Virus record (IMG/VR): IMGVR_UViG_3300041935_000004
Span: 1-62,739 of that record
DNA: 62,739 nt
Strand: one strand, 5' to 3'
Source of the DNA: a virus
Lineage: Duplodnaviria; Caudoviricetes
Shown here: positions 1 through 62,739 of the stretch, piece by piece
Layout of the letters: each line of letters opens with the position of its first letter
How positions within the stretch are numbered: position 1 is the first letter of the stretch
Made by a program: the position numbers and the translations under genes
Notes under the pieces: generated by a model
What the model was told of the DNA's origin: nothing
The model's database searches: none
What the model saw: only the letters and a program-made list of their open reading frames with translations

Positions 1-158
1 CGCGCTCCGCAGGTGCGGCAGCCGGGGCAGTTGCCCACGTGGGTTTCTTCGTAGATCAGGCGGACGCGCTGGGCTTCGGACTCGGGGAACACCGGGTTGT
101 CCTGGGAGTGGTAGACGGTTCCGCAGTGGCCGCAGCGCACGGTCAGGCTCCAGTCGTT
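1..158 (+). repeat. Terminal direct repeat, left copy (circular assembly overlap)
   Basis: Identical to 62582-62739 except T32 versus C62613. Confidence 0.97.
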
Positions 159-209
159 GCGCCAGACGATGTTGACGTGGTAGCGGCAGTCGATGGTCAC
201 AGCACCCAT
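1..209 (-). CDS. Small Cys-rich protein spanning the circular junction (stop at 62575-62577)
   Basis: Manual translation MGAVTIDCRYH...RCGHCG...CPGCRTCGARP*; its stop overlaps the GTG of the next gene; not in the ORF track. Confidence 0.7.
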   Translation of the reverse strand, partial: MGAVTIDCRYHVNIVWRNDWSLTVRCGHCGTVYHSQDNPVFPESEAQRVRLIYEETHVGNCPGCRTCGA

Positions 210-484
210 TCCGACTCACCGGTAACAACGGGTAGGGGGAGTAGTTCCATCTGGCCGGGCGTCCAGCTCTCCCATTCGCCTTTGTGGCGGGCGCATAGGT
301 TGGTGGAGACGTAGTCGGTGATGCGCCGCCACGTGGCGCGGGCGATGGTGCCGGCCCCACCGGCGTCGTGCGTGGCGATCAGGCAGTCGTCGCAGACGGG
401 TTTGCGGTTGGCGCCGAGTTTCACCCAGTCGACCCGGCCCTGCCAGAACAACGGATCGTTGCGCCGTGCAACCAAGCCGCTCAT
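197..484 (-). CDS. Hypothetical protein with Cys/His motifs
   Basis: ATGA-coupled to the upstream gene; CDDC and CARH motifs. Confidence 0.65.
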   Translation of the reverse strand: MSGLVARRNDPLFWQGRVDWVKLGANRKPVCDDCLIATHDAGGAGTIARATWRRITDYVSTNLCARHKGEWESWTPGQMELLPLPVVTGESEWVL

Positions 485-825
485 GAGGCCGCCACGTGCT
501 CGCACCAGGCCTCCACCAGCTTGACGCCGTAGAAGCCGCTGGTGGTCATGTACCAGTCGAATGGATGCCCTTTACCGGGGCGCTTGTGCCACACCACCCC
601 GAGGTCCATACCGGCGTGCACGGTCTGGACGGCCACATCATCGACCCAGGAAGCCAGGGCCAGAGCCTTGTGGTTCTTCACCGACTGGACCAGCGGCATC
701 CCCACCAGGTCACCGATGTCCTGCGTGGCCCCGGCCCTCGGCCGCATCACCGGGCGGCCCCGCTCGTTCCACAGAACTTCAATGGCCCGTTCGGCGGTAT
801 AACCCTTCTTGCTGTTGTAGCTCAC
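481..825 (-). CDS. Holliday junction resolvase-like PD-(D/E)XK nuclease
   Basis: KKGYTAE...GATQDIGDL...VKN...VVWHKRPGKG pattern typical of actinophage resolvases; GTG start at 825 inferred. Confidence 0.7.
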   Translation of the reverse strand: MSYNSKKGYTAERAIEVLWNERGRPVMRPRAGATQDIGDLVGMPLVQSVKNHKALALASWVDDVAVQTVHAGMDLGVVWHKRPGKGHPFDWYMTTSGFYGVKLVEAWCEHVAAS

Positions 826-857
826 AATTCCCCCCGGAATATCAGCCCGATTGTTTT

Positions 858-1223
858 CTAGAACGGTGGCTGTATTGGCGTGGTGGAAATTGGAGGTGAC
901 TTCGCAATAGGGCGGGTCTTGTTCTTCCGCCAATGCTGGGGATCGCCCACATCAACAATCCGGCACGGATGCTCAAGAACGACCGGATAATTCCGGTTCC
1001 GCATCCGGCGCCAATCGCGGTAGACCAATTCGGTCCTATTCGCTATTCGCACCAGATCGTATGAGGGGATTCCCCTTATCAATGCCGCCAGCTCCGTCAT
1101 CGAATCCACAATTGCTGGATCGACCGAAACCGGCAGACCTTCCGACAGCGCCGCCAGGACGGTGACCCCACACGGACAGGGCCGACGGCTGACCGGCGAG
1201 CTGATCATATACACGTTCCCCAT
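858..1223 (-). CDS. Hypothetical protein (CPCG, VDP motifs)
   Basis: ORF in operon orientation downstream of primase; start uncertain. Confidence 0.55.
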   Translation of the reverse strand: MGNVYMISSPVSRRPCPCGVTVLAALSEGLPVSVDPAIVDSMTELAALIRGIPSYDLVRIANRTELVYRDWRRMRNRNYPVVLEHPCRIVDVGDPQHWRKNKTRPIAKSPPISTTPIQPPF

Positions 1224-1309
1224 CGGTCTCCGATCAGCGACACGCCCCGAGTTTCGGAACAAGTAGTTAGTTGCACGTACCAACCGCCTTCCGCGCGGAC
1301 ACTGCGGTC

Positions 1310-1350
1310 TGTGAATGAAACCCCCCCTTCTTTCAGGGGGGGTTTTCACA
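1310..1350. other. C7/G7 inverted repeat; terminator or origin-associated hairpin
   Basis: GAAACCCCCCC-TTCTTTCA-GGGGGGGTTTTC in an AT-richer gap after the primase-helicase. Confidence 0.5.
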
Positions 1351-1426
1351 TATCGCAGAGCCGTGTGTGCGGGGCGCCCTGCGGAACGCTAAAATAAATG
1401 GGGTTTTACGTAGTGCAGAGCGGCGT

Positions 1427-3469
1427 TCATGTCCTTTGGGTCATCCGCAGGTCCAGCGCCTTGCCCAGGTAGTTGCGGTTGAAGCTGATCCCGGCAGCGC
1501 GTAGCAGCCGCTCCGCCTCGCGCCACCCCGTCCCCAGCGGCACGTTCGCGGCATCAAGCTTTTTCACCACCTCATTCAACTTGAGGCCATCGGAGGTCCG
1601 GGGCCGGCCAGGCGGTCGCTTCGGCTCTTCGTCATCACCACCATTCTTTTGCTGCATCACGTATTGTTTGTATTCCTGCATCTCGTCGTCGGTGGCGACG
1701 TCGTGGCGGAGGGGATCGTCGCGCCGGATAAAAAGAATCTCGTCCGGTGAATCGTCGTCACGCAATTCACCCAGCAGTTTGATGTAGGGGCCGTTCTTGA
1801 CCAGGCCATAGGCGCCGTCACCGATAGCGGATTTCGCGCTGGAGCCCCGTTGTCCTTTTGTGGGATCCTTCCCCGCGTGGTCGAGACGAATGATCGCGAC
1901 GCCTTCACGGGTGAGCGGCTGGAGCGCGTAGGCGTCCATGCGGTTGATCGTCGTGGCGGAGTCTTCCTCGCCTTCAATGAACTTGGAGACGGTGTCGATG
2001 ATGACCAGCTCCGCGCCGCAGCGCTTGACGGCCTCCACGAACAGCGCCCCGCCCTCCTTCGTGTCGAGCAGGCCGAGGCCGGGGTTGCGGTAGTAGTGGA
2101 GGTAGGGCAGGAAGTCTTCGGGCTTGTAACCCATCTTGCGTAGCCGCTTGACCAGGGTCCGGGTCGGGTTCTCCTTGTCGAAGTAGGCGATGTGCTTGGG
2201 CGCTCGCGCTCTCGTGGCCCCGGGTGGGGTGCGCCCGGAGCACAGCGCCGCGACGGCTTCCAGCACGATCAGCGACTTACCGGCTTTCGCCTTGCTGAAC
2301 AGCGCGATCGATCCTTCGCGCTGGATGAACGGTTCCCACACCCACAGCGGTTCGTCGTCCACGTGCTCGAACCAGTACCGGAAGTCAAATTCCGGGCACA
2401 TGGTCTCCAGCGCCGCATCCAACGCCGGGTTCTGCGTATGGGCCGGCGGGATCCAGGCGTCGGGGTCGGCATCCACGGCCCGCAACCGCGCTTCCAGGGT
2501 GGGCGGGGCCGCCTCCTGCGCCGCCAGGGCCAGCGCGCCCAGCGTGGACGTGCTGTATCCCTCGATCGGGCCGATCTCCAGGCCCTTGCGGTGTTTACCC
2601 CAGGACAGGTTGACCATGGCGTCGACCCGGCCGATGTACTTCGTGTACTGGATGAAGTCGCACCACTCGGCCATCAACGTGACGGCCTGGCCCTCGGTGT
2701 AGCCGGCCTCTTTCAGCTCCAGCACGATGTAGTGGAACCGCTTGGACCGGTAAGGCCAGACTTCTTCCTCGCCGAGAAGCAGTTGCAGCTTGCGCGGCAG
2801 CGTGTCCCGGTCGACGTCCTCAGGCTGGGCGTAGACGCCGGTGCCCCGTGCCGGTGCGGCGGCCGTGCCTTCCGGTGCTCGCACCTTCTCCAGCAGCCAA
2901 TCAGGGGCCAGGCCGGGCCGGTTGTTCTCATCGTCCCACGTCGCGTACGGGCCTTTGACCGACACCGACGGCGGGGCGATCACCATCCCGCCTTCACCCC
3001 GGATGTCGACGCCCGGGTACCCCTTGAACGGGCCGGACGCCACCACCACGCCGGGCGGCAACTTGAAGACGATCTGGAAGTTGTCCTTCCCGCCGGTCTT
3101 GTGCCGACGCATCGGCTGCCAGACCTGGCCTTCGCCCTCGGCGCACAGGCGCTCCCAGGATTCCCGCCCCCCGGGCTTGTCCAAGTCCAGATCAAGCACC
3201 CAGATCCGGGAGATGGTGCCGGTGACGATGCCGACGTTGGCGTCCGGGTATTCCTCCCAATACGCCTCAACGTCGGCCAGCGACGTGGCTGGTTGCTTCG
3301 TCCACGCCGAGATGACCGGGTGCTTACCGCCCGACTCGCACAGCGGGCCTTTCCGGCACGTGCAGAATCTCCGGCCGTCGGCGGTGAGGGTGGTCCCGTA
3401 GGCCGGGATGACAGCCATGCCGAACCACTTCACGTACTGCTGCGCGGCGAGTTTGCATCCTTCGGTCAC
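1427..3469 (-). CDS. Bifunctional primase-polymerase (Prim-Pol) fused to AAA/RepA-like helicase
   Basis: CTC...GKHP, NVGIVTG, VLDLD, DIRGEGGMVIAPPS; Walker A SKAKAGKS, Walker B VIIDT, HAGK...RGSSA; start may extend to 3589. Confidence 0.92.
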   Translation of the reverse strand: MTEGCKLAAQQYVKWFGMAVIPAYGTTLTADGRRFCTCRKGPLCESGGKHPVISAWTKQPATSLADVEAYWEEYPDANVGIVTGTISRIWVLDLDLDKPGGRESWERLCAEGEGQVWQPMRRHKTGGKDNFQIVFKLPPGVVVASGPFKGYPGVDIRGEGGMVIAPPSVSVKGPYATWDDENNRPGLAPDWLLEKVRAPEGTAAAPARGTGVYAQPEDVDRDTLPRKLQLLLGEEEVWPYRSKRFHYIVLELKEAGYTEGQAVTLMAEWCDFIQYTKYIGRVDAMVNLSWGKHRKGLEIGPIEGYSTSTLGALALAAQEAAPPTLEARLRAVDADPDAWIPPAHTQNPALDAALETMCPEFDFRYWFEHVDDEPLWVWEPFIQREGSIALFSKAKAGKSLIVLEAVAALCSGRTPPGATRARAPKHIAYFDKENPTRTLVKRLRKMGYKPEDFLPYLHYYRNPGLGLLDTKEGGALFVEAVKRCGAELVIIDTVSKFIEGEEDSATTINRMDAYALQPLTREGVAIIRLDHAGKDPTKGQRGSSAKSAIGDGAYGLVKNGPYIKLLGELRDDDSPDEILFIRRDDPLRHDVATDDEMQEYKQYVMQQKNGGDDEEPKRPPGRPRTSDGLKLNEVVKKLDAANVPLGTGWREAERLLRAAGISFNRNYLGKALDLRMTQRT

Positions 3470-3504
3470 AGCATCACCCCCCGTCGAATCGGTCGAAACT
3501 CCAG

Positions 3505-3599
3505 TGCCCTGCCGGGTGTCGAACCCGGGCGCCGCGTACCCCCGGTGAAAGAAGGAGGGGCGTGGCCGGAAGCCACTGCGGTCGCGCACCTGCCAGGGC
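3505..3599 (-). ncRNA. tRNA-like structured element 1
   Basis: Minus strand GCCCUG...CCGGG-UUCGACA-CCCGG-CAGGGC-A: 5-bp T-arm plus 6-bp acceptor-type stem, atypical interior. Confidence 0.55.
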
Positions 3600-3612
3600 G
3601 TTCAGGTGGGCG

Positions 3613-3870
3613 CTACCGGCCGCTCACGGCCACACCCGAGGCGTCATCACCGTCGGTACTGCGCGCCGGATGGTCCCCAGCCAGCTGCAACCGGTTGGCG
3701 CACGACTCGCACAGCCGCAGCCACGGGATACCGGCGATGTGGCTGACCACCTTGTCGGTCTTCCAGCCGGCCACCGTGCCCCATTGGCGTTCACCCCGGA
3801 TGTTGGGGCACCCGTGGGCGTGGATGATGTGGCTGGACCCCTGGTGCGCCGACCGGTACCAGGCGCTCAC
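3613..3870 (-). CDS. Hypothetical protein (HxHxC, CESC)
   Basis: Overlap-coupled ORF. Confidence 0.6.
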   Translation of the reverse strand: MSAWYRSAHQGSSHIIHAHGCPNIRGERQWGTVAGWKTDKVVSHIAGIPWLRLCESCANRLQLAGDHPARSTDGDDASGVAVSGR

Positions 3871-4523
3871 TGGGGCACCGTGATCTCGCCCCGGGCGATC
3901 ATCGCCTGCATCGCCGCGATCGCCTCCGGGCTGAACGCCTGCGACGCCCCGTTGGCCAGGGAAGCCGCGGCGGCGGCAGGCTGGGGGGCGACCCCCGGCA
4001 TGGACGCGTACTGCGGCGCGGGGGCCTGCGCCGGCTGCTGGTACTGCGGCTGCTGCTGGTAGGCGGGCGTGACCCCGGGTGGTGCCACGGCCGCGTTGAG
4101 CCGCCCCGGCTGGGTCTGCGCCGCCCGCCCGGCGAGGGCCTCACGGTTGGCCGGCTGCCACACGTTCATGAAGAACGCCGCATCTTCGGGCTGGTGATCG
4201 TCCAGCAGGAACGGCGCGGACTGGCCGGGCTTGGCGTCGCCCAGGACGATCCGGCCCATGATGCTGTTGGTCTGGCCGGTCAGCTTGTTGACGACACCGG
4301 GCTTGTCGACCAGCGCCCCCCACTGGATACGTCCGCCCTCACCGTCGTCCAGGTCCACGAAGTCGACGGTCGCGACCTTGCGGGTCTTGCCCGGGTTCAT
4401 GGTGTCGGGCTGTTCCTCGATGCTGTGGGTACCCAGGAAGACGACGCGGTGGCCGATCATCTCCTTCAACTTGAGGAAATTGCCCTTCGGTGGCTGGCTC
4501 AGAATGATGTCGGTGTAACCCAT
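3867..4523 (-). CDS. Probable ssDNA-binding protein
   Basis: Beta-rich N-terminus, Q/P/A-rich tail, position between exonuclease and primase (inference). Confidence 0.55.
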   Translation of the reverse strand: MGYTDIILSQPPKGNFLKLKEMIGHRVVFLGTHSIEEQPDTMNPGKTRKVATVDFVDLDDGEGGRIQWGALVDKPGVVNKLTGQTNSIMGRIVLGDAKPGQSAPFLLDDHQPEDAAFFMNVWQPANREALAGRAAQTQPGRLNAAVAPPGVTPAYQQQPQYQQPAQAPAPQYASMPGVAPQPAAAAASLANGASQAFSPEAIAAMQAMIARGEITVPQ

Positions 4524-4593
4524 TACTCCCCCACTAGTCCCTTGTGGACAGTCAATTTCGAGACCCCTGCGAAATTTTTGAACCGGTTCCCTT

Positions 4594-4776
4594 CTAGCCG
4601 TCCCCGGCGCCGGGATGAACTTCCGACCATTCGACCCGCCAGCAGTCCCAGCAGCGCGGCCACACCCGCTGTTCGGCGTCGACCTTGCTCCACACCACCG
4701 GGTCGTTCTTGCAGATCGGGACCCCGCAGTGCGGGCACGCGAAGGTGAACTTCGCCGGTTCCACGTCGATCTTCAC
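4594..4776 (-). CDS. Small zinc-finger protein
   Basis: CPHC...CWDC; GTGA coupling. Confidence 0.6.
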   Translation of the reverse strand: MKIDVEPAKFTFACPHCGVPICKNDPVVWSKVDAEQRVWPRCWDCWRVEWSEVHPGAGDG

Positions 4777-4967
4777 AACGCCCCCACCCCTGGGACGTGG
4801 CCGCGCGCCCAGTCGATGACCTCGTGCAGATCCATCTCGTCGGCGATCGCGGTATGTCCCCCGCAGCCGCCGCATTCCACATAGAACCCGGGCCACTGGC
4901 CGACGCTCTTGACGTAGACCATGTCCACGACCAGGTCCAGATCCTCGGGCAGCCCGGCGATACTCAC
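4773..4967 (-). CDS. Hypothetical protein (CGGC)
   Basis: Overlap-coupled ORF. Confidence 0.6.
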   Translation of the reverse strand: MSIAGLPEDLDLVVDMVYVKSVGQWPGFYVECGGCGGHTAIADEMDLHEVIDWARGHVPGVGAL

Positions 4968-5191
4968 GCCTCCGCCTCGCCCACGCCCTGATAGGACGCG
5001 TCGAGCTCCCGGTAGGCCGCCGCCAGCTGCTTGAGATCCCCCGGCAGCCGGTTGAACTCCCCGACGAACCAGTGGAAGTCACACGGGATACCCGAGGCTG
5101 CTTCGATCGCGCAGGAACACGGGACTTCTTCGGCGAAGAAGTTGTCCAGTGCGGCGACGAACCGGATCACCGACGGCGGATGCACGCTCAC
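4964..5191 (-). CDS. Hypothetical protein
   Basis: GTG start coupled to upstream stop; CSC...CDFH. Confidence 0.55.
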   Translation of the reverse strand: MSVHPPSVIRFVAALDNFFAEEVPCSCAIEAASGIPCDFHWFVGEFNRLPGDLKQLAAAYRELDASYQGVGEAEA

Positions 5192-5370
5192 CGGAACTCC
5201 ACCCGCAGATGCCCGTCGCCACCGACGGGCGTCAGGTGCAGCTCGTCGTAGCCGTCCAGCACCGCCACCGCGTGACCCAAATGGGCCTCGTCCACGAACA
5301 GGTGCCGGCCTTCGGCTTCGGCCTGGTCGAACATGGCGCGGAGCACCACCACCGGCATGTCCATCATCAT
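5188..5370 (-). CDS. Hypothetical protein
   Basis: Overlap-coupled ORF. Confidence 0.55.
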   Translation of the reverse strand: MMMDMPVVVLRAMFDQAEAEGRHLFVDEAHLGHAVAVLDGYDELHLTPVGGDGHLRVEFR

Positions 5371-5570
5371 TATTCGCCGTCCTTTCCGACTGCCCCGATG
5401 GCTTCCCATCGGTGGATCTCGTCCGGGCTGAAACCCGCCTCGCCGTCGTTCTCCACGCTGGCCGCGACCAGCGCCAGCACGGCGTGGGTGAGGGCGTAGA
5501 GCGCCCCGTAGACGTGCGCGTCCATCTCCAGCACACGCTGCGCCTCGGTGTAGTGCTCCGGTCCGTTCAT
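5370..5570 (-). CDS. Hypothetical phage protein (MNGPEHYTEA...)
   Basis: Strong GGAGG RBS; ends in a helical hydrophobic segment. Confidence 0.7.
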   Translation of the reverse strand: MNGPEHYTEAQRVLEMDAHVYGALYALTHAVLALVAASVENDGEAGFSPDEIHRWEAIGAVGKDGE

Positions 5571-5594
5571 TGCGCCTCCGCTAGGATGTGGGCA

Positions 5595-5735
5595 GGTCGG
5601 TGCGAAGCCGTATGGGCGGGACGGTGTGAACGCGACGGGAGTCGACGCCACGCAGTCGCTGAAAGGCCAAGCGTGAACAGGACAACCTGAAGCGCGGCGA
5701 TGCTTGCCGGGGGTTCGACTCCCCTCCACCGACTC
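5595..5735 (+). ncRNA. tRNA-like structured element 2 (antisense to the operon)
   Basis: GGUCGGUG (5595-5602) pairs with CACCGACU (5727-5734); T-arm GGGGG-UUCGACU-CCCCU (5709-5725); fills the intergenic gap. Confidence 0.55.
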
Positions 5736-5943
5736 ACAGCAACTCCCCCGGGTCGATCGGTTCGGTTTTGACCAGCCCGTACCAGGTGGGCGGGCCGAAC
5801 ACCTCGTGGATCTGCTCCACCGTCCAGTCGTCGTTCCCGCCGACCAGCACGTACAGGTCCGGGCCGGGGGCGTAGTCGTAGGCGCAGATGAACCAGCGAT
5901 CACCGGCCGCGCAGATCAGCGGCACCGCGAGAGTGGGTATCAC
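5734..5943 (-). CDS. Hypothetical protein
   Basis: GTGA coupling to the exonuclease stop. Confidence 0.55.
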   Translation of the reverse strand: MIPTLAVPLICAAGDRWFICAYDYAPGPDLYVLVGGNDDWTVEQIHEVFGPPTWYGLVKTEPIDPGELL

Positions 5944-6701
5944 GCCTCCCCCTTGAATCCGGGGCAGCCCAGCTCCGGATGGTTCACGGCCACGACCGGT
6001 GCGTACCACGGGCACCAGCTGCACGGGCCGTCGGCCATGGCCAGGGCGTTGAACATCTGCGGCTGCGCGGTGAGGATCGGCGCCATGTCCACCAGGCCGT
6101 ACCAGCGCTGGAACGCTTCCTCCACGACGTTCACGTCGTAGGGCTCCACCCACACGTGGACGTCGCGCAGGAACCCTGAGCGGGGCCAGCCGGCAATCGC
6201 CACGTGCGTGACGTCCATGCCTTGGCGCCAGCACCCGAACCCGTAGGCGTGGACCTGTACCCGGTACTGCGGCTTGGCGCCGTGCCGCTTGAGGGAATCC
6301 AGGCTGGCCTTGCCCAGCACCTTGTGGTCGATGACCACGAACCCGACCCCGTCCATGGGGTGGCGCAGCAGGTCGAACGTGCCGTAGAGGTTCGGGCCGA
6401 TCTCCATGGTGGTGCCCAGTGACCATTTACCCGGGTCACCTTCGAACGCCTTGGTCAGCGGCCCGTCGTGGCAGGCCGATCCCACCGTGGCCGGCCACGG
6501 GTCGCCGGGTGCGCCCAGCGGCGGGGCACCGGTGGCGTGGTAGCCGAGGTTGCGCGTGCACGGGTGCCCGAGCCCGGACGCGCCCATGCTGCGCTGCTTG
6601 GACCGGGGCCGGTCGGCCTCGGATGCCCGGACCGCGGTCTTCAGTTCCTTGGCCAGACGATCGGCCAGCGTCCCGGGCTGAGAGAGCGTGATCTCACTCA
6701 T
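5940..6701 (-). CDS. Cas4-like PD-(D/E)XK exonuclease
   Basis: ASGLGHPC, GTFD, IDHK, QVHAY, CSWC...C (1+3 Cys layout). Confidence 0.88.
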   Translation of the reverse strand: MSEITLSQPGTLADRLAKELKTAVRASEADRPRSKQRSMGASGLGHPCTRNLGYHATGAPPLGAPGDPWPATVGSACHDGPLTKAFEGDPGKWSLGTTMEIGPNLYGTFDLLRHPMDGVGFVVIDHKVLGKASLDSLKRHGAKPQYRVQVHAYGFGCWRQGMDVTHVAIAGWPRSGFLRDVHVWVEPYDVNVVEEAFQRWYGLVDMAPILTAQPQMFNALAMADGPCSWCPWYAPVVAVNHPELGCPGFKGEA

Positions 6702-6918
6702 TGCCCTCACCCCGGACCGAGTCGATCATCGCGTCGGTGAAGACCTCCGCCATCCGCCGGTAGCCGACGTTGGCGCTGACGGCCAGGGTGTGGGCCAGGC
6801 CGTTGTTGCGGCAGGTCGCGACTTTCATCCAGTCGACGGTGTGCCCGTTGGCATCCAGGATCCGCATCAGGATGTCGTCGCCTTCGCTGCGGTACTGGTC
6901 CTTGTGGTCGTCGGTCAT
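6694..6918 (-). CDS. Hypothetical protein
   Basis: Operon-coupled ORF. Confidence 0.6.
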   Translation of the reverse strand: MTDDHKDQYRSEGDDILMRILDANGHTVDWMKVATCRNNGLAHTLAVSANVGYRRMAEVFTDAMIDSVRGEGNE

Positions 6919-7208
6919 AGCCCCACCCGTTCACGCATCTGGTCGAAGGTCGCCAGCCGCGTCTTCAGCTCAGCCAGGTACCTCTCCGTGGCGGCCTGAC
7001 GCGCCACCCAGTCGACGGCCCGGGCATCGGCCTGGGACTGGGCGGTGGCCCGTTCAGCGTCCAGCGCTTCGTTGGCGTAGTCGACCAGGACGGTCGCCCA
7101 GCCGGACGCGGTCGTGGACCCCACGAAAACGTCGTCCTTCTCGGGGTCCTCGCCGGTCTGCAGGTAGATGGTGTGCCCGTTGTGGCGGCCGGTGCGGAAA
7201 CGCATCAT
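6915..7208 (-). CDS. Hypothetical protein (RTGRHNGHTIY)
   Basis: Operon-coupled ORF. Confidence 0.65.
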   Translation of the reverse strand: MMRFRTGRHNGHTIYLQTGEDPEKDDVFVGSTTASGWATVLVDYANEALDAERATAQSQADARAVDWVARQAATERYLAELKTRLATFDQMRERVGL

Positions 7209-7522
7209 GAGCTGGCCCCGTCCACGCGGATGCTCTCCGGCCCGACGTTCAGCGTCGTCTCCCACCGGGCCAGCTTCGCGACCTGCGCCAGCCCGGCGAG
7301 GGTGGCGCGGATGATCGCGGTGTAGTCGGCCGGTACCGCGTCGTGGCACGGAATGGTGACGGTGATCTCCCGGGGCCGGGTCACCAGCGGGTCCCCACCG
7401 ATGAAACTGGCGGTGACGTAGATGCTCGGGGTGACCTGCCCGAGTTCGGCTTCCGGGAAGTCACCGGCCACCTGGTCGACCTGGGCCAGCCCCGGCCCGA
7501 AGTCGTGCCCGGGGGCGTTCAC
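7205..7522 (-). CDS. Hypothetical protein
   Basis: GTGA coupling. Confidence 0.55.
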   Translation of the reverse strand: MNAPGHDFGPGLAQVDQVAGDFPEAELGQVTPSIYVTASFIGGDPLVTRPREITVTIPCHDAVPADYTAIIRATLAGLAQVAKLARWETTLNVGPESIRVDGASS

Positions 7523-7854
7523 GTCTCGTCCTCGGTGACCAGCGTGAAACGCCGCACGAACGAGGTGGTCACGAACTGGTTCCACACTTCGGGGCTGTTC
7601 TTCTTCAGCGCCTTCTGGTCCAGCGAGTGCCGTACGTGCTTGGTCCAGCGCACCACCGGGCGGCCGTTGACCGTCGCGGTTTCCGCGTCGCCCATCTCGT
7701 CTTGAATGCTGGCTTTGATCTCGTCGTGCTCGGTGGCCAGCTCCGCGATCTTCGACCCGATCCACGCCATCCGGGCGAGCCGATCGTTGAGGTGGTCCAG
7801 CGCGATCGTCGGTGTGAGCGCGACGTCGATGTCGTCGGTGTCCACGGCGGTCAC
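7519..7854 (-). CDS. Coiled-coil protein resembling the C-terminal part of YqaJ-type recombination nucleases
   Basis: MGDAETATVNG...W...LDQKALKK...FV...RRF pattern. Confidence 0.6.
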   Translation of the reverse strand: MTAVDTDDIDVALTPTIALDHLNDRLARMAWIGSKIAELATEHDEIKASIQDEMGDAETATVNGRPVVRWTKHVRHSLDQKALKKNSPEVWNQFVTTSFVRRFTLVTEDET

Positions 7855-8483
7855 GCGAACGTCAGGTCGAACGGGGCTGCGAAGTTCAGCGCCTGGACCG
7901 GGTCGATCAGCGGGGCCTCCACGAACCACTTCATCGTGGTGTCGCTGATCGTGGGGAAGGTCGAGTTGTACAGGGCGACCTGCGTGGTCCACGTCGCCGG
8001 GGCGTCGGACGGCTCCGCCCTCGGTTCCTGGCCGGGGCCGGGGTGGGCGTCGATGGCCGCGTCGATGTCGGCGTCGGTGACCGACAGCAGCATCGCCAGG
8101 GCCTGCGCCCCGTCGGTGCATTCCGAGTCGTTCCACCGGGTGATCCAGGAGTCGTAGACGTTGATCGCCCAGCCGGTGACGGCGCAGATGCGCCGGGCGA
8201 GCGCACCCTTCGTGCGGATCAGCAGCAGCTGCGTCAGCTCGGGCAGGGCGCTGACGTGGATGGGGACCTCGGGCTGGCCGGCGATGGTCCGGTTGATCGC
8301 CCCGGCAAGGCAGAAGTGGTTGTCGAAGGTCTGCCATTCGCCGCGGACCCAGCCGTGTTCGGTCAGGAGCGTCGCAGCGTCGGCCAGGGCGGCCCGGACG
8401 GCGGCACGTGGCCCGGTCGCGCGGCCGGTCGCCTCGGCGGGAATGTTGACGACGGGGACGGGAGGTATGGCGGGTTGGGACAT
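7851..8483 (-). CDS. Conserved actinobacterial hypothetical protein (DUF6197-like)
   Basis: L..HGWVRG...FCLAGAI...ITRWND. Confidence 0.55.
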   Translation of the reverse strand: MSQPAIPPVPVVNIPAEATGRATGPRAAVRAALADAATLLTEHGWVRGEWQTFDNHFCLAGAINRTIAGQPEVPIHVSALPELTQLLLIRTKGALARRICAVTGWAINVYDSWITRWNDSECTDGAQALAMLLSVTDADIDAAIDAHPGPGQEPRAEPSDAPATWTTQVALYNSTFPTISDTTMKWFVEAPLIDPVQALNFAAPFDLTFA

Positions 8484-8575
8484 GGTTCTACTCCGGTGGT
8501 GTGGTGTGGCCCGAGTGGCCAAAATGGACAGTCGGGTACGCGAAAAACCGAGAAATTTTCTGGACGGGGACCGAC

Positions 8576-8650
8576 CCTGGGAAGTGCCCCCCGAGAGGGA
8601 CGCGTCGGCTCGCCCACTCCCGCCGACGCGCCCCTCAACGGGCGCCCCAG
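8576..8650. other. Long imperfect intergenic hairpin
   Basis: CGCGTCGGC / GCCGACGCG core extended by GAGAGGG/CCCCTC and CTGGG/CCCAG. Confidence 0.55.
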
Positions 8651-8659
8651 CGGGAACGC

Positions 8660-8866
8660 TCAGCCAGCCAGCAGACTCTGGGCGATGAGCGCTTCGACCG
8701 ATTCGGCGGTCACCCGAACCGTCTGGGTACTGAGTGCGACCCGCACCAGCCGGCCGGCGTCGGCGTAGCTGCGGACGGTGCGGGGGTCGATCCGCAGCTG
8801 CTCCGCCGCTTCGCTGTAGGTCAGCAGCTGCGTCTGTGGTCGGACCTCGGGCACGGTGGTGCGCAT
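8660..8866 (-). CDS. Excisionase/MerR-type helix-turn-helix DNA-binding protein
   Basis: LLTYSEAAEQLRIDPRTVRSYADAGRL. Confidence 0.85.
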   Translation of the reverse strand: MRTTVPEVRPQTQLLTYSEAAEQLRIDPRTVRSYADAGRLVRVALSTQTVRVTAESVEALIAQSLLAG

Positions 8867-8955
8867 GCGTAGCCCCCCCGAGCTAACGATGATCGTTACC
8901 TGAACTCCGGCCTCGCGTCGCTGGTCAGCGGTGGTGCGCCCGGCCGAATGGGATG

Positions 8956-8986
8956 AACCTACACAGACGCGACGAACAGATGTCAA
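8956..8986 (-). promoter_or_regulatory. Leftward sigma70-type promoter for the replication operon
   Basis: TTGACA-19 nt-TAGGTT on the minus strand in a divergent gap. Confidence 0.55.
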
Positions 8987-9208
8987 GAGTTGCGAAGGGG
9001 TCAAATTCTGATACGCCTGCAACAGGCGGAGAAGGGGGGATGACGACGGAAAACCGCGCGGGAAAACGCGACTCGCCCGAACACTCCCGGGGCCATGACC
9101 TGCGACGATGTCACCAGACGATGACAGCGTGGGACGTCTCCACCGAGGTCTGCGCGTTTCCGCGTGTCGCCCTCTATGTCACGGTTCGCGGGGTTTACCC
9201 TCCCGTGC

Positions 9209-9442
9209 ATGCCAACGACGACGCTCTACTCCCCCGCCTGGTCGGACGCCCCCGCCCCGGCCCGAAATAGCTACGCGGTGCGCTACCGGCGACGAGGTAC
9301 CGAGGTCCAGCGCACCACCCCGGCCGGGGACGGCTGGACCACGTTCGCGGTCGCGGATGACACCGAGCACGCCGACTACATCGTCAAGTGCCTCAGCTTC
9401 TTCGCCCCGCACGAGACCTTCGACCTGGCGCAGAGCGCATGA
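9209..9442 (+). CDS. Hypothetical protein, possibly leaderless
   Basis: TACCCT 7 nt before the ATG; first gene of the rightward unit. Confidence 0.55.
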   Translation: MPTTTLYSPAWSDAPAPARNSYAVRYRRRGTEVQRTTPAGDGWTTFAVADDTEHADYIVKCLSFFAPHETFDLAQSA

Positions 9443-9675
9443 GCACCGGCTACCAGCGCCACCCCGACGACCTGCCACCGCGCCAGCCCGGGCGCGACGT
9501 GACGATGCTGCGCGGCTTCATCGGAGTGCTCATGCTCGGCATGGCCATCGCCACCGTGTTCATGTGGCTGTCCGGGAACACCAGCACCGGCGACGCGGTA
9601 GTTGTCGCGGTCGCCTGGGGGCTGATGGTCGCCGCCTACGTGATGGCCGGTCACCTGCCCCGGGCGCGTCGGTGA
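9439..9675 (+). CDS. Two-TM membrane protein
   Basis: Two hydrophobic segments; ATGA coupling. Confidence 0.7.
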   Translation: MSTGYQRHPDDLPPRQPGRDVTMLRGFIGVLMLGMAIATVFMWLSGNTSTGDAVVVAVAWGLMVAAYVMAGHLPRARR

Positions 9676-9694
9676 ACGCGACCCAGAGCCGCAA

Positions 9695-9880
9695 TTGAGC
9701 CCCTACAGGCGTCGCCGGCGCTCCGGGGGTGCGGACTTCTGCCACGACTGCCACCACGGTCACATCGCCCACCACGACGGCATCGGCAAGTGCTTCGGGG
9801 AACGGAAGTTCGCCGGGGAATGGGTCGACTGCCAATGCCCCCAGTTCGTGAAACCACCACCGGAGGATGAGGATGCGTAA
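9695..9880 (+). CDS. Small Cys/His-rich protein
   Basis: CHDCHHGH...H...C...CQC. Confidence 0.55.
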   Translation: MSPYRRRRRSGGADFCHDCHHGHIAHHDGIGKCFGERKFAGEWVDCQCPQFVKPPPEDEDA

Positions 9881-10121
9881 CCTCGGCCGGGGCATTGCCA
9901 CTGTGGACGTGGAAGCGATCAACGCCGCCCTCCACAACCAGCGCCTGGCCTACAACCTCTCGGGCATGGCCCCGCTGTCCGAACAGATGGGCATCGGGCG
10001 TAACACGTTGTACCGGATGGGCTACGGCATCCCGCCCGACGCCCAGAACCTCGCCGCGATCCTGTTCTGGCTGGGCGAACGCCAGTGGTGGATCAAACCC
10101 CGCGACGACCAGCCACAATAG
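9873..10121 (+). CDS. XRE/Cro-like HTH protein (repressor candidate)
   Basis: LSEQMGIGRNTLYRM...PDAQNLAAILFWLG. Confidence 0.75.
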   Translation: MRNLGRGIATVDVEAINAALHNQRLAYNLSGMAPLSEQMGIGRNTLYRMGYGIPPDAQNLAAILFWLGERQWWIKPRDDQPQ

Positions 10122-10305
10122 GCGCGCGCCGGGGTGGCGCGAACGCCTGTCAGCGTGAAAGAACAGACCCGGCGCGGGAAGGCACCGAGGGGGTTCTCGC
10201 ACAATCCCTCTTCCCGCGCCACCCTGCCCCCGCCGCCGGTGGGGCGCGGAGTTGTAGAAGGAAAACCACACCGGTCCGTCCGACCGCTCAAGGGCAACAT
10301 GACAC

Positions 10306-10480
10306 ACCCTCGGGGTTGCTGGGTTCAGGTATGGAACTTGCGACGCGGCCACCCCAGGGGTGAGCGGTCAACCAGCAAGGGCGTTGGGTCACACCGGCTC
10401 CCTACTGGTCCACACTGGGTGTAGTTCCATACCTTCTCGGCAGGCTCCGCGCATGGACGGTTCGATTCCGCCCGGGGGCA
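10306..10480 (+). ncRNA. tRNA/tmRNA-like structured element 3
   Basis: CCCUCG (10307-10312)/CGGGGG (10473-10478) stem; perfect 12-bp helix 10327-10338 with 10423-10434; T-arm GACGG-UUCGAUU-CCGCC with one mismatch. Confidence 0.55.
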
Positions 10481-10481
10481 C

Positions 10482-10814
10482 GTGGAAACGCTACGAAGCT
10501 GGTTCAACGGGCAGGACATCGAATGCCCCTACTGCGGCTCCCCGATCAACGCTCACGCGGAAGCAAAGAGGGCCGGGGGTTCACGCCCACCCCGCCCCGG
10601 GGACGCCTCGCTGTGCTCGCACTGCAAGGGCTTCGCGATCTACGAGGCCACCGACCCGTTCGGGACGAGCCTGGCCCTTCGCCCGCCCACGAAGAGTGAG
10701 GCCGGGGACATCGCCGCGCTCTACCCCGGCGTGGTCGGCGCTGTCCTGCCCGAGGTGAAAGCGCGACTGCGGGCGGCCGGCATCTACATCGAGCAGCCCC
10801 ACGAACGGGACTGA
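10482..10814 (+). CDS. Zinc-ribbon protein
   Basis: CPYC...CSHC. Confidence 0.7.
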   Translation: METLRSWFNGQDIECPYCGSPINAHAEAKRAGGSRPPRPGDASLCSHCKGFAIYEATDPFGTSLALRPPTKSEAGDIAALYPGVVGAVLPEVKARLRAAGIYIEQPHERD

Positions 10815-10815
10815 A

Positions 10816-10860
10816 AAGCGGCGGGGCCTGTGGGGTTACCAACCCCGGCCCCGCCGCTTC
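10816..10860. terminator. Hairpin between convergent units
   Basis: AAGCGGCGGGGCC / GGCCCCGCCGCTT inverted repeat. Confidence 0.75.
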
Positions 10861-10915
10861 ACCCGCAACCCCTGACTGACCCATCGCGTGTCTCAAGCGC
10901 GGTGAGCCACCCATT

Positions 10916-11077
10916 CTACCCGTCAAATTCTGCGTCCGCCTCGCCCAGGGCGTCGTCCCGCGCCTCCCGTTCACGCAACCTCAGCGCATGTTCCAGGATC
11001 GCCTGACGCACCTGCGGCGGCGTCCAGAACCCCGCCACGTACGCGTGCTGCTCCAACTCGCTCAGCGGCTCACCCAC
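10916..11077 (-). CDS. Hypothetical protein (53 aa, not in ORF track)
   Basis: Manual translation MGEPLSELEQHAYVAGFWTPP...; overlaps the upstream stop. Confidence 0.5.
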   Translation of the reverse strand: MGEPLSELEQHAYVAGFWTPPQVRQAILEHALRLREREARDDALGEADAEFDG

Positions 11078-11300
11078 GGGCCAGCTCCTTCACCAGATCC
11101 AGCATGCGGGTCGCGCCGGCCACCTGGCCCTGCGCCTTCGCGGTGATCTCCGCCCAGTCCGCCCGGGCGTCCTTGTCCCGACCGGCCCTCGCCGCATCCG
11201 CCTCAACCCGCTGGGCCTCAGTGCGGATCACGGTCAGCTGATCGGTCAGCCTCGGCAATAGCACGTGTGCCGCCCGCGCCTGCTCGGATAGTTGTCTCAT
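11070..11300 (-). CDS. Helical hypothetical protein
   Basis: ORF in operon. Confidence 0.55.
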   Translation of the reverse strand: MRQLSEQARAAHVLLPRLTDQLTVIRTEAQRVEADAARAGRDKDARADWAEITAKAQGQVAGATRMLDLVKELARG

Positions 11301-11583
11301 CGCTGCCCCCCAGCTCGATCACTGTCACAGTCCTGATATCCGCCCCGTAGCCGGCCAACCTATTAGCCCCCCGGGCCGCGGCGATCACGATCGCTTCCAT
11401 CGAGTCCATCGCCACGATGCCGTAGAGGGAAATCACGTGGTGGGTGGTGGTGTCCCCGTCGATACGCAACGCGCTGACGGTCGCCTCGAACCGCTTCGAG
11501 GCCGCGCCCAGCTCCGCCCGTCGGCGCTCGTCCCACACGTCGTCAGCCGGGCTCAACGGGTACGCCTCGTGGTCCTCGCTCAT
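11218..11583 (-). CDS. Hypothetical protein
   Basis: ATGA coupling. Confidence 0.55.
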   Translation of the reverse strand: MSEDHEAYPLSPADDVWDERRRAELGAASKRFEATVSALRIDGDTTTHHVISLYGIVAMDSMEAIVIAAARGANRLAGYGADIRTVTVIELGGSDETTIRAGAGGTRAIAEADRSADRDPH

Positions 11584-11810
11584 TCCATCTTCTCGATCCG
11601 CTGGAAGGTTTCCTGCTCCCCGTTCCACGGCCCGAAGTCGGTCAGCGTCAGGTTGTGCAGTGTCGAATCGGGCATCATCTCTTTGCTTCTCATGATCGCG
11701 ACCATCGCAGCGTCCTGATCGTCGGCTGCCGTGTAGTCGCACCGGAGCGTGAACGTCTCCCCGTCGGGCCTGATCCGGATCACGTCGACCTGATACTGAC
11801 GGAGTTTCAT
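11580..11810 (-). CDS. Hypothetical protein
   Basis: ATGA coupling. Confidence 0.65.
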   Translation of the reverse strand: MKLRQYQVDVIRIRPDGETFTLRCDYTAADDQDAAMVAIMRSKEMMPDSTLHNLTLTDFGPWNGEQETFQRIEKME

Positions 11811-12349
11811 TCCATCAACTCCGGCCGGGGGTAGGCGGCGACACGTTCCCGGATCGATTCGTCCACCGGCGTTTCCTGCGTGTGGACGACGTCCCCGGCT
11901 TTCACCAGGACGTCGGTGATCGCCCGCACCAGAATCCGATGGCCGAACACCGCTTCGCCTTCACTGCGATAGCGGGCCTGAAAATGACCCAGGTCGTTCC
12001 CTATCGCGATCCGGTTGGTGTCGCCGAAGATCATCGTCTCCCAGAACACGCCCAAGTTCTCGCCCCAGCCCATGTCGGTCACTAGGTGCACCGTGGACGC
12101 GCGGACGCAGTGTTCGTCCCACGACAACCGGGTGTACGCCACGTGCGGATCCAGCTGGCGGGCCTCGTCGTATTCACGGAAGGTACGCAGCCGTTCATGG
12201 GTGTAGGGGTGGCAATGGACCAGACCCGGGGACATCAGCTGCTCGGCTGGGTCAATGGATTGGTGCCCGTTGAGCCGGACGAGATGAAGGCCGGCCTCCG
12301 GGTCCGGGAGGTCAGAGTAGTCAGCCATTCCGTTCTCCGCGTAGCTCAT
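11807..12349 (-). CDS. Hypothetical phage protein (WETMIFG...RY...H motif)
   Basis: Long coupled ORF. Confidence 0.65.
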   Translation of the reverse strand: MSYAENGMADYSDLPDPEAGLHLVRLNGHQSIDPAEQLMSPGLVHCHPYTHERLRTFREYDEARQLDPHVAYTRLSWDEHCVRASTVHLVTDMGWGENLGVFWETMIFGDTNRIAIGNDLGHFQARYRSEGEAVFGHRILVRAITDVLVKAGDVVHTQETPVDESIRERVAAYPRPELME

Positions 12350-12764
12350 CCGTCGCCCATTCCTCCACCGGCTCAGCGTCAGGAAGATTCACATCGGCCA
12401 ACACCAGCGCCTCGCCCACGTGCGCGCAACAGGCTGGAATCAACATCAACCTGTCGCCCGGGGCGTTGCCGAACACAACGAATTCCGTTGGCTGCATGCA
12501 GGCGAGTCGGCTTACGCCGCCCCTGCCTTGGGGAACCCAGTCGCGGTCGACCCAAAAGCAGCGCACCGAATCGATTCGAGTGGGCACCCGAACAAGATTC
12601 AGGACAGGGAAGGGTCCGGCCGATAGTTCGCCTAGATGAAGCGTGGCCAGATCGATCTGCTGTTCGCGCCACGCTTCGGCATCGGGCACCGGGAGGGGCA
12701 CCGCCGGCATCTCAACCTGCGGGCCGGCGGTGAACGGTCGTAGGTATCGGTGACTGTAGGTCAT
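12321..12764 (-). CDS. Hypothetical protein
   Basis: First ORF of the leftward unit. Confidence 0.55.
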   Translation of the reverse strand: MTYSHRYLRPFTAGPQVEMPAVPLPVPDAEAWREQQIDLATLHLGELSAGPFPVLNLVRVPTRIDSVRCFWVDRDWVPQGRGGVSRLACMQPTEFVVFGNAPGDRLMLIPACCAHVGEALVLADVNLPDAEPVEEWATDELRGERNG

Positions 12765-12941
12765 GTTTGATCACGTGCGTTCACTTGCGCAACTCCCGAA
12801 CAGTTCCGGCTTCCGGTTCGACACGGCGTGTTGCGGGTCGGACTTTACCGGTGATGACGGCGGGCGACGGGGGATGTGGACGGGTGTCCGGGGCCAAAGC
12901 CGGAAAGAGCCGCACCGGGTGCGAGGCGTAGGTAACCGGGT

Positions 12942-13136
12942 ATGACCGAAACTCTTCTCAACTACAAGGAAGCAGCCGAGTACCTGGGCTGCAAGGTCGA
13001 CACCCTTCAGCGGTGGTCGGCACGCCACGACATCGAGCGGATCAAGTACGACAATGGGCAGGTGAAGTTCAAGCCAGAGTTCTTGAATGACTACATCGAG
13101 CGATGCCGCGAACCTAGTCGCTGGCAGCGGAAGTAA
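12942..13136 (+). CDS. xis: Excisionase (recombination directionality factor)
   Basis: LLNYKEAAEYLGCKVDTLQRW HTH; adjacent and convergent to integrase. Confidence 0.8.
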   Translation: MTETLLNYKEAAEYLGCKVDTLQRWSARHDIERIKYDNGQVKFKPEFLNDYIERCREPSRWQRK

Positions 13137-14352
13137 GACCCGTGACGTGGCGCACCAATCGGGCCAACGCCTCTGGGCTGACGTTTGAATAAGTCTTCAT
13201 CAGCTCGCTTTTCGAGTGACCGGTCTGTGCAGCCACGGCTTCGACCGGCACCTGCTCGTCACTGCTGCGCGCCCATTGCACGTAAGCGTGGCGCAGGTAG
13301 TGAGGGGTCGGTAGAAGGTCGGGTTCCAGCCACGCCAGATCCCCGGCCTCTACCGCCTTCTCCACGGCCTGCTTGAACTGGTAGCTAAATCCCCCGTGGG
13401 ACCATGCCTGTTCCGGGTACATCGGCGATCGAAACACCAAACCACGGCGACCGGTCTTCAAGATGAACTCGCGCAGCCTCGCAGCGAAGTCGGGGCCGAT
13501 GAGGACCATGCGAGGTTCTTTGTTCTTCGGCCGAGATCGGTGGCGGTTCCGCTCCTGCTCATAGATCGCCACACCGGCTACGCCCTCCACTGCGACCAGG
13601 TGTGTCGACTGGAACGCGATCATCTCCCCGAGGCGGCATCCAGTAAGGGCGAGGAATTCGATCATCAGCCGGATTTCTTCGGTGCGCCCGTGCTTGCGAA
13701 TGGCTAGGTACTGATCTTGCCGCATACCCCGCTCAGCGGCGCGACGCCGGCCGGCCGGTACGTCATAGCCGTACAGCGTGTCCAGGGGCAGCAGGCTCTT
13801 GATCATCGCCACCTTGATGACTTCGACAACGAACTGCATCGTGGTCCGGATGGTCAGTGGCGAGTAGGGCTTAGTCGGCACCGGCTTACCCCACAGGGCT
13901 TTCTTGAGCGCTTCCTCGAAGTCGATGATGAGGTCAAGGTCGACGTCCTTGACCGGGGTGTCGTACAGCGAGCGGCCAGCCTCTGTGAGGAACTTCGTGC
14001 GGTTCAACCGTTCGCGATTGGCGTCCTGCGAGTCATCCGTCATCCGCCGCGACTTGAATCTGATATGCCGTTCCGCGAACTCGCCAAAGGTCTCTTCCTT
14101 CACCACCATCGCCGTCGGACGCGGAGGGATCGTCACGTCGATCCGGTACTGCCCCGAAACAACGGCGTCATCGCCAGGCGATACACACGCTTCCCAGTGG
14201 TCTAGGTAGTCCTGAAACTTCCGCGCTTCGACATCGCTGAGAAACGTCTTCGCGTGAGTCCTGCGAGTCTCCCGGTTAGTCCAGCGGACACGCGGGTCCG
14301 CACCGTTCGGACGATCGACGTAGCTCCACTTACGCTTACCAAGCTTCGGCAT
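13114..14352 (-). CDS. int: Tyrosine integrase
   Basis: TGCRLGE (R), K in RPKNK, HYLRH, GH, TY; start MPKLGK at 14352 inferred. Confidence 0.93.
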   Translation of the reverse strand: MPKLGKRKWSYVDRPNGADPRVRWTNRETRRTHAKTFLSDVEARKFQDYLDHWEACVSPGDDAVVSGQYRIDVTIPPRPTAMVVKEETFGEFAERHIRFKSRRMTDDSQDANRERLNRTKFLTEAGRSLYDTPVKDVDLDLIIDFEEALKKALWGKPVPTKPYSPLTIRTTMQFVVEVIKVAMIKSLLPLDTLYGYDVPAGRRRAAERGMRQDQYLAIRKHGRTEEIRLMIEFLALTGCRLGEMIAFQSTHLVAVEGVAGVAIYEQERNRHRSRPKNKEPRMVLIGPDFAARLREFILKTGRRGLVFRSPMYPEQAWSHGGFSYQFKQAVEKAVEAGDLAWLEPDLLPTPHYLRHAYVQWARSSDEQVPVEAVAAQTGHSKSELMKTYSNVSPEALARLVRHVTGLTSAASD

Positions 14353-14359
14353 GACGTAC

Positions 14360-14600
14360 TTGCTCGCTCTCAAAACCGGAGTGGCGTGAACCCCGTACGC
14401 GTACTGGGGCCCAGCGAGCATAACAAAGATGCAGGTCAGAGCGGTCTTTAGGAGATCCAGTACATTTCCCATATAACCCAGTTTGACCTGCGGTTTTACG
14501 AAAGTGAAGATTGTGAATGTCGGAGTTATCCGGAGTTGTCATCAGCCGTTCGGACTAGTACGCAGCAGTTAGCCACCCAGTACGCGTACGCAGATTCTGT
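14360..14600. other. Probable attP region
   Basis: Non-coding, upstream of int; perfect 15-bp inverted repeat 14394-14408/14576-14590; GCAGGTCA/TGACCTGC pair; tandem CGGAGTTRTC repeats 14521-14540. Confidence 0.65.
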
Positions 14601-14632
14601 ATAGGACGGTCCACTCCGGAAGACACACACGA

Positions 14633-14680
14633 CAAAAGGGGCGCCGTCCCACCCCCCTCAGGATGGAACGGCGCCCCTCT
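14633..14680 (-). terminator. Intrinsic terminator
   Basis: AGGGGCGCCGT / ACGGCGCCCCT stem followed by a U-tract on the minus strand. Confidence 0.75.
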
Positions 14681-14693
14681 GTGGCAGCTGGCG

Positions 14694-14918
14694 CTAGTGC
14701 GTGAACGTCTCCCTGTCGGCCCGGTCCCTGGCCCGTTCGGTCCACTCCCAGATCCCGTACAGGGGGATGGAGACGAGGATGTAAGCGGCGACGGCGATAG
14801 GCCACGCGTAGTTGTCCACGAATAGCGCGATGGCGCCGATGATGAATGCCCCGGCGATGAACGTCAGTGCCATTCGTTGATGCCGCCAGGGCCGGTTGCG
14901 GGGGTTTCCGTTGCTCAA
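14694..14918 (-). CDS. Two-TM membrane protein
   Basis: Two hydrophobic helices. Confidence 0.65.
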   Translation of the reverse strand: MSNGNPRNRPWRHQRMALTFIAGAFIIGAIALFVDNYAWPIAVAAYILVSIPLYGIWEWTERARDRADRETFTH

Positions 14919-15235
14919 CGTCCACGCGCCGCCGCCGGACCACCGGCTTTGATGTGGAAGTCGTAGCTGGCGTCTCCGCGTTCCTCGGTGCGCCGCATGA
15001 CTTCCTGCGCGAATTCGGCGGCGTGCCGGCTGGCCACGTCCAACGCCGCGTCGATGATGACCGATTGGCGTGGCTGTATCTCCCGGCCGCTGGGCTCCAC
15101 GCGGTGGCAGCGCCGGCCGTGGAGATACATGCGTTCGGCTATCTTCCCCAGTCGGGTGCGCAGCGCCACGGTGATCTTGATTTGAGCGTCGGGCATGTCG
15201 CCGGCGCGTGCCGTCACGTCAGTTCCCCTTGACAC
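14915..15235 (-). CDS. Hypothetical, possibly ribbon-helix-helix-like DNA-binding protein
   Basis: IKITVALRTRLGKIA...QSVIIDAALD. Confidence 0.5.
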   Translation of the reverse strand: MSRGTDVTARAGDMPDAQIKITVALRTRLGKIAERMYLHGRRCHRVEPSGREIQPRQSVIIDAALDVASRHAAEFAQEVMRRTEERGDASYDFHIKAGGPAAARGR

Positions 15236-16349
15236 TCTTGCCTTCTTTCCACGCCGTGTTGTTCGCCGCGATCCGTTCGGCTTTCTCGGCGGCAGCTATC
15301 GCCACCTCGCGGGTGACGAACTGGGGAAAGTTTTCGTTGCTCAGTTTGCCGCGCGTGATCTGGAGCCGATCGCTGTTGATCGACCGGTCGGCGATGAAGT
15401 AGTTCCAGCCGCGAATCATCAGGGCGAGGATTTCGTCACTGGTCAGAACGTCGGATCGGGTCTTGCCGTAGTAGGTCGCGGTCTGGGCCAGCTTGCTTTT
15501 GTACAGGCGTTCACGCACGACGGCGATGGGTGATCCGCCGGGCAGATCTGATGGGGACAGCCAGTAGGACTGCCAGGTGTAGGCCAGGTCGGAGTTGACG
15601 CGGTTGGCGTTTCCCCAGAAGAACCCGTAGAGGCTCGCGGAAACCATGGACGGGCGGGTGGCCCGCGCGGCGTCCTCCCCGATTTTCGCGGCGTTGTAAA
15701 GGTCCGGCTGCATACGCAGCACCCGGGCGATCTCCGAGTGCGTGGCGGTGCCGGTGCCTTTCTGGGACGCGGCGGTGTGCCGGCCGGCTTCCCAGTGCAT
15801 CTGGCGCCGGGCGATGACGCCCAGCACATTCAGCTGGGCGGCGGACAGATTGCCACCGAGGCCACTGATGCGCAGTGAGTCGCCGATAGATCGGGACGCG
15901 CCGGTGTCTTTGACACTCATGACTTCCGGGTCGACTCCGACAATCACCCAGAACTTGATGGTGCGGCCGGATTCCACGACAGCGGCCAAACGGTTCTGCC
16001 CGTCGATGAGGTTGCTGTGCCAGTCGATCAGAATGGTGTCTTCGGAGTCTTCCCGCCACGCGCCTTTGACCATGTCGGCGGCGTACTCACCGATGCGGCG
16101 GTCTTTCTTGCTGCGCTGATCGGGGTGCAGGGAATCGATGAGGCTCTTGGCGATGGTGGGCGTGACCCTTACCCAGAATCGGCCGTAGGCGATGCGGCCG
16201 GGATTCTGGGGGTCGTCGCGCAGTTCGATGTCTACCGTGGGCCGGGCATCGATTTCCAATTGGTGTTGCGTCTTCGCTGCCACGGGCGGTGACGCCACCT
16301 TCTTGGTCGTTGATGTGGCGGCACGCTTGGGAGCGGTCTTCGTCGGCAC
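15219..16349 (-). CDS. ParB/DGQHR-like domain protein
   Basis: YAADM...W...LIDGQNRLAAVV...DTGASRS; AGGAGG RBS before GTG 16349. Confidence 0.75.
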   Translation of the reverse strand: MPTKTAPKRAATSTTKKVASPPVAAKTQHQLEIDARPTVDIELRDDPQNPGRIAYGRFWVRVTPTIAKSLIDSLHPDQRSKKDRRIGEYAADMVKGAWREDSEDTILIDWHSNLIDGQNRLAAVVESGRTIKFWVIVGVDPEVMSVKDTGASRSIGDSLRISGLGGNLSAAQLNVLGVIARRQMHWEAGRHTAASQKGTGTATHSEIARVLRMQPDLYNAAKIGEDAARATRPSMVSASLYGFFWGNANRVNSDLAYTWQSYWLSPSDLPGGSPIAVVRERLYKSKLAQTATYYGKTRSDVLTSDEILALMIRGWNYFIADRSINSDRLQITRGKLSNENFPQFVTREVAIAAAEKAERIAANNTAWKEGKSVKGN

Positions 16350-16426
16350 GGGGGAGCCTCCTATGTCGCTGTGTGTGAAGTTGAACAGTGCGGGGGTTTC
16401 AGTGTGAACCACAGGTGGGTCTCCGG

Positions 16427-16717
16427 TCAGCCCTGTCGGTCTTGTCGCTGGTCGATGCGGCCGGAGTGACGTCCGGGTGTGCCCCGTTCGATACCAGCTT
16501 TATCAAGGATCACGGCGACATCCAGGGCCTTACTCATGTGGGTCCACACGGTCGGTAGGTACGTGACGATCGCGCCGATCATCACGAACCGCCCAGCGCC
16601 GTTCCACAGGCAGCACAGGAGAAAGACCATCAGGCCCATGATCGCCAGGTCGCACTGGAATCGGCGGGTCGCTGATCTGGACCGGTCGCGGAGCCTTTCC
16701 CAGGTGGGTCGTTTCAT
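16427..16717 (-). CDS. Membrane protein
   Basis: Two hydrophobic segments; GAGG RBS. Confidence 0.55.
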   Translation of the reverse strand: MKRPTWERLRDRSRSATRRFQCDLAIMGLMVFLLCCLWNGAGRFVMIGAIVTYLPTVWTHMSKALDVAVILDKAGIERGTPGRHSGRIDQRQDRQG

Positions 16718-16742
16718 CGGTTGTCCTCTGGAATAGAAAGAA

Positions 16743-16790
16743 CCCGCCCCGGCGAAGGGGCGCAGCGACGCGTCTTCACCGGGGCGGGAG
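16743..16790. terminator. Intergenic hairpin
   Basis: CCCGCCCCGG / CCGGGGCGGG inverted repeat. Confidence 0.6.
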
Positions 16791-16793
16791 TCA

Positions 16794-17540
16794 TCAGTTG
16801 GGGTGGTAGGCGGTGACGTTGTTGGCCAGCATCCACTTGAGCGCACCCGGGTTGTGGGGATCGGGGGTCCCGTAGATCTTCCGCGCGGCCTCCGGGGTGC
16901 AGAGAATCGCGTTGAGCAGGTCGAAAAGGTCAAGGTGGGCTTCGGCGAATGCCCCGGCGCGGGCCTGCGCGTCCAACGATTCCTTGTCCATGTCATGGAG
17001 GTCGACATACGCGCGCAGTGTCACCGCGCGGTCGAGTCCCATGTAGCGGCGGACGTAGCAGTCGCCGGAGGTGAACGCGACGTAGAAGGAGTCACTGATT
17101 TCCTCGTCGCCCTCGTCGTAGTCCGGGCAGTCGGTGTTGTGGCGCGGGCGGTATTCCGGGGCGGCGAAACCCATACCGATCAGCCGCGCGCCGGGATATC
17201 CCTCGGGGGAATCTTCGTCGGGTGCGGGTTCGGGAACCAGATCATCGCTGCCGGCGCCCCGGGTCTGGCCGGTCACTTTCGCCAGGTGATCCAGGACGAC
17301 CCGGGGGCCGTGCTGCTCCCAGGCGTCACCGGGCAGCCAGTCGTAGGAGTTCGGGCTGAACAACAGGTTTCCGGTGGAGTAGTCGTCGTCGGCGTCGAGG
17401 AAGACGGGCACGACAAACCGCAGGCCAGCGGCGAAACCGGCTTTCCATTCGGGGCGAAAGTCCTCATCGAAGGTCCGCAGACAATGCTCCACGGCTTCGT
17501 GCCAGGCTTCGGGGGCTCTGCTCTCCGCGTGCGTCGGCAT
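16794..17540 (-). CDS. Acidic hypothetical protein
   Basis: AGGAG RBS; 248 aa. Confidence 0.7.
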   Translation of the reverse strand: MPTHAESRAPEAWHEAVEHCLRTFDEDFRPEWKAGFAAGLRFVVPVFLDADDDYSTGNLLFSPNSYDWLPGDAWEQHGPRVVLDHLAKVTGQTRGAGSDDLVPEPAPDEDSPEGYPGARLIGMGFAAPEYRPRHNTDCPDYDEGDEEISDSFYVAFTSGDCYVRRYMGLDRAVTLRAYVDLHDMDKESLDAQARAGAFAEAHLDLFDLLNAILCTPEAARKIYGTPDPHNPGALKWMLANNVTAYHPN

Positions 17541-17651
17541 GCGGGTTTCTCCTGTAGGTGAATTCACATGGTTGCGGTGTTGCGGACAGTAACCCACCGG
17601 TACACGCAGAGGCAGAAGACGCCGACGGTCTCGGCGTGTCGCGGGGGCACG

Positions 17652-17700
17652 AAAAAACCCCGCCCCGCGCAAGGCCGGAGCCCTGGCGGAGCGGGGTGGA
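17652..17700 (-). terminator. Terminator ending the late/lysis transcript
   Basis: CCCCGC / GCGGGG stem followed by T6 on the minus strand. Confidence 0.7.
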
Positions 17701-17712
17701 ACGGAACGGGTG

Positions 17713-17985
17713 TTAGCGCTGATCGGCCGGGAGGTCCGGACGTGGCGTGTGGGGTGCCTGATGCCCGGCCAGGTACGTGCCACCGGCCGCCACGATCGTG
17801 CCGACCAGCACCGACACCCAATCGGGCAGGCCTTCGACCAGCTGGTCGTTCTCCACCACCGACAGCACCGCCAGGATCAACGCGAGGATGCCCCCGGCGG
17901 TGACGGTGGACGCGGTGACTTTCTTCTCCACGGGTTGCGCGGCGGCCTTCGCCGTTGCCTGCGGATCGTCAGGGTTGATGCTCAT
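17713..17985 (-). CDS. Holin
   Basis: PVEKKVTAST, two TM segments, YLAGHQAPHTPR ending typical of actinophage holins. Confidence 0.8.
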   Translation of the reverse strand: MSINPDDPQATAKAAAQPVEKKVTASTVTAGGILALILAVLSVVENDQLVEGLPDWVSVLVGTIVAAGGTYLAGHQAPHTPRPDLPADQR

Positions 17986-18749
17986 GGCGTGCTCTCGCTT
18001 TCCAGATCCTTGGGCGGCTCGAATTCGGTGGGCCGGACGGTCCACGTCGGTTCGGGCACGTCATCGCCGGGCGGCATGGTCTCCACCGGGCTGGGGCTGG
18101 GTGAGGCCGACGGGAACGGCGAGGGCGACGCGGAGACCTGGGCGCGGAGCACGATCGCCAGCGTCGCCAGGTCCACCGGGCCGGCGTCGACCCTGGCCCC
18201 GTCGGAGTAGGTGAGGATCAGCCGGTCATGGGCGACGCCCACCGCCACGACCAGGGCGTCAGGTCCGGGCTGGTAGGCCTGCGGTACGCCGTTCTCATCC
18301 GTGGGAGCGACGCCGTTCGCTCCTGGCGAAACGGGCATGAGTGACGCCGAGGCGCCGGGCAGTACCGGCACCACCGCCTGGGGCGTGGAGACGCCGTCGG
18401 TGACGGCCTGCGCGGCGCACGGCTGCCCGAGTGTCGTCAGCTGTTTGCACAACTGGTTGGCCGCCGCCGCGTTGTCTTTCGCCTCGTCCTGCTTGTGGTT
18501 CCAGCTGACCAGTAGCCACACGGCGAACACCACGACGAGCACCGTCAACGCGGCGAGGAACCCGAACTGGCGTAGCCGCCGGGCGGAGGGTTCGGCGGCC
18601 AGTGGCGGCGGGAAACCCCCCGGGCCGGACGGCGGGGATGTCCCGATGATCGGCGCCACCGACGGCGGGGCCAGGTGCTCGGGTTCCGGGGCGGGTTCGT
18701 GGAACAGCTCTTCGTCCGGCCCCGGATCGATTGGGGGGGTATTCACCAT
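17982..18749 (-). CDS. Single-TM Pro-rich lysis-cassette protein
   Basis: TM helix, LCKQL...C, RLILTYSDG; position in the lysis cassette. Confidence 0.65.
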   Translation of the reverse strand: MVNTPPIDPGPDEELFHEPAPEPEHLAPPSVAPIIGTSPPSGPGGFPPPLAAEPSARRLRQFGFLAALTVLVVVFAVWLLVSWNHKQDEAKDNAAAANQLCKQLTTLGQPCAAQAVTDGVSTPQAVVPVLPGASASLMPVSPGANGVAPTDENGVPQAYQPGPDALVVAVGVAHDRLILTYSDGARVDAGPVDLATLAIVLRAQVSASPSPFPSASPSPSPVETMPPGDDVPEPTWTVRPTEFEPPKDLESESTP

Positions 18750-19108
18750 TCCACGTCCTCACCTTTGGCCAGTTTGTACCGGATCTGCGCGTGCTCCAGC
18801 CGGATCTTGAGGCCTTCGGCGTCCAACTCGGCGTCACGCCGCGCCGCGCGTTCACCCATGATCACCGTGTCCGCATCCGCGAGCCGGCGACGCAGCTCGT
18901 CAATCTCGACCTGGGCGTGCATCTCGGTTTCCAACACCCGGGAATGCTCGTCTTTCAGACGCGCGTCAAATTCGGCCTTGGACGCAGCGAGGGCGTCCCG
19001 GTATTCCTGCCGGGTCTCCTTGGACGTCTTGGAGTACCAGACCAGCAGGCCCATCACCGAGGCTGCCAGGCCGCCACCGGGGGCGAGGGTGGCCAGGTCC
19101 TCAATCAC
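18743..19108 (-). CDS. N-terminal TM, coiled-coil lysis-cassette protein
   Basis: Hydrophobic N-terminus followed by a charged coiled coil. Confidence 0.65.
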   Translation of the reverse strand: MIEDLATLAPGGGLAASVMGLLVWYSKTSKETRQEYRDALAASKAEFDARLKDEHSRVLETEMHAQVEIDELRRRLADADTVIMGERAARRDAELDAEGLKIRLEHAQIRYKLAKGEDVEW

Positions 19109-19109
19109 C

Positions 19110-19931
19110 TCAGCTCTTGTTCAGAGCGTCGACCTTCGCGCTCAGCTCGTTGACCTTCTGCACGATGTACCCGAGTTGCTTGGCGAGGTTGGAGTCGGTG
19201 TAGCCCTCGCCCCCGCCCGAGAGCACCGCGTCGGTGCGGTCGGACTGCTGGTTGAGCCGGGCGACCTGCGCCTTGAGCGCGGTGAAATCCGATTCGGTGA
19301 CGCTCATCAGAAAATCCGCTCCCCCGTTGGTGGACGCGTCGACCGCCGCTGCGACCGTGACGCGGTTTCGTTCCTCATCGACCCCGCCCAGCGCGATCCG
19401 CAGCTCCGAGTAGAAGAAGTCCCACGGGAAGTTCGGGCCAGGGTCGGTGTGTGTACCGGCGAACGTCGTGGACATGTCCTTGTGGCAGGTCAGACCGGAG
19501 TTGCGCGCCTTGAGCGCCGCCGCACTCAGCAGGGCCGGTGCGGTCTTCAGGCCGTAGGCCATGGTGACTTCGGCGCACAGGGTGGCGGCCCGGCGGAACA
19601 TGCGTTTGTGGGCCAGCCATTCGTTGCGGGTCCAGCTGGATTTGCCGACCATTTCCACACCGATACCGCGCAGGTTCCCCGGGTTGCGGCACTGGTAGGC
19701 GGTGTCGTTCATGTCCACGTACTGGTAGGTCAGGGTGTCGGACACCGCGAAGTGCACGGAGACCTGGGTGTCGTTCGTGGACCAGTACCGCCCGAGGTTC
19801 GCCGGGTAGTTGTCGGCGTAGTCGGTGTCGGTGCAGTGGAGTACGAACCAGAGCGGTTGATACCCCTGCCGACCCGCCGCGAAATTCGCCGGCCGCGCCG
19901 CCACGAACGGGTAGGCCAGCCGGCCGGTCAC
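19110..19931 (-). CDS. Endolysin, N-acetylmuramoyl-L-alanine amidase
   Basis: VLHCT, SVHF, GVEM, H...HTDPGPNFPW. Confidence 0.92.
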   Translation of the reverse strand: MTGRLAYPFVAARPANFAAGRQGYQPLWFVLHCTDTDYADNYPANLGRYWSTNDTQVSVHFAVSDTLTYQYVDMNDTAYQCRNPGNLRGIGVEMVGKSSWTRNEWLAHKRMFRRAATLCAEVTMAYGLKTAPALLSAAALKARNSGLTCHKDMSTTFAGTHTDPGPNFPWDFFYSELRIALGGVDEERNRVTVAAAVDASTNGGADFLMSVTESDFTALKAQVARLNQQSDRTDAVLSGGGEGYTDSNLAKQLGYIVQKVNELSAKVDALNKS

Positions 19932-20143
19932 AGCGCCACCGTCAAGTCATCGCGCTCAGGGTCGTAGGTCGGGTCGGGTTCGTCGTGGTGCAGCCCCAGG
20001 GAGACGCGCTTGCGGTAGGGCAACTCGTCAAGCTTGTCGAACACCAACGGCATCTCATCAGGTACCTGGGTCTGCCCGCGCAACACCGGATTGTCCGGCT
20101 CCCAGTCCTCGTCGATCTCGCTGCCATGCTCGTCTAGCGGCAT
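19928..20143 (-). CDS. Small acidic protein
   Basis: Coupled ORF before the endolysin. Confidence 0.55.
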   Translation of the reverse strand: MPLDEHGSEIDEDWEPDNPVLRGQTQVPDEMPLVFDKLDELPYRKRVSLGLHHDEPDPTYDPERDDLTVAL

Positions 20144-20169
20144 GGTTCACCCCCCGGTCGAATTGGGTC

Positions 20170-20763
20170 TTAGAGCAGTCGCTGAATACCGAAGCGCGGC
20201 AGAACCGGGTCCATCTTCAAGGGGTCGTCGGCGGTGTGGCGCAGGCACAACTCCACGAAGTCGTCCTTGTTCAGCCGGGCGTCCACGGTGATGGAGGCGT
20301 ACCAGCTGATGTCGGCCAGCAGCGGCCAGCCGGTGGCGATCGCCGGGTACGCCGAGGCTCCGCCGTTGCCGTTGACGCGGAAGGCCAGGGCGCGGCTGCC
20401 GACGCCTTTGGCGGCCAGGCCCGCGAACCCGGTGAAGCGGTGCAGCCCCGTTTCCAGGCAGGTGATGCGCGTGGGTGAGGCGAACACGAACCCCGGCTGA
20501 GTCTTAGGCAGGTTGTACTGGGCGGCGTCCCAGATGATCGGTGTCCACACGCCGGGCTGGATCGTCATCTGGTTGGTACTGACGCGCGTGAGCGTCGTGT
20601 ACTGAAAGATCGTCTGGGACAGGCCGGTCAGCGCGGTAACCCGGTCGTCGATGGCCCCGACCGATTCCTCCACCGCGTTGGCCAGGCCGCTCATGTCACC
20701 GGGCACATCGGGGATGTCGCTGGCGTCGGGCGTGGGCCAGGAGTAACGCGTCGTGGCACTCAT
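20170..20763 (-). CDS. Minor tail protein with C1q/TNF-like beta C-terminus
   Basis: TTRYSWPTP...DVPGDM N-terminus; TGLHRF, LNKDDFVEL. Confidence 0.65.
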   Translation of the reverse strand: MSATTRYSWPTPDASDIPDVPGDMSGLANAVEESVGAIDDRVTALTGLSQTIFQYTTLTRVSTNQMTIQPGVWTPIIWDAAQYNLPKTQPGFVFASPTRITCLETGLHRFTGFAGLAAKGVGSRALAFRVNGNGGASAYPAIATGWPLLADISWYASITVDARLNKDDFVELCLRHTADDPLKMDPVLPRFGIQRLL

Positions 20764-21044
20764 TCGTCGTCCGTTTCCAGGTTGGGACCGTTGAGCTTTC
20801 CCAGAACGATCAGGCTGGGGATCTGCACCAGGATCAGCACCACATCGCCCTGCGCCGGGGTGTAGCTGTCCAGGTAGGACACGGCCACGTCGGTGCCGCG
20901 CCACGTCACGGTCACGGTGGCGGCGGTGTCGTAGTCACCGGCGACGGCCTTGACCACACCGGGTTCCACCCAGCAGCGCGGCCGGGCGCCGGGCGTGGCA
21001 CCGCCGGTCAATTCATTCGCCAGGCGCGTGAGGCCTCGGGCCAT
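20760..21044 (-). CDS. Minor tail (spike-like) protein
   Basis: YLDSYTPAQGDVVLI...VLGKL. Confidence 0.7.
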   Translation of the reverse strand: MARGLTRLANELTGGATPGARPRCWVEPGVVKAVAGDYDTAATVTVTWRGTDVAVSYLDSYTPAQGDVVLILVQIPSLIVLGKLNGPNLETDDE

Positions 21045-21085
21045 GGGTCACCCCCACTGGTGGTTATCGGGTAATTTCCGCAGGC

Positions 21086-21490
21086 ATGAGCGAACTCATC
21101 GACTGGATGTGCGCCGAGTCCGGCCGCGAATCGGCCACCCGGCAAGACCTGCCGATCCCGGTACCGGAGAACTGGGGCACGCTGCTGAACGATTTGGAAG
21201 TGGCCGCCCGGTGCATCGTCTATTCACCCGACTCACCGCCCCCGCCGCTTCCCCGGAAGGAAGACACCGTTGCGCTACCGGACGTCGTGTACCTGATGAC
21301 CGGCCTGGGCGACTGGACGCTGATGCAGTTGAAAACGACACTGGCCGACTATTTCCAACGCCCGGAAACCGAACAGACCCCGGAACGGGAAGCGGCTCTG
21401 TACGGCCAGATCGTGGGCGCGCACGCGGTGCTGATCGCCATGACCGAAGGCCTCTACGCCCGGGGGTACAGCCCCTTTGCGCAGGAGTGA
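21086..21490 (+). CDS. Counter-oriented hypothetical protein (moron)
   Basis: Fills the gap in the tail operon; TAATTT 8 nt before the ATG. Confidence 0.65.
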   Translation: MSELIDWMCAESGRESATRQDLPIPVPENWGTLLNDLEVAARCIVYSPDSPPPPLPRKEDTVALPDVVYLMTGLGDWTLMQLKTTLADYFQRPETEQTPEREAALYGQIVGAHAVLIAMTEGLYARGYSPFAQE

Positions 21491-21870
21491 CCGACGTGGA
21501 TTTTCAGACGCATCAACTGCTGGGGCTGGGTGACATCAGCGAGCTGACGTTCAGCGACGAGACGAGCGAGCCACCGGTCCAGCGCGTCTACGGGTGGCGG
21601 GTGGCCACCAACGGGCGCTGGTACGTGGACGTGCTGGTAATGGGCTTCAACTACCGGGCCGTTCTCACCGACAAGGCCGACGCCGACGAATTCGGCAACG
21701 CCGTGGCCTATGACGGGCACGGCTGGTGTTATCCGAAGTCCACGGGGCTGCTGAACCTGGTGATGCTGCTACAGGCCTGGGTGATCGACCCGACGGTCAG
21801 CAACGCCAACCGCGTGGAACCCCCGCCCGGCCCGTGGATCAAATCAACCTTCACCGGCGAGCACCGCTAG
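21487..21870 (+). CDS. Counter-oriented hypothetical protein (moron)
   Basis: GTGA coupling; MGFNYR...GWCY...EPPPGPWIK. Confidence 0.65.
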   Translation: MTDVDFQTHQLLGLGDISELTFSDETSEPPVQRVYGWRVATNGRWYVDVLVMGFNYRAVLTDKADADEFGNAVAYDGHGWCYPKSTGLLNLVMLLQAWVIDPTVSNANRVEPPPGPWIKSTFTGEHR

Positions 21871-23000
21871 GCCGTCGTGGTCGCGTCACTGCTGGAGTCG
21901 TTGGTGACTGCCGCGAGGGTCCGCAGGGTGAGGGACTGGCTGGCCTCGGTGGTCAGCGGCACCGTGAAGGAATCCACCACGAACAGCTGCGTTCCCCCGT
22001 CCAGCCCGGTGACCGAGATCGTGTCGCCGGATTCCAGCGCCGGATTGGTCACGGCGCTCACAGTCATGTCCACGAACCGGCCCCGGGTCTTGGCCAGCAA
22101 CGCCTGCCCGGCGGCGCGGGCGGCGGCGGGTCCGGCGATCGTGGCCGAGGTGAGGAAGTAGGGCACCCGCCCGTACGGACCATTGACGTTGGTGACCGAG
22201 TCCGGGTCGGCGTCCTCCACGACCTGGGGCTGAAACGGTGGCGTGCCGTCAGTTTTGGAGCTGACCACGACGACGACGTTGTAGACCCGGGTTCGGTCAC
22301 GGATGGCGGTGCCCGAGAGCATCACTCCGTCCCGGCCGGTGTGCACGGCCCACACGGGGTGCGTGTCCATCGTGGCGACGTCCCGGATGATCAGGTTTCC
22401 GCGCGGGCCGAAGAACGCCTCGGTGCCCGATTGGGTGCACAGGCCGGTGATGGCCGCGTCCCGGTCGCGATCCCACACCTGCACGGTGGTCCGGGCGTCC
22501 GCGATCGGGTTGAGTCCGCTCACCCCGGCCGTGTCGGTGGCGTTGGGCACAACCTCAGCGACCAGCCTGGCAATGGACGCTACAGCGGTCAGGGCATGCT
22601 CGGAGGTGCGGGGCAGTTCGAAGCGGGCACGCTGGATCTGCGCCCACCGGTCGGGCGCCGATGAGACGGCGATGGTGCTGAGGGCGCCGACACTCATCGA
22701 CTGCTGATCGAGTGAGAACACGCCCAGTGGCAGCAGTTCCTCCGCGCCGCCGGGGAAACGGATGCCCCGCCACGCGCGCAGCTCCGTGCCGACCGGCGAG
22801 AGAACATCCCACAGGCCCGGGTCGGCGATCGTCAGGTCCAGCTTGCGGTGCACACCAGTTCCGCTGGACACCGACACCGACCCGTCGGTGAAGGGAATGT
22901 TGCGGGCCACGCAGCGCCCCGCCGAGTAGGCGTCGACCCTCGCGGCGACCGTGTGGGAGTTGCGCAGCGCCGCGAGGAACTGTGCGCTGACCGGATACAT
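21867..23000 (-). CDS. Minor tail / baseplate hub protein
   Basis: MYPVSAQFLAALRNSH..., GPYGRVP, NPALESGD. Confidence 0.8.
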   Translation of the reverse strand: MYPVSAQFLAALRNSHTVAARVDAYSAGRCVARNIPFTDGSVSVSSGTGVHRKLDLTIADPGLWDVLSPVGTELRAWRGIRFPGGAEELLPLGVFSLDQQSMSVGALSTIAVSSAPDRWAQIQRARFELPRTSEHALTAVASIARLVAEVVPNATDTAGVSGLNPIADARTTVQVWDRDRDAAITGLCTQSGTEAFFGPRGNLIIRDVATMDTHPVWAVHTGRDGVMLSGTAIRDRTRVYNVVVVVSSKTDGTPPFQPQVVEDADPDSVTNVNGPYGRVPYFLTSATIAGPAAARAAGQALLAKTRGRFVDMTVSAVTNPALESGDTISVTGLDGGTQLFVVDSFTVPLTTEASQSLTLRTLAAVTNDSSSDATTTA

Positions 23001-24724
23001 CAGGTGGCCTCGAAAACCCGGATGAGCCGCGGGTTGTACGTGTCGGTGCTGTCACTGAAGATCCCGGCGGAGTAGGCGTGCAACGCGAACTCGTGCACGC
23101 CGGATTGGGCAGGGATGAACGTGTCGGTGCCGGGCGAGACGGTGTAGTTGCCGCCCGGCGGGCACGGCAGGGTGTAGATGACGTTGGCGGTTTTCATCGT
23201 CGCGTCATCCGTGGCGCCGTAGTGCCACTTCAAGGCCAGGTAGACGGTCTGGTCCCCGGCGGTGAGCATCTCCTGCGCATCGACGCGGTAGGTCTTCCCG
23301 GCGGTGAGGTTCGGGTAGGACCGCAGCGTGATCGCGTCACCCGGGGTCGTGGTGGTCGTGGTGGTGCCCGGGGTGTTGGCCGAGAAACTCATCAGCCAGC
23401 GCGTGTAGCCGGTGAACGCCGATGAGAACGTTCCGGTGCCGGTCAGGACGCAGGTAATCGTGTAGACCCCGTCGGCCGGCGGGCTGAACGTCGGGTAGCC
23501 GCCCGGCCCGCTGCCCTCGTAGTAGAGGTTGGCGTAACTGTCGACGTTGGTCCGCCCGTGGGAGTCCAGCACGATCCCCCCGGACGTGGCCGGGTCCGGG
23601 CCGGGAACGGCCATCACCGTCTGGGTGATGGTGTTGGGGTTGGCGTCCGGGGTCAGGTAGAACGTTTCACCGCTGATCGTGTAGGTCTTGCTGGCCTCGA
23701 AGTAGGCCGTGGACGAACAGACGATGAACGGGTACGTCTGGTGGTTGAACGTGGCCTGGCCCTGCTGATCGGGCGCGGGTCCCCCGGGCGTCATCGTCGT
23801 GCTGGTCGACCCGAACGCCCCGAGGTTGTTCGTCTCGGTCACGTCGTCCAGCGCCACCGGGGCGGGCACGTCCGGGTCGCCCGAGTCGTCGTCGCCGGTG
23901 TTGCCCAGCCCGCAGGAGGCCATGTCGCCGTAGGTGGGGCGGTGTTCCGGCAGTTGCAGGTAGGACACCAGGCCGCGCTGCTCGGTCCAATAGCAGCAGC
24001 TGGGGTAGATCACACCCCCGGCGGGGCGGTCCACGATCTCCACGGGCAGGTGGAAGACGCGCCCCTCGAACGGTGCCCACTCCTGAATCAAACGTTCTTC
24101 GGTGACGTCCCCGACGCTCACCCACCAGTGCGTGATGCCCCAGCGCTCCCCGGCCGGCACGTCCAGCAGCAGCGTCGAGTTGTCCGCCAGCAGCGCACGA
24201 AACTTGTCGGCTTCCTCCAGCGACCACGTCCGGATGTCCAGCGTCGATGTGGGATTCTTGCGCCGCCCGTCGGCCAGCACGATCGGGCTGGGCCGGTTGA
24301 GCACCGGGGCGACGGTGCGGGTCTGCGCGAACACCGGCGACTCGGCGTTGGCCAGGTCGATGGCCATCGACAACTGCGGTATCGCCAGGTGACGCAGCCA
24401 CGCCGCGCCTTTGAGCGTCGACCACTCCTGATCGTTGGGGTAGTAGGCGGTCGGGATCAAACGGGTGAACCCCTGTTCGGCGACCCCCACCGGCCCGGCC
24501 CCGGCCTGATAGTGCACGTCCACACCGAACGGGCACTCGAAATCCCGCACGGTCACCGACTGCCCGGCGGTCACCGCGATCGGCTCAGCACCGCGCACCG
24601 GCCACGCCCGATCCGGGTCACGCCGGGTCAGCGTCACCTGCCCGTCGCTGTCCCACGTGACCGTCACGTCCACGTACGGGGGCGTCGCCTCGGGGTGGGG
24701 GACAGTGGTGACCAGGGCCATCAC
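23000..24724 (-). CDS. Distal tail-like minor tail protein with C-terminal extension
   Basis: Directly after tape measure; DFECPFG motif. Confidence 0.75.
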   Translation of the reverse strand: MMALVTTVPHPEATPPYVDVTVTWDSDGQVTLTRRDPDRAWPVRGAEPIAVTAGQSVTVRDFECPFGVDVHYQAGAGPVGVAEQGFTRLIPTAYYPNDQEWSTLKGAAWLRHLAIPQLSMAIDLANAESPVFAQTRTVAPVLNRPSPIVLADGRRKNPTSTLDIRTWSLEEADKFRALLADNSTLLLDVPAGERWGITHWWVSVGDVTEERLIQEWAPFEGRVFHLPVEIVDRPAGGVIYPSCCYWTEQRGLVSYLQLPEHRPTYGDMASCGLGNTGDDDSGDPDVPAPVALDDVTETNNLGAFGSTSTTMTPGGPAPDQQGQATFNHQTYPFIVCSSTAYFEASKTYTISGETFYLTPDANPNTITQTVMAVPGPDPATSGGIVLDSHGRTNVDSYANLYYEGSGPGGYPTFSPPADGVYTITCVLTGTGTFSSAFTGYTRWLMSFSANTPGTTTTTTTPGDAITLRSYPNLTAGKTYRVDAQEMLTAGDQTVYLALKWHYGATDDATMKTANVIYTLPCPPGGNYTVSPGTDTFIPAQSGVHEFALHAYSAGIFSDSTDTYNPRLIRVFEAT

Positions 24725-27700
24725 GCACCCCCGTAGATCGACGCGTCAGCGAGCCGGCCGAACTGGTGGTCAACTTCGGCGCTGATCAGGCCCGGCACCG
24801 CGCCGTCCTCCACGCGCACCACCACCCCGACAGAGCTGGAACGCTGCTCACGCATGGCTTTCCACTGTTCGTCGGTGAGGATGCGTTCGGGCTTACCGGT
24901 GCCGTTCATCGTCAGCGTCAACCCCGGGGGCAGGTAGCCGCCCTGGTCGTACCAGTGCGGCTCCCGGGAGAGCCACTTCCCGTACGCCCGGGTGGGGTCC
25001 CCGTACACGCTCTTGATGTAATCCAGACCCCAGTCGACCTGCGTGAACGCGTTCGTTTTCCAGTCCGACCCGGCCGTGGCCATCTTCGACCCCGGCAGCG
25101 ACTGGGGAATGCCGTAGGCGCTGTACAGGCCAGAAAGCCCCCGGACGTGGACGGGATCGCCCGTGGCGTTCCACCGCCACGTCGACTCCCCGTCCCACAA
25201 CTCCGCCAGCGCCGCCATCTGCTCAGCGCCCCACCCGTGGGACTTCAGCTGGGTTTTGGCGTAGGCCGCGGCGACCGACCCGGACGCCTGTACGCCCAGC
25301 TTGCGGGCCTGGGTGCCCAGCACCGAGGTGTCCTCGTCCTCATCCGAGCTGGTGATTCCGAGCCGGTCCAGCACCGACTTCCCGGCGTTGAGCACGCTCT
25401 TGCCGAAGCCGAGGATCTTGTCCCCCAGCGCCTTCACCTTGTCCGTGACGTACTTGGTGATCTTGCTGGCGAACATCTCCGGCGTGCCCGCGAGGGCCTT
25501 CACCAGCGGGGTGTCGCCGTACTCGGCCAGGAGCTTCTGCGCCGGTGCCGCCAGGGCGTTCTTGAACGTGGACAGCAGCGTCCCGACGATGCCGCCGTCG
25601 CTGCTGTTGTCCGCGTCCGCGTCGACCGCGCCGACCTTCGCCGCCAGCAACCCGGCCTCGGACATGGCGGTGTGCACGTGGTTGTAATGTTCGGCCACGA
25701 CCGACCGGTAGGTGTCGGCACTGGTGGTGCTGCCGTCCTTGACGAAGTAGCCAGGCCCGCCACTGTGGATCAGCTCCAGCAGGTACGGCGCCCGGCCGTA
25801 GAGCCACTTGGCCAGCGACGCCATGTTCTGCGTGGAGTCCGCGGCGTCCACAGCCATGTGCTTGCCGTGATAGCCGGGATCGCCGGCCCGGTACCCGGAG
25901 GTGACGGTGAACGGCACCCCCGACTGACGCTCGAACGCGGTGATGCGCGGCACCAGGTCCACCGAGCCGGTACCGGTCGCGAAGAACTGGATCGGCATAC
26001 CGGCCAGGCCGCGACGGTTCCATTCCTCGATCTGTGCCGGGCCGATCTGGCGGGCCACCTGGGGCACCAGGACGGCCTCGCCCTTGCTTAGTACCGCCGG
26101 GACCGTGTCACGCCCGGGTTCGTAGCCGGGGATGACACCACCCTTGGCGAAGTGCGCGGTCGCGGCGGCTTCCTTGATGAAGGCCGGCTCAGGAATGTCA
26201 TCGATGTGCAGCGAGCCAGGGAAGTGCGACAGCAGCGTATTGATGTTGCCGATCAGGCCGTCATTGATGATCGCGAAATAGCCATGAATCGGGACGGCCA
26301 GGAAATTACGCAACACTCCCCAGGCGCGACCTATCGCCGAAACGCCATTGTGGAACGCGTTTTCGATGCCACCGAGGAAACTTGACACGTGATCGGTGAT
26401 GAACCGCCACGCGGCGGTCGCTCCGTCACGTATCCCGTCGAGCATTCCGTGCCAGCGACTGGCTACGCCGTCGGTGAAAGCGTGCCAGTGGTCAACAATC
26501 CATTCGATCGCCCGCGCGATGGCGGCCCGGATCGCCTCGAATGCCACCCGCGTCGCCCGGGTGATGTCGTCCCAATGGTGGATCAGGGCCATGACGCCTT
26601 GAATGATCAGACCGATCGGACTGTACTTGATCCACCATGCCAGGAACTGTTTGAAAACGTCCCACAGCAAGTCCACATAGTGCCTGAATTTGTCGAAGTG
26701 GAAATAGGCGTAGACGACAAATCCAATGAGCGCAACGATCGCGATCACGACGAGCGCAATGGGGTTGGCGCTCATCGCGGCATTCAGCACCCACTGCACC
26801 GCAGCCCATGCCGCCGTCGCGACGCGGACCGCGATCATGGCGACCTTCTGGGCGACCAACCGCGCGGCGTTAGCCACCCACGCGGCGGTGTTCTTGACTA
26901 CTTGCACTGTGGACGCGATCATCTTGCCGGTGACTTCGGCGATGGCACTACCAGCAGCTTTGGCCTTGGTGGCGAACGCGCCGAAGTTGATCGACCCCTT
27001 GTCCGACCCAAAGAACGAGCGCAGCTTGCCGGCAGGGCCTTCCAGCGCCAAGAACTTGTCGCGCAGCGACTTAAGGCCACCACCGACCGCCTTGGCGTCA
27101 CCGACCACTTCAGAACCGAAGCTGAACAGTTTCTTCGCCTGCGCCCGCGCCCACAAGGCCAGCAGGACGGTCAGAATGACCTGAATCCCTCCCGGGCCAA
27201 TGGTGTCGATCAGCTTGAACAACTGATTTAGCGCCCCGGCGGCGAGCGCACCCAGTGGGGCGAGTCCTTCCGCGACGGTGCCCAGCGCGCTGAACAGGTC
27301 ACCGAGGAAAGAGATCACCTGGGGCGCGTACTTGACCATCTGATCGATCAAATCGTTGAGCCCACCGTTTTTCTTGTCAGCGAACGCGGAGAACTTGTCG
27401 GCGATCTTCCCGAGCATGTCGACCAGGATCGGGCCGAGTTTGTCGGCAACGGGCGCCAGCGCCTCGATCAGATGGATGGCGAACGGCCCGGCGATCTTCG
27501 CGGCGGAACCGAACAGGTCGAACGCCTTCGGTACTTCCTTCGTCAAGAAAGCAATGAAACCCTTGCCGGCGGGACTGGCGGCCACGTCGCCCAGGTCGCC
27601 GATCAAGCCGGCCACGGACGTGCCGACAGTCGAGATCAGCGCATTGAGTTGGGGTAGCAGCGGCTGAAGCTTGGTGAAGAAACCTTCGATGGAAAGAAGA

Positions 27701-30700
27701 ATTCCCGAGCTTGCCGCCGACGCCGCGAACTGCGCGAACGCGGGCTTGATGTTCTTCTCGTAGTAATCGGCGAACTGCTTGACCGCCGGGGACGCGGTGT
27801 CGTAGTCCTTTGTGGTTTCGTTGCGGCTGGCCGTGGTCGTGGCGGCGGCCAATGCCTGCTGCTTGAGCAGGTTCGCCCGGTCGGTGCGCGCCTTGGACAA
27901 CGCCGTTTCCGCGTCGTTGATCGCCTTGGCGTCATCGATCTGGGCTTCACGTGCCTTTGTGGACGCAGCCGTCACCGACAGCTGGGCGTCGGCCACAGAA
28001 TCCACGGCGTCCTTGAGCGCGGCCTGCGCAGAGATGACGTCGTCGTTCCCGGCCAATCCGTCCTGGTCGTACTTGGCCTTCTTCAGCGCGTTCTCAGCCT
28101 GCGTGGCCTGAAGACTCTTGAGGCTGGTCTCCTGCGTGTTGTACGCAGCCTTCGCCGCTTCAATGTCCGATTCGGACGCAGTCGGGTCGGCGTAGAGAGC
28201 GTTCAGCTTCTCCTTGGCCTGCGTGATCGACACGACAGCCGCGTACTGCGCGACCTGGTTGGCCTTGATCTCGGCCGTCAACTTCGCCAGGTCGACCTTC
28301 GCCGACTTGTACGCGTCGTTGAGTTTCTTGCGGGCGGCCGTTTCCTTGGTCTGGGCCTGGGTGAGGTTCTTCTCCGCAGCAGTGACGGCGAGGGCGTTGT
28401 CCCGGGCGTTGCGCGACGCGGTGGTCCGCGCGGTACTCAGCGTCTCCTGCGAAGCGGCGATAGCGTCGTTGGCGTTCTTCACCGCGATGGCATTGGACAG
28501 CTCGGTCTGCGCGTCAGATGCGGCGTTCGCGGCGGCGGCCTTCTGCCCGGCTTCCTTCGCCTTGATAGCGGCGGACACCTTCGAGAAGGCCAGCGCGAGC
28601 ACGCCCACACCCAACGCGGCGGCGCCGAAGGCGGCACCCAGGGTGATGACCAGACCGGTCAGGCCGATGATGGCGGTGGCGGCCAGGGGGACACCCAGGA
28701 CGATCGCGCCGATGAACGCGACGGCGGCGAGGTTGGCCAGCTTCGCGGCCGGTGTCATGTCGCTGAAGCCCTCGAACAGCCCGAAGATGCTCTTCTTGGC
28801 CACCTGCGATTCCGCGCCGACGGACTTCAGTAGCGCCGTCGTTTCCCTCAGCCCGGACTCCGCTTCCAGCTTCACATCAGCGGTCAGCGGCTTCTTGATG
28901 ATCTGCTGCAACTCCCGGTGCAGCGCCACGGCGCGAGCGATCACCTGGGCCGGGGACAGGTCCACGCCCACTTGTAGTTTCAGGTCACCGGCGGCGGCGC
29001 GGATCTTGTCGATCTGCTCGGTGGCGGCGTTCTTGTCCGCAGCGATACGGAACTTCGGGAGCGCGTTCTCCAGCTTCCCGAACTGCGCCGCGAGGCTCTG
29101 GACGAGCGCCCCGGCGTTCTTCTGCAACTCCTGGGCACGCAGCTCTGGGGTGATGTCCTTGCCGTGAAGCTCGTTGACTTTCTTCAGCAGATCGTCGCTT
29201 GCCGCGCCGGCCGCCTTGAAGTTGGTGATCAGTTCCGGGCTCAGCCCCGGCAGCGACGCCAGATCCTTGAACGCCTCGGACGTCGCTCTGACCCGGGTCA
29301 GCAGCTGGTCGGTTCCCAGGTCCCCGATCTTGGTGGCGTTGAGATTGGTGACGTCCTCCACCATCTGTGCGGTTTCCCGCTTCAGATCCGCCGGGAGGTT
29401 GCCCAGCAGATCCACGTCGAAGCCGTCACCCAGGGCCTTCTGCATGGCCTGAGCAACGCTGAGGATTTCTGACTTCAGCGAACCCAGTTCGCGCGTGGCG
29501 GGCTTCGCGTCGCCGCGAAACTTCTCCAAGTCGGTGATGAGGCCGCCAACAGTCTCGCCGGACTTGGGGATCGCCAGATCCAGGTCCACGCTGACGCGGC
29601 CGAGTCTCTTGATCTCCTGAAGGTCCTTCGACGCGTCTTCCAGCACCTTGACCTTGTCGGGCGTGGGCAGGTCCAGCACGTCAGCGACGGAGGCGTCTTT
29701 GAGGGTGTTGAACACCTTCTCGTAGCGCTGCTGAACCTCCGGGGCGTTGTCCCGGGCAGTGATGATCGGGTCGGGCAGGTCGGCCAGGACGCTGCTGAAC
29801 GCCTGCTGCACCTTCTTGGCGGCAGCACCGGCGTTGATCTCGGTCTCTTTGAAGTCGACCTTCGGCGTGAAGTTCTCGCCGGCCACCCCGTCGGTGAAGC
29901 CCTTCAGACCCTTGAGCGCCGACCGGGCCTGGTAGTTGATCGCCTCACCGAACTTGGTATCGGTGAGCTTCTCCAGCCGCGCCTGAATCCGTTCGGCGGC
30001 GGCCAGCAGATCCTCATCGTTGAACTTCGGCGTCAGTTTCCGGGCGGCGAGCCGGTCCATCTGCTTGCCGATGCGGGCCAGTTCCTTCTCCGCCGGGGAC
30101 ACGTCGGCGTCCACGGGGATTTCCAGGATCTTGCCCGCGCCGGCACCCAGGGCGGCGCGCAGATCATCGACGAACGCACCTTGGCGCAGCTTCAGCTCGA
30201 TCGGCTTCTCGACCTGGGCCTTGGTGATCGTCGCGGCGGCGCTGAACGCAGCCAGGTTCTTGAGCGCCGCTTCAATGTCCAACCGCAGGCGGGCGTCGGT
30301 GGTCTTCGCGGCGAGGGCTTCCAGGGCGGCACCCACGGCCGCCACGCTCGCCACGGCCTCGGCCGCGTCGATGTCGATACCGATGCGCTTGGAACGCAAT
30401 CTGGTCAGGTCGCCGCGGATGACCTCCAGCTCGTCCTGGGCCTTTTTGGTCCCGGTGACCTGCATGTCGATCTTGGGGGTGGGCAGGTTGGTCAGGGCGT
30501 TACGCAGTGTGGTGTTGAGCGTCTGCGCGAACTGGCCGGTCGTGGTGTTGACCGACAGGACTTTCTCTTCCAGCGCCGCGAGCGCCGCCGTGCTTTCGGC
30601 CAGGTTGACCTTCGCGTCGATCGTGATCTGCGATTCGGCTTGCAGCTCAGCGATCTTGACGCGCAACTTCTGGACCTTGCTGAGGAACTTCTCCGAACTC

Positions 30701-31098
30701 AGATCAGCGTCAATGGTCAGATCGGTGAGGGTCGCGGTCTTCTCGCGGATCTTGTCCAGCTGCTTGTCGAACTGCTTGGTGTTGCCTTTGATGTTGATCT
30801 CGGGCAACGCCGCTTCCACGGCCTTCAAGGCGGCCTTGGCCTGACGCCCGAACGCGCCGGCGAAGTTCTTCCCGGCCTTTTCCCCGGCGTCGGTCGCGTC
30901 AGCGTCGGAACCTTTCAGGCCGTCCTTGACGCCGGCCTTCGTCTTCGTCTTGATCTTCTCGCTGAACTGCTCACCGATTTTGTCGGCGACGGCGGCGGTC
31001 TGCGGAAGTATCTGCGCCGAGAGCGCAGAGAGGAACCCGTCGGCCGAAGGCACGATATTGACGGCGACAGCGCCGACTGTGACCTTGCCTTCGGGCAT
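24721..31098 (-). CDS. Tape measure protein with C-terminal cell-wall hydrolase-like domains
   Basis: 2125 aa Ala-rich helical; follows chaperones; SGYR..HG..AVD..HYNHVH and ESTW..AYGIPQ..WGLDYIKSVYG motifs. Confidence 0.95.
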   Translation of the reverse strand: MPEGKVTVGAVAVNIVPSADGFLSALSAQILPQTAAVADKIGEQFSEKIKTKTKAGVKDGLKGSDADATDAGEKAGKNFAGAFGRQAKAALKAVEAALPEINIKGNTKQFDKQLDKIREKTATLTDLTIDADLSSEKFLSKVQKLRVKIAELQAESQITIDAKVNLAESTAALAALEEKVLSVNTTTGQFAQTLNTTLRNALTNLPTPKIDMQVTGTKKAQDELEVIRGDLTRLRSKRIGIDIDAAEAVASVAAVGAALEALAAKTTDARLRLDIEAALKNLAAFSAAATITKAQVEKPIELKLRQGAFVDDLRAALGAGAGKILEIPVDADVSPAEKELARIGKQMDRLAARKLTPKFNDEDLLAAAERIQARLEKLTDTKFGEAINYQARSALKGLKGFTDGVAGENFTPKVDFKETEINAGAAAKKVQQAFSSVLADLPDPIITARDNAPEVQQRYEKVFNTLKDASVADVLDLPTPDKVKVLEDASKDLQEIKRLGRVSVDLDLAIPKSGETVGGLITDLEKFRGDAKPATRELGSLKSEILSVAQAMQKALGDGFDVDLLGNLPADLKRETAQMVEDVTNLNATKIGDLGTDQLLTRVRATSEAFKDLASLPGLSPELITNFKAAGAASDDLLKKVNELHGKDITPELRAQELQKNAGALVQSLAAQFGKLENALPKFRIAADKNAATEQIDKIRAAAGDLKLQVGVDLSPAQVIARAVALHRELQQIIKKPLTADVKLEAESGLRETTALLKSVGAESQVAKKSIFGLFEGFSDMTPAAKLANLAAVAFIGAIVLGVPLAATAIIGLTGLVITLGAAFGAAALGVGVLALAFSKVSAAIKAKEAGQKAAAANAASDAQTELSNAIAVKNANDAIAASQETLSTARTTASRNARDNALAVTAAEKNLTQAQTKETAARKKLNDAYKSAKVDLAKLTAEIKANQVAQYAAVVSITQAKEKLNALYADPTASESDIEAAKAAYNTQETSLKSLQATQAENALKKAKYDQDGLAGNDDVISAQAALKDAVDSVADAQLSVTAASTKAREAQIDDAKAINDAETALSKARTDRANLLKQQALAAATTTASRNETTKDYDTASPAVKQFADYYEKNIKPAFAQFAASAASSGILLSIEGFFTKLQPLLPQLNALISTVGTSVAGLIGDLGDVAASPAGKGFIAFLTKEVPKAFDLFGSAAKIAGPFAIHLIEALAPVADKLGPILVDMLGKIADKFSAFADKKNGGLNDLIDQMVKYAPQVISFLGDLFSALGTVAEGLAPLGALAAGALNQLFKLIDTIGPGGIQVILTVLLALWARAQAKKLFSFGSEVVGDAKAVGGGLKSLRDKFLALEGPAGKLRSFFGSDKGSINFGAFATKAKAAGSAIAEVTGKMIASTVQVVKNTAAWVANAARLVAQKVAMIAVRVATAAWAAVQWVLNAAMSANPIALVVIAIVALIGFVVYAYFHFDKFRHYVDLLWDVFKQFLAWWIKYSPIGLIIQGVMALIHHWDDITRATRVAFEAIRAAIARAIEWIVDHWHAFTDGVASRWHGMLDGIRDGATAAWRFITDHVSSFLGGIENAFHNGVSAIGRAWGVLRNFLAVPIHGYFAIINDGLIGNINTLLSHFPGSLHIDDIPEPAFIKEAAATAHFAKGGVIPGYEPGRDTVPAVLSKGEAVLVPQVARQIGPAQIEEWNRRGLAGMPIQFFATGTGSVDLVPRITAFERQSGVPFTVTSGYRAGDPGYHGKHMAVDAADSTQNMASLAKWLYGRAPYLLELIHSGGPGYFVKDGSTTSADTYRSVVAEHYNHVHTAMSEAGLLAAKVGAVDADADNSSDGGIVGTLLSTFKNALAAPAQKLLAEYGDTPLVKALAGTPEMFASKITKYVTDKVKALGDKILGFGKSVLNAGKSVLDRLGITSSDEDEDTSVLGTQARKLGVQASGSVAAAYAKTQLKSHGWGAEQMAALAELWDGESTWRWNATGDPVHVRGLSGLYSAYGIPQSLPGSKMATAGSDWKTNAFTQVDWGLDYIKSVYGDPTRAYGKWLSREPHWYDQGGYLPPGLTLTMNGTGKPERILTDEQWKAMREQRSSSVGVVVRVEDGAVPGLISAEVDHQFGRLADASIYGGA

Positions 31099-31101
31099 GA
31101 C

Positions 31102-31895
31102 TCACTCCCCTCTGCGTTCGCGGACCAGCGCCAGGAAAGCCAGACCCTCAGCCGAGGGTGGCGTCTTCTCGGTTTTCTTCTTCGGGTCCACGACGCCCGG
31201 GCGGGGCGTGGGACTGGGCTTGTTCGGCTTTCCGCCTTGACTGGCGTACAGGCCGTACTCCACCCATTTGAGATGGTCGATCACGTCGAACAGGATCATG
31301 TCCTGGCGGCTGAGCGAACCGTGCCCATCAGTCGGGTGGTCCTCGGCGTACTGCGCCAGCTGCTCATCGGTGAGCTGGTCACGGATAGCGGTTTTCGTGG
31401 CCGATTCCGGCGGGAGACGATCGAGCAGGACGCGAACCCGGCGGTAGGTCAGCCCACCGCCGGGTTTCCACACATTCCGCAGGTCCGCGTCGTTGCCCGA
31501 ATAGTAGAAAGCGAAATCCCCCTCTACCTCGTCCGCGAACTCTTCGAGCGTCGCGACGAGAGAGAAGAGGTCTTCGAGTTTCCCTCCCCGCTCGCAGCGT
31601 TCAGGTTCTTCATGAACTGCTCGACCTGCTCCAGCGTCGGATCCACATCCATAAACACTTCGAAGTCGTCCGTGGACGCCAGGGCCTTGGCCGCCCACCC
31701 TTCGAAGTCCCCGGCGCGCATCGCCGAGAGGCTGGAGACCCGCCACATCTTGGGGGGCAGCACCCGCACCGACTGGCCGGGCACCAGCTCCACCAGTACC
31801 GGCCCGTCGATGTCGTCGAGCACCTCGGTCTGCAACGCGGCGATGCGGTCGACCTCGCCGCCGTCCTGGTCGATGACCTTCGCGGCGCGGCTCAT
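31102..31895 (-). CDS. Tail assembly chaperone, long form via -1 frameshift (gpGT-like)
   Basis: Slippery GGGAAAC at 31584-31578 joins an open -1 frame ending at 31102 (LTYRRVRVLLDRLPPESAT). Confidence 0.8.
31524..31895 (-). CDS. Tail assembly chaperone, short form (gpG-like)
   Basis: Between major tail and tape measure; ends ...GEGNSKTSS. Confidence 0.85.
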   Translation of the reverse strand: MSRAAKVIDQDGGEVDRIAALQTEVLDDIDGPVLVELVPGQSVRVLPPKMWRVSSLSAMRAGDFEGWAAKALASTDDFEVFMDVDPTLEQVEQFMKNLNAASGEGNSKTSSLSSRRSKSSRTR

Positions 31896-32464
31896 GAGAG
31901 CTGCGCCAGCTTGTAGAAGCGCTGCACCGCGACGCCATCGGCGCCGGGGTAGGCCGAGATCGTCAGGGGGTATCCGACCAGGTCATCGCTCTTGTAGACG
32001 ACGTTGCCCTTCTCCGTGACCTCGCCGAGGGGGATGTAGATGCGGATGAGGTTGGTGGAGCCGTCCATGACGTCGAAGACGAACGCGCGACGGTCGGGCG
32101 CCGGCTTGTCCTGTTCGGCGATGGTGAGGATCCCGGCGCCCGGCCCGGTGGTCGGCACCGTCAGGCTGGTCTGCGGGATCTTGTGGTAGAGCGACAGGAC
32201 GGTCTTGTTGGTCTCCCAGCACGTCACCGCGAAGGTCTTGGTGCTGGAGGTGACCTGGGTACGGATCGGCGAGAGGGCACCCCACGGGGTCCACGACGTG
32301 CGGGACTCATCGACGGCGGCGGTCATGCCGTCCTGGCTGATGTACCCGAAGTCGTTCCACGCGGCGGGCAGGGCGGAGAAATCAATGGGCGCGGCCGTGC
32401 CGCTATCGGCGGTGTAGCCGACGCCGGACGCGCCGACCAGCGCAAGCTGAGCGTTGCTGGACAT
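31892..32464 (-). CDS. Major tail protein
   Basis: FGYISQDG, TPWG, RRAFVFD, GYPLTISAYP. Confidence 0.9.
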   Translation of the reverse strand: MSSNAQLALVGASGVGYTADSGTAAPIDFSALPAAWNDFGYISQDGMTAAVDESRTSWTPWGALSPIRTQVTSSTKTFAVTCWETNKTVLSLYHKIPQTSLTVPTTGPGAGILTIAEQDKPAPDRRAFVFDVMDGSTNLIRIYIPLGEVTEKGNVVYKSDDLVGYPLTISAYPGADGVAVQRFYKLAQLS

Positions 32465-32540
32465 GTAATCGCCTTTCTGCCACTGGGCAGCACGAACGGC
32501 CCTGCCCGCCGAATGCGGGAGGGCTAGGAATTGCGGGAAG

Positions 32541-32936
32541 TCAGGAAACGATGTGGACGTACAGCCGGTAGGACGCGCCGAACCGCCGTAGTGACGTGTT
32601 GTCATACGGCCGGAAATTCGGGGCTTCTACCGTGTCGACGCGCGTGAAAACGGCGCCGTCGATCTGCGTGCCCGCCAGGACGAAACGCAATTGGTAGCGG
32701 GCCTGTTCGGCCAGGGCCACCGCCGACGCCCGATCCGGGCCGTAGGCGTCCACGTCCAGCAGGACTTCATCCAGCCCGGGTGCGGCATCACCGCCGCCGT
32801 AGCGGGCGATCTGCAACAACGGAATCTGGTTGACCAAATTCGCCGGAAGGTCGGTCAGTACCCGGCAGTTGAGTGCCGATCCCAGCCAGGAGACCAGGAG
32901 TCTTTCCACGTCCACATACGGAAGGGCGGAGGTCAC
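32541..32936 (-). CDS. Tail terminator
   Basis: DVERLLVSWL...RYGGGD...DVDAYG; synteny. Confidence 0.8.
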   Translation of the reverse strand: MTSALPYVDVERLLVSWLGSALNCRVLTDLPANLVNQIPLLQIARYGGGDAAPGLDEVLLDVDAYGPDRASAVALAEQARYQLRFVLAGTQIDGAVFTRVDTVEAPNFRPYDNTSLRRFGASYRLYVHIVS

Positions 32937-33130
32937 GAACCGTTCGCGGCGTTGTTGGTCGCGTCCTTCTTGCTGCCCTTCCCTGCCTTCTCACCGTCGG
33001 CATAGCGGGCGCGGCCGGTGTTGACCAGCGAATGCGCCTCGGCCGCCGGCAGCGACTCGGTCTTACCTTCCCGCTCACGGTCGAACGGGTCGAACGCGAT
33101 GATGACCTTCACCTGCTCTTCGTCACTCAT
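32933..33130 (-). CDS. Small hypothetical protein
   Basis: EAHSLVNTGRARYA; coupled. Confidence 0.6.
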   Translation of the reverse strand: MSDEEQVKVIIAFDPFDREREGKTESLPAAEAHSLVNTGRARYADGEKAGKGSKKDATNNAANGS

Positions 33131-33530
33131 GGAACTTGGCCTTTCTGTTTCGGCTGCCCTTTTCGGTGTACCGATCCCGGCTGAAATCGGCCTGGCCCAC
33201 AGCACGCCGCAACACCCGATAGGGCTGGATGTAGTTGTTGCCCCACTCGATGTACAGCGCGTGCGTGGTGTTGTTGATCAGCTGGGCGTAGGCGCGCCGG
33301 CCTCCCCTGCTGCTGGGGCCGACGCCACCCTTCACTTCGAAGGAAGATTTGTATTTGGTGGTGTCCACCGGAGCCATCGCGATGGCTCGCTCTTTCGCGG
33401 CCTCGGCCAGGGAGCGCAGGTGCCGGACGATGTAGTCCGCGCACACCAGATGCCGTGTCCCGTTGGGGTGCTTGGCGGTGCTGAAGGTGCACGTCACGTC
33501 ACCCTGGCGGTAGACGGCGGTGTAGAGCAT
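33123..33530 (-). CDS. HK97 gp10-like neck protein
   Basis: APVDT...HALYIEWG...YRVLRRA. Confidence 0.8.
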   Translation of the reverse strand: MLYTAVYRQGDVTCTFSTAKHPNGTRHLVCADYIVRHLRSLAEAAKERAIAMAPVDTTKYKSSFEVKGGVGPSSRGGRRAYAQLINNTTHALYIEWGNNYIQPYRVLRRAVGQADFSRDRYTEKGSRNRKAKFHE

Positions 33531-33883
33531 CAGCCGGTGACCCGTCGCAGCTGGACCTCGGTACCGGCGCGGCTGGACGTGAACGGGCTTTTCAGCCACG
33601 GAAACGAGTCACCGACGACGGCGTATTCAAGGCCGTCCAGAACAAATGTGTCGGTAGATGCCGGTGCCGCGCCTACGTGTGGGGGCAGCAGCAGCGTGAC
33701 GCCGGTGGTGACAGTGTCCTGCGTGGTGACGTCCGGTTCGGTCGATACGGTGGGCCACCACACGCACCCGCTGATCGTGGTCGACACGTCCTGGCGCACG
33801 TCGTTGCCGTACTGGTCGACGCCGATGAGTTCTTCGCTGACATAGACCGCGTCCCCGGCGTAACCGAACGCTGGCTGGCTCAC
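33530..33883 (-). CDS. Head-to-tail stopper
   Basis: DQYGN...YAVVG...SPFT...LRRVTG. Confidence 0.8.
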   Translation of the reverse strand: MSQPAFGYAGDAVYVSEELIGVDQYGNDVRQDVSTTISGCVWWPTVSTEPDVTTQDTVTTGVTLLLPPHVGAAPASTDTFVLDGLEYAVVGDSFPWLKSPFTSSRAGTEVQLRRVTG

Positions 33884-34569
33884 GCCTCGGCGTCCCAGGC
33901 CCGCCACCGGGCATAGCGCGGGGAGAACTGGCTGGGGCTCATGATCAGGGCGGCGTAGCCGCGCCGGGCGCCGGGCGTCGTCCCGGTCAGCAGGGCCAGA
34001 TCTTCGTCGGTGAGGGTGAGCAGCCCGGTGGCCTGCGTCCCGGACGAGCCGTAGGTGACGCTCCACGGGCCGACGGTTTCAGCGGCGACACCACTGGGGT
34101 TGCGCAGCACCCGCATCACCATCTGCGCACAGACCAGCTCGGGGATCCCGGCGTTCAGCGCACCGGAGATGACGCGGGCGTCCACACCGGGGACTTTCGC
34201 CCGGATCAGTTCCGAGGCGTACCGGCACAGCACGTCGCAGCGGCTGGCCTCGTCCGGACTCAGGTCCCGCCACATCACGGCGATGGTGGCCGAGGTGGCG
34301 AACGGGGCGGGTCCACTGGCGGTGTCGGTGACGGTGACGGTGTAGGTCTCCGTGGCCACGGCCGCGCCGGAACCACGGAACTGCACGCGCCACACGCCCA
34401 CCACATCGGGGATGAACGTGAACGGGAAATTCGCCGGGTCGGTCGTATCAGGCGCGACGGGAACGGGCGCGGCCAGGCCGTAGGGGGCGATGACCTGCGC
34501 GGTGACCGAGATCCCGGCGACGGCTTCGAACGTCAGCTCGACGGCGTCACCCACGTTAGTGCTAGCCAC
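33880..34569 (-). CDS. Head-to-tail adaptor with N-terminal Ig-like domain
   Basis: FAT...WRDL...MVMRVLRNPSG..ETVGPWS. Confidence 0.85.
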   Translation of the reverse strand: MASTNVGDAVELTFEAVAGISVTAQVIAPYGLAAPVPVAPDTTDPANFPFTFIPDVVGVWRVQFRGSGAAVATETYTVTVTDTASGPAPFATSATIAVMWRDLSPDEASRCDVLCRYASELIRAKVPGVDARVISGALNAGIPELVCAQMVMRVLRNPSGVAAETVGPWSVTYGSSGTQATGLLTLTDEDLALLTGTTPGARRGYAALIMSPSQFSPRYARWRAWDAEA

Positions 34570-37054
34570 GGGTCACCTTGCCCTTCGCAGGAGTTTTCGC
34601 GGTGACGGTGGCGGCAGGGGCGGGTGTGACCACGACGGGCACGGGCGCCCGGTAAGCCGGTTTCGTCGCGACGGCGATGATGGGGCTGGTGTTGGTGACG
34701 GTGGCCGGCACCCGGGGAATGACCAGGGTTGGCAGGGTCCGGACGATCGTGTGGGGAACTTCGGCCGGTGGAACCTTCGTGCCGACGATGCGGTAGCGCA
34801 GGGCAGCGGCACCCGAGGCCCCGCCGCTAAAGTCCACAGGTGCCGCGATCAGGCCCGTAGCAATGACGGACCCGCCCGTGGCACCCTGACCGCCGTGCCG
34901 CCCCCGTAGCCGTGCCACCGCTACGCGGAGGTCCTCCCCGGACATCGCTCCTTGACGCGATGGCGCGGCGGTCAGGCCCACGGTCGACCGGAGAACCCCA
35001 TGGACCTGACCGCGTGCGGCGCGCGACCCACGCGCCGCAGCGCCGAGACGGAAACCTCCCAGAACCGCCCCGGCGTCCGACCGGGCTCCGGTGACGTGTC
35101 CGTGCCCGGAGAATCGACCGGCCACGCCCAGCGCGATGCCCGCGCGACCGGCTACCCGACCAGAAACCCGGAACTGACCGCGTGTCGCCCCGGTCCGGCT
35201 GGTCGAGCTGGTGGCCGTACCGGGCGCCGCAGCCGTCCCGTGAACACGTGACGAACGCCCGGCACGGCCAGTCGTGGACCCGGCCACGTGCAGCACCCCG
35301 GGCAGGGCGGCACCGCGGCGAGGTGTGATGGAGGTCAGGCCCGGCGTGGTCCCCCAGACGCCGACGCTCGCGCCCCCCCGCCCGGCCTGACCGGTCAGTG
35401 TCGCGGCGTCGCTGACGCGAGTGCTTCCGTGCACCGCACCGCACCGCCCGGTCAGGCCGGAACTCGTCCCCGTGACGGCCTGGCCGCCGGCTACCTGCCC
35501 GGCACGGGCGGCCTGACCGGTGATCCGCGACGCGGACGGCGACAACGCACCCAGAACGGATCCGCCCGCGCGCCCGGCCAGGCCGCGTGATGATCCTGTC
35601 AGAGCGAAGTTGCCGGCCACACGCCCCACGCGGTGTGACGACCCGGCGCGGTGACCGGCAACAGTCAAAGATCCCAGCGTGTAGCCGTCGCGGGCCTCGG
35701 CACTGGACACACACCCACGCGGGACCAGGCGCCCGGCGACGGCGCCCCGGCGAGCGTTCTGCCCCCCCACGGCGCCAGGAGCGTGGAGAACACCGTGGGG
35801 GGAGCCGAAGTGGCCGGGCGTCCCCTTGGCGGCTCCAGAACCGGCAGCAAAACCGGCGAGCACACCAAGCCGCGTGGAACGCCCGGCCCCGGACCCGGCC
35901 AGGGCGGCAACCCCGGCCACGAAGCCTCTGTGACCAGCGCTGCCCCGACGTCCCTGACCGGTGACGACCAGACCGCCGGTGACGCTCGCGCGTCGGGCAC
36001 CTCGTCCGGTCGTTCGTCCGGTGGAAATGATCTGCCCGTGCGTGGAAGCGAGACGCCCCGCGACCCCACGAACGGACCCGGCGATACTCGGCGTGCCGGT
36101 GATCGTTCCGGCCCGAAGCGTAGAGACCGCGAGGGTGGTACGCAGCCCCGTCGACCCCGCGACAGCGCCTCGGCGGGCGGCGCGGGCCGTACGGGTACTG
36201 GTGAACGCGGCAGTCGCAGCCAGGCGGGTGGAGCGGTCGGGCCGGACGGTGAGAGCCCCCGCAATAACCGTCCGGCCGCTAACGCCACCGCGCCGGCCGC
36301 CGCGCGCGACCCGCGCTCCCGTCAGGGACGAAGTCCCGGTGGTGACGCCCCGCTTATTCCCTCGCCCGGCACGCACACCGGCGGTAGCGGCAACCCCGCT
36401 GACCGGATTCTTACTGTTCTTACGTCCCGCGCGGGTACCCGACACGCCCGTGGTTTTGGTGACCGCTCCCCGGGCGGCCTTCCGGCCGGTCCGGGTTCCG
36501 GTGAGTATGGGTGTTCCGGCGACGTCCCCGGCGGGATGCCACACGACGGTGAGAACCGGCTGGAAGCTGCCGTTATCGGCAGTGAACCAGCTGAACGCGG
36601 CACCCAGGCCGCTCTTGGATGCCCGCAACCCGAACAGGGCCAGGGCACTGCCGTTAGTCCAGCTGGGCTGAAAAGTGGCCTCGGCCACGGCCGCGGTGAC
36701 CACAACCGTGGACACGCCGCCCAGCAGCACCGCCTGAAGCGTGCCGTAGGCGGCGGCGGAAGTTTTGGTGCGCGCGGTCGCGTCCGGCCCGGAACTGATG
36801 GCGGCCGACGCGCCTTTCTGCGCGGTGACGACGATGGTCTCTGAGGCCAAACTCAGCAGTCCCGAACTACCGCTCAGCGCCAGTGACGCGGAGTCGACCA
36901 CGCACCGGCGGTAGGTCGGGACGCTCAACCCTTGGAAACGGAAGAATTGCTGACCGTTGTCGAAGTTCTCGGTGTTGCTGGCCGCGCCGAGTGTGGACGC
37001 GGTGTATCTGCCGTCGTCGGTCCCAATCGTGAGGGTGGCCGTCGAGGTGGGCAT
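34562..37054 (-). CDS. Arg/Gly/Thr/Ala-rich repetitive virion-associated protein
   Basis: 830 aa; globular N-terminus then a long basic quasi-repeat. Confidence 0.7.
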   Translation of the reverse strand: MPTSTATLTIGTDDGRYTASTLGAASNTENFDNGQQFFRFQGLSVPTYRRCVVDSASLALSGSSGLLSLASETIVVTAQKGASAAISSGPDATARTKTSAAAYGTLQAVLLGGVSTVVVTAAVAEATFQPSWTNGSALALFGLRASKSGLGAAFSWFTADNGSFQPVLTVVWHPAGDVAGTPILTGTRTGRKAARGAVTKTTGVSGTRAGRKNSKNPVSGVAATAGVRAGRGNKRGVTTGTSSLTGARVARGGRRGGVSGRTVIAGALTVRPDRSTRLAATAAFTSTRTARAARRGAVAGSTGLRTTLAVSTLRAGTITGTPSIAGSVRGVAGRLASTHGQIISTGRTTGRGARRASVTGGLVVTGQGRRGSAGHRGFVAGVAALAGSGAGRSTRLGVLAGFAAGSGAAKGTPGHFGSPHGVLHAPGAVGGQNARRGAVAGRLVPRGCVSSAEARDGYTLGSLTVAGHRAGSSHRVGRVAGNFALTGSSRGLAGRAGGSVLGALSPSASRITGQAARAGQVAGGQAVTGTSSGLTGRCGAVHGSTRVSDAATLTGQAGRGGASVGVWGTTPGLTSITPRRGAALPGVLHVAGSTTGRAGRSSRVHGTAAAPGTATSSTSRTGATRGQFRVSGRVAGRAGIALGVAGRFSGHGHVTGARSDAGAVLGGFRLGAAARGSRAARGQVHGVLRSTVGLTAAPSRQGAMSGEDLRVAVARLRGRHGGQGATGGSVIATGLIAAPVDFSGGASGAAALRYRIVGTKVPPAEVPHTIVRTLPTLVIPRVPATVTNTSPIIAVATKPAYRAPVPVVVTPAPAATVTAKTPAKGKVTRG

Positions 37055-37057
37055 GAA

Positions 37058-37420
37058 CTACGTGGTCATCGTTTCCGACGCCGACAGCAGCGTGTATGTT
37101 CCCTGCCCGGCGTAGGTCTCCGGGATCGGCAACGCCCGGCTCCACAACACGTCCCCACCGGTAGCCGCAGTCCGGAACGCCACATGCGTCACGGTGGACC
37201 CGGCCGGAATGTTGAACAACGGCTGGTTGCTCAACGCCAACGTGTCAGTGGTGGGCGTCGTCCACGTCGCTTGTTGCGCGGCGTATACCGGGGTGCCGCC
37301 GGTCAGCTCGTTCGCCCCGGCCGACCCGGGATCACCGGTGTGCATCGACACGTACTTGGCGGCGGTGGCCAGCGCGGAGAGCGCGACGACTTTACCGGCG
37401 TTCTGGTAGCCGACTGTCAT
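37058..37420 (-). CDS. Virion structural/fibre protein
   Basis: SMHTGDPGSAGANELTGG..Y motif seen in actinophage structural proteins. Confidence 0.7.
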   Translation of the reverse strand: MTVGYQNAGKVVALSALATAAKYVSMHTGDPGSAGANELTGGTPVYAAQQATWTTPTTDTLALSNQPLFNIPAGSTVTHVAFRTAATGGDVLWSRALPIPETYAGQGTYTLLSASETMTT

Positions 37421-37423
37421 GGC

Positions 37424-37669
37424 TTAGCCGTTCGGCTTGTCAGCCGAACCGCTGACCTCACCATCGGTGCCGAACGCACCGGAATTCCCCGGGTCGGAGA
37501 CATCCCCGTTGTTGACCACCCGGCGCCCGCCGTCGGCGTCCTGCGCCGCGTCGCCCACCTGGCCGTCACGATTGGCGTCCTCGGCCTTCGCGGCGTCGGC
37601 ACGATCGTCGTCGGGAAAGACCTCCGGAACATTCTCGGAAGCCGCGTCCTCATTCTTGTGCTTGCTCAT
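37424..37669 (-). CDS. Small acidic low-complexity protein
   Basis: Coupled ORF with RBS. Confidence 0.55.
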   Translation of the reverse strand: MSKHKNEDAASENVPEVFPDDDRADAAKAEDANRDGQVGDAAQDADGGRRVVNNGDVSDPGNSGAFGTDGEVSGSADKPNG

Positions 37670-38094
37670 TATTGATTCCCCCCAGAATCGGTTTCTTCCA
37701 CAGGCGCATCAGGTACGCCGGGGTCCTCAGCCGGTGGCGCATCGGCCGGTGGTTCATCGGCCGATGGTTCATCGGCCGATGGTTCTTCTTCGGGCGCCGG
37801 CTCCGGAATGGGCGGCAGCTCCGGGACCTCGATCGACCGGCGCGGATACGTGTACTGGGAGAGCTGATCGGGCGCCATCGGATTGGGCGAACCCCACGAG
37901 TCGGCGATCCACCAGCCACGTTCGATCTGCCACGTGGTCCACAGGGTCATCTGCAAATTTCCGTCGTCGCCGGAAAACGCAACCTGGTCACCGAAGCGCT
38001 CGGCCAACCAGTCGGCAGTTTCCTGCCCGCCGTCCCACTGAATGATCTCGATCGGGTTTTCGTTGCGCTGCACAACACTGATGGCGGTACTCAC
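37669..38094 (-). CDS. Hypothetical protein (IQWDG motif) with PSADE-repeat tail
   Basis: IQWDGG; 15-bp repeats around 37740-37785. Confidence 0.65.
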   Translation of the reverse strand: MSTAISVVQRNENPIEIIQWDGGQETADWLAERFGDQVAFSGDDGNLQMTLWTTWQIERGWWIADSWGSPNPMAPDQLSQYTYPRRSIEVPELPPIPEPAPEEEPSADEPSADEPPADAPPAEDPGVPDAPVEETDSGGNQ

Positions 38095-38136
38095 CGCGCC
38101 CCCTAAAAAAAGTCAATTCGCCCCAGGCTGGGGGCG

Positions 38137-38862
38137 TCAGACGTTCTGGACGCCGACCCAGAACGTCGGCGCGTACTGGGTTCCGTTCAGGCCCGCAGCA
38201 CTCGCATATGTCGGCGACAAGGCCGGCGGTGCAGCCGTCACCGTGTTCCAGGTGATCGACGTGTCCAGCATTCCGCCGATCCCGTTGCCGGTGAAGTACG
38301 CGGCGACAGTGGGGTTGCTCGGTAGCCGCATGCTGACGCTCATGAGGTTCGGTATCCGCATCGCTATCGTTGGATAGGCGGACGTCGTGTAGGCCCACGT
38401 CGCCATCCAATAGAGCGCCTGGCCGGAAAACGTTGTCGTGGCATCGAGCACCGTGGCTGTCGCCACCCCGGTCGCAGTCCCGGGGAAGCTCACCAAATCC
38501 GTGATTTTCGCGGACGGGAGCCCCGTGGACGCATCCGACGAATAGACCGACGTGTAGATCGTGGACCCTGCGCCGACCGCGTTCACGTAGCAGCGAGCGC
38601 CAGTGAATCGGCCAGGGCGGCTCATCATGAACGGCCAAATATAAGCCGTGCCGCTCGCCAGGGCAATGTAGCTGGACGAGAATACCGGGGGCTGATACCA
38701 GTAGTCGGCCGCCGCCGATGTGGACCATGAGTTGTCGATCATGAAACCGAAGGTTCCCGCACGCGGGGCCGTACCAGCGACGGCCGACAAACCACCGTCA
38801 GTCCCGAACGTGGCGCGGTTGTCACTGTCTGCGGAAATCCGCAGAGTAACGCCTACGGCCAT
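38137..38862 (-). CDS. Fibre paralogue 3
   Basis: ISADSDNRATFGTDGGL; IDNSW; LYWMATW. Confidence 0.75.
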   Translation of the reverse strand: MAVGVTLRISADSDNRATFGTDGGLSAVAGTAPRAGTFGFMIDNSWSTSAAADYWYQPPVFSSSYIALASGTAYIWPFMMSRPGRFTGARCYVNAVGAGSTIYTSVYSSDASTGLPSAKITDLVSFPGTATGVATATVLDATTTFSGQALYWMATWAYTTSAYPTIAMRIPNLMSVSMRLPSNPTVAAYFTGNGIGGMLDTSITWNTVTAAPPALSPTYASAAGLNGTQYAPTFWVGVQNV

Positions 38863-38874
38863 ACGATCGCCCCC

Positions 38875-39579
38875 TTAGACATTGGCGAATCCGAACCACA
38901 TCATGGGCAGCAGAGAGGTCGTCGAACCGCTCAAGGTAACCGTGGCGGGGGCGTTAGAAAGACTCGACCAATTCGCTGTCGTGTCGCTGGTACCGAAATA
39001 CGTAGTAGTGAAGTTCGACGCGGTCAACGTGGCCGCCCGGTAGGGGAAGCAGAACGAGGACGTTCTCGCGGTAACCGTGGCGGCGGCACCGTTGTACCAG
39101 GACGCCATCCAGTACAGCTTGTAGGCACTCAGAACCGTGGTGGTATCCCGCGCAGTCGCGGCCCGAACCCCGGTGGTCGCGCATTGGAAGTACAGCAGAT
39201 CGGCGACCTTGGCGCCCGGATTTCCGGTGGAAGGGTCAGAAGCGTACACCGAGTGGTAATACTGCGACCCGGCTGCCGCCGTGGTGACATTGATCGTGCC
39301 GCCCACGCACCGTGCATCCCGGGTGATCATCAGCGGCCACAACTGGCAGTTACCCAGCCCCGAATTCATCGTGGTGGTTCCGCCGGCCCCGCTGAGCGGG
39401 TAGTGATAGGGCGTCGAGGCCGTGCCCCAAGAATTATCGATCGCGTAGCTGAATACCCCGCCGCGCTGGTTGATTGCCGGCTGGGGGCAGAGCAACCCGC
39501 CGTCGGTCCCGAACGCGAGCGTGTTACCGCTGTCCGAAGACAGATTAATGGCGATGGTAGAACTCATCAACGCCCCCAT
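38875..39579 (-). CDS. Fibre paralogue 2
   Basis: LSSDSGNTLAFGTDGGL; IDNSW; LYWMASW. Confidence 0.75.
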   Translation of the reverse strand: MGALMSSTIAINLSSDSGNTLAFGTDGGLLCPQPAINQRGGVFSYAIDNSWGTASTPYHYPLSGAGGTTTMNSGLGNCQLWPLMITRDARCVGGTINVTTAAAGSQYYHSVYASDPSTGNPGAKVADLLYFQCATTGVRAATARDTTTVLSAYKLYWMASWYNGAAATVTARTSSFCFPYRAATLTASNFTTTYFGTSDTTANWSSLSNAPATVTLSGSTTSLLPMMWFGFANV

Positions 39580-40296
39580 TTAGACATTGGTGACCTGCCA
39601 CCAGATAAAAGGCATGCTCTGTGCGACGTTCACCGTGTTGGCAGTGTTCGGCGCGAGCGTTGCCGGCGCGGTGGTGAGACCGGCCCACGTGGTGGCCGGC
39701 TCCGGGAACCCGGCGTTCGCCCCGCCCGTGGTGAACTGCCCAACAGCGGTCGGGGGACCGTTCTGCCGGAGCGGGAACATCGAAGCGTTGAGCCGCGACG
39801 TCACCGACGGAACGGTGCCGTAGCTGTACCAGAACGCCATCCAATACAACGTCCGTCCGACGTAAACAGTCGCCGTGTCCCGCATTGTTGTCGCCGCCAC
39901 GGCGCCGGCCGCCGCGGAACTCCACTGGGCTTGATCCGCGATCTTCGCGGCGGGCATCCCCGTGACCGAGTTGGACGCGTACGTGGAGGCGTAAAGGTTG
40001 TAACTCCCACTTGCCGCAGTCACATTGACGCTCATCTGCTGCACCGTGCAGGACTTGGCGAACATGAAGGGAAACACGGACGCCGTGGCGCCGAAGATCA
40101 TGGTCGACGTGGACCCCGTCGCGAGGGTGTACCAGAATTGCTGCCCGGCACCGACCCACGAATTGTCCAGCGTGTACGCCGGATTGAGCCCGGCCATCGC
40201 CGAGTAGGGCGACCCCACATAGATGCCGCCATCCGCGCCGATCTTGGCGAGATTCCCGGCGTCCGTGGACGTCTTCGCGGAGAACACGTAAGGCAT
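39580..40296 (-). CDS. Fibre paralogue 1
   Basis: TSTDAGNLAKIGADGGI; LDNSW; LYWMAFW. Confidence 0.75.
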   Translation of the reverse strand: MPYVFSAKTSTDAGNLAKIGADGGIYVGSPYSAMAGLNPAYTLDNSWVGAGQQFWYTLATGSTSTMIFGATASVFPFMFAKSCTVQQMSVNVTAASGSYNLYASTYASNSVTGMPAAKIADQAQWSSAAAGAVAATTMRDTATVYVGRTLYWMAFWYSYGTVPSVTSRLNASMFPLRQNGPPTAVGQFTTGGANAGFPEPATTWAGLTTAPATLAPNTANTVNVAQSMPFIWWQVTNV

Positions 40297-40307
40297 TTAG
40301 TCCCCCG

Positions 40308-43300
40308 TCAGGACGTAGTCAGGGAGTAGAAGTAACGCGGGACGAACATGTATGGCGTCAACTGCGACGACGTCCACGAAATGGCCGCCGCCGATGTCGC
40401 GGTGCCAGCGTCGGCGCCGGAGTAGTAGATCGACGAAGAGCTGCTACCCAGGCCGCCGCTGGTCCACAAAGTGGGGTTGGCGTTAATCGTCGCGAGGGTC
40501 AGCGGCGGGGTGGGTATCCCCGCGTCGCGCTGGCTGGACAAGCCGCCCTGGGACGCGTTGGCCGACCAGCCGAGCAGCACCCAATACTGGGTGCCGGCCG
40601 TCAATGTCACGGACAGGCCGGTGATGGTCATCATCCCGGCGGCGTTGTAGTTGTACGACCCGAGGTAGCCGACCCGGACGAACTGCTGATTGGGGACGTC
40701 GATCGTGTAGAGGTTCACGTACCCGGTGACGTTCGTGTTGGGGCCGGTCACTGCGTTCAGCGACAACTGGGTCAGCGTGGCCGTCCTGGCGACTCCCAGC
40801 GGTGCCAGGATCGCCTGGCTGGCGGCGAGGGTGTTGGTCGACTGCTGAACTGTCGGCATGGGGTAGGCGTAGGAGCCGCTGACGTTCGGGATCGCGTACT
40901 GCCCGCCGCTGCTACCGGGCACGCTGACCACGTACGGCACGGCGGCGGTACCCGACCCGGTGATCGCGGCGTTGATCCCGGCGACAATCTTGGTTTCCGA
41001 ACCGTCGACGTTCGCCGAGCCGCTGACGGTCATGCCGTTTCCGGCGACGATGTTGTCTGTGGTGCCGTAGACGGTGACGGCGGTACCCGGACCGGCCGTG
41101 TACGTCCCGGTCGGAGTCGGGGCGACCGTGGCCGAGGTGGCGGCGTCAGTGATGTCGAAGACCGTCAGGAATTTCGGCGAAGCACCGCTGGTGTATTCCG
41201 ACCAGGTGAGGTTGGACTGCCAGCTGATCTTGACGGTGTAGACGCCGGTAGTGGCGCACGTGTAGGCCGGGCTTTGGCCTCGGGCGGTCACATAGCCGCT
41301 CGTCGTCGGCAGGCCGGTGCAACGGTCGAGGACGTTGCTGATCGTGGAGGTGGTGTCACCTGCACCGCTGGAAAGAGAGACGGTGATCTGGCCGAGGTTG
41401 CCGACGCTCGTGGTCAGGCCCTGTATCGACGAGCCGTAGGTGACGGCGTAGGTGCGTCCGGCCGTCATCGCCACGTTGATGCCGTACACGAAAGTCTCAG
41501 TGTTCGCCGCGACCGTCGCCGCGGAGTTGACGGTGCTGGACTTGCCCGAGGCCACGACGTACGCCCCGCCACCCGACCCACCGGTTCCGGCTGAGCCGTC
41601 GGCGCCCTTGGGGATGCCGAAGTTGAAGATCGCGGCGTTGCTGTTGCCGGTGTTGGTGACGGTCGCGGCTGAGCCGGCGGCCAGTGTCGTGGTGGTTCCC
41701 ACGGCGACGGTCGCGGCGGTTCCGGTGGCGCCGGCCGGCCCGGTGGCCCCGGTCGCGCCGGTGGTGCCCTGGGGTCCGGTGGAGCCAGCCGGGCCGGTCG
41801 CGCCGGTGTCGCCCTTGACGCCTTGGATGCCCTGGCTGCCGGTAGCCCCAGTGGCGCCCGTGGGTCCAGCGGTGCCAGTCGGTCCGGTCGCGCCCACAGG
41901 CCCCGTCGGTCCAGCTGCACCGTCGGCCCCGGTGGCGCCGGTGTCGCCCTTGGTGCCGGTGGGTCCGGCCGCGCCGGTCGCGCCAGTGTCGCCCTTGACC
42001 CCGGCCACACCTTGGATGCCTTGCGCCCCGGCGGTGCCGGTGTCGCCTTTGACGCCTTGGGCGCCCTGGGGTCCGACCGGCCCGGCCGGGCCTGCCGGGC
42101 CGATGTCGCCCTGGGGTCCGACCGCGCCGGTCGCCCCGGTGGCGCCGGTTGTTCCTGCTGCGCCGGTGGCGCCGGTGGGTCCTGCCGGGCCGGTCGCCCC
42201 GGCTACACCTGCGGTGCCGGGGTCGCCCTTGGGGCCGGGGTCGCCGGGATCGCCCTTGTCGCCCTTGGGGCCGGTCGCTCCGGTGGCGCCCACGCCCGCG
42301 TTGGACGCGGGCACCAGCAGCCCGCCGTCGGTGCCGAGTGCGGCGGCGTTCCCGGCGTCGGCCGAGAGTTTCACGTCGTACTTGCTGGAGGCGTATTTGA
42401 GTGTGGTCCCCAGCGCCCCGGTCACCGTGGTCAGGACGTCGGCGGAGCTGCCTGCGGCACCCGCCGGGCCGGTCGCCCCGGTGGGTCCGGCCGGTCCGGT
42501 GTCGCCGGTGTCGCCCTTGACGCCTTGGATGCCCTGGCTGCCGGTGTCGCCCTTGACGCCGGTGGCGCCGGTCGCTCCGGTGGGGCCGATGGCGCCTTGT
42601 GCTCCGGCCACGCCCGCGACGCCTTGCGGCCCGGTGAGACCGACGGGTCCTTGCGCGCCGGTCGTCCCGGCGGGTCCGGTCGCGCCGGTGGGGCCGGGTG
42701 TGCCTGCCGACCCGGTGGGGCCGGTCGCTCCTGCGGGTCCGGTCAGTCCGGTGTCGCCCTTGAGGCCCTGGGGGCCGGTGGATCCGGCCGGGCCGGTGGC
42801 GCCGAGCAGGCCTTGGGGTCCGATCGGGCCTTGCGCACCGGCCGGGCCGGTCGCCCCGGTGACCCCAGCGGTGCCGGTGTCGCCCTTGTCTCCCTTGTCG
42901 CCCTTCGGGCCTTGGGGACCTTGAACGCCGACGGTGTTGCCGTTGGAGTCCACGACGACCGACGGGACGTAGAGACCGTTGTCGCTGCCGTACTCGGCGC
43001 TGTTGTTCGCGTCCGAGGACAGCTTGACGAACAGCTGCCCGTTGGTGAATCCGAGACCGTTACCGGCGGCGTCTTCCAGGGACGCGCCCCCGCCGTCAGC
43101 CCCCAAGTCGGGCACGGTGGCCTGACCGGCGTCCAGCGCGACGTTGGCGGACACGGCCTTCATGTAGAGGCTGGTGACGCCCTCAGGCCCGTACACGTCG
43201 GGCATGTCGCCGCTGCGGTCCGAGCGGATCAGTGACCCGGGGATGACGCGTAGACCGTCGATGGTGCGGATGTCGGCCGGTGAATCGGTGTTCAGGTCGG

Positions 43301-43361
43301 TGTCGATCCGCACCTGCGTAAAGGGCGGAACGTCGGGCAGGCGGAAATACTTACGCGCCAC
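40308..43361 (-). CDS. Collagen-like fibre protein
   Basis: Two long Gly-X-Y tracts (GATGPAG, GDTG), beta-rich C-terminal domains. Confidence 0.9.
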
Positions 43362-43956
43362 GGCGGCTTTCCTCCTGCCAGAATTCGACGGTGGTGGTGT
43401 TGGTGCGCGTGATGTCGCCGGGACTTTCGTCCTGGCCGACCAACCACGGATCCACAGCGAAGCGGGCCAGCGGGATCAGCCCGAGGGCGTAGTCCACGTG
43501 GGTTCTGGTGGTCGCCAGCGCGGCGGACAGGCGTTGCGGATAGGCGGCCAGGTAGGCGTGCGAGCGCAGCATCCGGCGTGGCCGCACCAGGCCCGGTACG
43601 ACCGGTTCGGGTGCGGTGAGGTGCTGCCCGCCGAGGTGGACCAGTTCCCACCCCGAGGGCAGCGTCAGGTCGGAGAGAACCTGGGTGAAGCCGTCGGTGA
43701 ACACGGCGTCGTCTTCGCAGATCAGCGTCGGCCCGTCGGCGAGAGCGAGCGCCCGGACGTGGGAGTCCCAGCAGCCCCACGTTCCGCGCGGGTACTTGTT
43801 CCAGCGCGGATCCGTGGGTGCTTCCACGGCCTGGTCGGTGCCCCACACGATGTGGACGGGGATCCCGAGGGCCACGTGCGCCCAGCGGTCGAGGAACCGG
43901 TCCAGACGATCAGCGCGGCGTCGCAGGGTGATCACGTACGCCGACGCCGGCCTCAT
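43351..43956 (-). CDS. Glycosyltransferase family 25-like protein
   Basis: [28 protein letters not shown]. Confidence 0.85.
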
Positions 43957-44309
43957 TCCCGCACGAAACCCTTGCGGGTCAGCACGTCGATGATGTCGCG
44001 GCGGCTCATGATCGTGCTGACCGGTACGGCGCACTGCGCCGCGAACGCCGCCCATTCCCGCCGGCCCGAACCCGGCCCGGACGGCGGGGGCGGCACCAGC
44101 AGCTGGCTGCCCTCGTGGTGCCCGGGCGGGTCGAAGTCGTCATCGGTCAACGACGGAACTTCTTCGGTGAATTCGATGACGTGGTCTCCGACGAGGGGCA
44201 ACGCCCACGCCGGGATGGGGTCCCCCGGCGTGAAGTTGTGATGCATTCCCGTGTCGTCGGTGACCGCGACGAACGCGGTAAACACCGCGTTCTGCGTCTG
44301 CATGCTCAT
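43953..44309 (-). CDS. Capsid-adjacent hypothetical protein
   Basis: PGDPIPAWA; C-terminal WAAFA...MSRRDII helical module. Confidence 0.7.
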   Translation of the reverse strand: MSMQTQNAVFTAFVAVTDDTGMHHNFTPGDPIPAWALPLVGDHVIEFTEEVPSLTDDDFDPPGHHEGSQLLVPPPPSGPGSGRREWAAFAAQCAVPVSTIMSRRDIIDVLTRKGFVRE

Positions 44310-44312
44310 GGG

Positions 44313-45332
44313 TTACGCCGCGATCTTGGCCACGAACGTCAGGTTCGGGTTGACGACCACCGGCAGCGCGATCGCCGCGGCCTTCGTCCACAGCGCCACC
44401 GGGTCCCACGTGGTGTAGGTCCCGGCGACGACACCGGCCTCGTTCCCGGCCAGGCCGTAGCTGGGCTCCGACGCCTCGGCGGTGGTCCCCCACAGCACCC
44501 GGCCCAGCTGCCCGGCGTCCGCGCCGCCCGGCAGGAAGATCAGGATGTTGTCGGGGATGACGCGCGTGTCCACGCCCGCGACGCGGACCTTCGCGTCGTA
44601 GAAGTCGATGCCCGGCAGCCCGAACGCGGTGAGCACGCCCCGCACGTCGGTGTCCTTGACCAGCGCGGCCGGCGACCCCTGGGGGTAGACCAGCCCCTTG
44701 ATCTGGGCGTTCTGCATGAGCTGGGCCATGTTCTTCTTGGCCATCAGGATCTTGCCCGGCTCCGAGCCGTTGACGTCCACGTAGCTCTGCTGCCACGCCA
44801 GCAGGTCAGTGAGCGGCTTGGCGTTGGCCAGGTCGGTCCAGTAGGTACCGGCCGTCACCGAGTTACCGGCGTTGCGGCCGAAGTCCACGGCGGCGCTGAC
44901 GCCGTTCTCCGAAATGGTCACCTTGCCGTTGACCAGGGCATCGCCCCGGGCCAGTTCGACGCGGGCGGCGAGGCTCCGGGTCATGCGCTCCAGGTCGGAG
45001 TAGATCGCGTTCGTGATCTGCGAATCAAGGTTGCGGCTCTTGAGCCGGTCGTACTCACCCAGGCGGATCTTGCGGCTCAGCGGCGGCAGTTCACCCTGCG
45101 TGCGGGTGATGCCGGGCCGGGCGCCCAGGGGCGCCTCCGCGTCGTAGCTGCGGTACGTGGCGGCCTCGATCAGGCCTTCCCCGCCCCGGGTGAAGCGGTA
45201 GTCCAGATCGTTGATCGTCTGGGACGGCAGGTACTGGGAAAGGGTGAACTGGTTGATTTCCAGGTCCGCCAGCGCCGTGCGGGCGTAGCCGGTCAGTTCT
45301 GCCGGGTCGCCGAAGTCGGTGTACAGGTACAT
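44313..45332 (-). CDS. Major capsid protein (lambda gpE-like)
   Basis: ATYRSYDAE, GELPPLS, DPVALWTKAAAIALPV; synteny. Confidence 0.92.
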   Translation of the reverse strand: MYLYTDFGDPAELTGYARTALADLEINQFTLSQYLPSQTINDLDYRFTRGGEGLIEAATYRSYDAEAPLGARPGITRTQGELPPLSRKIRLGEYDRLKSRNLDSQITNAIYSDLERMTRSLAARVELARGDALVNGKVTISENGVSAAVDFGRNAGNSVTAGTYWTDLANAKPLTDLLAWQQSYVDVNGSEPGKILMAKKNMAQLMQNAQIKGLVYPQGSPAALVKDTDVRGVLTAFGLPGIDFYDAKVRVAGVDTRVIPDNILIFLPGGADAGQLGRVLWGTTAEASEPSYGLAGNEAGVVAGTYTTWDPVALWTKAAAIALPVVVNPNLTFVAKIAA

Positions 45333-45350
45333 GGTCTAGTTCCCCCTTTC

Positions 45351-45746
45351 TCAGACGAACCAGATGCGACCGGCGACAGCGGACTGCCCGGCCGAGTCGA
45401 CGGTGATCGGAAGCTTCGCCAGCACAATGCGGCCGTGGTCGAGTAGTGCGCCCACGGCGTCGATGCTGGTGCTGTGAATCGGCACGGAATCGAGCAGGAA
45501 ACCGACGAGGGTTCCCGCGCCGGCCGAACCGCCGGAGGTGTAAACGGTGTACTTCCCGGCGTTACCGCCGGAGGTGTACTGGGCCAGTGGCGTACCCGAG
45601 GGAATGAATCCGTTCGGGAAGTGGGTGGCCGGGGTGAGCGACGAGGTAACGATGGTGACGGAACGCGCATTCGTCGTTCCGTGCTCGCTACCCAGCCACG
45701 TCTGATCGGCTTGCAGAAAGGTCTGCGAGCGCTGCGTGAGCTGCAT
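45351..45746 (-). CDS. Head decoration protein
   Basis: DQTWLGSEHG, IPSGTPL, GFL; between scaffold and capsid. Confidence 0.85.
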   Translation of the reverse strand: MQLTQRSQTFLQADQTWLGSEHGTTNARSVTIVTSSLTPATHFPNGFIPSGTPLAQYTSGGNAGKYTVYTSGGSAGAGTLVGFLLDSVPIHSTSIDAVGALLDHGRIVLAKLPITVDSAGQSAVAGRIWFV

Positions 45747-45755
45747 TGGAGACTC

Positions 45756-46370
45756 CTATGAGAACAACGGAGGCGCCGCACCGGGCTTGTGCCGGGCGGC
45801 GAATGCCGCAGCGCCGGATTCCAACCCACGCTTCGGCTCGCCCGGCCGCGGACCCTGACCGAAACCGCCGGGGCGATTCGTCGTCGTGGTCGCGGGTGCG
45901 ATTCCGTCGATGAATGAAGTGACCTTGGCCGAGTCGACATCGCCGGCCTCGGTGAGAAAAACGGTCTTGTTGACGCCGGCCAGCAGCGCCGAAAGCGCCG
46001 CATCCGACAGCCGGCCAGCAGCGGCGGCCGTCAAATGGGCGTCGACCAGACGGGAACCGAATTCGCCCCGCGCCTTGCTGTAGGCCTGCGCCTCGGCGTC
46101 CTGGCGGACCTGGTCGAGGGCCTTTTCCTGATCGGTCTTGGCCTCGTTGACGAACTTCTCCCACTGCGCGGCACGCGACTTCAGGTCGTCGTAGTCGGCG
46201 AACTTGGCCTTTTCCCGGCTGAGCCGGTCGGCCACGATCCGATCCACATCCGCCTGCGTGAATGCCGTGTTCGTCGGGGTGTTGGTTGTCCCCGACGCTG
46301 CGGTGGTGGTGGTGCTTTCCTGCCCGCCCGTAGACGTGGTGGTGCCGTTCTCGCCAGTCTCGGCGCCCAT
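45756..46370 (-). CDS. Scaffolding protein
   Basis: FTQADVDRIVADRL...YDDLK. Confidence 0.88.
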   Translation of the reverse strand: MGAETGENGTTTSTGGQESTTTTAASGTTNTPTNTAFTQADVDRIVADRLSREKAKFADYDDLKSRAAQWEKFVNEAKTDQEKALDQVRQDAEAQAYSKARGEFGSRLVDAHLTAAAAGRLSDAALSALLAGVNKTVFLTEAGDVDSAKVTSFIDGIAPATTTTNRPGGFGQGPRPGEPKRGLESGAAAFAARHKPGAAPPLFS

Positions 46371-46409
46371 GCGAATTCCCCCGTTAGCCCGTCGGCCCTG
46401 CCCTGGGTT

Positions 46410-47285
46410 TTAAGAGGGCGTTTCCTTGTCGTGCGTGGTGTCGTCCTCAACTTGGGACGGGCCACGGAAACGATTTCCCTCATACGTCAGCACCGGCCCC
46501 AGTTCGCCGTGCTGCCGGATCGTGAACCGCGTTTCTTTCAGTTCCTGCGCGGTGGTGGCGCCGGCCTTGGCGTACACCGACTGAATGTCGGCGTCGTTGA
46601 TCGCCTGGCCATAGTCGGCGTTTTCGTCGGTCACCGGCACCACTTCGCATTTGCAGCGGAAGTGGATCGGCAACAGTTGCCCTTTGGCGTACGTGTTGTG
46701 ACTGGCCACGATGCACAGGCCGCAGGAGGCCCCGGATTCGTTCAGTTCCGGGTGGATGACGCGGCGGTAATACTTGACCTGTTTCTTTTCTTTCGTGACC
46801 TGCTGGTTCTGCGCCCGCACCGCCAGAGTGATATCCATTTCGGCGACTTCTTCGGCCCGATCGGCGGTGAGGGCCTTGGCGGTGGACTGCGGTTCCAGCC
46901 GGGCCGGATTGTCGGTCAGGTAGCGGTAGTAGTCCGCGATCCGCCCGTACACGCTTTCCTGCGGTATGCCGCGCAGTTCGTCCACGTCGACCTGTTTGGC
47001 CGGCGCGACGGGCTTACCGGTCAGTAGCGCCAGTACCCGGGCCTGGTAGGCGTTCTGGGCGGCGGCGATCTGACGCTGGCGGGCGGCGGAGACCTTCGCG
47101 TTGGCCTTCGCGTACCGGGTGACGGCCTGGTAGTCACGCCAGTCCGCGTCGCTCATGCCTTTGGCCAGGGCCTTGGCGGCTTTCTTCGCGTCGTCGCTGA
47201 CGGATTTGCGGACGGCGGCCTGCGCGCGGATCAGCTTTTTGACTTCGTCTTCATAATCCGCGTCGGTCTTGGACTTCTTCGCCAC
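46410..47285 (-). CDS. MuF-like head morphogenesis protein
   Basis: YRRV..CGLC..PIHFRCKC..HGELGPVL. Confidence 0.8.
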   Translation of the reverse strand: MAKKSKTDADYEDEVKKLIRAQAAVRKSVSDDAKKAAKALAKGMSDADWRDYQAVTRYAKANAKVSAARQRQIAAAQNAYQARVLALLTGKPVAPAKQVDVDELRGIPQESVYGRIADYYRYLTDNPARLEPQSTAKALTADRAEEVAEMDITLAVRAQNQQVTKEKKQVKYYRRVIHPELNESGASCGLCIVASHNTYAKGQLLPIHFRCKCEVVPVTDENADYGQAINDADIQSVYAKAGATTAQELKETRFTIRQHGELGPVLTYEGNRFRGPSQVEDDTTHDKETPS

Positions 47286-47288
47286 GAC

Positions 47289-47378
47289 TCAGCGCAGGAC
47301 GCCGTTGTGGAAGAGCAGGATGAGGATCAGCGCCGCGAGCAGGAACGCGATCAGCCACAGCAATCCGTTGTTGGTCAC
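47289..47378 (-). CDS. 29-aa single-TM peptide (not in ORF track)
   Basis: MTNNGLLWLIAFLLAALILILLFHNGVLR*; GTGA-coupled to the portal stop. Confidence 0.6.
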   Translation of the reverse strand: MTNNGLLWLIAFLLAALILILLFHNGVLR

Positions 47379-48964
47379 GTCTTCTGTCCGATCAGCTTCT
47401 GCCCGGTCTGCGCGCGCGACGCGTTGGCCTGCATGGTGGCGGGCATGTTGTGGACGGGGACCTTCGTGCCGGCCTTCTGGGCATTGACCGCGGCCTGCCC
47501 GGTGACCGCGCCCGTGCCGGCGGCTTTGCCCGTCGCGGCGGCGGTCTGACCTGCGGCGTCGGCCTGAGCGGGCGCTGTGATGGCGGTGGTCTGCGCCAGT
47601 AGCTGAGCCTGCAACAGCTGGTCGTCGGCGCGCTCAGCCTGCATCTGGTCCACGCGGCTGGGCGGGAAGCCAATGACATCGATCATGATCGTCTTCCACG
47701 GCACCCCGGCGGTGACGGCCTTCGTGGCGGCATCCAGCCGGGCAGCGAGGCTCTCGCGTTCGGCCGGTTTCCAGATCAGCGAGATCTGATCCAGGTCCGC
47801 GCGCTGGGTGTCACCGATCCACAGGAACGCGTCACTCATGACGTCCGACCAGGTGGCCTCGGTGCGGGCCTGCCGGTCCTCGGTCTTGAAAATCAGCCCC
47901 TCTTTCGCGAGGGAGGCGCCTTCGGCCGACTGGTTTTCGCTGCCGGGCGTCAGGTAGTGCATGGGGGTCCGGGTGACCGCCGCGAGGTTCTCGATGTCGG
48001 CCTTGACCGCGTTGAGGATCGGCGAGAGGTCGATCGACGCGGACTCCCAGAACGACACGTCCTCGGGCAGCTGCCAGAACGCCCCGGGGTCGGACACCAG
48101 GATCTGGCTGTAGTCGATCTCGTCGCCATTCTCATCGACCTGCGGCAGGTTGATGGCCGCGCGCTGCTTGAACGCCTGGTAGGCCGCGACGGTCATCCGC
48201 TGGAGAACCTCGTGGTTGATCCGGCGCAGCAGATCCAGATGCGGTTCGAACTCGGCCTTGTCGTCCTCGTTGCGGAACCGGTGAACCGGCAGCATCGATG
48301 AGTCCGGCAGCGTCTGCGTCCGCTCGTCGTCCCAGTCGTAGAGGTTCGCCGCGAACGTGACTTCCGGCGCCCGGCCGGCGGCCACACGCGGCACGTCCCG
48401 GCGCGCGACCCACAACTTGCCGGGCAGCCACAGGTAGACGAAGTCCGCCGACTCGATGTCGTCGTGGAAAATCTTGAGCGCGGCAAGGCGCTTACGCTGC
48501 TGGCGCGGGTCGTGCTCGGTGACGACCTGGCGCGGATCCTCCGACGTGATGACGGGGATGTCACTACCCTCATCGGGCGGACCGACGATCACGTAAGAAG
48601 AACCGAACCGGAACATCGACCGGTGCACCTCGGCGGATTCGACCGGGCAGCCCGACCGGACCCAGATGCGCCACGCCTGTTCGTCGCCGGTCACGTCATC
48701 GTCCGCGCTGGTGCGGATCCCCACCGGCGTCATCCGCTCGCGGAGGCTCTCCACGACGAGTTTCGCGAAGTTGGTCCGGCTGAACGGGTGGAAGCTGGCG
48801 ACGGCCTCACGCTGAGTCTGGTTGAGGCCCGGCAGCGGCGGCACGCCCCGGTACCACTCGTCCAGCATCCGCAGGCGCTGCTGACGCTTCTGGTCGGTCA
48901 GCTTGTTGTACAACCGCTGCATCCACCAACCGGGCGTTTGCGGCTGCGTGACGTCAATAGGCAT
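47375..48964 (-). CDS. Portal protein (SPP1 gp6-like)
   Basis: NFAKLVV..ER, EFEPH, QAFKQR, NQSAEG. Confidence 0.93.
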   Translation of the reverse strand: MPIDVTQPQTPGWWMQRLYNKLTDQKRQQRLRMLDEWYRGVPPLPGLNQTQREAVASFHPFSRTNFAKLVVESLRERMTPVGIRTSADDDVTGDEQAWRIWVRSGCPVESAEVHRSMFRFGSSYVIVGPPDEGSDIPVITSEDPRQVVTEHDPRQQRKRLAALKIFHDDIESADFVYLWLPGKLWVARRDVPRVAAGRAPEVTFAANLYDWDDERTQTLPDSSMLPVHRFRNEDDKAEFEPHLDLLRRINHEVLQRMTVAAYQAFKQRAAINLPQVDENGDEIDYSQILVSDPGAFWQLPEDVSFWESASIDLSPILNAVKADIENLAAVTRTPMHYLTPGSENQSAEGASLAKEGLIFKTEDRQARTEATWSDVMSDAFLWIGDTQRADLDQISLIWKPAERESLAARLDAATKAVTAGVPWKTIMIDVIGFPPSRVDQMQAERADDQLLQAQLLAQTTAITAPAQADAAGQTAAATGKAAGTGAVTGQAAVNAQKAGTKVPVHNMPATMQANASRAQTGQKLIGQKT

Positions 48965-48997
48965 ACGTCACCCCCGCCCGGCTCGTAAAGTTGACGA

Positions 48998-49252
48998 ATG
49001 GCTGAGCCAAGCGGGGATTCGAAAAAGACGTACGCGCCGTTCGGATTCACCAACAGCGTGAGCCTGAACGCGTTTCAGGAAGCCGGCGTGGACGAGCCCT
49101 ACCGGTGCGGTAATGACCCGGCTCACATCCTGGTGGCCGACGTCGATGGTGGATGGCGCTGTCCGAAGTGGTTCTGCACTTACACCCAGGACTGGGCGTG
49201 GGTGGCCCATCTGGACTGGAACTGGTCGACGTACGGCCGGTCTACTTCTTGA
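48998..49252 (+). CDS. Counter-oriented Cys-containing hypothetical protein
   Basis: PYRCG...GWRCP..CTYTQDWA; TAAAGT 6 nt before the ATG. Confidence 0.65.
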   Translation: MAEPSGDSKKTYAPFGFTNSVSLNAFQEAGVDEPYRCGNDPAHILVADVDGGWRCPKWFCTYTQDWAWVAHLDWNWSTYGRSTS

Positions 49253-49625
49253 GCGCGTAGGGCTTGGCCTGCGTACGCATGTTCCACGCCTGGGCGTGCC
49301 CGCCCTTGACCAGCTGCTCGCCGACGTTTTCGCCGTTCTCGACCTTCCACACCTTCGCGTCGAACCGGCCGCCGTATTTATCGGTCTTGACGCTGTCCAC
49401 GATCAGGGCCGTGCCCGGCGGCAGGTACTTGGTCAGGAACGCCTTGGACGCCTGCCCGGCGGTGGTGTCCTTCTCCGGGGCGTCGATGCCGTTGATGCGG
49501 CAGCTCATCCGCACCCAGCAGAAGAAGCCGAGGTCGACATCCACCGCGAGGGTGTCTCCGTCGATGACGTACTGCACCGTGGCGTTGTACTGGTAGAAGA
49601 TCGCCGGCAAGGGCTTGGCGGCCAT
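49242..49625 (-). CDS. Thermonuclease (SNase-like)
   Basis: VIDGDT, DLGF, RINGIDAPE, DKYGGR. Confidence 0.9.
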   Translation of the reverse strand: MAAKPLPAIFYQYNATVQYVIDGDTLAVDVDLGFFCWVRMSCRINGIDAPEKDTTAGQASKAFLTKYLPPGTALIVDSVKTDKYGGRFDAKVWKVENGENVGEQLVKGGHAQAWNMRTQAKPYALKK

Positions 49626-49655
49626 AACCCCACCCCCGGACCTACTCTGCGTTAC

Positions 49656-49871
49656 ATGTTGATTTTGACGCGTAAGGCTGGCGAGGCTGTGATCATCAGT
49701 GACGAGACGGGCGAGGTGCGAATAGTCGTCGTGGAAGTGATGAGCGGTAACCAGGTGCGTCTGGGCTTCGAATGTGACGACGACGTGGATATCTTCCGGC
49801 AGGAAGTCTGGGACAAGCTCGGCGAACAGTCGCTCGCCGAAGCCCTGAAGAAATGCGAGCCCCCGCAATGA
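49656..49871 (+). CDS. csrA: Carbon storage regulator CsrA homologue
   Basis: MLILTRKAGEAVII...VRIVVVEV.GNQVRLGF...IFRQEV fits the CsrA/RsmA consensus. Confidence 0.88.
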   Translation: MLILTRKAGEAVIISDETGEVRIVVVEVMSGNQVRLGFECDDDVDIFRQEVWDKLGEQSLAEALKKCEPPQ

Positions 49872-50077
49872 CACCCGAGCAACTACAGACCCTCGCCGAC
49901 CAGATCCAGGCTCTCGCTGACGAAGCCGAAGCCGGATACGACGTGACCCGGCTGCGGCCTCGAATCACGTGCCCGACGTGCGGGCGCGTCTCCCACCACC
50001 CGAAAGACGTGGAGGAACGCTACTGCGGCAACTGCCACCAGTGGCATGACCTGATGGACAAGGGCGAGCCCCGATGA
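49868..50077 (+). CDS. Zinc-ribbon protein
   Basis: ITCPTCG.SHHP.D...YCGNCH. Confidence 0.7.
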   Translation: MTPEQLQTLADQIQALADEAEAGYDVTRLRPRITCPTCGRVSHHPKDVEERYCGNCHQWHDLMDKGEPR

Positions 50078-50271
50078 CCCCGATCGAAATCGTGTGCCTC
50101 GGGTTCGGCGCCGTGATGCTGTTCTGCCTGTCGTCGCTCACAGCCAGCGCGCTCTACATCTGCAAATACCTGATCGACATCCGCGCGGACGTGGCGGCGA
50201 TCCGGCAGGCTAGCGAATCCGCTTGGGCGCGTAGCGCCGGACTTCCGGACCTCCGAAGCCCGCGGCGATAG
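50074..50271 (+). CDS. Small membrane protein
   Basis: Hydrophobic N-terminus; ATGA coupling. Confidence 0.55.
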   Translation: MTPIEIVCLGFGAVMLFCLSSLTASALYICKYLIDIRADVAAIRQASESAWARSAGLPDLRSPRR

Positions 50272-51844
50272 CGTCCAGCCGTGCGCGCCAGGCCAGTACG
50301 GCGGCGACCGCCGCGTCGATCTTGTGCGGTGACTCGGGGAATTCTTTGGCGATCTGCATACCCGCGCGGCCCATACGGCGACGGGCGTTCAGGACGTGCC
50401 GGGTCAGGACCCCCGACCCGTCGTGGGTCATCTCCCGATGGACCACCGCGTTATTGAATTCCTCCAACGCGCGGACCATCTGGCTGGCCCGGCCGCCGGT
50501 CATCCACCATTCGCACGGGTGCGCGGCGGAGACCTTGATCTTCAGCTTCGGGTTGAATTCGGCCTCCCACGCGGAGACGAACCCTTCCCACCGGGCCGGG
50601 TCGGCGTACAGCCCGATCACGTGCCAGCGCCGGAACGCTTCCCGGATGGTGGCGTCCACGACGCTGGTCGGGACTTCCCAGTCGCGCCCGGCGGCACCCT
50701 GGGGCTCTTCCCACACCCCGACAGTGAACAGGTGCCCGTCGGAGACGCGCACGCCCATCAGGGCCGTCGCGTCGGTCGTGGAGTGGACGCGTTTGCGGGA
50801 GCCGTCGAAGCCCAGCACGATCGTGTCCCGGTCGGCGATGACCTTCGACGCGTCGGCGCAGCCGGCCCATTCCGGCTGCGAGAGCCAGGAGTCCGACGCG
50901 GCGGTGATCTGGTTGAGGTAGAACTGCCGGGCCGTTTCCGGGGGCGTGGACGGGTCCCAGATTTCGGCCATGATCCGGTCGATGTCGACCCAGCCGCCGG
51001 CTTCCGTCGCGGAGTCCCCGTAGGCGTAGATCAGTCCGGCTCGAAGCGAATCAACGTCTTCAAGGTCCGTGTCGGCGGGTGCTTCACGGTGGTCCCACAG
51101 CAGCCCGGATTCCCGCACTCGGCCTTCACGAATCGCAGCCGCATACTCCGCGGAACCTTCCGCCACAGAGTCAAGGCCCGGTACGTAAGCATTCGGAGCT
51201 TCAATGCTGCTACCCGAAGTCTTACCGAGGTTGCGGCGGATAGTCTGCGCCAGCCGGACGCCACCATTGGGCACTTTCCATTCTTCGGTCTGATCCAGGA
51301 TGGCGAAGATCGGGCGGTTACCCTCGCGCGAGGTCGCGGCGGACGTCACGAACTCGATCCGGCCGGTGGGCAGGGCGATGAAGCTCTGCATCGGGTCCAG
51401 CCCGGGATAGTTGTGGATCGCCGGGCCGCCGCGCAGCATCTCTAGCAGCGGCGCGTACGCGTTCTGGGTCTGGTCTTCCGAGACGGCAGCAATCTGAACC
51501 CAGGGAGTCCGGAGCGCCGCCCAGGGCTTACCAACAGGTTCTCCGTCGGCATCCCATCCATCGGGAACAACCGGTGCCAACGCTTCTGCTGCCGCAATTG
51601 CGCCCAGGAAAGGCGACTTCCCCGATCCCTTGGGACGCGAATAAACGGCGCGGCGGTAAAGCCGTTTTCCCGTAGCCGGCGAGATGGCATAGAAGTCATA
51701 CAGGAATTGTGCCTGTTCCCGGGTCGGGTAGAACGCCTCATACTCCGACCGGTCGGGCGCGGCGAGGTTCTCGATCATCCAATCCAGGACGACCGGCCCC
51801 AGCGTCGGGATCTCGCCCGGGACGCGGGGGCCGCGCCACGGCAC
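50210..51844 (-). CDS. terL: Terminase large subunit
   Basis: RPKGSGKS, QIAAVSEDQT, LGFDGS, KIDAAVA. Confidence 0.95.
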   Translation of the reverse strand: MPWRGPRVPGEIPTLGPVVLDWMIENLAAPDRSEYEAFYPTREQAQFLYDFYAISPATGKRLYRRAVYSRPKGSGKSPFLGAIAAAEALAPVVPDGWDADGEPVGKPWAALRTPWVQIAAVSEDQTQNAYAPLLEMLRGGPAIHNYPGLDPMQSFIALPTGRIEFVTSAATSREGNRPIFAILDQTEEWKVPNGGVRLAQTIRRNLGKTSGSSIEAPNAYVPGLDSVAEGSAEYAAAIREGRVRESGLLWDHREAPADTDLEDVDSLRAGLIYAYGDSATEAGGWVDIDRIMAEIWDPSTPPETARQFYLNQITAASDSWLSQPEWAGCADASKVIADRDTIVLGFDGSRKRVHSTTDATALMGVRVSDGHLFTVGVWEEPQGAAGRDWEVPTSVVDATIREAFRRWHVIGLYADPARWEGFVSAWEAEFNPKLKIKVSAAHPCEWWMTGGRASQMVRALEEFNNAVVHREMTHDGSGVLTRHVLNARRRMGRAGMQIAKEFPESPHKIDAAVAAVLAWRARLDAIAAGFGGPEVRRYAPKRIR

Positions 51845-52095
51845 TAGACCGCCTGGTACTTGGTCTGGAACGTCGCGTCGGTGACCTGGGCCGGGCTGAA
51901 GGAGTCGCCCCACAGCACCCACACGTCGCGTTCGATCACATCGTCATGGACCGGGCCGGTCAGCACGATCTGATCGTCCTGGGCGTGGGCCTGGCCGGCG
52001 TAGGCGGCGACGATCGCATCCCGGGCCTCGTCGGTGCCGTCCCACTGCACGGCGGTATAGATGGGGATCTTCTCCACGTACTGGGCCGGCGTCAT
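51844..52095 (-). CDS. Hypothetical protein (AVQWDG motif)
   Basis: AVQWDG...FQTKY; coupled on both sides. Confidence 0.65.
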   Translation of the reverse strand: MTPAQYVEKIPIYTAVQWDGTDEARDAIVAAYAGQAHAQDDQIVLTGPVHDDVIERDVWVLWGDSFSPAQVTDATFQTKYQAV

Positions 52096-52574
52096 GAGTC
52101 GGTTCCGGTCTTGGGTACGACGTGGATGTCGCCGTAGCGCTGCTGAGCGGCCTTCTGGCGGGCCTTCTCCACGGCCTCGCTGGCGCGGAAACCCTTCTCC
52201 GCGTCTTCACGCCAGGCCATCCGCAGCCGCAGCCGATCCAGGGGCGTGGCACCGAACTGGGCCTCGCGCATCCGCAGCTCGGAGGCGTACTTGACTTCGA
52301 AGCCGCGGTGGAACCGTTCGGCCACGAAGGCCGTGGACAGCAGCGACGACCAGTCGGAGGAACAGAACATGCCGGCCTGCGGACTGTCGAGCCAGCGCTG
52401 CCACCATTGCAGCGTCAGCGGCGACCACGACAGTTCCCTGAGGTTGCCTTCGGCGTCGATCCACGTGGTCGGCAGGTCCGGCGCCTCGCCCGGCTCGAAC
52501 TCCAGATCGGTCTGCGGCACCGTGTCGGCGTTACGCCGGGCGCGCTGCTCTTTGGGCTTACGTGGAGGTGCCAT
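52092..52574 (-). CDS. terS: Terminase small subunit
   Basis: PKEQRARRN, WW..W..SPQA, ELRMREAQFGATPLDRLRLR. Confidence 0.88.
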   Translation of the reverse strand: MAPPRKPKEQRARRNADTVPQTDLEFEPGEAPDLPTTWIDAEGNLRELSWSPLTLQWWQRWLDSPQAGMFCSSDWSSLLSTAFVAERFHRGFEVKYASELRMREAQFGATPLDRLRLRMAWREDAEKGFRASEAVEKARQKAAQQRYGDIHVVPKTGTDS

Positions 52575-52917
52575 GACTCTTCTTCCCCCGTAGACCAGGA
52601 TGGCGCTCCTGTGGGCGTTTCTCGCTGACACGACGGGTGCGTTGGTCAGCGAGACTCTTTTGGACGTGATGGCCGCGGCAGAGCAGCTGGAGGTTGTCCA
52701 GCTCGTGGTTGTCGCGGTCGCCGATGTGGTCGCAGTCGGTACCCAGCGCCCGGCAGGAAGCGCCGGCCCGACGCTCCTGGCGGCCGACGAACCAGCCGGG
52801 CCACTCGCAGCGGCCGTACGCGCGGTTCTTCACCGTGATGACGCGGCGGTGCCAGTCGGCCGGCAACGTCTCCCGTCGCGTGCTGCCCTGCCACGCGGTC
52901 GGGCCGTAGTGCGGCAT
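52558..52917 (-). CDS. HNH endonuclease (packaging-associated)
   Basis: RCE...C...DH...NLQLLC..HH..KS. Confidence 0.88.
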   Translation of the reverse strand: MPHYGPTAWQGSTRRETLPADWHRRVITVKNRAYGRCEWPGWFVGRQERRAGASCRALGTDCDHIGDRDNHELDNLQLLCRGHHVQKSLADQRTRRVSEKRPQERHPGLRGKKSHGTST

Positions 52918-53183
52918 CAGGCCTTGGGCTTGCTCTCACCCGGGGCGTGACCGGGCCGGGCGCCGGTGGCTTTCACGTGAAGGTTGGAGCACAGCCCCTT
53001 GACGTCGATCGTGGCCGGCACGTGCTTACGCAGCTCCACGACGCACCGGTCGAAGTCCCCATCGGTGCCCCAGCGAATTTTTGCCGCTCCAGCGCCCTTG
53101 GTCCAGTAGGACATGAGCCGCTGCGTACTGGCGACTTCGCCGGGCGTCTTCTCGACCACCAAATCACCCCCAGGCGATTTCAA
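52917..53183 (-). CDS. Hypothetical phage protein (WGTDGDFDRC motif)
   Basis: YWTKG.GAAKIRWG..GDFDRC...GLCSNLH; start may be GTG 53159. Confidence 0.7.
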   Translation of the reverse strand: MKSPGGDLVVEKTPGEVASTQRLMSYWTKGAGAAKIRWGTDGDFDRCVVELRKHVPATIDVKGLCSNLHVKATGARPGHAPGESKPKA

Positions 53184-53386
53184 TTGTCAAGCCAACACGC
53201 CGAATGAGTTAGAAAACAAAACCTACCGATGCGTACGCATGTCCAGCGCCAGGACGGGGCGGCGCGCTGGCTGGGGCCGGTGGGGGGTATGCCCCACTAT
53301 GTCCGTTTTGTGGTGATACATGCGTTATCGCCGTGATCGATAAACGGAGGATCGTTCCGCTTGCACGGAACCCACCGGCGACGGCG

Positions 53387-53593
53387 GATGCACGTGCAGA
53401 TGCACGTGATGGCGGGTGCACGTGCAGATGCACGTGAGGCAGCGTGTGCAAGTCAACCCGAGATATTGGACCGAGTCAAGTATGCACGTCCAGATGCACG
53501 TGCAGATGCACGTGCGTATGCACAATCGCTTCCGGCTTCGCTGGCTAGCCGAGTGAGCCCGCTCCAATGAGTGCACGTGCATATGCATATGAA
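53387..53593. repeat. Array of ~10 12-bp units GATGCACGTGCA
   Basis: Units begin at 53387, 53399, 53415, 53427, 53481, 53493, 53505, 53517, 53570, 53582; palindromic core TGCACGTGCA. Confidence 0.9.
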
Positions 53594-54607
53594 TTCAGCA
53601 CTCATTGTTGAATTGATATCGCTACATATTTGTGCTCACACCAAAGTTGCACAAAGTGTAGTTTTATTTTCTAGGACATGCGTTCTAAAAGCAGCTGCCA
53701 GGCAAGCGGCCCCAGATAGGCCCCCCGAAGGCCCATACCAGGGAATATGGGCAAAACGGACACGGGCTCAAGTTGGCATACCCCATAGGGGTACCAAAAT
53801 AGGACACAACGGACACGATTCAGCGTCCGTTCAATGCGTTATTGAGCGGTATGTCCGTTTCTCCCTCTGCGCTTGACCTGCGGAAACGGCACTCAGACGG
53901 CCGCTAGCGGCCTAACCCCCCGCCGGGGTGGAATCGGATGGGACGGCCACCGCTCGGCCGCGTGCGTGGATCAGACCCCTGTTTACGCGTGCCATATGGC
54001 GGGGGTATCTGGCACACCCACCAGCGACCCGGCGAAACCGGCCGATCAGCCCCCCTGAAATAGATCCACCCTAGGGTGTAGGCGGCTCATCTGTGAGCGA
54101 AATACTGTTTGGCGTGTTGGGCCGAACGGAACGGGCCGGAGCGAGAGACCAGGCAACCCGATCCACGTAGGCGCAGAAGTACAGGCGACGTCCTAGCGGG
54201 CCGGTCCTGGCAGCGCACGCACCTTGAGAACTCAATACTGATGCTGACCTCACCGCTGGCAAGACTCATTGCTAGATCGGGCACCGGCCGTCATGCGCAA
54301 TAGCAAACGCGCTAGCCGGGTATGGGCGATAACCAGAGACTGCACTTTGGAGTGCTCCCGATCGACGCGATTACCAGCGCGGTATGACACCAGTAGACGA
54401 AAGACACCCTAGACATTCTCTCCGACCCGATCGGGTCGACTTAGGACACCTAGATGGGTCCTACCCATGGTGCCGACCCTGCCCTATCACTGGACACCGG
54501 CACGCATGACGTAGCTCCCATCGCCTAGTCCTAGGCCGATACCGATCGGGTCGGCGGAGTGTGCCTACGGCACCCCCACGTACCCCACTCACAGCAAGGA
54601 GACTTCT

Positions 54608-54934
54608 ATGCCCACCTATCGCGTACGGGTCAACGCCTACAACGACTGGCACCCGGAATACGGGTGTGTGCAAGTAGTCCTGCGTGTCAACGGCCGGTGT
54701 CTCGACGACGCCATGCGAACCCTAACCAACGGCATTGTCATGACGTCCGACGGTCGGACCGTCATGGCCTCACGCGAAAACCACAAGGGACTAGGCCCGA
54801 CCGCCATCGGTTTCCCGTCATGGTCGCTGGCCTGTCGTCCGCGCATTGTGACCGGTGATCGTCCGGCCTACGTGGCGGAGCACGTGGCAGCTCATCCGCA
54901 CTATCGCCGCACTATCGCCAGTATCGCCCGATAG
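54608..54934 (+). CDS. Early hypothetical protein
   Basis: AAGGAG RBS. Confidence 0.7.
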   Translation: MPTYRVRVNAYNDWHPEYGCVQVVLRVNGRCLDDAMRTLTNGIVMTSDGRTVMASRENHKGLGPTAIGFPSWSLACRPRIVTGDRPAYVAEHVAAHPHYRRTIASIAR

Positions 54935-54946
54935 GAGCAACCAACA

Positions 54947-55120
54947 ATGACCGTTGAAATTGAGATTCGCCCGACCGGCATCTTTCTGGCCGGTACCGAC
55001 GTAGCCGTCCCGTGTCAGTGGTTCGCACGCTGCGACCGGAACGCCACAACCATCACCCCTCACCCGGTACTCGGCGATGTGCCGACGTGCCAGCGGTGCG
55101 CAGACCTCGCCACGAATTGA
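54947..55120 (+). CDS. 57-aa Cys-containing protein (not in ORF track)
   Basis: AGGAG RBS; CQWFARC...HPVLGDVPTCQRC. Confidence 0.7.
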   Translation: MTVEIEIRPTGIFLAGTDVAVPCQWFARCDRNATTITPHPVLGDVPTCQRCADLATN

Positions 55121-55336
55121 ATGGGAGCCGAAATGATGAACCGTGAGGAAGAGCGCCGCGCGTTCCATGTCATTAACGACGCGAACCCGGACGGCTGGGA
55201 GTACCAGGAACCGACGGACGCCGATCGTGACGCGTTCCGCCGGTGGGCGCTGGAGCGCTACGGCCGTGCTACGTGGGACCTGTACCGGTCGGGTGGGATG
55301 AATAAGCCGTACGACCCTTACAACTCCGCTGTCTGA
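55121..55336 (+). CDS. Early hypothetical protein
   Basis: GGAG RBS (start probably 55133); ends in the GTCTGAC motif. Confidence 0.65.
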   Translation: MGAEMMNREEERRAFHVINDANPDGWEYQEPTDADRDAFRRWALERYGRATWDLYRSGGMNKPYDPYNSAV

Positions 55337-55351
55337 CGTTAGGAGCAACTC

Positions 55352-55645
55352 ATGCCGACCCCCCTTGACCGTAAGGAAGAACTCGCACTCCAGTACCGAA
55401 AGTTAGCCGACCGCTTATCAGAATCGGATGCTCGGACCGTCGACTTCCTCCGTGGGCAGGCAGTGTCCTATGTGTGGGGTCGGCAGGATGCCGGGGAGTC
55501 GGGACGCGATACCGCCTATTCCAACATGTTCGGTTACGCCTACGGCATTCAAGCCGCACGGTTCGTATTAGGTGAGATCGGCACGCGGACGACGATCGAA
55601 AATGCGTTCCTGTCGTTTCGGAACTACGGCGCGGTAGCGAACTGA
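55352..55645 (+). CDS. Early hypothetical protein (YVWGRQDAG)
   Basis: AGGAG RBS. Confidence 0.7.
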   Translation: MPTPLDRKEELALQYRKLADRLSESDARTVDFLRGQAVSYVWGRQDAGESGRDTAYSNMFGYAYGIQAARFVLGEIGTRTTIENAFLSFRNYGAVAN

Positions 55646-55682
55646 CGTCCCCCCTCACTGCCCCCTATCGATCGGAGTAACC

Positions 55683-55877
55683 GTGTCCACCGTGCACCGA
55701 CCCTTTTACCGGTTTGACGTCGAGTCCCTTGCGGACATGACGGATGGGGAAGTTCTAACCGCAATCGAGACTATCGAGTCGTGGCAGAGTGCCCACCCCC
55801 ATGATCGGACGCTCGACAGCGCGTGGCGCACGCTGCGCAATGAGCACGACTACCGCACCTTCCGGCGCAACGTCTGA
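55683..55877 (+). CDS. Early hypothetical protein
   Basis: GGAG RBS; ends FRRNV. Confidence 0.65.
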   Translation: MSTVHRPFYRFDVESLADMTDGEVLTAIETIESWQSAHPHDRTLDSAWRTLRNEHDYRTFRRNV

Positions 55878-55908
55878 CATCCCCCCAACGCCTAAAACTG
55901 GAGACGAA

Positions 55909-56124
55909 ATGACAACCGTTACGCGAATCCGCGACTGGGCCACCGGTTACACCCGCCTAGGCCGCAACGACGCGGTAATCGTCCGCCACGATAACGGCCG
56001 TGCGGTCCGGTTTGAATTCGATTCCGACGATGACTACATCTACGTCTACACGTACCGCTGGCTGTCGAGCGGGATGATTCGCGAGTCACAGGACCCGGTG
56101 CGCGCCTTCCGGCGCAACGTCTGA
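55909..56124 (+). CDS. Early hypothetical protein
   Basis: GGAG RBS; ends FRRNV. Confidence 0.65.
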   Translation: MTTVTRIRDWATGYTRLGRNDAVIVRHDNGRAVRFEFDSDDDYIYVYTYRWLSSGMIRESQDPVRAFRRNV

Positions 56125-56212
56125 CGTCCCCTACTGGCAAGCGTAGTCGCGGGGACCACGTATGCCGGTATAGGGCATCAGCCCGACCTACCCCTAAACG
56201 ATCGGAGTGACC

Positions 56213-56461
56213 GTGTCCGTGCTTGCTGCCAATCGTGCCCACTATGCCCTTGACGCTTACCGCGAGGTCGCAGAATCTCCCGGCTTGTCACAGGAGGAAG
56301 CCGCAACCGATCTTTTGGCCGATCTACTTCACCTGATCAGTATCAACCCGACGGATTTTGACGCTGCCATCGACACCGACCCGTTCGACGTGTTGGCGTT
56401 CCTGGTACGCCGCGCGTCGATGCACTTTAACGCTGAGTACGCCACCGACGGCGCGGTCTGA
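56213..56461 (+). CDS. Early hypothetical protein (DLLADLLHL)
   Basis: GGAG RBS; DLLADLLH...RA.MHF.AE pattern. Confidence 0.7.
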   Translation: MSVLAANRAHYALDAYREVAESPGLSQEEAATDLLADLLHLISINPTDFDAAIDTDPFDVLAFLVRRASMHFNAEYATDGAV

Positions 56462-56545
56462 CGCGTACCTAACCGACCGACCCGGCAGGCTTTACCACCC
56501 TGTCGGCGCACGAACCCTTGACCCACATTCCAGATTGGATTCATC

Positions 56546-57562
56546 ATGTCTCGCGAAACCATGACTTGGCTGAACACGAACACTCTCATTGGCTTCACTG
56601 AGAAGCGCGGCAATGCCTGGCACTACCGGGCCGACTCGCAGGGTGACGAGCCGAACCACTACACCGGCGCGATCCCGGCCGATGACGTCATCCGCCGACT
56701 GTTCGCATGGAACGCCATCAGCGTCCCCATCTACGTGAACGTTCCCGACTTCGGCATGATGCCGGTGGATGGTCGGCAGGCGATTGCCCGTGACGACTCC
56801 TACGCGGTGATGGGCATGTTCAAGGAGGGCTACACCATGCACCAGTACCGGGAAACCCTCATCGACAATATGGCCAACATCATCGACACGTCGAGTGGTG
56901 ACCTCGGCATCGGGTCGGCCGGTTTGCTGCGCAACGGTGCGCAGGCGTGGGTCTCAATCGAGGTGCCGGACAACATCGTGACGCCAGAGGGTGTCGAGTT
57001 CCGGCCGCATCTGTTGGCGTGCACCTCGCACGACGGTTCGCTGGCCACCACGTATAAGCGCGTGGTGACCAATGTGGTCTGTGACAACACCATGGCCGCC
57101 GGACTGGCCGAACAGGGGCAGGCGTACCGAATCAAGCATTCCAAGTACAGCAAGCTCAAGCTGAACGATGCACGGGACGCGTTAGCGATCGTTCACACCA
57201 TTGGGGACGACTTTGCGGCGGAGGTAGCGGAGTTGTGCGCGATCGACGTCAGCAACAAGGCGTGGTCGGAGTTCTTGAACGCGCACTCGCCGGTACCGGA
57301 GACGGCCGGACGGTCGCTCACCATGGCGCTGAACACCCGCGAGTCGCTCACGCAGCTCTGGAACTCCGACATCCGGGTGTCGCCGTGGCGGAACACGGCG
57401 TGGGGCGTTGTTCAGGCAGTCAACACGTACGAACACCACACCAAGACGGTCCGGGGCGCGACCCGTCCGGAACGCAACATGACCCGTGCGCTCACCGGTG
57501 GCGTGGACACTCTCGACACCGACACCATGTCGACGCTGCGAAAGGTTCTGGCCAGTGCCTGA
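56546..57562 (+). CDS. DUF932 family phage/plasmid protein
   Basis: AWH, SAGLL..G, TSHDGS, VVCDNT, KH, TAWG..QAVN. Confidence 0.88.
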   Translation: MSRETMTWLNTNTLIGFTEKRGNAWHYRADSQGDEPNHYTGAIPADDVIRRLFAWNAISVPIYVNVPDFGMMPVDGRQAIARDDSYAVMGMFKEGYTMHQYRETLIDNMANIIDTSSGDLGIGSAGLLRNGAQAWVSIEVPDNIVTPEGVEFRPHLLACTSHDGSLATTYKRVVTNVVCDNTMAAGLAEQGQAYRIKHSKYSKLKLNDARDALAIVHTIGDDFAAEVAELCAIDVSNKAWSEFLNAHSPVPETAGRSLTMALNTRESLTQLWNSDIRVSPWRNTAWGVVQAVNTYEHHTKTVRGATRPERNMTRALTGGVDTLDTDTMSTLRKVLASA

Positions 57563-57707
57563 AACTGAATCCGACCGGTGCGACCGCTGCGGTGCGACCG
57601 ACGGCAGAGCCGTTCATGTCGACTACACCGCCAGGCATGGCTTTGAAGGTCTATGCGATCCATGTCTAGACGAACTTGCCAACCGACCTAAGCACCAGAA
57701 CGTCTGA
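57555..57707 (+). CDS. Small zinc-finger protein
   Basis: CDRC...LCDPC; ends NV in the repeat motif. Confidence 0.55.
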   Translation: MPETESDRCDRCGATDGRAVHVDYTARHGFEGLCDPCLDELANRPKHQNV

Positions 57708-57810
57708 CGTCGCTTTAGCGGCCGTCGGTCACTCACCCCTACCGGTGATGCCCGACGGTCGGCTATGGCCACGTCGGGCCGCTTTCCCCTACCCCTGAAG
57801 GGAGTGGCAA

Positions 57811-57996
57811 ATGAAACACATTGAAGCGCTCGGAATCGGTGGCACCGAACGGATGCTCCGTTTTCTCCTAAACCGGATGGACCTAGAGACGCGCCGCGCT
57901 CTGATGGGGACGCTTCCGGCCGACTACATGCGGCTCTACCCGTCGGTGACGTTCGAGACGATCGCCTCCGCCGTGCGAGAGGAAGCCGCACGATGA
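57811..57996 (+). CDS. Hypothetical protein
   Basis: GGGAG RBS. Confidence 0.65.
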   Translation: MKHIEALGIGGTERMLRFLLNRMDLETRRALMGTLPADYMRLYPSVTFETIASAVREEAAR

Positions 57997-58193
57997 CGGC
58001 TTGGAACGGGGGGGACGCCGAAAAGAAGAACCCCTACAACCACGACGCGCGTCCGAGCGACGACGCCGAACCCGGCGACCACTGCAAAGACTGCGGTGAG
58101 GGCATCACGTGGATGGGACCGACGGCCGTCGAGTCGATCACCGATCCCGGCTATCACGTCGACTGGCTTCACTCCAACGACCCCCGCAACTAA
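57993..58193 (+). CDS. Hypothetical protein (HCKDCG)
   Basis: ATGA coupling. Confidence 0.65.
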   Translation: MTAWNGGDAEKKNPYNHDARPSDDAEPGDHCKDCGEGITWMGPTAVESITDPGYHVDWLHSNDPRN

Positions 58194-58215
58194 CCAACTT
58201 CGGATTGGATTGACC

Positions 58216-58554
58216 ATGACGACGCCTGACTTGAGCACCCTGACGTTCACCGTGGATCACTCGCTGACGTCCTACCAATTCGCTGACGTGCTAGCGACGC
58301 TCGTCCCGTTCGTTGACGATTCCCCGTGGCCGGAGGGTTTCAGCCGCACCACGATTATCGCGCGGGTTCGGGACGCAGTTAGAGACTGGGGCGTGACAGG
58401 CGCGGGAATGACTGAGGATGACGACTGGCCGGGTGCCTACGGGTCGGCGCCTGCCGTTCGTGCGGTGGAGTTGATCCGGGAATTCTTGCCCGAGTTGGAC
58501 AATGCCCACCTTGCCGAATTCGAGCAGACCATGCGCGAACAGGGCAAGGAATGA
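58216..58554 (+). CDS. Hypothetical protein
   Basis: ORF in array. Confidence 0.6.
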   Translation: MTTPDLSTLTFTVDHSLTSYQFADVLATLVPFVDDSPWPEGFSRTTIIARVRDAVRDWGVTGAGMTEDDDWPGAYGSAPAVRAVELIREFLPELDNAHLAEFEQTMREQGKE

Positions 58555-58790
58555 GCGCCACGTACCGGGTGCGATGGAGCACCGTCACTACCGAGTCGCA
58601 TGAGGCGACATTGAGCGCCGATGAGCTTCTCGCCCTGGCATCAAAGTTCGACGGCTCACCGGTCGCTCTGGCGGACGTCGTCGCCTATCCGGAGGACTTC
58701 AATTTGGACAACGAACTCGCGCAAGTGGAAAGCGCCGGAACGTTGGACGAGTTCAACCGGTTCGACATCACCATAGAGGAAACCTCATGA
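58551..58790 (+). CDS. Acidic hypothetical protein
   Basis: ATGA coupling. Confidence 0.65.
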   Translation: MSATYRVRWSTVTTESHEATLSADELLALASKFDGSPVALADVVAYPEDFNLDNELAQVESAGTLDEFNRFDITIEETS

Positions 58791-58886
58791 AGCTCATCGT
58801 TCTAGGCCCGAACCTACCCACTAGTACTGCCGGAAGTGCCAGCAAGTGCTTTGCGTCCCCGTTTCCTACCTGAGGAAGGCTTGACC

Positions 58887-59228
58887 ATGACCAACCTGTT
58901 CCCGGTGAAGCCGCTCACCCCCGGCGCCCCGATCATGTGGCGCCACACGGCGGGGCACGGCGAGACCGAACTGACCCGCACCGGCGTCATCTGGTCACTG
59001 GCCCCGCTCATCAGTGGCACCACCACCTTTTGGGTCACCCCGGACGAACCGTTAATGACCGACCTGTACTCCGCCATCGCGGTGAACGTGCCGAGGAAGC
59101 GGCGGGGCGGGCCGGTGCCGGTACCAGAGTCCTCGGACCACCCCGAGAGCGCCACTGGCAGCATGACGGCCGGTGCTGCCCGCGCGGCCCGTAACGTCCG
59201 CGTCTTCCAGAAAGGACTAGCAGCATGA
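58887..59228 (+). CDS. Hypothetical protein
   Basis: GAAGG RBS. Confidence 0.6.
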   Translation: MTNLFPVKPLTPGAPIMWRHTAGHGETELTRTGVIWSLAPLISGTTTFWVTPDEPLMTDLYSAIAVNVPRKRRGGPVPVPESSDHPESATGSMTAGAARAARNVRVFQKGLAA

Positions 59229-59446
59229 CTGATCAGACGTGGGGCGTGATGGGGCGTGACGCATTCATGACCCGGTTCCAGTGGATGACCCAGCAAGGCG
59301 CCATGACCCCTCACCGGGATCAGGCGTACACGGTCACCGGGCCGGACGCCAGGCAACGGGCGGAACGCCTGGCTCGACTGACCGCCGAGGCTTACCCGTA
59401 TTCGATCGAAACCAAGGCCCAACGCTTCACCACCAGAAAGGATTAG
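59225..59446 (+). CDS. Hypothetical protein
   Basis: ATGA coupling. Confidence 0.6.
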   Translation: MTDQTWGVMGRDAFMTRFQWMTQQGAMTPHRDQAYTVTGPDARQRAERLARLTAEAYPYSIETKAQRFTTRKD

Positions 59447-59451
59447 CAAGC

Positions 59452-59901
59452 ATGACCCCCGATGAAGCTTATGAAACGCTCGTCAAGCGGATGACCGGCG
59501 ACGGCGCCGACCCGATAGCCCGCGCCGCGTGGCAGGCCCTTGACGACGCGCTCAAGGGTGACGCGGACCTACCGGAGCCGTGGCTGCGGTTGACGGGGAC
59601 GTCCGCCGCGACCCGCGCCGGCCGTGACCCTCAGCAGTGGGCGAACCTGGTGAGTCAGGGCTACGCCCCGCCACCGGACGGGCGCGATGACGTGGGCCGT
59701 GCCTGGTGGCATCCAGCGACGGCGGACGCGTTCAAGGCCCACGGCTGGACCAGGCCGCGCGCACCCGGAACCCCGCCGGCGTTTAATGCCAGCCGGGAGA
59801 AGTGGATTCAGTTCGCGCTGGAGTGCGGCGGGGTCACGTACCCGCATCAGCGCCGAGACCAGATCATCGCGCTGTGCCGGGAGAACGGGTGGTTGTCGTG
59901 A
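59452..59901 (+). CDS. Hypothetical protein
   Basis: AAAGGA RBS; WQALDDAL..G..LPEPW. Confidence 0.65.
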   Translation: MTPDEAYETLVKRMTGDGADPIARAAWQALDDALKGDADLPEPWLRLTGTSAATRAGRDPQQWANLVSQGYAPPPDGRDDVGRAWWHPATADAFKAHGWTRPRAPGTPPAFNASREKWIQFALECGGVTYPHQRRDQIIALCRENGWLS

Positions 59902-60215
59902 ACTACACCGGCCGTCAGATCGACATCATGATCGAACTACTGGACGCGCAACCGTCGATGCTTCCGCTGGATGCGATGGCGGAAGCGGGCAGGCTGGAAC
60001 GCAAGGGACGCGGCGCGGTGTTCCGCCGGTGGTTCCCGTGGTGGGCGTGGGTTTTACACGCCGGTGGTGTCGCCGCGACGCAAGGCGCCTGGATCGTGGC
60101 GGTGCTGATCCACTTCACCTACGCCCGGTACCGCGTCCACCACTGGACGCACGGGGTCACCGGCCGGATCCCGCCTTCGCGACCACCACCAGGACGACGC
60201 CGATCCCGGCGATAG
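59898..60215 (+). CDS. Possible membrane protein
   Basis: GTGA coupling; hydrophobic segments. Confidence 0.5.
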   Translation: MNYTGRQIDIMIELLDAQPSMLPLDAMAEAGRLERKGRGAVFRRWFPWWAWVLHAGGVAATQGAWIVAVLIHFTYARYRVHHWTHGVTGRIPPSRPPPGRRRSRR

Positions 60216-60403
60216 GCCACAACGTCGCCTGCCAGGCCACCCACCGGGCTTTGCGCAGGCGACGTTCCTTGGCCCGCTGGTCGGCGTGGTCGGTCCACGC
60301 GGCGACCGCGCCCCGGCAGTGCCAGCCGGCCAGGTACGTGATGATCATCCCCATCACGACGAGAACCCCCACAACCCCCACCCCCAGAACGGAACCTAGA
60401 CCA

Positions 60404-60730
60404 ATGGCTAAGCCCAGCGTCACTCGCCAACCCACGACCGGCGACACCTCCGTGTTCGAATTCCGCAACGGCGCGCGGACCGCCGAAACTCTGCAAGGCG
60501 GGCTGTTGGAACTACGGCCGCAGGAAGACGGAACGCTGCGAGTCGACCTGTACCGGCTGGACCCGCGCGTAATCGTCAACGTGTCGGCGGACCCAGGCAA
60601 TGAACACGGGTCGGCGTTACAAGTGATCAGCCGGGCAATGGTCGCTGCCCGCAACGAGAACCCGGATGCGACCGAAGTCGACTACCTGAAAGCCGCTATC
60701 AACGCCGCGATGCTAGCTCTGCACTCCTGA
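60404..60730 (+). CDS. Hypothetical protein
   Basis: MAKPSVTRQ...; protein-like composition. Confidence 0.6.
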   Translation: MAKPSVTRQPTTGDTSVFEFRNGARTAETLQGGLLELRPQEDGTLRVDLYRLDPRVIVNVSADPGNEHGSALQVISRAMVAARNENPDATEVDYLKAAINAAMLALHS

Positions 60731-60765
60731 CCCCCCCCCCCCACCCCCACAACCGGAGCTAGACC

Positions 60766-60996
60766 ACGCCCAGCCCCCCCCCGGACGCTGATATTGAGTA
60801 CAACGGCACGCGCACGCCAGTCAGTTACGACGCGTTCGTCCACTTCCACCAGCCCAACGGCGCGACCCTCACGATCGACATCGACGGGGATTACGTCCAC
60901 ATCAGGGCCACCGACAGCCGGGGGCGCAAAACCGGCCTGGTTGTCACGCCGCAGGCTTTCGATGAGGTCACCGTCGGCGGGGACGTGACCGCATGA
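60766..60996 (+). CDS. 76-aa ORF with ACG at the expected start position (not in ORF track)
   Basis: GGAG-7 nt-ACG; reads ...DIEYNGTRTPVSYDAFVHF...; stop overlaps the next ATG. Confidence 0.5.
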   Translation, partial: TPSPPPDADIEYNGTRTPVSYDAFVHFHQPNGATLTIDIDGDYVHIRATDSRGRKTGLVVTPQAFDEVTVGGDVTA

Positions 60997-61205
60997 GCGA
61001 GGAATACCCCGGCGAGGTCACGATCCGCCGCACCGACAACGCCGCAGACGTCGCTTGCGAAGCCCTTGACCGGTGCCCCGAACCGGTCGCGTTCGCCCTG
61101 TGCCTGGTGGTGGACGATTACATCGCCAGTGACGACGTGACCGTGTGCGCTCACCCACGTGGGATGGGCAGTGGACCTGATGAGCAGCGAGCCGTTCCGC
61201 AGTGA
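60993..61205 (+). CDS. Hypothetical protein
   Basis: ATGA coupling. Confidence 0.5.
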   Translation: MSEEYPGEVTIRRTDNAADVACEALDRCPEPVAFALCLVVDDYIASDDVTVCAHPRGMGSGPDEQRAVPQ

Positions 61206-61217
61206 AGGAGCGTTGAC

Positions 61218-61384
61218 GTGAGCACCACCAACGCCGGATGCGTGGACGCGTGACCGGCGTCAACGCCTCGGCGATCAGCTACGTACTTCAGAAACGGCAC
61301 TAGGCTCTCGCGACGGCGGCCGTCATCTTCGGGTGCGCCGTTCAGGATCTGGTCGACGCCTACGAATTGCGGCTGACGCCCTAG
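61218..61384 (+). pseudogene. Degenerate XRE-type HTH gene
   Basis: AAGGAG RBS; frame from 61238 reads TGVNASAISYV...H*ALA...FGCAVQDL with TAG at 61301. Confidence 0.45.
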
Positions 61385-61563
61385 GCCGGCGGGGCCGGCG
61401 CGATCGCGACGATGTCTTCCACGGCCCAGCGCGTCACCCAGGAACGGCCGATGCGGACCCGGCCCAGTGGTTCGATGCGGTTGGCCCGCGCGTAGGCCGG
61501 TAGCTGGCGCGGGTCCATGTCGAGCAGGTACGCAGCCTCGGTGGAGTTCACTACTCGTTTCAT
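61381..61563 (-). CDS. Small HTH DNA-binding protein
   Basis: VNSTEAAYLLDMDPRQLPAYAR. Confidence 0.65.
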   Translation of the reverse strand: MKRVVNSTEAAYLLDMDPRQLPAYARANRIEPLGRVRIGRSWVTRWAVEDIVAIAPAPPA

Positions 61564-61577
61564 GAAAGGTTCCCCCC

Positions 61578-61874
61578 ATGACGTTGGAAGAGCGCGTGGC
61601 CGCGTTAGAGGCCCAGGTACAGGAGATCAAGCACACTCACGCCGCGCGGGTGGACGCCTTCGCCGCCGCGCAGCATCACCTTTATGAACAACTCCTAGCC
61701 TTCCAGAGCAGAACGCTTGACCTGTTCGGTGACGTCACCGACCGGTTCGACCGGGTCGATGAGCGTTTCGCAGCCGTGGATGAGCGCTTCGCCGAGGTCC
61801 GCGATGAGCTGGGCGATGTCAAGTCGACGTTGCTGGTCATCCTCGACCGGCTCCCCCGGCCCCCCGCTCCCTGA
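61578..61874 (+). CDS. Coiled-coil protein with heptad repeats (counter-oriented)
   Basis: DRFDRVDERFAAVDERFAEV. Confidence 0.65.
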   Translation: MTLEERVAALEAQVQEIKHTHAARVDAFAAAQHHLYEQLLAFQSRTLDLFGDVTDRFDRVDERFAAVDERFAEVRDELGDVKSTLLVILDRLPRPPAP

Positions 61875-61876
61875 CC

Positions 61877-62578
61877 TCACGCCCCGACTTCCGTCTCCTG
61901 ATGACGGCGTAGCCACAGGAAGTATTTGCGGTCCCACAGCGACCCGCAGTCCCGGCATCGGACGGAGTCGTCCAGGACGGGGTCGGCCCACAGTTCGTTG
62001 CCGCAGGCCAGCCCGGGTTCCCACTGTTTGGGGCATGGCCCCAGCATGACCTTGTGGGCGTTGTACCCGCACGCGCCCCACGCCTTGGCCCGCACGTCCT
62101 GTATCGCCCCGACGATGTGGGCGAGTTCGTCCGGGTCGGCCTTCGCGGCGTAGCGGTCCAGCCAGGCTTTGACGAATGTGGCGTCACGTTCAATGCCGGT
62201 GCGGGTGTCGCGGCGTTGGTGCCCGTGCATCTCGGCCGGTAGGTCGCACACGTCGCGGATGGTCTGGCGGGTGATCCACAGGACGGTGGCGATGGATAGT
62301 TGCCCGTGCTGGTCGGCCCCGGCGATCAGCCCGACCTGTGCCGGCCCCCGGAGACTGGCGATGTCCACGCGCAGGGGCAGCGGCGGGGTGCGGCTTCCCC
62401 CGACCCGTTGCTGTTCGCCTGCTTTGCCGGGCATGAGGACCGCGGCGAGGGTGCCCCACAGTTCGGGCAGGTCCGCGACGTCGGCGACGGTTCGCCCGGC
62501 GCAGCGTCCGCACCAGCCGGGCAGGTCGGTCCCGTCGCGGGAGGCCCAGCCGCAGATGCCGCAGTGACGGGCGTTCAC
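61877..62578 (-). CDS. Cys-rich phage protein, possible late transcription regulator
   Basis: CxxC pairs at both ends, SRTPPLP; end of the replication operon; function is inference. Confidence 0.65.
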   Translation of the reverse strand: MNARHCGICGWASRDGTDLPGWCGRCAGRTVADVADLPELWGTLAAVLMPGKAGEQQRVGGSRTPPLPLRVDIASLRGPAQVGLIAGADQHGQLSIATVLWITRQTIRDVCDLPAEMHGHQRRDTRTGIERDATFVKAWLDRYAAKADPDELAHIVGAIQDVRAKAWGACGYNAHKVMLGPCPKQWEPGLACGNELWADPVLDDSVRCRDCGSLWDRKYFLWLRRHQETEVGA

Positions 62579-62581
62579 GGT

Positions 62582-62739
62582 CGCGCTCCGCAGGTGCGGC
62601 AGCCGGGGCAGTCGCCCACGTGGGTTTCTTCGTAGATCAGGCGGACGCGCTGGGCTTCGGACTCGGGGAACACCGGGTTGTCCTGGGAGTGGTAGACGGT
62701 TCCGCAGTGGCCGCAGCGCACGGTCAGGCTCCAGTCGTT
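62582..62739 (+). repeat. Terminal direct repeat, right copy
   Basis: Matches 1-158 with one mismatch. Confidence 0.97.

What the first reader, a model, noticed from the sequence alone, without database searches (positions are those of the whole stretch)
3505..10480. Three intergenic tRNA-like RNAs: T-arm and acceptor-type stem around unrelated interiors
Seen: three non-coding gaps (3505-3599 minus, 5595-5735 plus, 10306-10480 plus) each end in a 5-bp stem with a UUCGANN loop, followed by a strand that pairs with a 5' segment 95-175 nt upstream. None has a canonical D-arm and anticodon arm or an encoded CCA, and the three interiors differ. Known: the T-arm/acceptor stack is what RNase P, RNase Z and the CCA-adding enzyme recognise, and tmRNA, bacterial Y RNAs and mascRNA reuse it. 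Inference: the phage may use tRNA-like scaffolds to have host enzymes excise and stabilise small RNAs, to punctuate its polycistronic mRNAs, or as decoys for tRNA-targeting defences. This is my best candidate for an undescribed system.
Basis: partly seen in the sequence, partly recalled or inferred. Interest (0 to 1): 0.85.

Follow-up and report, generated by a model that had tools for sequence, protein, structure and literature searches.

The report
Three conserved phage tRNA-like RNAs
A soil phage genome carries three related small RNA elements that copy only the top half of a transfer RNA, are kept with matching base-pair changes in related phages, fit no known RNA family, and most likely serve as cutting signals for the host's tRNA-processing enzymes inside early phage transcripts.

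Summary
The finding is real, with one wrong boundary. The window, a 62.7-kb, 66% GC temperate actinophage-like contig, holds three paralogous tRNA-like elements: TLD-1 at 3504-3600 (-), TLD-2 at 5595-5734 (+) and TLD-3 at 10226-10480 (+). TLD-3 starts at 10226, not 10306.

Each has an acceptor stem, a small D-like hairpin or loop, one long variable arm in place of the anticodon arm, a T-arm with a UUCGANN loop, and no encoded CCA. ARAGORN and Rfam 15 find no tRNA, tmRNA or other family.

Within this one sequence the motif is no more frequent than chance. Six related metagenome contigs settle the question:
- **TLD-1:** it lies upstream of the prim-pol/helicase gene in 6 of 6 loci, 34-43 nt in five and about 800 nt in L001. 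A model built without the window finds it at 42 bits, E 8e-7.
- **TLD-2 and TLD-3:** each has homologues with compensatory base-pair changes.

My best reading (confidence 0.5) is that they are phage counterparts of plant-mitochondrial t-elements. Host RNase P, RNase Z and the CCA-adding enzyme would cut them out of early operons, setting mRNA ends and releasing stable small RNAs. No RNA data exist to test this. I rate it a new variant of a known kind.

The parts
3504..3600 (-). TLD-1 (family 1), a 97-nt tRNA-like RNA. It comprises an acceptor stem (3594-3599 with 3506-3511), a mini D-like hairpin (3586-3593), a long variable arm (3529-3585), a T-arm (3512-3528) and the tail AC (3504-3505).
   Evidence: Fold. 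Model R1, built from five relatives without the window, scores it 42 bits, E 8.3e-7, with all 20 model pairs kept. R2 scores it 60.6 bits.
5595..5734 (+). TLD-2 (family 2), a 140-nt tRNA-like RNA. It has an 8-bp acceptor stem (5595-5602 with 5727-5734), a T-arm (5709-5725), one unpaired C (5726) and an interior of several hairpins. It lies antisense to the flanking minus-strand genes.
   Evidence: It is 77% identical over 148 nt to L005:2711-2855, blastn E 2.8e-19, in inverted orientation relative to the neighbouring genes. RNAalifold finds 37 pairs, 5 of them with both sides changed, including the acceptor U-A to C-G. The best Rfam match is tRNA-Sec at 24.2 bits against a cut-off of 47.
10226..10480 (+). 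TLD-3 (family 3), a 255-nt RNA closed by a tRNA-like domain. It comprises an acceptor stem (10226-10232 with 10473-10479), a mini hairpin (10233-10242), a long closing helix (10244-10251 with 10445-10452), a T-arm with a bulged A (10455-10472), discriminator A (10480) and a large divergent interior (10252-10444).
   Evidence: Homologues are L001:845-1058(-) and L003:2617-2813(-), found. RNAalifold independently recovers the acceptor stem, mini stem, closing helix and T-arm, and 11 of its 41 pairs have both sides changed.
1427..3469 (-). Prim-pol/helicase gene whose start lies 34 nt downstream of TLD-1.
   Evidence: Pfam PF09250 and PF13481 on the called protein P0001. PHROG DNA primase hits. 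Homologues align from residues 3-19 onward.
3613..3870 (-). Upstream ORF of 85 aa. Its stop codon lies 13 nt before the 5' end of TLD-1.
   Evidence: GC3 of 0.88. No family match.
10482..10814 (+). ORF of 110 aa whose GUG start lies 2 nt after the discriminator of TLD-3. Its only Shine-Dalgarno-like run (GGGGG) is the acceptor 3' strand itself.
   Evidence: Sequence. GC3 of 0.85. No family match.
9867..10121 (+). Last ORF upstream of TLD-3 on the same strand.
   Evidence: GC3 of 0.88. The neighbouring ORF at 9695-9880 is syntenic with L001 and L003.
5370..5570 (-). Small minus-strand ORF of 66 aa, with an ATG preceded by GGAGG. It flanks TLD-2 on its low-coordinate side.
   Evidence: Sequence. 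ORF list. Its 3' part overlaps a block syntenic with L001 and L003 (window 5188-5370).
5940..6710 (-). Cas4-family exonuclease gene on the high-coordinate side of TLD-2.
   Evidence: PHROG 1674 exonuclease, E 6e-47.

Best explanation
The window encodes three paralogous tRNA-like-domain (TLD) RNAs. Each keeps the top half and elbow of a tRNA: an acceptor stem of 6-8 bp stacked on a 5-bp T-arm with a UUCGANN loop, plus a small D-like hairpin or loop carrying a GG. A long helix of variable length and sequence replaces the anticodon arm. There is no variable loop and no encoded CCA.

Shown here: the elements are conserved in related temperate actinophage-like contigs, with compensatory base-pair changes. 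They lie in intergenic gaps of the early replication/recombination region. They match no known RNA family.

Inferred: they work like plant-mitochondrial t-elements. Host RNase P cuts at the 5' end of the acceptor stem. RNase Z cuts after the discriminator, as for the CCA-less tRNA genes I recall as usual in Actinobacteria. The CCA-adding enzyme then tails the released RNA.

[quoted passage not shown] Downstream genes affected would be prim-pol/helicase for TLD-1 and the 10482 ORF for TLD-3. The larger interiors of TLD-2 and TLD-3 may have further roles.

I put the claim that these are real conserved tRNA-like RNAs at about 0.9. The processing or punctuation mechanism stands at about 0.5.
For: Homologues and linkage:
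- A T-arm plus acceptor 3' strand lies upstream of the prim-pol/helicase gene in 6 of 6 loci that include the gene's 5' end. These are the window, L001 and L003-L006, whose primases are 32-56% identical to the window's.
- The spacer to the start codon is 34-43 nt in five of them, counted from the sequences. L001 has about 800 nt in between.

Independent detection:
- Model R1, built from the five relatives only, finds window 3504-3600(-) at 42 bits, E 8.3e-7. The best unrelated hit scores 17.6 bits.

Pairing statistics:
- On 11 family-1-like sequences, 99.4% of 177 cells pair, against 42-54% when the partner strand is slid.
- Three pairs show changes on both sides. One acceptor position is C-G in 7 sequences and U-A in 4.

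TLD-3:
- The 5' 23 nt are identical to L003.
- One position of the closing helix is G-C, C-G or U-A in the three genomes, and another is C-G or U-A.

TLD-2:
- It is 77% identical to L005, more than most flanking coding blocks (66-78%).
- The acceptor changes from U-A to C-G, and two hairpin stems change on both sides.

Strand: G-U pairs in all three families would be A-C mismatches on the other strand, which fixes the T-loop strand as the functional one.

Position:
- TLD-1 starts 13 nt after the upstream stop in the window, and 3-15 nt after it in L003, L004 and L006 (read).
- TLD-3 ends 2 nt before the next start codon in the window, and about 24 and 27 nt before it in L001 and L003.

Wider class: five more IMG/VR contigs carry the family-1-type 3' end. 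All have a pairing 5' strand, none is an ARAGORN tRNA, and four of the five (not L028) have annotated early, regulatory or replication/recombination genes nearby. Two are bare acceptor/T-arm mini-elements of 42-50 nt.

Precedent: plant-mitochondrial t-elements are non-canonical cloverleaves with a GGTTCRANYCC arm. Their ends coincide with mRNA termini and they receive non-templated C/A additions (PMC1920247, passages read).
Against: - No RNA evidence exists. The only run holding the sequence is the source DNA metagenome, so transcription, cleavage and CCA addition are all untested.
- TLD-2 lies antisense to both neighbouring genes in the window, yet is in sense orientation in L005. A pure punctuation signal should not work that way. 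It behaves like a movable, self-contained gene.
- The interiors of TLD-2 and TLD-3 are large and partly conserved, which a cutting signal does not need.
- The acceptor/T stack is the canonical 12 bp only in TLD-3. It is 11, or 12 counting a U-G or a mismatch, in TLD-1. It is 13 with a bulged C in TLD-2.
- The comparative sample is small: 6, 2 and 3 sequences. Five of the 11 rows were fetched with a pattern that fixes the T-arm and the 3' strand, and that alignment is fitted to the model.
- Covariation measured as counts of pairs or pair types is modest: 3 pairs, reached by 23 of 500 shuffles.
- No promoter-like site was found.
Confidence: 0.5

Rival explanations
1. The released RNAs act in trans as mimics of the tRNA top half. 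They would soak up a host factor that recognises the acceptor/T minihelix or the 3' CCA end. Candidates are abortive-infection toxins that modify tRNA acceptor ends, such as MenT nucleotidyltransferases or toxSAS enzymes, or SmpB of the tmRNA system.
For: - Only the acceptor stem, elbow and T-arm are conserved, while the arm varies freely.
- Mini-versions of 42-50 nt are little more than a minihelix.
- TLD-2 moves between positions and strands like an independent gene.
- MenT toxins extend tRNA acceptor stems, and toxSAS FaRel2 inspects the acceptor stem and is implicated in antiphage immunity (PMC10435456 by title, PMC11559606 by title and start of abstract; search listing only).
- The family-1 D-like segment shares GAACGGU with the 5' region of an Amycolatopsis tmRNA.
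Against: - No defence system or target is identified.
- TLD-1 is always linked to the primase 5' UTR, which points to a cis role.
- There is no G3-U70 and no tag reading frame, and the tmRNA model finds nothing.
- The 7-nt tmRNA resemblance is short enough to be chance.
Confidence: 0.2
2. The elements are cis-acting 5'-UTR structures that are not excised. They would protect the downstream mRNA from 5'-end-dependent decay, or gate translation by hiding or exposing the ribosome-binding site.
For: - TLD-1 lies a fixed 34-43 nt before the primase start in five loci.
- In the window, the acceptor 3' strand of TLD-3 (GGGGG) is the only Shine-Dalgarno-like run before the GUG at 10482.
Against: - A generic stabiliser or RBS trap has no need for a T-loop consensus in three paralogues and in distant contigs.
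- In L001 and L003 the gene downstream of TLD-3 has its own Shine-Dalgarno outside the element.
- TLD-2 is antisense to its neighbours in the window.
Confidence: 0.15
3. TLD-1 is a structured single-strand DNA initiation signal or origin recognised by the adjacent prim-pol/helicase. The resemblance to tRNA would then be incidental.
For: - Linkage to the primase gene is strict, 6 of 6 loci.
- Covariation would also be expected for a DNA hairpin.
- From recall, not from any call: plasmid RSF1010 RepB' primase recognises hairpin ssi sites.
Against: - The same T-loop consensus and core occur in TLD-2 and TLD-3, which are not next to the primase.
- G-U pairs fix one strand and are weak in DNA.
- No AT-rich stretch is evident in the 3470-3612 gap; iterons were not searched for.
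- The IMG/VR relatives lie next to other genes.
Confidence: 0.07
4. The elements are decayed tRNA or tmRNA genes, or tRNA 3' fragments left by site-specific integration (att-type remnants), and have no present function.
For: - The 3' 22 nt of TLD-3 are identical to the 3' end of a phage tRNA-Arg (L067), and close to actinobacterial tRNA-Arg genes.
- IMG/VR holds tRNA-Arg 3' fragments without 5' halves (L042, L053, L060).
- The phage carries a tyrosine integrase.
Against: - The 5' acceptor strands are present and co-vary with the 3' strands.
- The cores are better conserved than the surrounding genes, even where the primases are only 32-56% identical.
- The integrase gene is 3-10 kb away from all three elements.
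- Pseudogenes would not keep 99% pairing.
Confidence: 0.05
5. The motifs are chance matches in GC-rich DNA.
For: Single-sequence statistics are not significant, and folding z-scores are modest.
Against: - A model trained without the window finds TLD-1 at E 8e-7.
- TLD-2 matches L005 by blastn at E 3e-19.
- The TLD-3 ends are conserved in two syntenic contigs, with compensatory changes.
Confidence: 0.03

Closest known systems
Plant-mitochondrial t-elements (tRNA-like processing signals; PMC1920247, passages read)
   Same: Both are non-canonical cloverleaves that keep the GGTTCRANYCC pseudouridine arm and an acceptor stem. Both lie directly upstream or downstream of protein-coding genes in polycistronic transcripts and have no decoding function. 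In plants their ends coincide with mRNA ends made by RNase P and RNase Z, and the excised element carries non-templated C/A.
   Different: The phage elements are in a virus of bacteria, form three paralogous families, and carry long inserted arms of up to about 190 nt. One is antisense to its neighbours. Cleavage has not been shown for them.
tmRNA tRNA-like domain (Rfam RF00023)
   Same: The architecture matches: acceptor stem, stem-less or mini D region with a GG, a long helix that closes a large interior, a T-arm and an acceptor 3' strand, with no variable loop. Family 1 shares GAACGGU with the 5' region of an Amycolatopsis tmRNA.
   Different: - No hit to the tmRNA model at E <= 10.
- Position 3-70 is C-G, not G-U.
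- No conserved tag reading frame.
- ARAGORN finds no tmRNA.
- Sizes are 97-255 nt, against about 395 nt for the Amycolatopsis tmRNA.
Bacterial Y RNAs, YrlA (PMC4201824, passages read)
   Same: Both are non-coding RNAs with a tRNA-like T-arm and D region. M. smegmatis YrlA is cut by RNase P and receives CCA. YrlA-type RNAs are also reported in phages. The family-1 segment GGCGAACG fits the paper's GNCGAAN0-1G motif.
   Different: - In YrlA the tRNA-like module is internal and the RNA ends form the Ro60-binding stem. Here the ends form the acceptor stem.
- No Ro60/TROVE gene is seen among the 65 early/accessory-region ORFs scanned, out of 94 GC3-called.
- No Rfam hit was found.
- The motif match is short and absent from families 2 and 3.
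mascRNA/MALAT1 and murine gammaherpesvirus TMER tRNA-like RNAs (Rfam RF01684; TMER papers seen only in the search listing)
   Same: Both are tRNA-like modules used so that tRNA-processing enzymes cut a longer transcript. They are not aminoacylated and CCA is added after cleavage (recalled).
   Different: Those are eukaryotic systems. The mascRNA model scores 13.9 bits against a cut-off of 42.5.
Ordinary phage tRNA genes, and the T4 stable RNAs in its tRNA cluster (the latter recalled; the search did not retrieve a paper on them)
   Same: Both are small, variably present, intergenic RNA genes in phage genomes, sometimes in tandem. TLD-2 and TLD-1 are adjacent in L005.
   Different: - There is no anticodon arm.
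- ARAGORN finds nothing.
- The tRNA model's best hit is 10 bits, covering the T-arm only.

Membership tests
tRNA (Rfam RF00005 / ARAGORN) | Score at or above the family cut-off, or an ARAGORN call. | tested here: not met
   ARAGORN finds 0 genes in the window. The best RF00005 hit is 10 bits at 5708-5725, against a cut-off of 29. Rfam at gathering thresholds gives 0 hits.
tRNA (Rfam RF00005 / ARAGORN) | Anticodon arm with a 7-nt loop, and a canonical D-arm. | tested here: not met
   The folds and alignments show a long variable helix instead, and only a 2-3-bp mini hairpin. ARAGORN with introns allowed returns one forced 'tRNA-Trp' with a 163-nt intron and a mismatched acceptor stem, which ignores the conserved 5' strand.
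tRNA (Rfam RF00005 / ARAGORN) | Acceptor stem stacked on a 5-bp T-arm with a UUCRANN loop. | tested here: met
   The stack is 7+5 in TLD-3, 6(7)+5 in TLD-1, and 8+5 with a bulged C in TLD-2.
tmRNA (RF00023 and clan) | Model score at or above the cut-off. | tested here: not met
   No match at E <= 10 in the window, while the same search scores 126.9 bits on an Amycolatopsis genome. beta_tmRNA scores 6 bits on the T-arm only.
tmRNA (RF00023 and clan) | G3-U70 alanine identity pair. | tested here: not met
   The pair is C3-G70 in TLD-3, C-G in family 1 and U-A or C-G positions in TLD-2.
tmRNA (RF00023 and clan) | Conserved tag reading frame ending in a stop codon. | tested here: inconclusive
   Three-frame translations of the family 2 and 3 members show no shared peptide. 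The two family-2 members each have a short frame ending ...A-stop at the same place, which is weak evidence.
YrlA / bacterial Y RNA | Encoded next to a Ro60 (TROVE) gene, with a Ro-binding stem formed by the RNA ends. | tested here: not met
   No TROVE or RtcB-type hit among the 65 ORFs scanned with PHROGs; the other 29 of 94 GC3-called ORFs, the 21.5-52 kb structural block, were not scanned. None among the 18 ORFs scanned with Pfam. The RNA ends form an acceptor stem.
Plant-mitochondrial t-elements (functional class) | GGTTCRANYCC T-arm motif plus an acceptor stem in a non-canonical cloverleaf. | tested here: met
   TLD-2 has GGTTCGACTCC and TLD-3 has GGTTCGATTCC. The window's TLD-1 has GGTTCGACACC, one departure at the Y position, while its five relatives have GGTTCGAYTCC.
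Plant-mitochondrial t-elements (functional class) | Element ends coincide with mRNA ends, cleavage is by RNase P and RNase Z, and C/A is added without a template. | not testable with these tools
   No RNA run holds the sequence.
tRNA-Sec (RF01852) | Model score at or above the cut-off, and a UCA anticodon. | tested here: not met
   The score is 24.2 bits against a cut-off of 47. The alignment uses a second, mismatched 5' strand and skips 46 nt.

The most novel reading that the evidence does not exclude
These are the first members of a phage-borne class of tRNA top-half mimic RNAs that act in trans. After RNase P and RNase Z excision and CCA addition, they would present a non-chargeable acceptor/T minihelix with an elbow. 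This would titrate a host factor aimed at tRNA 3' ends or at the tRNA-like domain of tmRNA. Candidates are MenT- or toxSAS-type abortive-infection toxins, or SmpB.

Under this reading, one copy is hard-wired in front of the replication gene so that it is made at the onset of the early programme. The larger paralogues would carry extra modules.
Probability: 0.15. Interest if true: 0.85.

Novelty: new variant of a known kind. Interest (0 to 1): 0.64.

Why it matters
tRNA-like modules that borrow the tRNA-processing enzymes are known from mitochondria (t-elements), mammals (mascRNA), a herpesvirus (TMERs) and bacteria (tmRNA, YrlA). My five literature searches and Rfam 15 turned up no description of such elements punctuating phage operons.

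If the mechanism holds, it would be an RNase P/RNase Z counterpart of the RNase III sites that, as I recall, cut the T7 early transcript. Its setting would be high-GC hosts, where leaderless and processed mRNAs are common.

The work also yields a concrete covariance model for finding more of these elements, which standard tRNA finders skip. It leaves a set of three paralogues with different cargo whose functions can be tested directly.

Tried and rejected
**Searches for relatives that found nothing useful**
- Megablast and blastn against 50,697 phage records found no relative of the region, only short coding matches.
- The search for related loci in viral contigs, with the primase alone and with alignment A1, found none.
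- Pattern scans of viral contigs for the family-1 and family-3 5' motifs returned 5 and 7 hits, all coding-sequence coincidences without a T-arm.
- Two family-2 patterns returned 0 hits.
- The single genome-contig scan, using a gapped family-1 pattern, returned 5 ordinary tRNA genes with a chance upstream match and no family member.
- The family-3 3'-end pattern in viral contigs returned 31 loci. Twenty-one are ARAGORN tRNAs (Arg, Thr, Leu). The rest are tRNA-Arg-like fragments or odd tRNA-Arg-like genes, and none has the long family-3 form.

**Other checks**
- **Expression:** no RNA holder is listed. The only run is the probable source DNA metagenome.
- **Possible fourth family:** a T-arm-like motif downstream of the primase in L003 and L004 lies inside a conserved coding sequence and was dropped.
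- **ARAGORN tRNA-Pro calls elsewhere in L004 and L006:** Rfam does not support them.
- **ARAGORN at lowered thresholds:** this gives hundreds of calls and is uninformative.
- **General model R2:** it finds no further copy in the window.
- **Promoter scan:** 0 sites.
- **tmRNA origin:** only a 7-nt shared stretch supports it. The top half of TLD-3 looks closer to tRNA-Arg.

Full report
**What the window is**

The window is a complete IMG/VR virus record of 62,739 bases. It is classed as linear, with CheckV completeness of 84%, and has 66% G+C.
- GC3-based ORF calling shows a siphovirus-like layout, mostly on the minus strand. It includes a 2125-aa ORF that, by its size and position, I take to be the tape measure, plus a portal and an endolysin.
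- The portal is about 35% identical to those of Nocardia, Rhodococcus and Gordonia phages.
- A tyrosine integrase (13114-14472, -) and excisionase-like HTH proteins mark the phage as temperate.
- Coordinates 1-13 kb hold the early replication/recombination region: RusA, prim-pol/helicase (1427-3469, -) and a Cas4-family exonuclease (5940-6710, -). A short divergent plus-strand operon lies at 9164-10814.
- No close relative exists among 50,697 deposited phages at the DNA level.

**Checking the observation**

All three spots carry a T-arm-like hairpin followed by a strand that can pair with an upstream segment.
- ARAGORN finds no tRNA or tmRNA.
- Rfam 15 finds nothing at gathering thresholds.
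- With permissive thresholds, only sub-threshold hits on the T-arm and acceptor part appear. These are tRNA-Sec at 24.2 bits (cut-off 47) for element 2, mascRNA at 13.9 bits (cut-off 42.5) for element 1, and nothing meaningful for element 3.
- The tRNA and tmRNA models run on the whole record give 10 bits and no hit respectively.

Taken alone, the motif is not beyond chance in this GC-rich sequence.
- Perfect T-arms: 3 observed against 1.4 expected.
- T-arm plus a 6-bp acceptor partner: 6 observed against 3.7 +/- 1.8.
- Folding z-scores: -1.4 to -2.8.

**Relatives**

The prim-pol/helicase has three 49-57% identical homologues in the protein collection. An alignment of these (A1) pulled six loci out of the metagenome contigs.
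- L001 (from a 65-kb contig) and L003 (from a 53-kb contig) are 54-56% identical in the primase.
- L004-L006 are 32-42% identical.
- L002 lacks the 5' end of the gene.
- blastn shows that L001 and L003 are collinear with the window over the whole early region. Coding blocks are 66-78% identical.

**Family 1 (TLD-1)**

In every locus that includes the primase 5' end there is a T-arm, CCGGG-UUCGAYU-CCCGG, followed by CGGGGC. That is 6 of 6: the window, L001 and L003-L006.
- The element ends 34-43 nt before the start codon in five loci. In L001 about 800 nt intervene.
- Upstream lies a conserved 5' part, GCCCCG-GCGAACGGUGC-UCACCG. Then comes a variable hairpin of about 35-60 nt, then CGGUGA directly abutting the T-arm.
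- Each sequence folds on its own into the same four-way junction: a 6-bp acceptor stem, a 3-bp mini hairpin whose loop holds a GG, a long arm and the T-arm.

A covariance model built from the five relatives only (A4 and R1) finds window 3504-3600(-) at 42 bits, E 8.3e-7.
- All 20 pairs are kept through changes such as C-G to U-A in the acceptor stem, and U-A and A-U to G-C in the long arm.
- The best unrelated hit in 131 kb scores 17.6 bits.

Five further IMG/VR contigs carry the family-1-type 3' end.
- All have a pairing 5' strand, and none is an ARAGORN tRNA.
- L026 is a full-length relative that also carries GGCGAACG. L029 has a true 4-bp D-arm. L027 and L028 are 42-50-nt mini-elements with almost no arm.

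On the 11 sequences together, 99.4% of 177 cells pair, against 42-54% for slid partners, and three pairs change on both sides. Two caveats apply. Five rows were fetched with a pattern that fixes the T-arm and the 3' strand, and the alignment is fitted to the model.

**Family 3 (TLD-3)**

L001 and L003 carry GGGAG-UUCGAYU-CUCCC-CGGGGGCAC at the syntenic place, on the strand opposite to the primase, as in the window.
- All three share a nearly identical 5' segment, GCCCCCG-CCG(C/A)CGGUGG-G-. Its first seven bases are the exact complement of the 3' strand.
It is 255 nt long, against 214 nt in L001 and 197 nt in L003.
- A closing helix follows the mini hairpin. It is GCGCGGAG/CUCCGCGC in the window, GUGUGCGG/CCGCACGC in L001 and GCGCGU/AUGCGC in L003. 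One position is therefore G-C, C-G or U-A in the three genomes, and another is C-G or U-A.
- RNAalifold on a plain MAFFT alignment recovers the acceptor stem, mini stem, closing helix and T-arm without my input.
- The interiors have diverged too far to align with confidence, and I found no shared reading frame.
- The 3' 22 nt equal the 3' end of a phage tRNA-Arg (L067) and resemble actinobacterial tRNA-Arg genes. The top half therefore probably derives from a tRNA-Arg.

**Family 2 (TLD-2)**

L005 holds a 145-nt homologue, 77% identical, blastn E 2.8e-19.
- The first 34 nt are identical except for one base. That U-to-C change in the acceptor 5' strand is matched by A-to-G in the 3' strand.
- An eighth terminal pair is G-U in the window and G-C in L005.
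- Two internal hairpins change on both sides: CAGG/CCUG against UCGG/CCGA, and the stem under a GGGA loop.

In L005 the element sits on the primase strand, directly upstream of family 1. L006, which is otherwise collinear, lacks it. In the window it lies 2 kb away and is inverted relative to the surrounding minus-strand genes. It therefore behaves like a small movable gene. Its several G-U pairs place the structure on the T-loop strand.

**Common plan**

All three families share the same plan: an acceptor stem, a short D-like element with a GG, a long helix in place of the anticodon arm, a T-arm, an acceptor 3' strand, a purine or other discriminator base, and no CCA.
- Families 1 and 3 align base for base in the core: GCCCC(C)G-NCG-loop ending CGG-UGN.
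- I read the three as paralogues of one tRNA-like domain (TLD).
- The general model R2 finds no fourth copy in the window.

**What they most likely do**

The conserved part is exactly what RNase P, RNase Z and the CCA-adding enzyme read, namely the acceptor/T stack and the elbow. This is established knowledge; see also PMC4919913 and PMC10424219, which I saw only in the search listing. The anticodon-side arm is free to vary and can be absent.

The elements sit in sense orientation in tight intergenic gaps of early operons.
- TLD-1 begins 13 nt after the upstream stop in the window and 3-15 nt after it in L003, L004 and L006. It ends 34-43 nt before the primase start.
- TLD-3 ends 2 nt (window), about 24 nt (L001) and about 27 nt (L003) before the next start codon.
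- Four of the five IMG/VR relatives have annotated early-module genes nearby. L027 sits after a divergent repressor pair and before an excisionase-like gene. L029 is near an exonuclease. L030 is near a clamp loader. L026 lies among HTH regulators. L028's flanking ORFs gave no such match.

This matches plant-mitochondrial t-elements. Those are non-canonical cloverleaves with the same T-arm motif, their ends coincide with mRNA ends made by RNase P and RNase Z, and they acquire non-templated C/A (PMC1920247).

I therefore take as most likely that the host's tRNA-maturation enzymes excise the TLDs. That would split the early transcript and define the ends of the neighbouring mRNAs. In the window, an RNase Z cut after A10480 would leave the 10482 ORF with a 1-nt leader, essentially leaderless. 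That would suit an actinobacterial host; this step is inference.

The steps shown are structure, conservation, position and the lack of any family match. The steps inferred are transcription, cleavage, CCA addition and the effect on the neighbouring genes.

**What does not fit**

- TLD-2 is antisense to its neighbours in the window.
- TLD-2 and TLD-3 have large, partly conserved interiors.
- The strict tie of TLD-1 to the primase gene could also mean a cis-regulatory role or a DNA-level role.

These points keep several rivals alive: a trans-acting top-half decoy, a 5'-UTR stabiliser or RBS gate, and a single-strand initiation site for the prim-pol. I rate remnants of tRNA genes or att sites, and pure chance, as unlikely, because the 5' strands co-vary with the 3' strands and the cores are better conserved than the genes around them.

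**Comparison with known families**

The elements fail the tests for four families.
- **tRNA:** no anticodon arm, and no model or ARAGORN hit.
- **tmRNA:** no model hit, C3-G70 rather than G3-U70, and no tag frame.
- **YrlA:** no Ro60 gene among the ORFs scanned, and the RNA ends form the acceptor stem.
- **tRNA-Sec and mascRNA:** scores are below the cut-offs.

They meet the structural definition of a t-element. The functional part of that definition cannot be tested here.

Two short resemblances are leads only. GAACGGU is shared with an Amycolatopsis tmRNA. GGCGAACG fits the YrlA motif GNCGAAN0-1G.

**Novelty**

Rfam 15 has no matching family for the window or for the 11 related loci. Five full-text searches turned up no description of tRNA-like processing elements or top-half mimics in phage operons. 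The library lacks most subscription journals, so an older description cannot be ruled out. [quoted passage not shown] I class the finding as a new variant of a known kind.

**Verdict**

This is a real, conserved and apparently undescribed family of phage tRNA-like RNAs. Function remains open, and t-element-like processing is the leading model.

Noticed in passing
window 3529-3585 (-), loop near 3541-3552: The long arm of TLD-1 in this window carries an unpaired CCUCCUUCUUUC stretch. From memory, this resembles the anti-Shine-Dalgarno 3' tail of 16S rRNA. On the plus strand it reads as a strong GAAGGAGG followed by GTG at 3562, heading an ORF antisense to two well-supported genes. The relatives have only generally pyrimidine-rich arms.
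   Followed up: partly
window 1 and 62739; L001:12799-16595, L003:12765-16758: Synteny with L001, L003 and L004 runs off window position about 300 and continues at about 62579. The record ends are therefore arbitrary, from a circularly permuted or circular assembly, and are not true genome termini.
   Followed up: no
L005:2711-2855 against L006:2401-2447: L005 and L006 are collinear, except that L005 has the roughly 145-nt family-2 element inserted between the upstream stop codon and family 1. I saw no target-site duplication or terminal repeats.
   Followed up: partly
L048 and L055 (IMG/VR), about 57 nt upstream of the pattern match at 1501-1522: Two contigs carry a tRNA-Arg(CCU)-like gene with a normal anticodon loop (UUCCUAA) and T-arm but an aberrant D region. 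ARAGORN does not call it.
   Followed up: no
L042, L053, L060 (IMG/VR), pattern match at 1501-1522: These are tRNA-Arg 3' fragments running from the anticodon loop to the 3' end, with no 5' half. They look like attP-type cores for integration into tRNA-Arg.
   Followed up: no
L003:12456-12472 and L004:4176-4192: A perfect T-arm-like motif is conserved downstream of the primase. It turned out to lie inside a conserved protein-coding sequence (...RRSFDLIRVSGRTELMYRD...). This shows how easily the motif alone misleads.
   Followed up: yes
window 5582-5587 (+): A TAGGAT hexamer, which fits the -10-like pattern TANNNT, lies 7 nt upstream of the first base of TLD-2. It could give this antisense-oriented element its own promoter. 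The consensus scan reports no sigma-70-type site.
   Followed up: partly
window 5597-5603 and 5620-5626 (+): TLD-2 contains two similar 5' strands, GUCGGUG and GACGGUG, that could each pair with the 3' strand. Covariation with L005 favours the first. The Rfam tRNA-Sec alignment uses the second. An alternative conformation is possible.
   Followed up: partly
L004:7221-7305 and L006:1383-1453: ARAGORN calls a tRNA-Pro in each of these loci. Rfam finds no tRNA at gathering score in either, so they are probably false positives.
   Followed up: partly

Follow-up and report, generated by a model that had tools for sequence, protein, structure and literature searches.

The locus analyzed here lies in a window of 62,739 nucleotides, the whole stretch of viral DNA under study (IMG/VR record IMGVR_UViG_3300041935_000004), from an uncultured soil phage whose host probably belongs to the Actinobacteria. 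Within a row of plus-strand genes, a helix-rich spacer at positions 10122-10481 separates two small ORFs. The upstream ORF (9867-10121, plus strand) encodes 84 amino acids and shows good coding statistics, with GC1/2/3 values of 0.62/0.44/0.88 and a codon score of +0.38. It is an orphan without a family match in Pfam or PHROGs and with itself as the only match among 5.8 billion protein clusters; the XRE identity assigned to this gene in the initial annotation is therefore unconfirmed. The downstream ORF (10482-10814, plus strand; GC3 of 0.85, codon score +0.16) encodes a protein of 110 amino acids with a CxxC...CxxC pattern, which likewise belongs to no Pfam or PHROGs family and whose only protein-cluster match is itself. 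Its GTG at 10482 is the sole in-frame start downstream of a TAG at 10422, and the gene has no properly spaced Shine-Dalgarno sequence.

The stretch 10122-10481 is non-coding. GC content is flat across the three codon positions, and the codon score is negative in every frame of both strands (-0.38 for the 96-codon ORF 10134-10424). On the basis of codon statistics, the overlapping ORFs 10134-10424 and 10085-10363 as well as the minus-strand ORFs 10022-10300, 10325-10519 and 9651-10352 were rejected as genes. Perfect Watson-Crick inverted repeats of at least 8 bp occur in the stretch with lengths of 12, 11, 10, 9, 9, 8, 8 and 8 bp. Among 1000 dinucleotide-preserving shuffles of 10122-10481, a repeat of at least 12 bp arose in 8, two repeats of at least 11 bp in one and five repeats of at least 9 bp in none (shuffle mean 0.40); in the same genome, 5 of 520 overlapping 360-nt segments contain at least five repeats of at least 9 bp. 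The RNAfold minimum is -174.4 kcal/mol as compared to -160.2 +/- 5.4 kcal/mol for 100 shuffles (z = -2.62), none of which folded as well. With its negative codon scores and its helices above chance, the region bears out the initial annotation, which had described it as a structured RNA region.

All complementarities reported there were found where they had been placed. The 12-bp perfect inverted repeat (10327-10338/10423-10434) has 84 nt between its arms, and additional perfect repeats on the plus strand give a 9-bp helix (10282-10290/10361-10369), an 8-bp helix (10244-10251/10445-10452) and an 8-bp acceptor-like pair (10225-10232/10473-10480). Furthermore, three segments (10125-10141, 10168-10181 and 10210-10224) are mutually complementary, with mutually exclusive pairings 1:2, 2:3 and 1:3. 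Both alternative partners proposed for the segment around 10210-10225 are present, giving an 11-bp helix (10171-10181/10210-10220) and a 10-bp helix (10132-10141/10215-10224), and a third alternative of 9 bp (10125-10133/10168-10176) that had been missing from the earlier list was found as well. The stable pairing is the 2:3 hairpin 10171-10220 (probability 0.88-0.99), which contains an inner 7-bp stem (10189-10195/10203-10209).

Thermodynamic prediction places a long irregular helix at 10244-10272/10418-10452, which carries two predicted arms, one formed by the 9-bp helix around a hairpin at 10306-10361 and the other by a hairpin at 10371-10409. Because the 12-bp helix crosses the 9-bp helix, whose pairs have probabilities of 0.3-0.99, its own probability among nested folds is about 0 (0.00); therefore, it can form only as a pseudoknot or in an alternative fold. 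In nested folds, the position of an anticodon arm is filled by the long irregular helix and not by the 12-bp helix. Thus, where the 12-bp helix had been proposed as the counterpart of tmRNA helix P2 at this position, the helix exists but does not serve as P2 in any of the nested folds. The 12-mers of this repeat are also found in seven IMG/VR contigs, all from one AT-rich phage family without homology to the window, in which they pair the ribosome-binding region with downstream codons; these unrelated matches were treated as coincidence, and the repeat was rejected as a mobile or conserved element.

The firmest feature of the region is its 3' end. The last bases of the spacer (10459-10480, plus strand) correspond letter for letter to the 3' end of a real tRNA and comprise T-loop, 3' T-stem, 3' acceptor strand and discriminator A. 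This 22-mer has 33 exact matches in a collection with one genome each of 185,579 species, and all 11 loci checked among these are tRNA-Phe or tRNA-Arg. The genome contains no other tRNA-like piece, the next match of the model R1 described below reaching 16 bits. A10480 is followed by CG and CCA is not encoded; a single base separates the end of the module from the GTG at 10482. The GGGGG (10474-10478) that had been noted as an acceptor 3' strand just before this GTG is indeed part of the tRNA-type T-arm/acceptor end, and the G-run ends 3 nt 5' of the start codon.

Two 5' partners are available for this strand. The distant partner (10225-10232, with U(-1) followed by GCCCCCG) forms 8 perfect base pairs with 10473-10480 in the minimum free energy (MFE) fold of 10222-10484, giving a canonical stack of a 7-bp acceptor and a 5-bp T-stem with U at -1. 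The corresponding tmRNA-shaped fold of 255 nt lies 0.0 kcal/mol from the MFE of 10222-10484, the local-partner fold 6.9 kcal/mol above it. With the local partner, a tRNA-like minihelix of 37 nt is formed (10444-10480, plus strand), which is the match of R1. It consists of a 5-bp acceptor-like stem with one G·U pair (10444-10448/10475-10479) followed by a 5-nt bulge, a 7-bp T-stem with one A·C mismatch and one U·G pair (10454-10460/10468-10474), the T-loop UUCGAUU (10461-10467) and the discriminator A10480. In the MFE fold of the full 360 nt, both T-hairpin and acceptor are absent (probability 0.05 or less).

The tmRNA-like topology suggested in the initial annotation is in part retained, since the distant-partner fold is isoenergetic with the MFE of 10222-10484; over the full region, however, it lies 5.9 kcal/mol above the minimum. 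As in tmRNA, an acceptor/T-arm domain is predicted that is closed by both ends of the RNA and in which a long helix replaces the anticodon arm, and these features together with possible pseudoknots would speak for a miniature tmRNA or chargeable tRNA mimic active in trans-translation. The G3·U70 wobble in the acceptor stem of tmRNA is the alanine identity element. In the region of about 255 nt analyzed here, G3·U70 is absent, the third acceptor pair being C10228-G10477 with the distant partner and U10446·G10477, of reverse polarity, with the local one. Frames ending at four stops inside the domain run out in ...SDRSRAT, ...ATRPPQG and ...GPHWV; the peptides that precede the stop codons at positions 10300, 10361 and 10422 hence have RAT, PQG and HWV as their last residues, none of which is tag-like, and no frame inside the domain has an Ala-rich or hydrophobic tag end. 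ARAGORN reported no gene, Rfam gave no match at the gathering threshold, and neither a tmRNA family nor a member of the tRNA clan is among the 11 matches listed at E up to 10. The tmRNA model RF00023 likewise had no match at E up to 10, whereas it matched all 14 control genomes. The only sub-threshold Rfam hit in the region, Plastid-ycf2 on the minus strand (18.5 bits versus a cut-off of 65.7), was discarded; it covers only the reverse complement of the T-arm and acceptor strand. A tRNA cloverleaf with D-arm and anticodon arm was not found by ARAGORN or by Rfam at E up to 10. Thus, the region is neither a tmRNA nor a tRNA, the kinship to tmRNA proposed earlier does not hold, and a miniature tmRNA, already refuted at the level of its defining features, is extremely improbable.

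The local hairpin appears from its sequence and predicted pairing to resemble a 42-nt tRNA-like element that lies after stop codons, between early genes of actinophages; Gordonia or Mycobacterium phages, for example SWU2-like or Cafasso-like ones, are among its carriers. Of 73 non-tRNA pattern hits, 35 fold as this element (25 of them unique), with compensatory changes at 4 of the 12 pairs; further compensatory variants are found in copies not selected for pairing. In the copies chosen as seed of the model R1, 99.4% of cells are paired; the unselected copies of Cafasso also have occasional mismatches. All eight Cafasso copies are on the coding strand in intergenic spacers, 35-118 nt ahead of the next start, and seven of them begin at most 12 nt past a stop codon, the eighth at 37 nt. 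The element has no entry in Rfam 15, no description of it was found in the open paper library, and similar modules in other actinophages are missed by ARAGORN and Rfam. R1 matches 10444-10480 over its full length with 30.5 bits (E ~1e-4). Accepted copies score 30.0-70.2 bits and tRNA 3' pieces 29-35 bits in the same search, and by our own reading ordinary tRNA pieces account for 5 of the 12 matches with less than 36 bits. Like the element, 10461-10480 has a UUCRANU loop, a continuous 12-nt 3' strand and an unpaired A without CCA, and the hairpin lies on the sense strand between genes. Its predicted stack of 5 bp and 7 bp has 11 of the 12 positions of the R1 stack paired, two of them as wobbles, and one A·C mismatch. 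Unlike the family, whose bulge of 8-12 nt contains a GAUGGUCGCA-like motif, the window copy has a 5-nt bulge, GCGCA, without GG. It also lies 322 nt past the stop codon of the real upstream gene (10119-10121), with 1 nt left before the following start codon; a closer stop, the TAG at 10422, terminates a frame without coding signal. In Gordonia phage Morgana, a zinc-ribbon gene is found 3' of the element; it is not similar to the gene at 10482-10814.

Relatives of the region itself were sought in several collections. With a threshold of E 1e-5, a blastn search against 50,697 phage records remained empty; relaxing it to E up to 10 yielded only hits of 25-39 nt, of which those over the tRNA-like 3' end led to the 42-nt family. 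Locus searches guided by both neighbouring proteins and the integrase yielded no relative locus, protein cluster searches with both flanking proteins returned only the window's own proteins, and tblastn of the integrase against phages returned nothing. In two metagenome scans, a 29-mer across the junction had no hits, and a 20-mer with the odd T-stem had 7, all with unrelated flanks. As no relative was found in any collection searched, no helix of the region is supported by covariation.

Several known systems are comparable. The 3' end of the long non-coding RNA MALAT1 is made by tRNA-processing enzymes at a tRNA-like module (mascRNA): RNase P forms the end of the lncRNA and the tRNA-like piece is released. 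The likeness is that of a long non-coding RNA ended at a tRNA-like module; the difference is that MALAT1 is eukaryotic and nuclear. Plant mitochondrial t-elements are, according to Forner et al. (2007, PMC1920247), non-cloverleaf tRNA-like structures in mRNA precursors whose ends coincide with mRNA 5' or 3' termini; they carry a GGTTCRANYCC arm and direct cuts by RNase Z and RNase P, and in one case the 5' end of an mRNA falls on +2 of its start codon. The t-element motif is present here as GGTTCGATTCC at 10459-10469, with acceptor-like partners at 10225-10232 or 10444-10448 and a location between same-strand ORFs. The t-elements are organellar and experimentally mapped, whereas the region described here belongs to a phage of probable Actinobacteria known from its sequence, and its stub closes or follows a structured domain of 250-320 nt.

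Furthermore, Cluster A mycobacteriophages carry a tRNA-like cloverleaf of 93-110 nt with compensatory changes at 14 of 35 pairs. The tRNA-like fold at the 3' end of the Pleft RNA of L5 and D29 was noticed in this analysis; in L5, the 3' end of the cloverleaf (51,134) coincides with the left end of the Pleft RNA at ~51,133. The Pleft RNA of L5 is abundant and stable, and its authors describe the definition of the 3' end as unclear, with no evident canonical terminator (PMC5712189). Like the Pleft RNA, the region comprises a few hundred nucleotides that end in a T-arm, acceptor and discriminator A just before the next gene. The L5 module differs from that of the window in that it folds as a four-arm cloverleaf of 93 nt and shows strong covariation, and the window region has no sequence similarity to the Pleft module (R1 finds nothing else). 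The Pleft RNA also has a promoter of its own and is documented by Northern and RNA-seq data, while no promoter-like site was found in the window.

Our favoured reading, held tentatively, is that the 3' module is a candidate processing signal akin to a t-element, which would cap the RNA upstream of it and set free an mRNA with almost no leader; control of the downstream gene through processing had also been envisaged in the initial annotation. We infer transcription, choice of the 5' partner, cleavage and the effect on translation as follows. Transcription of the plus-strand gene row would include the spacer and yield a non-coding RNA with extensive folding, the last 25-37 bases of which would mimic the top half of a tRNA with T-arm, acceptor stem and discriminator A but no encoded CCA. 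Host enzymes of tRNA end processing would read this stub as in plant mitochondrial t-elements, RNase Z cutting at A10480 or one base beyond and RNase P possibly 5' of G10226 or G10444. Through the 3' cut, the upstream RNA would acquire a tRNA-like end resistant to exonucleases, and the downstream message would be freed with C10481 or G10482 as its first base, i.e. with a leaderless or one-base-leader GUG. Such a release would fit a gene that lacks a properly spaced Shine-Dalgarno sequence.

We favour processing because the 22-mer is an exact tRNA 3' end that is unique in the genome, because two complementary 5' partners exist of which the distant one costs 0.0 kcal/mol, and because GTG 10482 is the only possible start, with the G-run 3 nt away. 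In its favour, too, other actinophages carry similar modules between genes, the end of the L5 cloverleaf coincides with that of the Pleft RNA, and plant t-elements share the T-arm motif and direct cuts. Several findings argue against it: the A·C mismatch in the T-stem, the cost of the tRNA-like folds over the full 360 nt (+5.9 kcal/mol for the distant and +11.0 kcal/mol for the local partner relative to the minimum), a local hairpin without a GG-containing bulge that does not follow the stop of a real gene, and a score of 30.5 bits within the range of ordinary tRNA pieces. In addition, a message with a one-base leader or a 5'-monophosphate end may be translated poorly.

The main competing explanations are that the module is the core of an attP, that translation is switched without any cut, or that the region is a decayed relic. 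In the first case, the tRNA-like 22-25 bases would be recombined by a tyrosine integrase with the 3' end of a host tRNA gene, and the upstream helices would be incidental or a protein-binding architecture. The phage does encode a tyrosine integrase (13114-14472; Pfam PF00589, PHROG integrase), the module is the sole tRNA-like piece in the genome, and its identity to tRNA begins only within the T-stem, as in attP cores. Moreover, the Streptomyces phage VWB, a temperate actinophage related by its terminase, has an annotated attP (AY320035.2) with a tRNA-Arg-type 3' end finishing in CGGGGGCA. The attP of VWB, however, has a 45-bp core that reaches the anticodon loop, adjoins int and has flanking direct repeats, whereas the identity in the window spans ~23-25 bp and none of the 33 exact matches of the 22-mer, counted among species representatives only, is titled as actinobacterial, the expected host phylum. 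Between the site and int lie 2.6 kb with five small ORFs, and arm-type tandem direct repeats (14521-14540) are located in the spacer directly upstream of int (14473-14640); around 10459-10480 there are no flanking sets of direct repeats but only scattered two-copy repeats of 8-22 nt. The one sequencing run found to contain the phage is a DNA run; a contig of this source run is unbroken across the site, with no joint or loose end at 10458-10480, and actinophages with 7-8 similar intergenic modules indicate that such pieces need not be attP. We regard an attP core as unlikely.

A cis-acting switch of translation or attenuation could operate without any cleavage if the segments within 10125-10224 and the competition between the 12-bp and the long helix decided transcription or folding and whether the acceptor helix sequesters the G-run and GTG. 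The three exclusive perfect pairings of 9-11 bp just past the upstream stop codon, the competition of the 12-bp helix for the 3' strand of the long helix, the proximity of the start codon to the acceptor 3' strand (10473-10480) and the five perfect repeats of at least 9 bp that no shuffle reproduced would all suit such a device. It would leave the exact tRNA end of the 3' strand unexplained, and no known riboswitch or leader family was matched in Rfam, no U-tract follows the hairpin 10171-10220, no plus-strand terminator-like site and no leader peptide with coding signal were found, nor any relatives in which the alternative pairings are conserved. A switch is rather improbable, and to a similar degree so is a decaying relic, that is a tRNA-like element or tRNA 3' fragment left together with its spacer by mosaic recombination and without present function. 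The degenerate local hairpin (A·C mismatch, two wobbles, a 5-nt bulge instead of 8-12 nt, no GG), the orphan status of the region and both flanking genes, and a source-run contig that matches up to 10138 and then diverges, which marks a mosaic joint just past the upstream stop, speak for decay. The excess of long perfect helices is unexpected in a drifting spacer, however, the 22-mer has kept its full identity to a tRNA end along with a fully complementary 8-bp distant partner, and the downstream gene has no alternative way to start.

If processing is indeed the function of the module, it might be one case of a wider and, as we see it, doubtful scheme of tRNA punctuation in actinophages, in which host RNase Z, with RNase P or the CCA-adding enzyme, would cut and cap at tRNA mimics and so set RNA ends and stability. 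Top-half mimics ranging from 42-nt hairpins to domains of 100-250 nt would then act on messages and non-coding RNAs alike. Here, a single cut would cap a structured RNA of ~360 nt and turn the message of the orphan zinc-ribbon protein into a leaderless GUG mRNA, and the same logic would account for how the abundant, host-toxic Pleft RNA of L5 acquires its 3' end. If this were true, phages of Actinobacteria would borrow the tRNA-maturation enzymes of their hosts to shape their own transcripts, which is documented in organelles and for one mammalian lncRNA but not for phages in the literature searched. It would offer a concrete and cheap test for 3'-end formation of the early RNA of L5 and D29, and a leaderless mRNA would make a gene without ribosome-binding site expressible. 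In genome annotation, an isolated tRNA 3' end of a temperate phage would not necessarily be an attP, and a recurrent class of phage RNA modules would be seen to escape tRNA finders and Rfam.

Downstream of the GTG-initiated gene, a perfect 13-bp hairpin (10816-10859, with no strand assigned) is located between the convergent genes 10482-10814 (plus strand) and 10916-11077 (minus strand) and is likely a two-way terminator that ends the plus-strand unit.

On sequence grounds, the firm feature of the 360-nt region (10122-10481) is its 3' end. The segment GGTTCGATTCCGCCCGGGGGCA (10459-10480) has 33 exact matches when one genome per species is searched across 185,579 species, and in all 11 loci checked it forms the 3' part of a tRNA-Phe or tRNA-Arg, from the T-loop through the 3' T-stem and 3' acceptor strand to the discriminator. 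The identity of these tRNA loci to the window ends 0-2 bases beyond the segment on either side. The 3' module is tRNA-like for certain, and its 5' partner would be either a local strand (10444-10448, within the hairpin 10444-10480) or a distant one (10225-10232). After 10480 the sequence continues with CG and not CCA, and the GTG of the next ORF begins at 10482. This GTG is the sole in-frame start downstream of the TAG at 10422-10424, and the G-run ends three bases ahead of it, a distance that we judge too short for normal Shine-Dalgarno spacing.

Judged from its composition, the region does not code for protein. It has a flat GC profile over the three codon positions, and the codon score is negative for every overlapping ORF on both strands and positive for the two flanking ORFs, which have a GC3 of 0.85-0.88. 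Translation of an overlapping ORF, which according to the initial annotation would speak against a structured RNA, thus finds no backing in the codon statistics, as far as sequence can show. Each complementarity listed in that annotation was recovered in place, and additional pairs of 9 bp (10125-10133/10168-10176), 8 bp (10244-10251/10445-10452) and, acceptor-like, 8 bp (10225-10232/10473-10480) were found. The perfect inverted repeats of the region measure 12, 11, 10, 9, 9, 8, 8 and 8 bp. Upon 1000 dinucleotide shuffles, a repeat of at least 12 bp was present in 8, two repeats of at least 11 bp in 1, and the region's count of five repeats of at least 9 bp in none; across the genome, 5 of 520 overlapping 360-nt windows match or surpass this count. 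RNAfold of the region gave a z-score of -2.62.

Two elements are near certain in the predicted ensemble of the full 360 nt, the 9-bp helix 10282-10290/10361-10369 with a long hairpin inside it, and the 11-bp hairpin 10171-10220. The 12-bp helix (10327-10338/10423-10434), initially assigned to the position of an anticodon arm, has a probability of zero in this nested ensemble since its pairs cross those of the 9-bp helix, and also the 3' strand of a long helix (10244-10272/10418-10452). In the predicted folds this long helix takes its place; for the 12-bp helix, the only options are a pseudoknot or an alternative fold. When the acceptor 10226-10232/10473-10479 and the T-hairpin were enforced, the cost was 0.0 kcal/mol in 10222-10484 relative to the unconstrained minimum of -125.0 kcal/mol, and +5.9 kcal/mol in the full region. 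Thus, the proposed tmRNA-like topology is thermodynamically reasonable in 10222-10484; it gained no further support. With regard to covariation of the predicted helices, the collections searched contained nothing homologous to the 322-nt body or to the protein on either side of it.

Identification of the region as a tmRNA or a tRNA was rejected. ARAGORN reported nothing in the whole window, and none of the Rfam matches listed around the region at E-values up to 10 belongs to the tRNA clan or a tmRNA family. The cmscan against tmRNA that the initial annotation had proposed was negative both at the Rfam gathering thresholds, where no family matched, and with RF00023, which found nothing in the window and matched 14 of 14 control genomes. 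Alanine charging needs G·U as the third acceptor pair; this pair is C-G here. Furthermore, the peptides closing at the internal stop codons are unlike tags.

A permissive blastn search with the region returned matches of 25-39 nt, several of which are unannotated intergenic stretches fitting its 3' end. Such stretches are present in the Mycobacterium phages LittleCherry and SWU2 and the Gordonia phages Morgana and Cafasso, on the coding strand soon after a stop codon and with the complementary 5' strand only ~10 nt upstream of the T-arm; ARAGORN predicted no tRNA at these loci. A pattern scan of IMG/VR yielded 115 loci and, together with those of the four phage records, 121 matches, 48 of which overlap ARAGORN tRNAs. 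Among the 73 non-tRNA matches, 35 (25 of them unique) share a common fold composed of a 5-bp acceptor-like stem, a 5' bulge of 8-12 nt of the GAUGGUCGCA type, a 7-bp stem, a UUCGANU loop and a continuous 12-nt 3' strand followed by an unpaired A. Among the other 38, some look like attP-type tRNA 3' fragments, two of which are identical to the VWB core.

R1, our covariance model of this 42-nt element, was built from a seed (A2) of 14 sequences aligned without gaps, with compensatory changes at 4 of 12 pairs; its 99.4% pairing is by construction, as the seeds were picked for perfect pairing. In copies not picked for pairing, changes such as GCUCG/CGAGC and GUGGGGG/CCCCCAC still preserve the helices. 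LittleCherry and SWU2 contain one R1 copy each, Morgana seven, Cafasso eight and one IMG/VR contig five. The seven or eight copies per genome in Cafasso and Morgana (68.5-81.4 kb) punctuate consecutive small early genes on the coding strand. All eight Cafasso copies fall between genes and have the same orientation as their neighbours; in the annotated stretch (76,000-82,600), six of seven begin at most 12 nt past a stop codon and one at 37 nt, and all seven end 35-118 nt ahead of the next start. Rfam holds no family for these elements, and no description of them was found in the open-access literature searched. A weaker copy (23.9 bits, longer bulge) lies in the gene 88-89 spacer of L5 (50,426-50,472, minus strand), directly followed by a TTGACAGCCACC site, which we take to be the Cluster A stoperator motif, and then by gene 88.

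R1 matches 10444-10480 over its full length with 30.5 bits and an E-value of about 1e-4, rough like all E-values from this model; the second-best match in the window reaches 16 bits. In a search of 81 sources, five of the twelve matches below 36 bits are ordinary tRNA pieces, and the 3' half of the window's match is circular as evidence, this half having led to the family in the first place. The window element is a candidate member of the family whose match is weak in its bulge (5 nt, without the GG motif), in one A·C pair of the T-stem and two wobble pairs, and in its position, 322 nt past the last real stop codon and adjoining the next start codon. Its local fold lies 6.9-11.0 kcal/mol above the minimum. 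A metagenome contig of 42% GC likewise contains, at ~590-630, an acceptor/T-arm hairpin that lacks a bulge and has the same T-arm, A·C mismatch included; its stem GAGACTAT...ATAGTCTC is followed by CA and a terminator-like hairpin.

By analogy with the t-elements of plant mitochondria, we propose that host RNase Z, and perhaps RNase P and the CCA-adding enzyme too, may act on the stub at the region's 3' end. t-Elements are described as carrying a GGTTCRANYCC arm, which the window stub has in common with them, and as being cut by RNase Z and RNase P to define mRNA ends, one of which lies at +2 of the start codon (PMC1920247). A cut at A10480 or one base after it would leave a tRNA-like end on the upstream RNA and, at the same time, a message whose first base is C10481 or G10482. 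Mycobacteria commonly have leaderless messages that start with GUG or AUG. Many mycobacterial tRNAs are reported to lack an encoded CCA (PMC10673834), and we infer that RNase Z handles such precursors. As the three-way alternative pairing in 10125-10224 begins 4 nt past the upstream stop codon, one might speculate that folding is coupled to translation of the upstream ORF.

Close to their right ends, L5 and D29 also gave R1 matches to bare T-arm hairpins, which in context are part of a 93-110-nt cloverleaf on the minus strand (51,226 to 51,134 in L5; about 9975-10085 of the D29 stretch analysed). This Cluster A mycobacteriophage cloverleaf comprises an acceptor (GGGUAG/CUACCC), a D-like arm, a long anticodon-like arm, a T-arm and the discriminator A. 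It is annotated neither in the records nor in Rfam, which gave only sub-threshold tRNA-Sec matches to it. RNAalifold on fifteen unique IMG/VR copies returned 35 pairs, 14 of them with compensatory changes. From Pleft of L5, an abundant, stable RNA of ~500 nt is transcribed, starting at 51,672 (Dedrick et al. 2017, PMC5712189); it is toxic to M. smegmatis, and the transcript peak ends near 51,133 (PMC5712189). We infer that this RNA end, which the authors could not account for, seeing no obvious canonical terminator (PMC5712189), coincides with the cloverleaf 3' end at 51,134, the discriminator of a covarying tRNA-like fold. Of the observations made, this coincidence comes nearest to supporting the proposed processing mechanism experimentally.

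The window is a complete IMG/VR virus record of 62,739 bases with a GC content of 61-73%. Its ends form a direct repeat of 158 nt (1-158 versus 62582-62739, 99% identity), and therefore the contig closes on itself; the record, flagged as linear and 84% complete, has the appearance of a closed circle or of a terminally repeated genome. For the large terminase, identity to that of the Streptomyces phages SF1, SF3 and VWB is 57%; 2042 records match it, with phages of Mycobacterium, Gordonia, Streptomyces and other actinobacterial hosts at the top. Because of these relatives and a tyrosine integrase (13114-14472, minus strand), the window is read as a putative temperate actinophage from soil; the single sequencing run containing it is a soil metagenome. 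The 360-nt region belongs to a row of small plus-strand ORFs (9164-10814), which terminates at a perfect 13-bp hairpin (10816-10859) opposite convergent genes of the minus strand. A contig of the source run matches the window up to 10138 and diverges for the following 255 bases. The stretch 10687-15007, integrase included, is on a separate contig of lower depth (7.8 versus 10.3) with borders at 10677-10687 and 14980-15007. Together, this suggests co-occurring mosaic variants.

A serious rival, even if an unlikely one, is that the tRNA-like piece represents the attP core, as would suit a temperate phage in whose genome it is the only such piece. However, none of the 33 exact 22-mer matches among species representatives carries an actinobacterial title, the integrase gene is 2.6 kb away, the source contig is unbroken across the site, and the spacer beside the integrase has tandem repeats resembling arm sites. 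From its sequence, this integrase-upstream spacer (14473-14700) appears to be the likelier place for attP. It contains tandem CGGAGTTATC/CGGAGTTGTC, GTACGCAG in two copies, and a terminator-like hairpin (14637-14678) of 18 nt with 89% complementarity. The competing helices would also fit a switch that operates without cleavage, which we consider quite improbable; it would not account for the exact match of the 3' strand to a tRNA end. To a decaying relic, with which the degenerate local hairpin and the mosaic joint at 10138 agree but the excess of long perfect helices agrees poorly, we give just as little credence.

The 12-mer inverted repeat of the window also occurs in AT-rich IMG/VR phages unrelated to it, where it joins a gene's ribosome-binding region by pairing to codons ~30 positions downstream and may act as a translational hairpin. 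The genome's densest cluster of perfect inverted and direct repeats is located at 53160-53760 (up to 13 inverted repeats of at least 9 bp per 360 nt, plus tandem units of the GCAGATGCACGT type) and may be an operator array or an origin. At 41720-42940, sixteen in-register copies with 9-nt periodicity lie within a 1017-codon minus-strand ORF (40308-43361), suggesting a repeat protein of the collagen-like Gly-X-Y type that is probably a tail fibre.

Follow-up and report, generated by a model that had tools for sequence, protein, structure and literature searches.

A stop-codon-linked sequence box at the gene junctions of a small-gene block in an uncultured virus

The gene block and its stop codons

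The window analysed here is a 62,739-nucleotide stretch of DNA from an uncultured soil phage (Caudoviricetes), and the feature of interest lies in seven consecutive + strand genes at 55121-57707. Six of these (55121-55336, 55352-55645, 55683-55877, 55909-56124, 56213-56461 and 57555-57707, all +) end in a short sequence that we call the stop box, the only exception in the block being the DUF932 gene (338 aa, 56546-57562). The first-pass annotation had described an ACGTC-T-GACGT palindrome at six gene ends, and all six sites were recovered where it had placed them: GTCTGACGT at 55331, CTGACGTC at 55642, ACGTCTGACAT at 55870, ACGTCTGACGT at 56117, GTCTGACGC at 56456 and ACGTCTGACGT(C) at 57700. 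As also stated there, the TGA of each site is the stop codon of a + strand ORF (Table 1) and five of the six proteins end in Val; the remaining one ends in Asn. Other parts of that description hold for some of the sites only. A C-run follows three of them (stops at 55643, 55875 and 56122) and is missing from the other three. Perfect 5-1-5 symmetry is confined to 56117 and 57700; the palindrome at 55870 is off by a single mismatch, and the remaining three sites are imperfect. The label "early" for the six genes is an inference.

Table 1. Features of the gene block and related sites in the window.
Feature	Position	Strand	Description
Stop box 1	55329..55339	+	CTGTCTGACGT; TGA 55334-55336 closes 71-aa (or 67-aa) gene; tail ...SAV
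Stop box 2	55640..55650	+	AACTGACGTCC; TGA 55643-55645 closes 97-aa gene; tail ...VAN
Stop box 3	55870..55880	+	ACGTCTGACAT; TGA 55875-55877 closes 64-aa orphan gene; tail ...FRRNV
Stop box 4	56117..56127	+	ACGTCTGACGT, perfect palindrome; TGA 56122-56124 closes 71-aa gene; tail ...FRRNV
Stop box 5	56454..56464	+	CGGTCTGACGC; TGA 56459-56461 closes 82-aa gene; tail ...GAV
Stop box 6	57700..57710	+	ACGTCTGACGT, perfect palindrome; TGA 57705-57707 closes 50-aa CxxC...CxxC gene; tail ...QNV
Look-alike site	38134..38144	-	End of 241-aa structural-region gene (...QNV, TGA, CGCCCCC)
In-gene TGACGT, seven copies	54741, 55715, 56683, 57947, 58241, 58265, 58284	+	Frames 1 and 2
61-nt hairpin	56121..56181	+	CUGACGUC from stop box 4 makes up the 5' foot; UCAG is the pairing partner of the stop's CUGA
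8-bp-stem hairpin	56482..56506	+	20 nt past stop box 5
74-nt hairpin	57704..57777	+	CUGACGU from stop box 6 makes up the 5' foot
Repeat D6 copy a, 31 nt	55854..55884	+	Last 8 codons of 64-aa gene, stop, C-run
Repeat D6 copy b, 31 nt	56101..56131	+	Native end of 71-aa gene
Repeat D7 copy a, 31 nt	55658..55688	+	C-tract, start-associated sequence, GTG start, second codon
Repeat D7 copy b, 31 nt	56188..56218	+	84% identical to copy a
Start-associated sequence, 4 copies	54929..54941 (copy 1); others from 55337, 55669, 56199	+	CGWTMGGAG(YRAC)

The sequence common to all six sites is C-TGA-C-R-Y and nothing longer, and the fuller form of the box is (AAC)GTC-TGA-CGT(C). The 11-mer holds a stop in one of its three frames only, and this is the frame used at all six sites. 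Box 2 is without the GTC codon. The block proteins are not paralogues of one another; the 82-aa protein matches phrog_3963, whereas searches with the 50-aa protein found no homologue and those with the 64-aa protein returned only itself.

Gene ends of the form GTC-TGA-C were found in 5 of the 7 block genes against 1 of the 74 others (Fisher 4.8e-6), TGA-C ends in 6/7 against 15/74 (p 0.00097) and GTC as last codon in 5/7 against 5/74. The enrichment of both parts shows that the motif extends from the last sense codon through the stop to the third base beyond it, which is the stretch held by a terminating ribosome. Six sites make a small sample.

Composition alone might be invoked for such a pattern in a GC-rich genome, as GTC is a common Val codon (3.4% of codons), TGA, the common stop, ends 53 of the 81 genes and C is often the base that follows, and across the whole genome the word shows no enrichment: allowing up to two mismatches, the 11-mer gave 16 matches (24.07 expected), GTCTGACG 5 (3.87) and GTCTGAC 8 (10.22). 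The look-alike on the - strand would also fit, being explained by an NV tail conserved in three paralogues; it is probably coincidental, because its two paralogues, also NV-ended, stop at TAA. Against this, a codon-usage model expects 0.57 GTC-TGA-C ends in the 81 genes and gives a probability of 3.4e-10 for at least five in seven (2.6e-8 when corrected for 75 window positions). The 80 related genomic loci (800,335 bases) hold GTCTGAC 25 times on the + and 24 times on the - strand, a rate of about 0.075 per 2.4 kb per strand, compared with 5 in the block. Among 403 locus-strands, only the window and one of the 402 comparators repeat a stop heptamer five times, and the comparator's heptamer, CGATGAC, has a trivial cause in an ATGA start/stop overlap. 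The six-gene stop pattern is far above chance; the chance reading is already disfavoured, and we regard it as highly improbable.

The core of the box is the sense-strand word (C)TGACGT(C). Between 54600 and 58600 TGACGT occurs 11 times, where 1.59 are expected from the sense strand elsewhere in the genome and 2.1-2.5 from Markov models of the block (reached in 0/1000), while its reverse complement is not enriched in the block (2 against 1.6-1.9). In the 54.5-61.9 kb region the strand counts are 16 (+) and 3 (-), and across 412 comparator locus-strands no 4-kb stretch had more than 8. The seven in-gene copies compare with 1.24 in within-gene codon shuffles (reached in 0/2000). The first-pass annotation had held that a motif equally frequent off gene boundaries would speak against its reading, and this was partly what we found, as 7 of the 11 TGACGT copies in the block are not located at a boundary. 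The UGA of the box serves as a stop wherever it is in frame, so in-frame copies are possible at gene ends only. In a blind k-mer ranking the best word of the block (p ~4e-6) did not exceed the best words of several comparator loci, hence the in-gene enrichment rests on a motif predefined from the stop sites.

Homologues suggest that the protein sequence is not what is being kept. In the 71-aa family ending in FRRNV, five homologues keep FRR and then, in place of the NV of the window, continue with SELPA, SA, GSQA, A or ATRAD, and the 107 homologues of the 97-aa protein have variable tails. Judged by these homologues, the NV-stop tail belongs to this genome alone. As the tails of two gene families vary in this way, selection would act on nucleotides and not on protein, and we think that the core, the sense-strand word CUGACGUC, is itself under such nucleotide-level selection.

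Junction structure, hairpins and relatives

The junctions follow an order of stop box, optional large hairpin, C-rich tract (CCCCTA...), start-associated sequence CGAT(A/C)GGAG.. and start codon, with stop-to-start distances of 15-103 nt. The start-associated sequence directly abuts stop box 1, and a C-tract follows boxes 2 and 3. [quoted passage not shown] Outside the block, an operator- or iteron-like array with at least 5 copies of a 12-nt unit holding TGCACGTGCA was observed at 53380-53600.

Two repeats lie across these junctions. The D6 copies are 94% identical (also aligned over 27 nt at 96%, E 1.9e-7) and form an end patch common to the non-homologous 64-aa and 71-aa genes; as the 64-aa orphan carries a copy of the 71-aa gene end, direct repeats spaced by 247 nt flank the 71-aa gene. 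The D7 copies bracket a two-gene segment of 530 nt.

Hairpins are found at two of the six junctions, or at three when a weaker one is counted. The hairpin starting in stop box 4 scores 48 bits with R1, a covariance model built on the stop-anchored hairpin, and its CUGA/UCAG pairing is conserved in all three sequences compared (the window and its nearest relatives, L129 and L130). For the hairpin at box 6, the fragment folds at -61 kcal/mol (z -4.6), a value reached by 0/200 shuffles. The folds at sites 1, 2, 3 and 5 are not better than shuffles (z +0.24 to +0.88), and the spacers after sites 1-3 (15, 37 and 31 nt) are without a significant fold. When run on 100 of 208 loci, R1 matched the window, L129 and L130 only; it did not recover the second hairpin of the window, and both relatives also have a weaker second hairpin type.

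A promoter scan gave two promoter-like matches (1.9 expected), none of them at a stop box, and no terminator-like site was detected on the + strand. A promoter-like TTGACC-18-CATCAT comes after the hairpin at 56482-56506. There were no Rfam matches at the gathering score and no matches in the tRNA scan. A reading of the box as an ECF-type or sigma-70 promoter was set aside, as inspection showed the partner box at the right spacing to be missing.

Relatives were found through the DUF932 protein (43 viral, 80 genomic and 80 metagenomic loci), with best identities of 59% (viral), 65% (genomic; 69% over a partial match) and 73% (metagenomic). The stop box is absent from all of these loci. The two nearest relatives, L129 and L130, have the C-tract and the start-associated sequence in common with the window, and in L130 CCCTGCCC occurs 13 times (0.36 expected) and ATAGGAGA 4 times (0.02). 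Four block genes have homologues in them, two of which lie on the opposite side of the DUF932 gene, and the cassettes are shuffled; a homologue of the 82-aa gene is present in L130. Where a gene is replaced between L129 and L130, the breakpoints are the stop codon and the start-associated sequence. Queried with the region by megablast and blastn, 50,697 phage records gave either no match or 3-4% of the query inside the DUF932 gene, an exact 16-mer scan of IMG/VR gave three unrelated matches (GC 0.53-0.59), none at a gene end, and aligning the 71-aa family against IMG/VR gave no locus. A single DNA run, possibly the source of the contig, held no excised, variant or joined forms. The literature had nothing specific on the word or on stop-linked phage motifs.

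The first-pass annotation had offered two functions for its palindrome, operator/roadblock sites or crossover sites of a gene-cassette array. The looser part of the latter, that the sites are joints for gene swapping, gains support from the D6 patch in non-homologous genes, from D7 bracketing two genes and from the repositioned homologues and breakpoints in the relatives. On these sequence comparisons the stop-box motif probably marks joints between swappable genes.

Possible roles of the stop box

Our tentative preference, which we hold to be possible and still short of an even chance, is a lineage-specific stop box within a modular junction that acts on mRNA; the RNA level and the gating by ribosomes are what we infer here. 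The six sites would be copies of one box, (AAC)GTC-UGA-CGU(C), forming the first piece of a junction used in the + strand small-gene block of an uncultured actinophage-like virus, and the site of action would most likely be the polycistronic mRNA. A ribosome terminating on GUC-UGA-C would cover the first bases of the downstream element, namely a hairpin foot (two junctions) or a tract rich in C and poor in G (two or three others), so that translation of one cassette may gate folding, processing or termination ahead of the next. As the box is common to the junctions, it would also supply homology for cassette swapping. The range of 15-103 nt from stop to start makes a single fixed translational mechanism unlikely, and the in-gene copies could not be read by a terminating ribosome, hence they need a second explanation. 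Further points against the mRNA reading are the two-fold symmetry of the best sites, which would sit better with a dimer bound to DNA, the presence of hairpins at just two or three of the six junctions, and the absence of the box from the closest relatives (69-73% identity in DUF932), so that comparison lends no support to a function.

In a more specific form, the box would be mRNA punctuation that decides, joint by joint, if the following cassette is to be expressed. The reader could be a terminating ribosome on GUC-UGA-CGU, or a phage RNA-binding protein or nuclease recognising CUGACGUC, and the stop-anchored hairpin or C-rich tract would be kept covered or exposed. We find this form distinctly unlikely. 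If true, the box would be a "stop-associated sequence" that mirrors the start-associated sequences of actinophages, themselves still unexplained. Three other candidates at this level were dropped. Termination-reinitiation, which according to PMC10666635 requires very short distances, was set aside as the 15-103-nt spacers are long for coupling; readthrough into the next gene was rejected because on inspection the reading frames do not match; and a match to the reported cleavage preference of mycobacterial RNase E holds too little information to count.

The box could instead be a functionless linker or scar, spread between gene ends by homologous or short-patch recombination as cassettes are exchanged, much like the shuffling of T4-type genes by PeSL cassettes. 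The 64-aa orphan ending in a 31-nt copy of an unrelated gene's native end is what such spreading would leave, as are the second 31-nt repeat around two genes, the block-gene homologues at other positions in L129 and L130 and the replacement breaking at the stop codon and the start-associated sequence. Passive scars should decay evenly, however, and four of the sites retain just an 8-13-nt core; this uneven decay together with the in-gene enrichment of the core would argue for selection on the word itself. Nor is the box present in any relative, a dedicated recombinase is absent, and the one DNA run held no variant or joined forms. We consider this reading rather unlikely.

Stoperator-like DNA sites, at which a bound phage regulator blocks RNA polymerase and silences the block, for example in lysogeny, are in our view unlikely, and the operator/roadblock proposal of the earlier annotation stands in part. 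What agrees with it is the palindromic symmetry of the three best sites, the single orientation relative to transcription (the sense-strand bias), the confinement to one block, the presence of sites at gene ends and inside genes, the temperate-like character of the virus (a tyrosine integrase and excisionase-type HTH proteins) and a block that runs inward from a long non-coding stretch. Only two sites have the perfect palindrome, though, the in-gene copies lack it, the left half matches 1-3 of 5 positions at three sites, and the common core is just 6-8 bp. Genome-wide enrichment is absent, and the array at 53380-53600 is far clearer as an operator- or iteron-like feature. When a cognate repressor was sought among the phage proteins, no repressor family was recognised; the matches were to proteins of the excisionase/HTH_17 type and to one PHROG annotated "DNA binding protein". 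HTH proteins of the phage are encoded at 8663-9022, 12942-13133 and 61880-62578, and small zinc-ribbon-like proteins at 54947-55120, 57555-57707 and 57993-58193. A DNA site would also have no need to keep one frame with the stop at all six gene ends.

With six joints and a core of 6-8 nt, the block is a compact system in which to ask whether such a motif acts on RNA, on DNA or in recombination. A stop-locked motif, taken together with the start-associated sequence and the stop-anchored hairpins, would mean that a cassette bears signals at both of its ends, and if the box is a recombination linker only, it would be a clear small example of orphan genes gaining borrowed ends.

Relation to known junction elements

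In integrons, the stop codon of a cassette often lies in the first bases of the attC recombination site, and the 61-74-nt imperfect hairpins beginning at the stop at two junctions here resemble this arrangement. The large hairpins follow sites 4 and 6 only, the other four junctions being just 15-37 nt long or without an attC-sized inverted repeat, and the 3' feet of the hairpins lack the usual integron core. The sole integrase (13117-14472) matches PF00589 and is an ordinary tyrosine recombinase without a match to an integron-integrase model, its best NCBIfam row being archaeal XerA (21.6 bits against a cut-off of 220). Together with the lack of excised or variant forms in the DNA run, this speaks against the integron-like site-specific crossover proposed earlier; the stop box is not integron-like.

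In L5 and other Cluster A mycobacteriophages, which are temperate actinophages, stoperators follow the direction of transcription and lie at gene ends and inside genes; one asymmetric site is present there in tens of copies across the genome, well above chance. The core of the stop box is likewise oriented with transcription, at gene ends and in genes, but it is much shorter and is confined to ~4-7 kb.

In PeSL (promoter-early stem-loop) cassettes of T4-type phages, recombination between copies shuffles small non-essential genes (PMC2839356). This recombination yields indels and mini-circles, and each junction has a strong sigma-70-like promoter together with a terminator stem-loop. The repeated regulatory junctions with stem-loops are alike, and here direct repeats bracket single genes; unlike PeSL, no sigma-70-like promoter was detected at the junctions here and no terminator-like site on the + strand, and stem-loops are present at just 3/6.

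A likeness in placement is offered by the start-associated sequences (SAS) and extended SAS (ESAS) of Cluster K mycobacteriophages and Cluster EF Microbacterium phages (PMC3203893 and PMC7302621); the former paper also names the Cluster A stoperators. These motifs and the stop box are all short, cluster-specific, in one orientation and at junctions of non-structural genes only, and an upstream stop codon is sometimes inside the motif. The Cluster K SAS is a 13-bp motif with AGGAG, in one orientation near starts, which describes CGWTMGGAG and not the stop box, and the four copies of CGWTMGGAG share GATAGGAG with the published consensus. The stop box differs in its place, the stop codon instead of the ribosome-binding site, with the next start 15-103 nt away, and in having in-gene copies. 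PMC3203893 gives the ESAS as an imperfect 17-bp inverted-repeat pair, 4-13 bp apart, immediately upstream of the SAS, whereas the stop box is at most 5-1-5 and abuts the SAS at site 1 only. Actinophages are known to carry cluster-specific junction motifs (stoperators, SAS/ESAS and others), mostly of unexplained function, and the stop-codon-locked form described here is a new version of them.

A block of genes ending on a shared stop box

The record is rated 84% complete (IMG/VR, 62,739 bases), and its minus strand has a siphovirus-like layout of temperate actinophage type in PHROG and Pfam scans (see table). No close relative was found among 50,697 phage records; relatives of the terminase and DUF932 proteins are actinobacterial phages or prophages at identities under 60-65%. 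The stop boxes, (AAC)GTC-TGA-CGT(C), sit in the single large plus-strand block of about 20 small genes, which diverges from the terminase side with a 1.4-kb non-coding stretch between.

The boxes end six of seven consecutive genes, the sole exception being the 338-aa DUF932 gene. The first-pass annotation had described a palindrome, ACGTC-T-GACGT, holding the stop codons of six early genes; its coordinates are all correct, each TGA being a gene stop, five of the six proteins do end in Val, and the C-run it saw after several sites is present at three of the six. The palindrome itself is less strong than its title implied: two sites are perfect and a third has one mismatch, and at the other three the left half matches at 1-3 of 5 positions. 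Matches support at least four of the six as genuine genes; the 97-aa gene has 107 homologues and the 71-aa gene five, the 82-aa gene matches phrog_3963 and is also a gene in the related contig L130, and the 50-aa gene matches DUF7685 weakly.

Coordinates of features in the window
Feature	Position	Strand	Source
Tyrosine integrase	13117-14472	-	PHROG/Pfam scans
Stop-box look-alike	38134-38144	-	
Collagen-like tail-fibre gene (1,017 aa), then three paralogous 234-241-aa genes	38137-43361	-	
Staphylococcal-nuclease-like gene	49242-49874	-	Pfam SNase, PHROG endonuclease
HNH and terminase	50.2-52.9 kb	-	PHROG/Pfam scans
Portal, protease, capsid, tail genes, 2,125-aa tape measure, endolysin		-	PHROG/Pfam scans
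Exonuclease, primase/polymerase, RusA		-	PHROG/Pfam scans
Low-complexity ORFs	53113-54509		
Non-coding stretch	53184-54607		
Palindrome array	53380-53600		
AT-rich patch	53590-53700		
Gene block	54608-61874	+	
Stop-box TGAs	55334, 55643, 55875, 56122, 56459, 57705	+	
71-aa gene with homologues	55909-56124	+	
Upstream hairpin	56121-56181		
Downstream hairpin	57704-57777		
112-aa gene	58216-58554		
CTGACGT cluster	58239-58290		
347-aa ORF	59687-60745		

Outside the stop boxes, the nuclease-like gene lies between the portal and terminase genes, and the fibre gene and the three genes after it, paralogues of one another (33% identity, NV terminus in every one of the three), occupy an unusual location for fibre genes, with the capsid gene on one side and the head-tail adaptor on the other. 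The 347-aa ORF is low-complexity, Arg/Pro-rich, overlapped by a 165-aa ORF on the opposite strand and of doubtful coding status; a run of 13 C and more C-runs directly follow its TGA. The non-coding stretch holds an array of a 12-nt unit with a 10-bp palindrome, TGCACGTGCA, whose families D1, D2 and D8 have 3-5 copies each, many overlapping, and which may serve as an operator, an iteron or a packaging-protein site. Comparable arrays occur in the relative L036 (ATGCGTGCATAC about 5 times, TATGTACATAG about 6 times). Just past the array comes an AT-rich patch in a genome otherwise of 61-68% GC, and the ORFs listed in this region translate to low-complexity sequence and are probably not genes.

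Placement of the box and strand bias of its core

Across the whole genome the motif words are not enriched (16 against 24.07, 5 against 3.87 and 8 against 10.22 expected), yet their placement is extreme. GTC-TGA-C ends 5 of the 7 block genes against 1 of 74 other genes (Fisher 4.8e-6), and a model that takes its codon, stop and post-stop frequencies from this genome predicts 0.57 such ends among 81 genes, giving 2.6e-8 for 5 of 7 after correction for window positions. In 800,335 bases surrounding the DUF932 genes of 80 bacterial genomes, one strand has 25 copies of GTCTGAC and the other 24; of 403 locus-strands compared, a stop heptamer recurs five times only in the window and at one other locus, where an ATGA start/stop overlap explains it. 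A seventh look-alike, on the minus strand, ends one of three paralogous structural genes, all NV-terminated, and is treated as coincidence. That the pattern as a whole arose by chance is highly improbable; the stop box is a real and statistically strong feature.

When all k-mers of 54600-58600 were ranked against the sense strand of the remaining genome, the top family comprised TGACGT (11 against 1.59 expected), TGACGTC (7 against 0.32), CTGACGTC (4 against 0.04) and GTCTGAC (5 against 0.18), the block's best p-value in this blind ranking being no better than those of the top words of several comparator loci. Block-trained Markov models expect 2.1-2.5 TGACGT, 0.7-0.8 TGACGTC and 0.47 GTCTGAC, and counts as high as those observed arose in none of 1000 simulations, while the reverse complement ACGTCA is not enriched in the block (2 against 1.6-1.9 expected). 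Across the block TGACGT is in excess on the sense strand, with 16 copies against 3; the maximum in any 4-kb stretch of 412 comparator locus-strands is 8. Of the 11 copies in 54600-58600, seven are intragenic (frame 1, four; frame 2, three), whereas codon shuffling within genes gives 1.24 and did not attain seven in any of 2000 shuffles; for this test the word was defined beforehand from the stop sites. One in-gene copy, encoding Asp-Asp-Val in DUF932, may be incidental. The left extension GTC is found at stops only, and the core is a strand-specific word, more than a boundary mark. Its densest cluster, three CTGACGT within 45 nt at spacings of 24 and 19 nt, sits inside the 112-aa gene.

Gene ends, junctions and relatives

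The block proteins are not paralogues of one another, and the gene ends appear to be determined at the nucleotide level. Five homologues of the 71-aa protein keep P-V-R-x-F-R-R; after it the window has NV and the homologues have SELPA, SA, GSQA, A and ATRAD; the C-terminal tails of the 97-aa family are also variable. The native end of the 71-aa gene, with its last eight codons, stop and C-run, recurs as a 31-nt copy (94%) at the end of the orphan 64-aa gene, so that the 71-aa gene lies between two direct repeats at a distance of 247 nt. Another 31-nt repeat (84%), consisting of a C-tract, ribosome-binding motif, GTG start and second codon, brackets 530 nt with both genes.

CGWTMGGAG(YRAC) stands ahead of four block starts, on the plus strand only, and CCCCTA is enriched in the block (6 against 0.39). 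The stop box is absent from the nearest relatives found, metagenomic contigs L129, L130 and L131 (73, 71 and 69% identity in DUF932), where four block genes have homologues, two of them on the opposite side of DUF932 relative to the window. In L129 and L130 the start-associated sequence, ...GATCGATAGGAGAAATGA.CATG, is strong, with C-rich repeats ahead of it that start directly after the stop; CCCTGCCC occurs 13 times in L130 against 0.36 expected. One L129 gene is replaced by two in L130; homology is lost at the stop codon and returns where the start-associated sequence lies. In this region (L130 2160-3205, L129 2110-2900) the C-rich repeats are tandem CCCTGCC from the upstream stop codon onward.

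Large hairpins with CUGACGUC as their 5' foot occur at two junctions, and folds at the remaining four are no better than shuffles. The downstream hairpin gave -61 kcal/mol as a fragment (z -4.6); the upstream one is kept in L129 and L130, stop CUGA pairing with UCAG in all three, and its covariance model matched the window, L129 and L130 only, among 100 sources searched. Comparison of loci suggests that phages of this group commonly have junction or promoter motifs particular to their lineage. Other DUF932 neighbourhoods in IMG/VR have repeated words of their own: CGTTATACTC 4 times in L004, AAAGGATCAGC 11-12 times in L036 and AGTACACACAGAGAGAG 5-6 times in L037.

Possible roles and published counterparts

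These results fit a lineage-specific stop box as the first piece of a modular junction, whose order would be stop box, optional hairpin, C-tract and start-associated sequence. Selection on the box seems to act on the nucleotide word itself, in the sense strand of a single gene block. We tentatively favour a role at the RNA level, because of the strict sense bias, because the motif spans the last codon, stop and next three bases, and because of the downstream context, with the stop within a hairpin foot at two junctions and adjoining a C-rich, G-poor tract at others. During termination the ribosome would sit over the hairpin foot or C-rich tract just downstream of the stop. In E. coli, termination at UGA is weak when the next base is C.

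The first-pass annotation had proposed either operator or roadblock sites or crossover sites of a gene-cassette array. DNA operators would account for the dyad symmetry and for a motif specific to one block, but genome-wide enrichment is lacking and the upstream palindrome array is a clearer candidate for control, and we regard this role as unlikely. Boxes acting as recombination linkers, a role supported by the pair of boundary repeats and by cassette shuffling, are somewhat less probable than an RNA-level role and leave unexplained the conservation of the core alone and the in-gene copies; cassettes of integron type fail on the integrase and on the absence of attC-sized repeats. A linker role and a function may well both hold, and the former parallels the promoter-early stem-loop (PeSL) cassettes of T4-type phages (PMC2839356).

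A phage motif locked to the stop codon was not found described in the limited literature searched. The closest published kind (PMC3203893, PMC7302621) is the start-associated sequence and its extended form (SAS/ESAS) of Cluster K mycobacteriophages together with similar Microbacterium phage motifs, which are of unknown function and are oriented, cluster-specific and placed at junctions of non-structural genes only.
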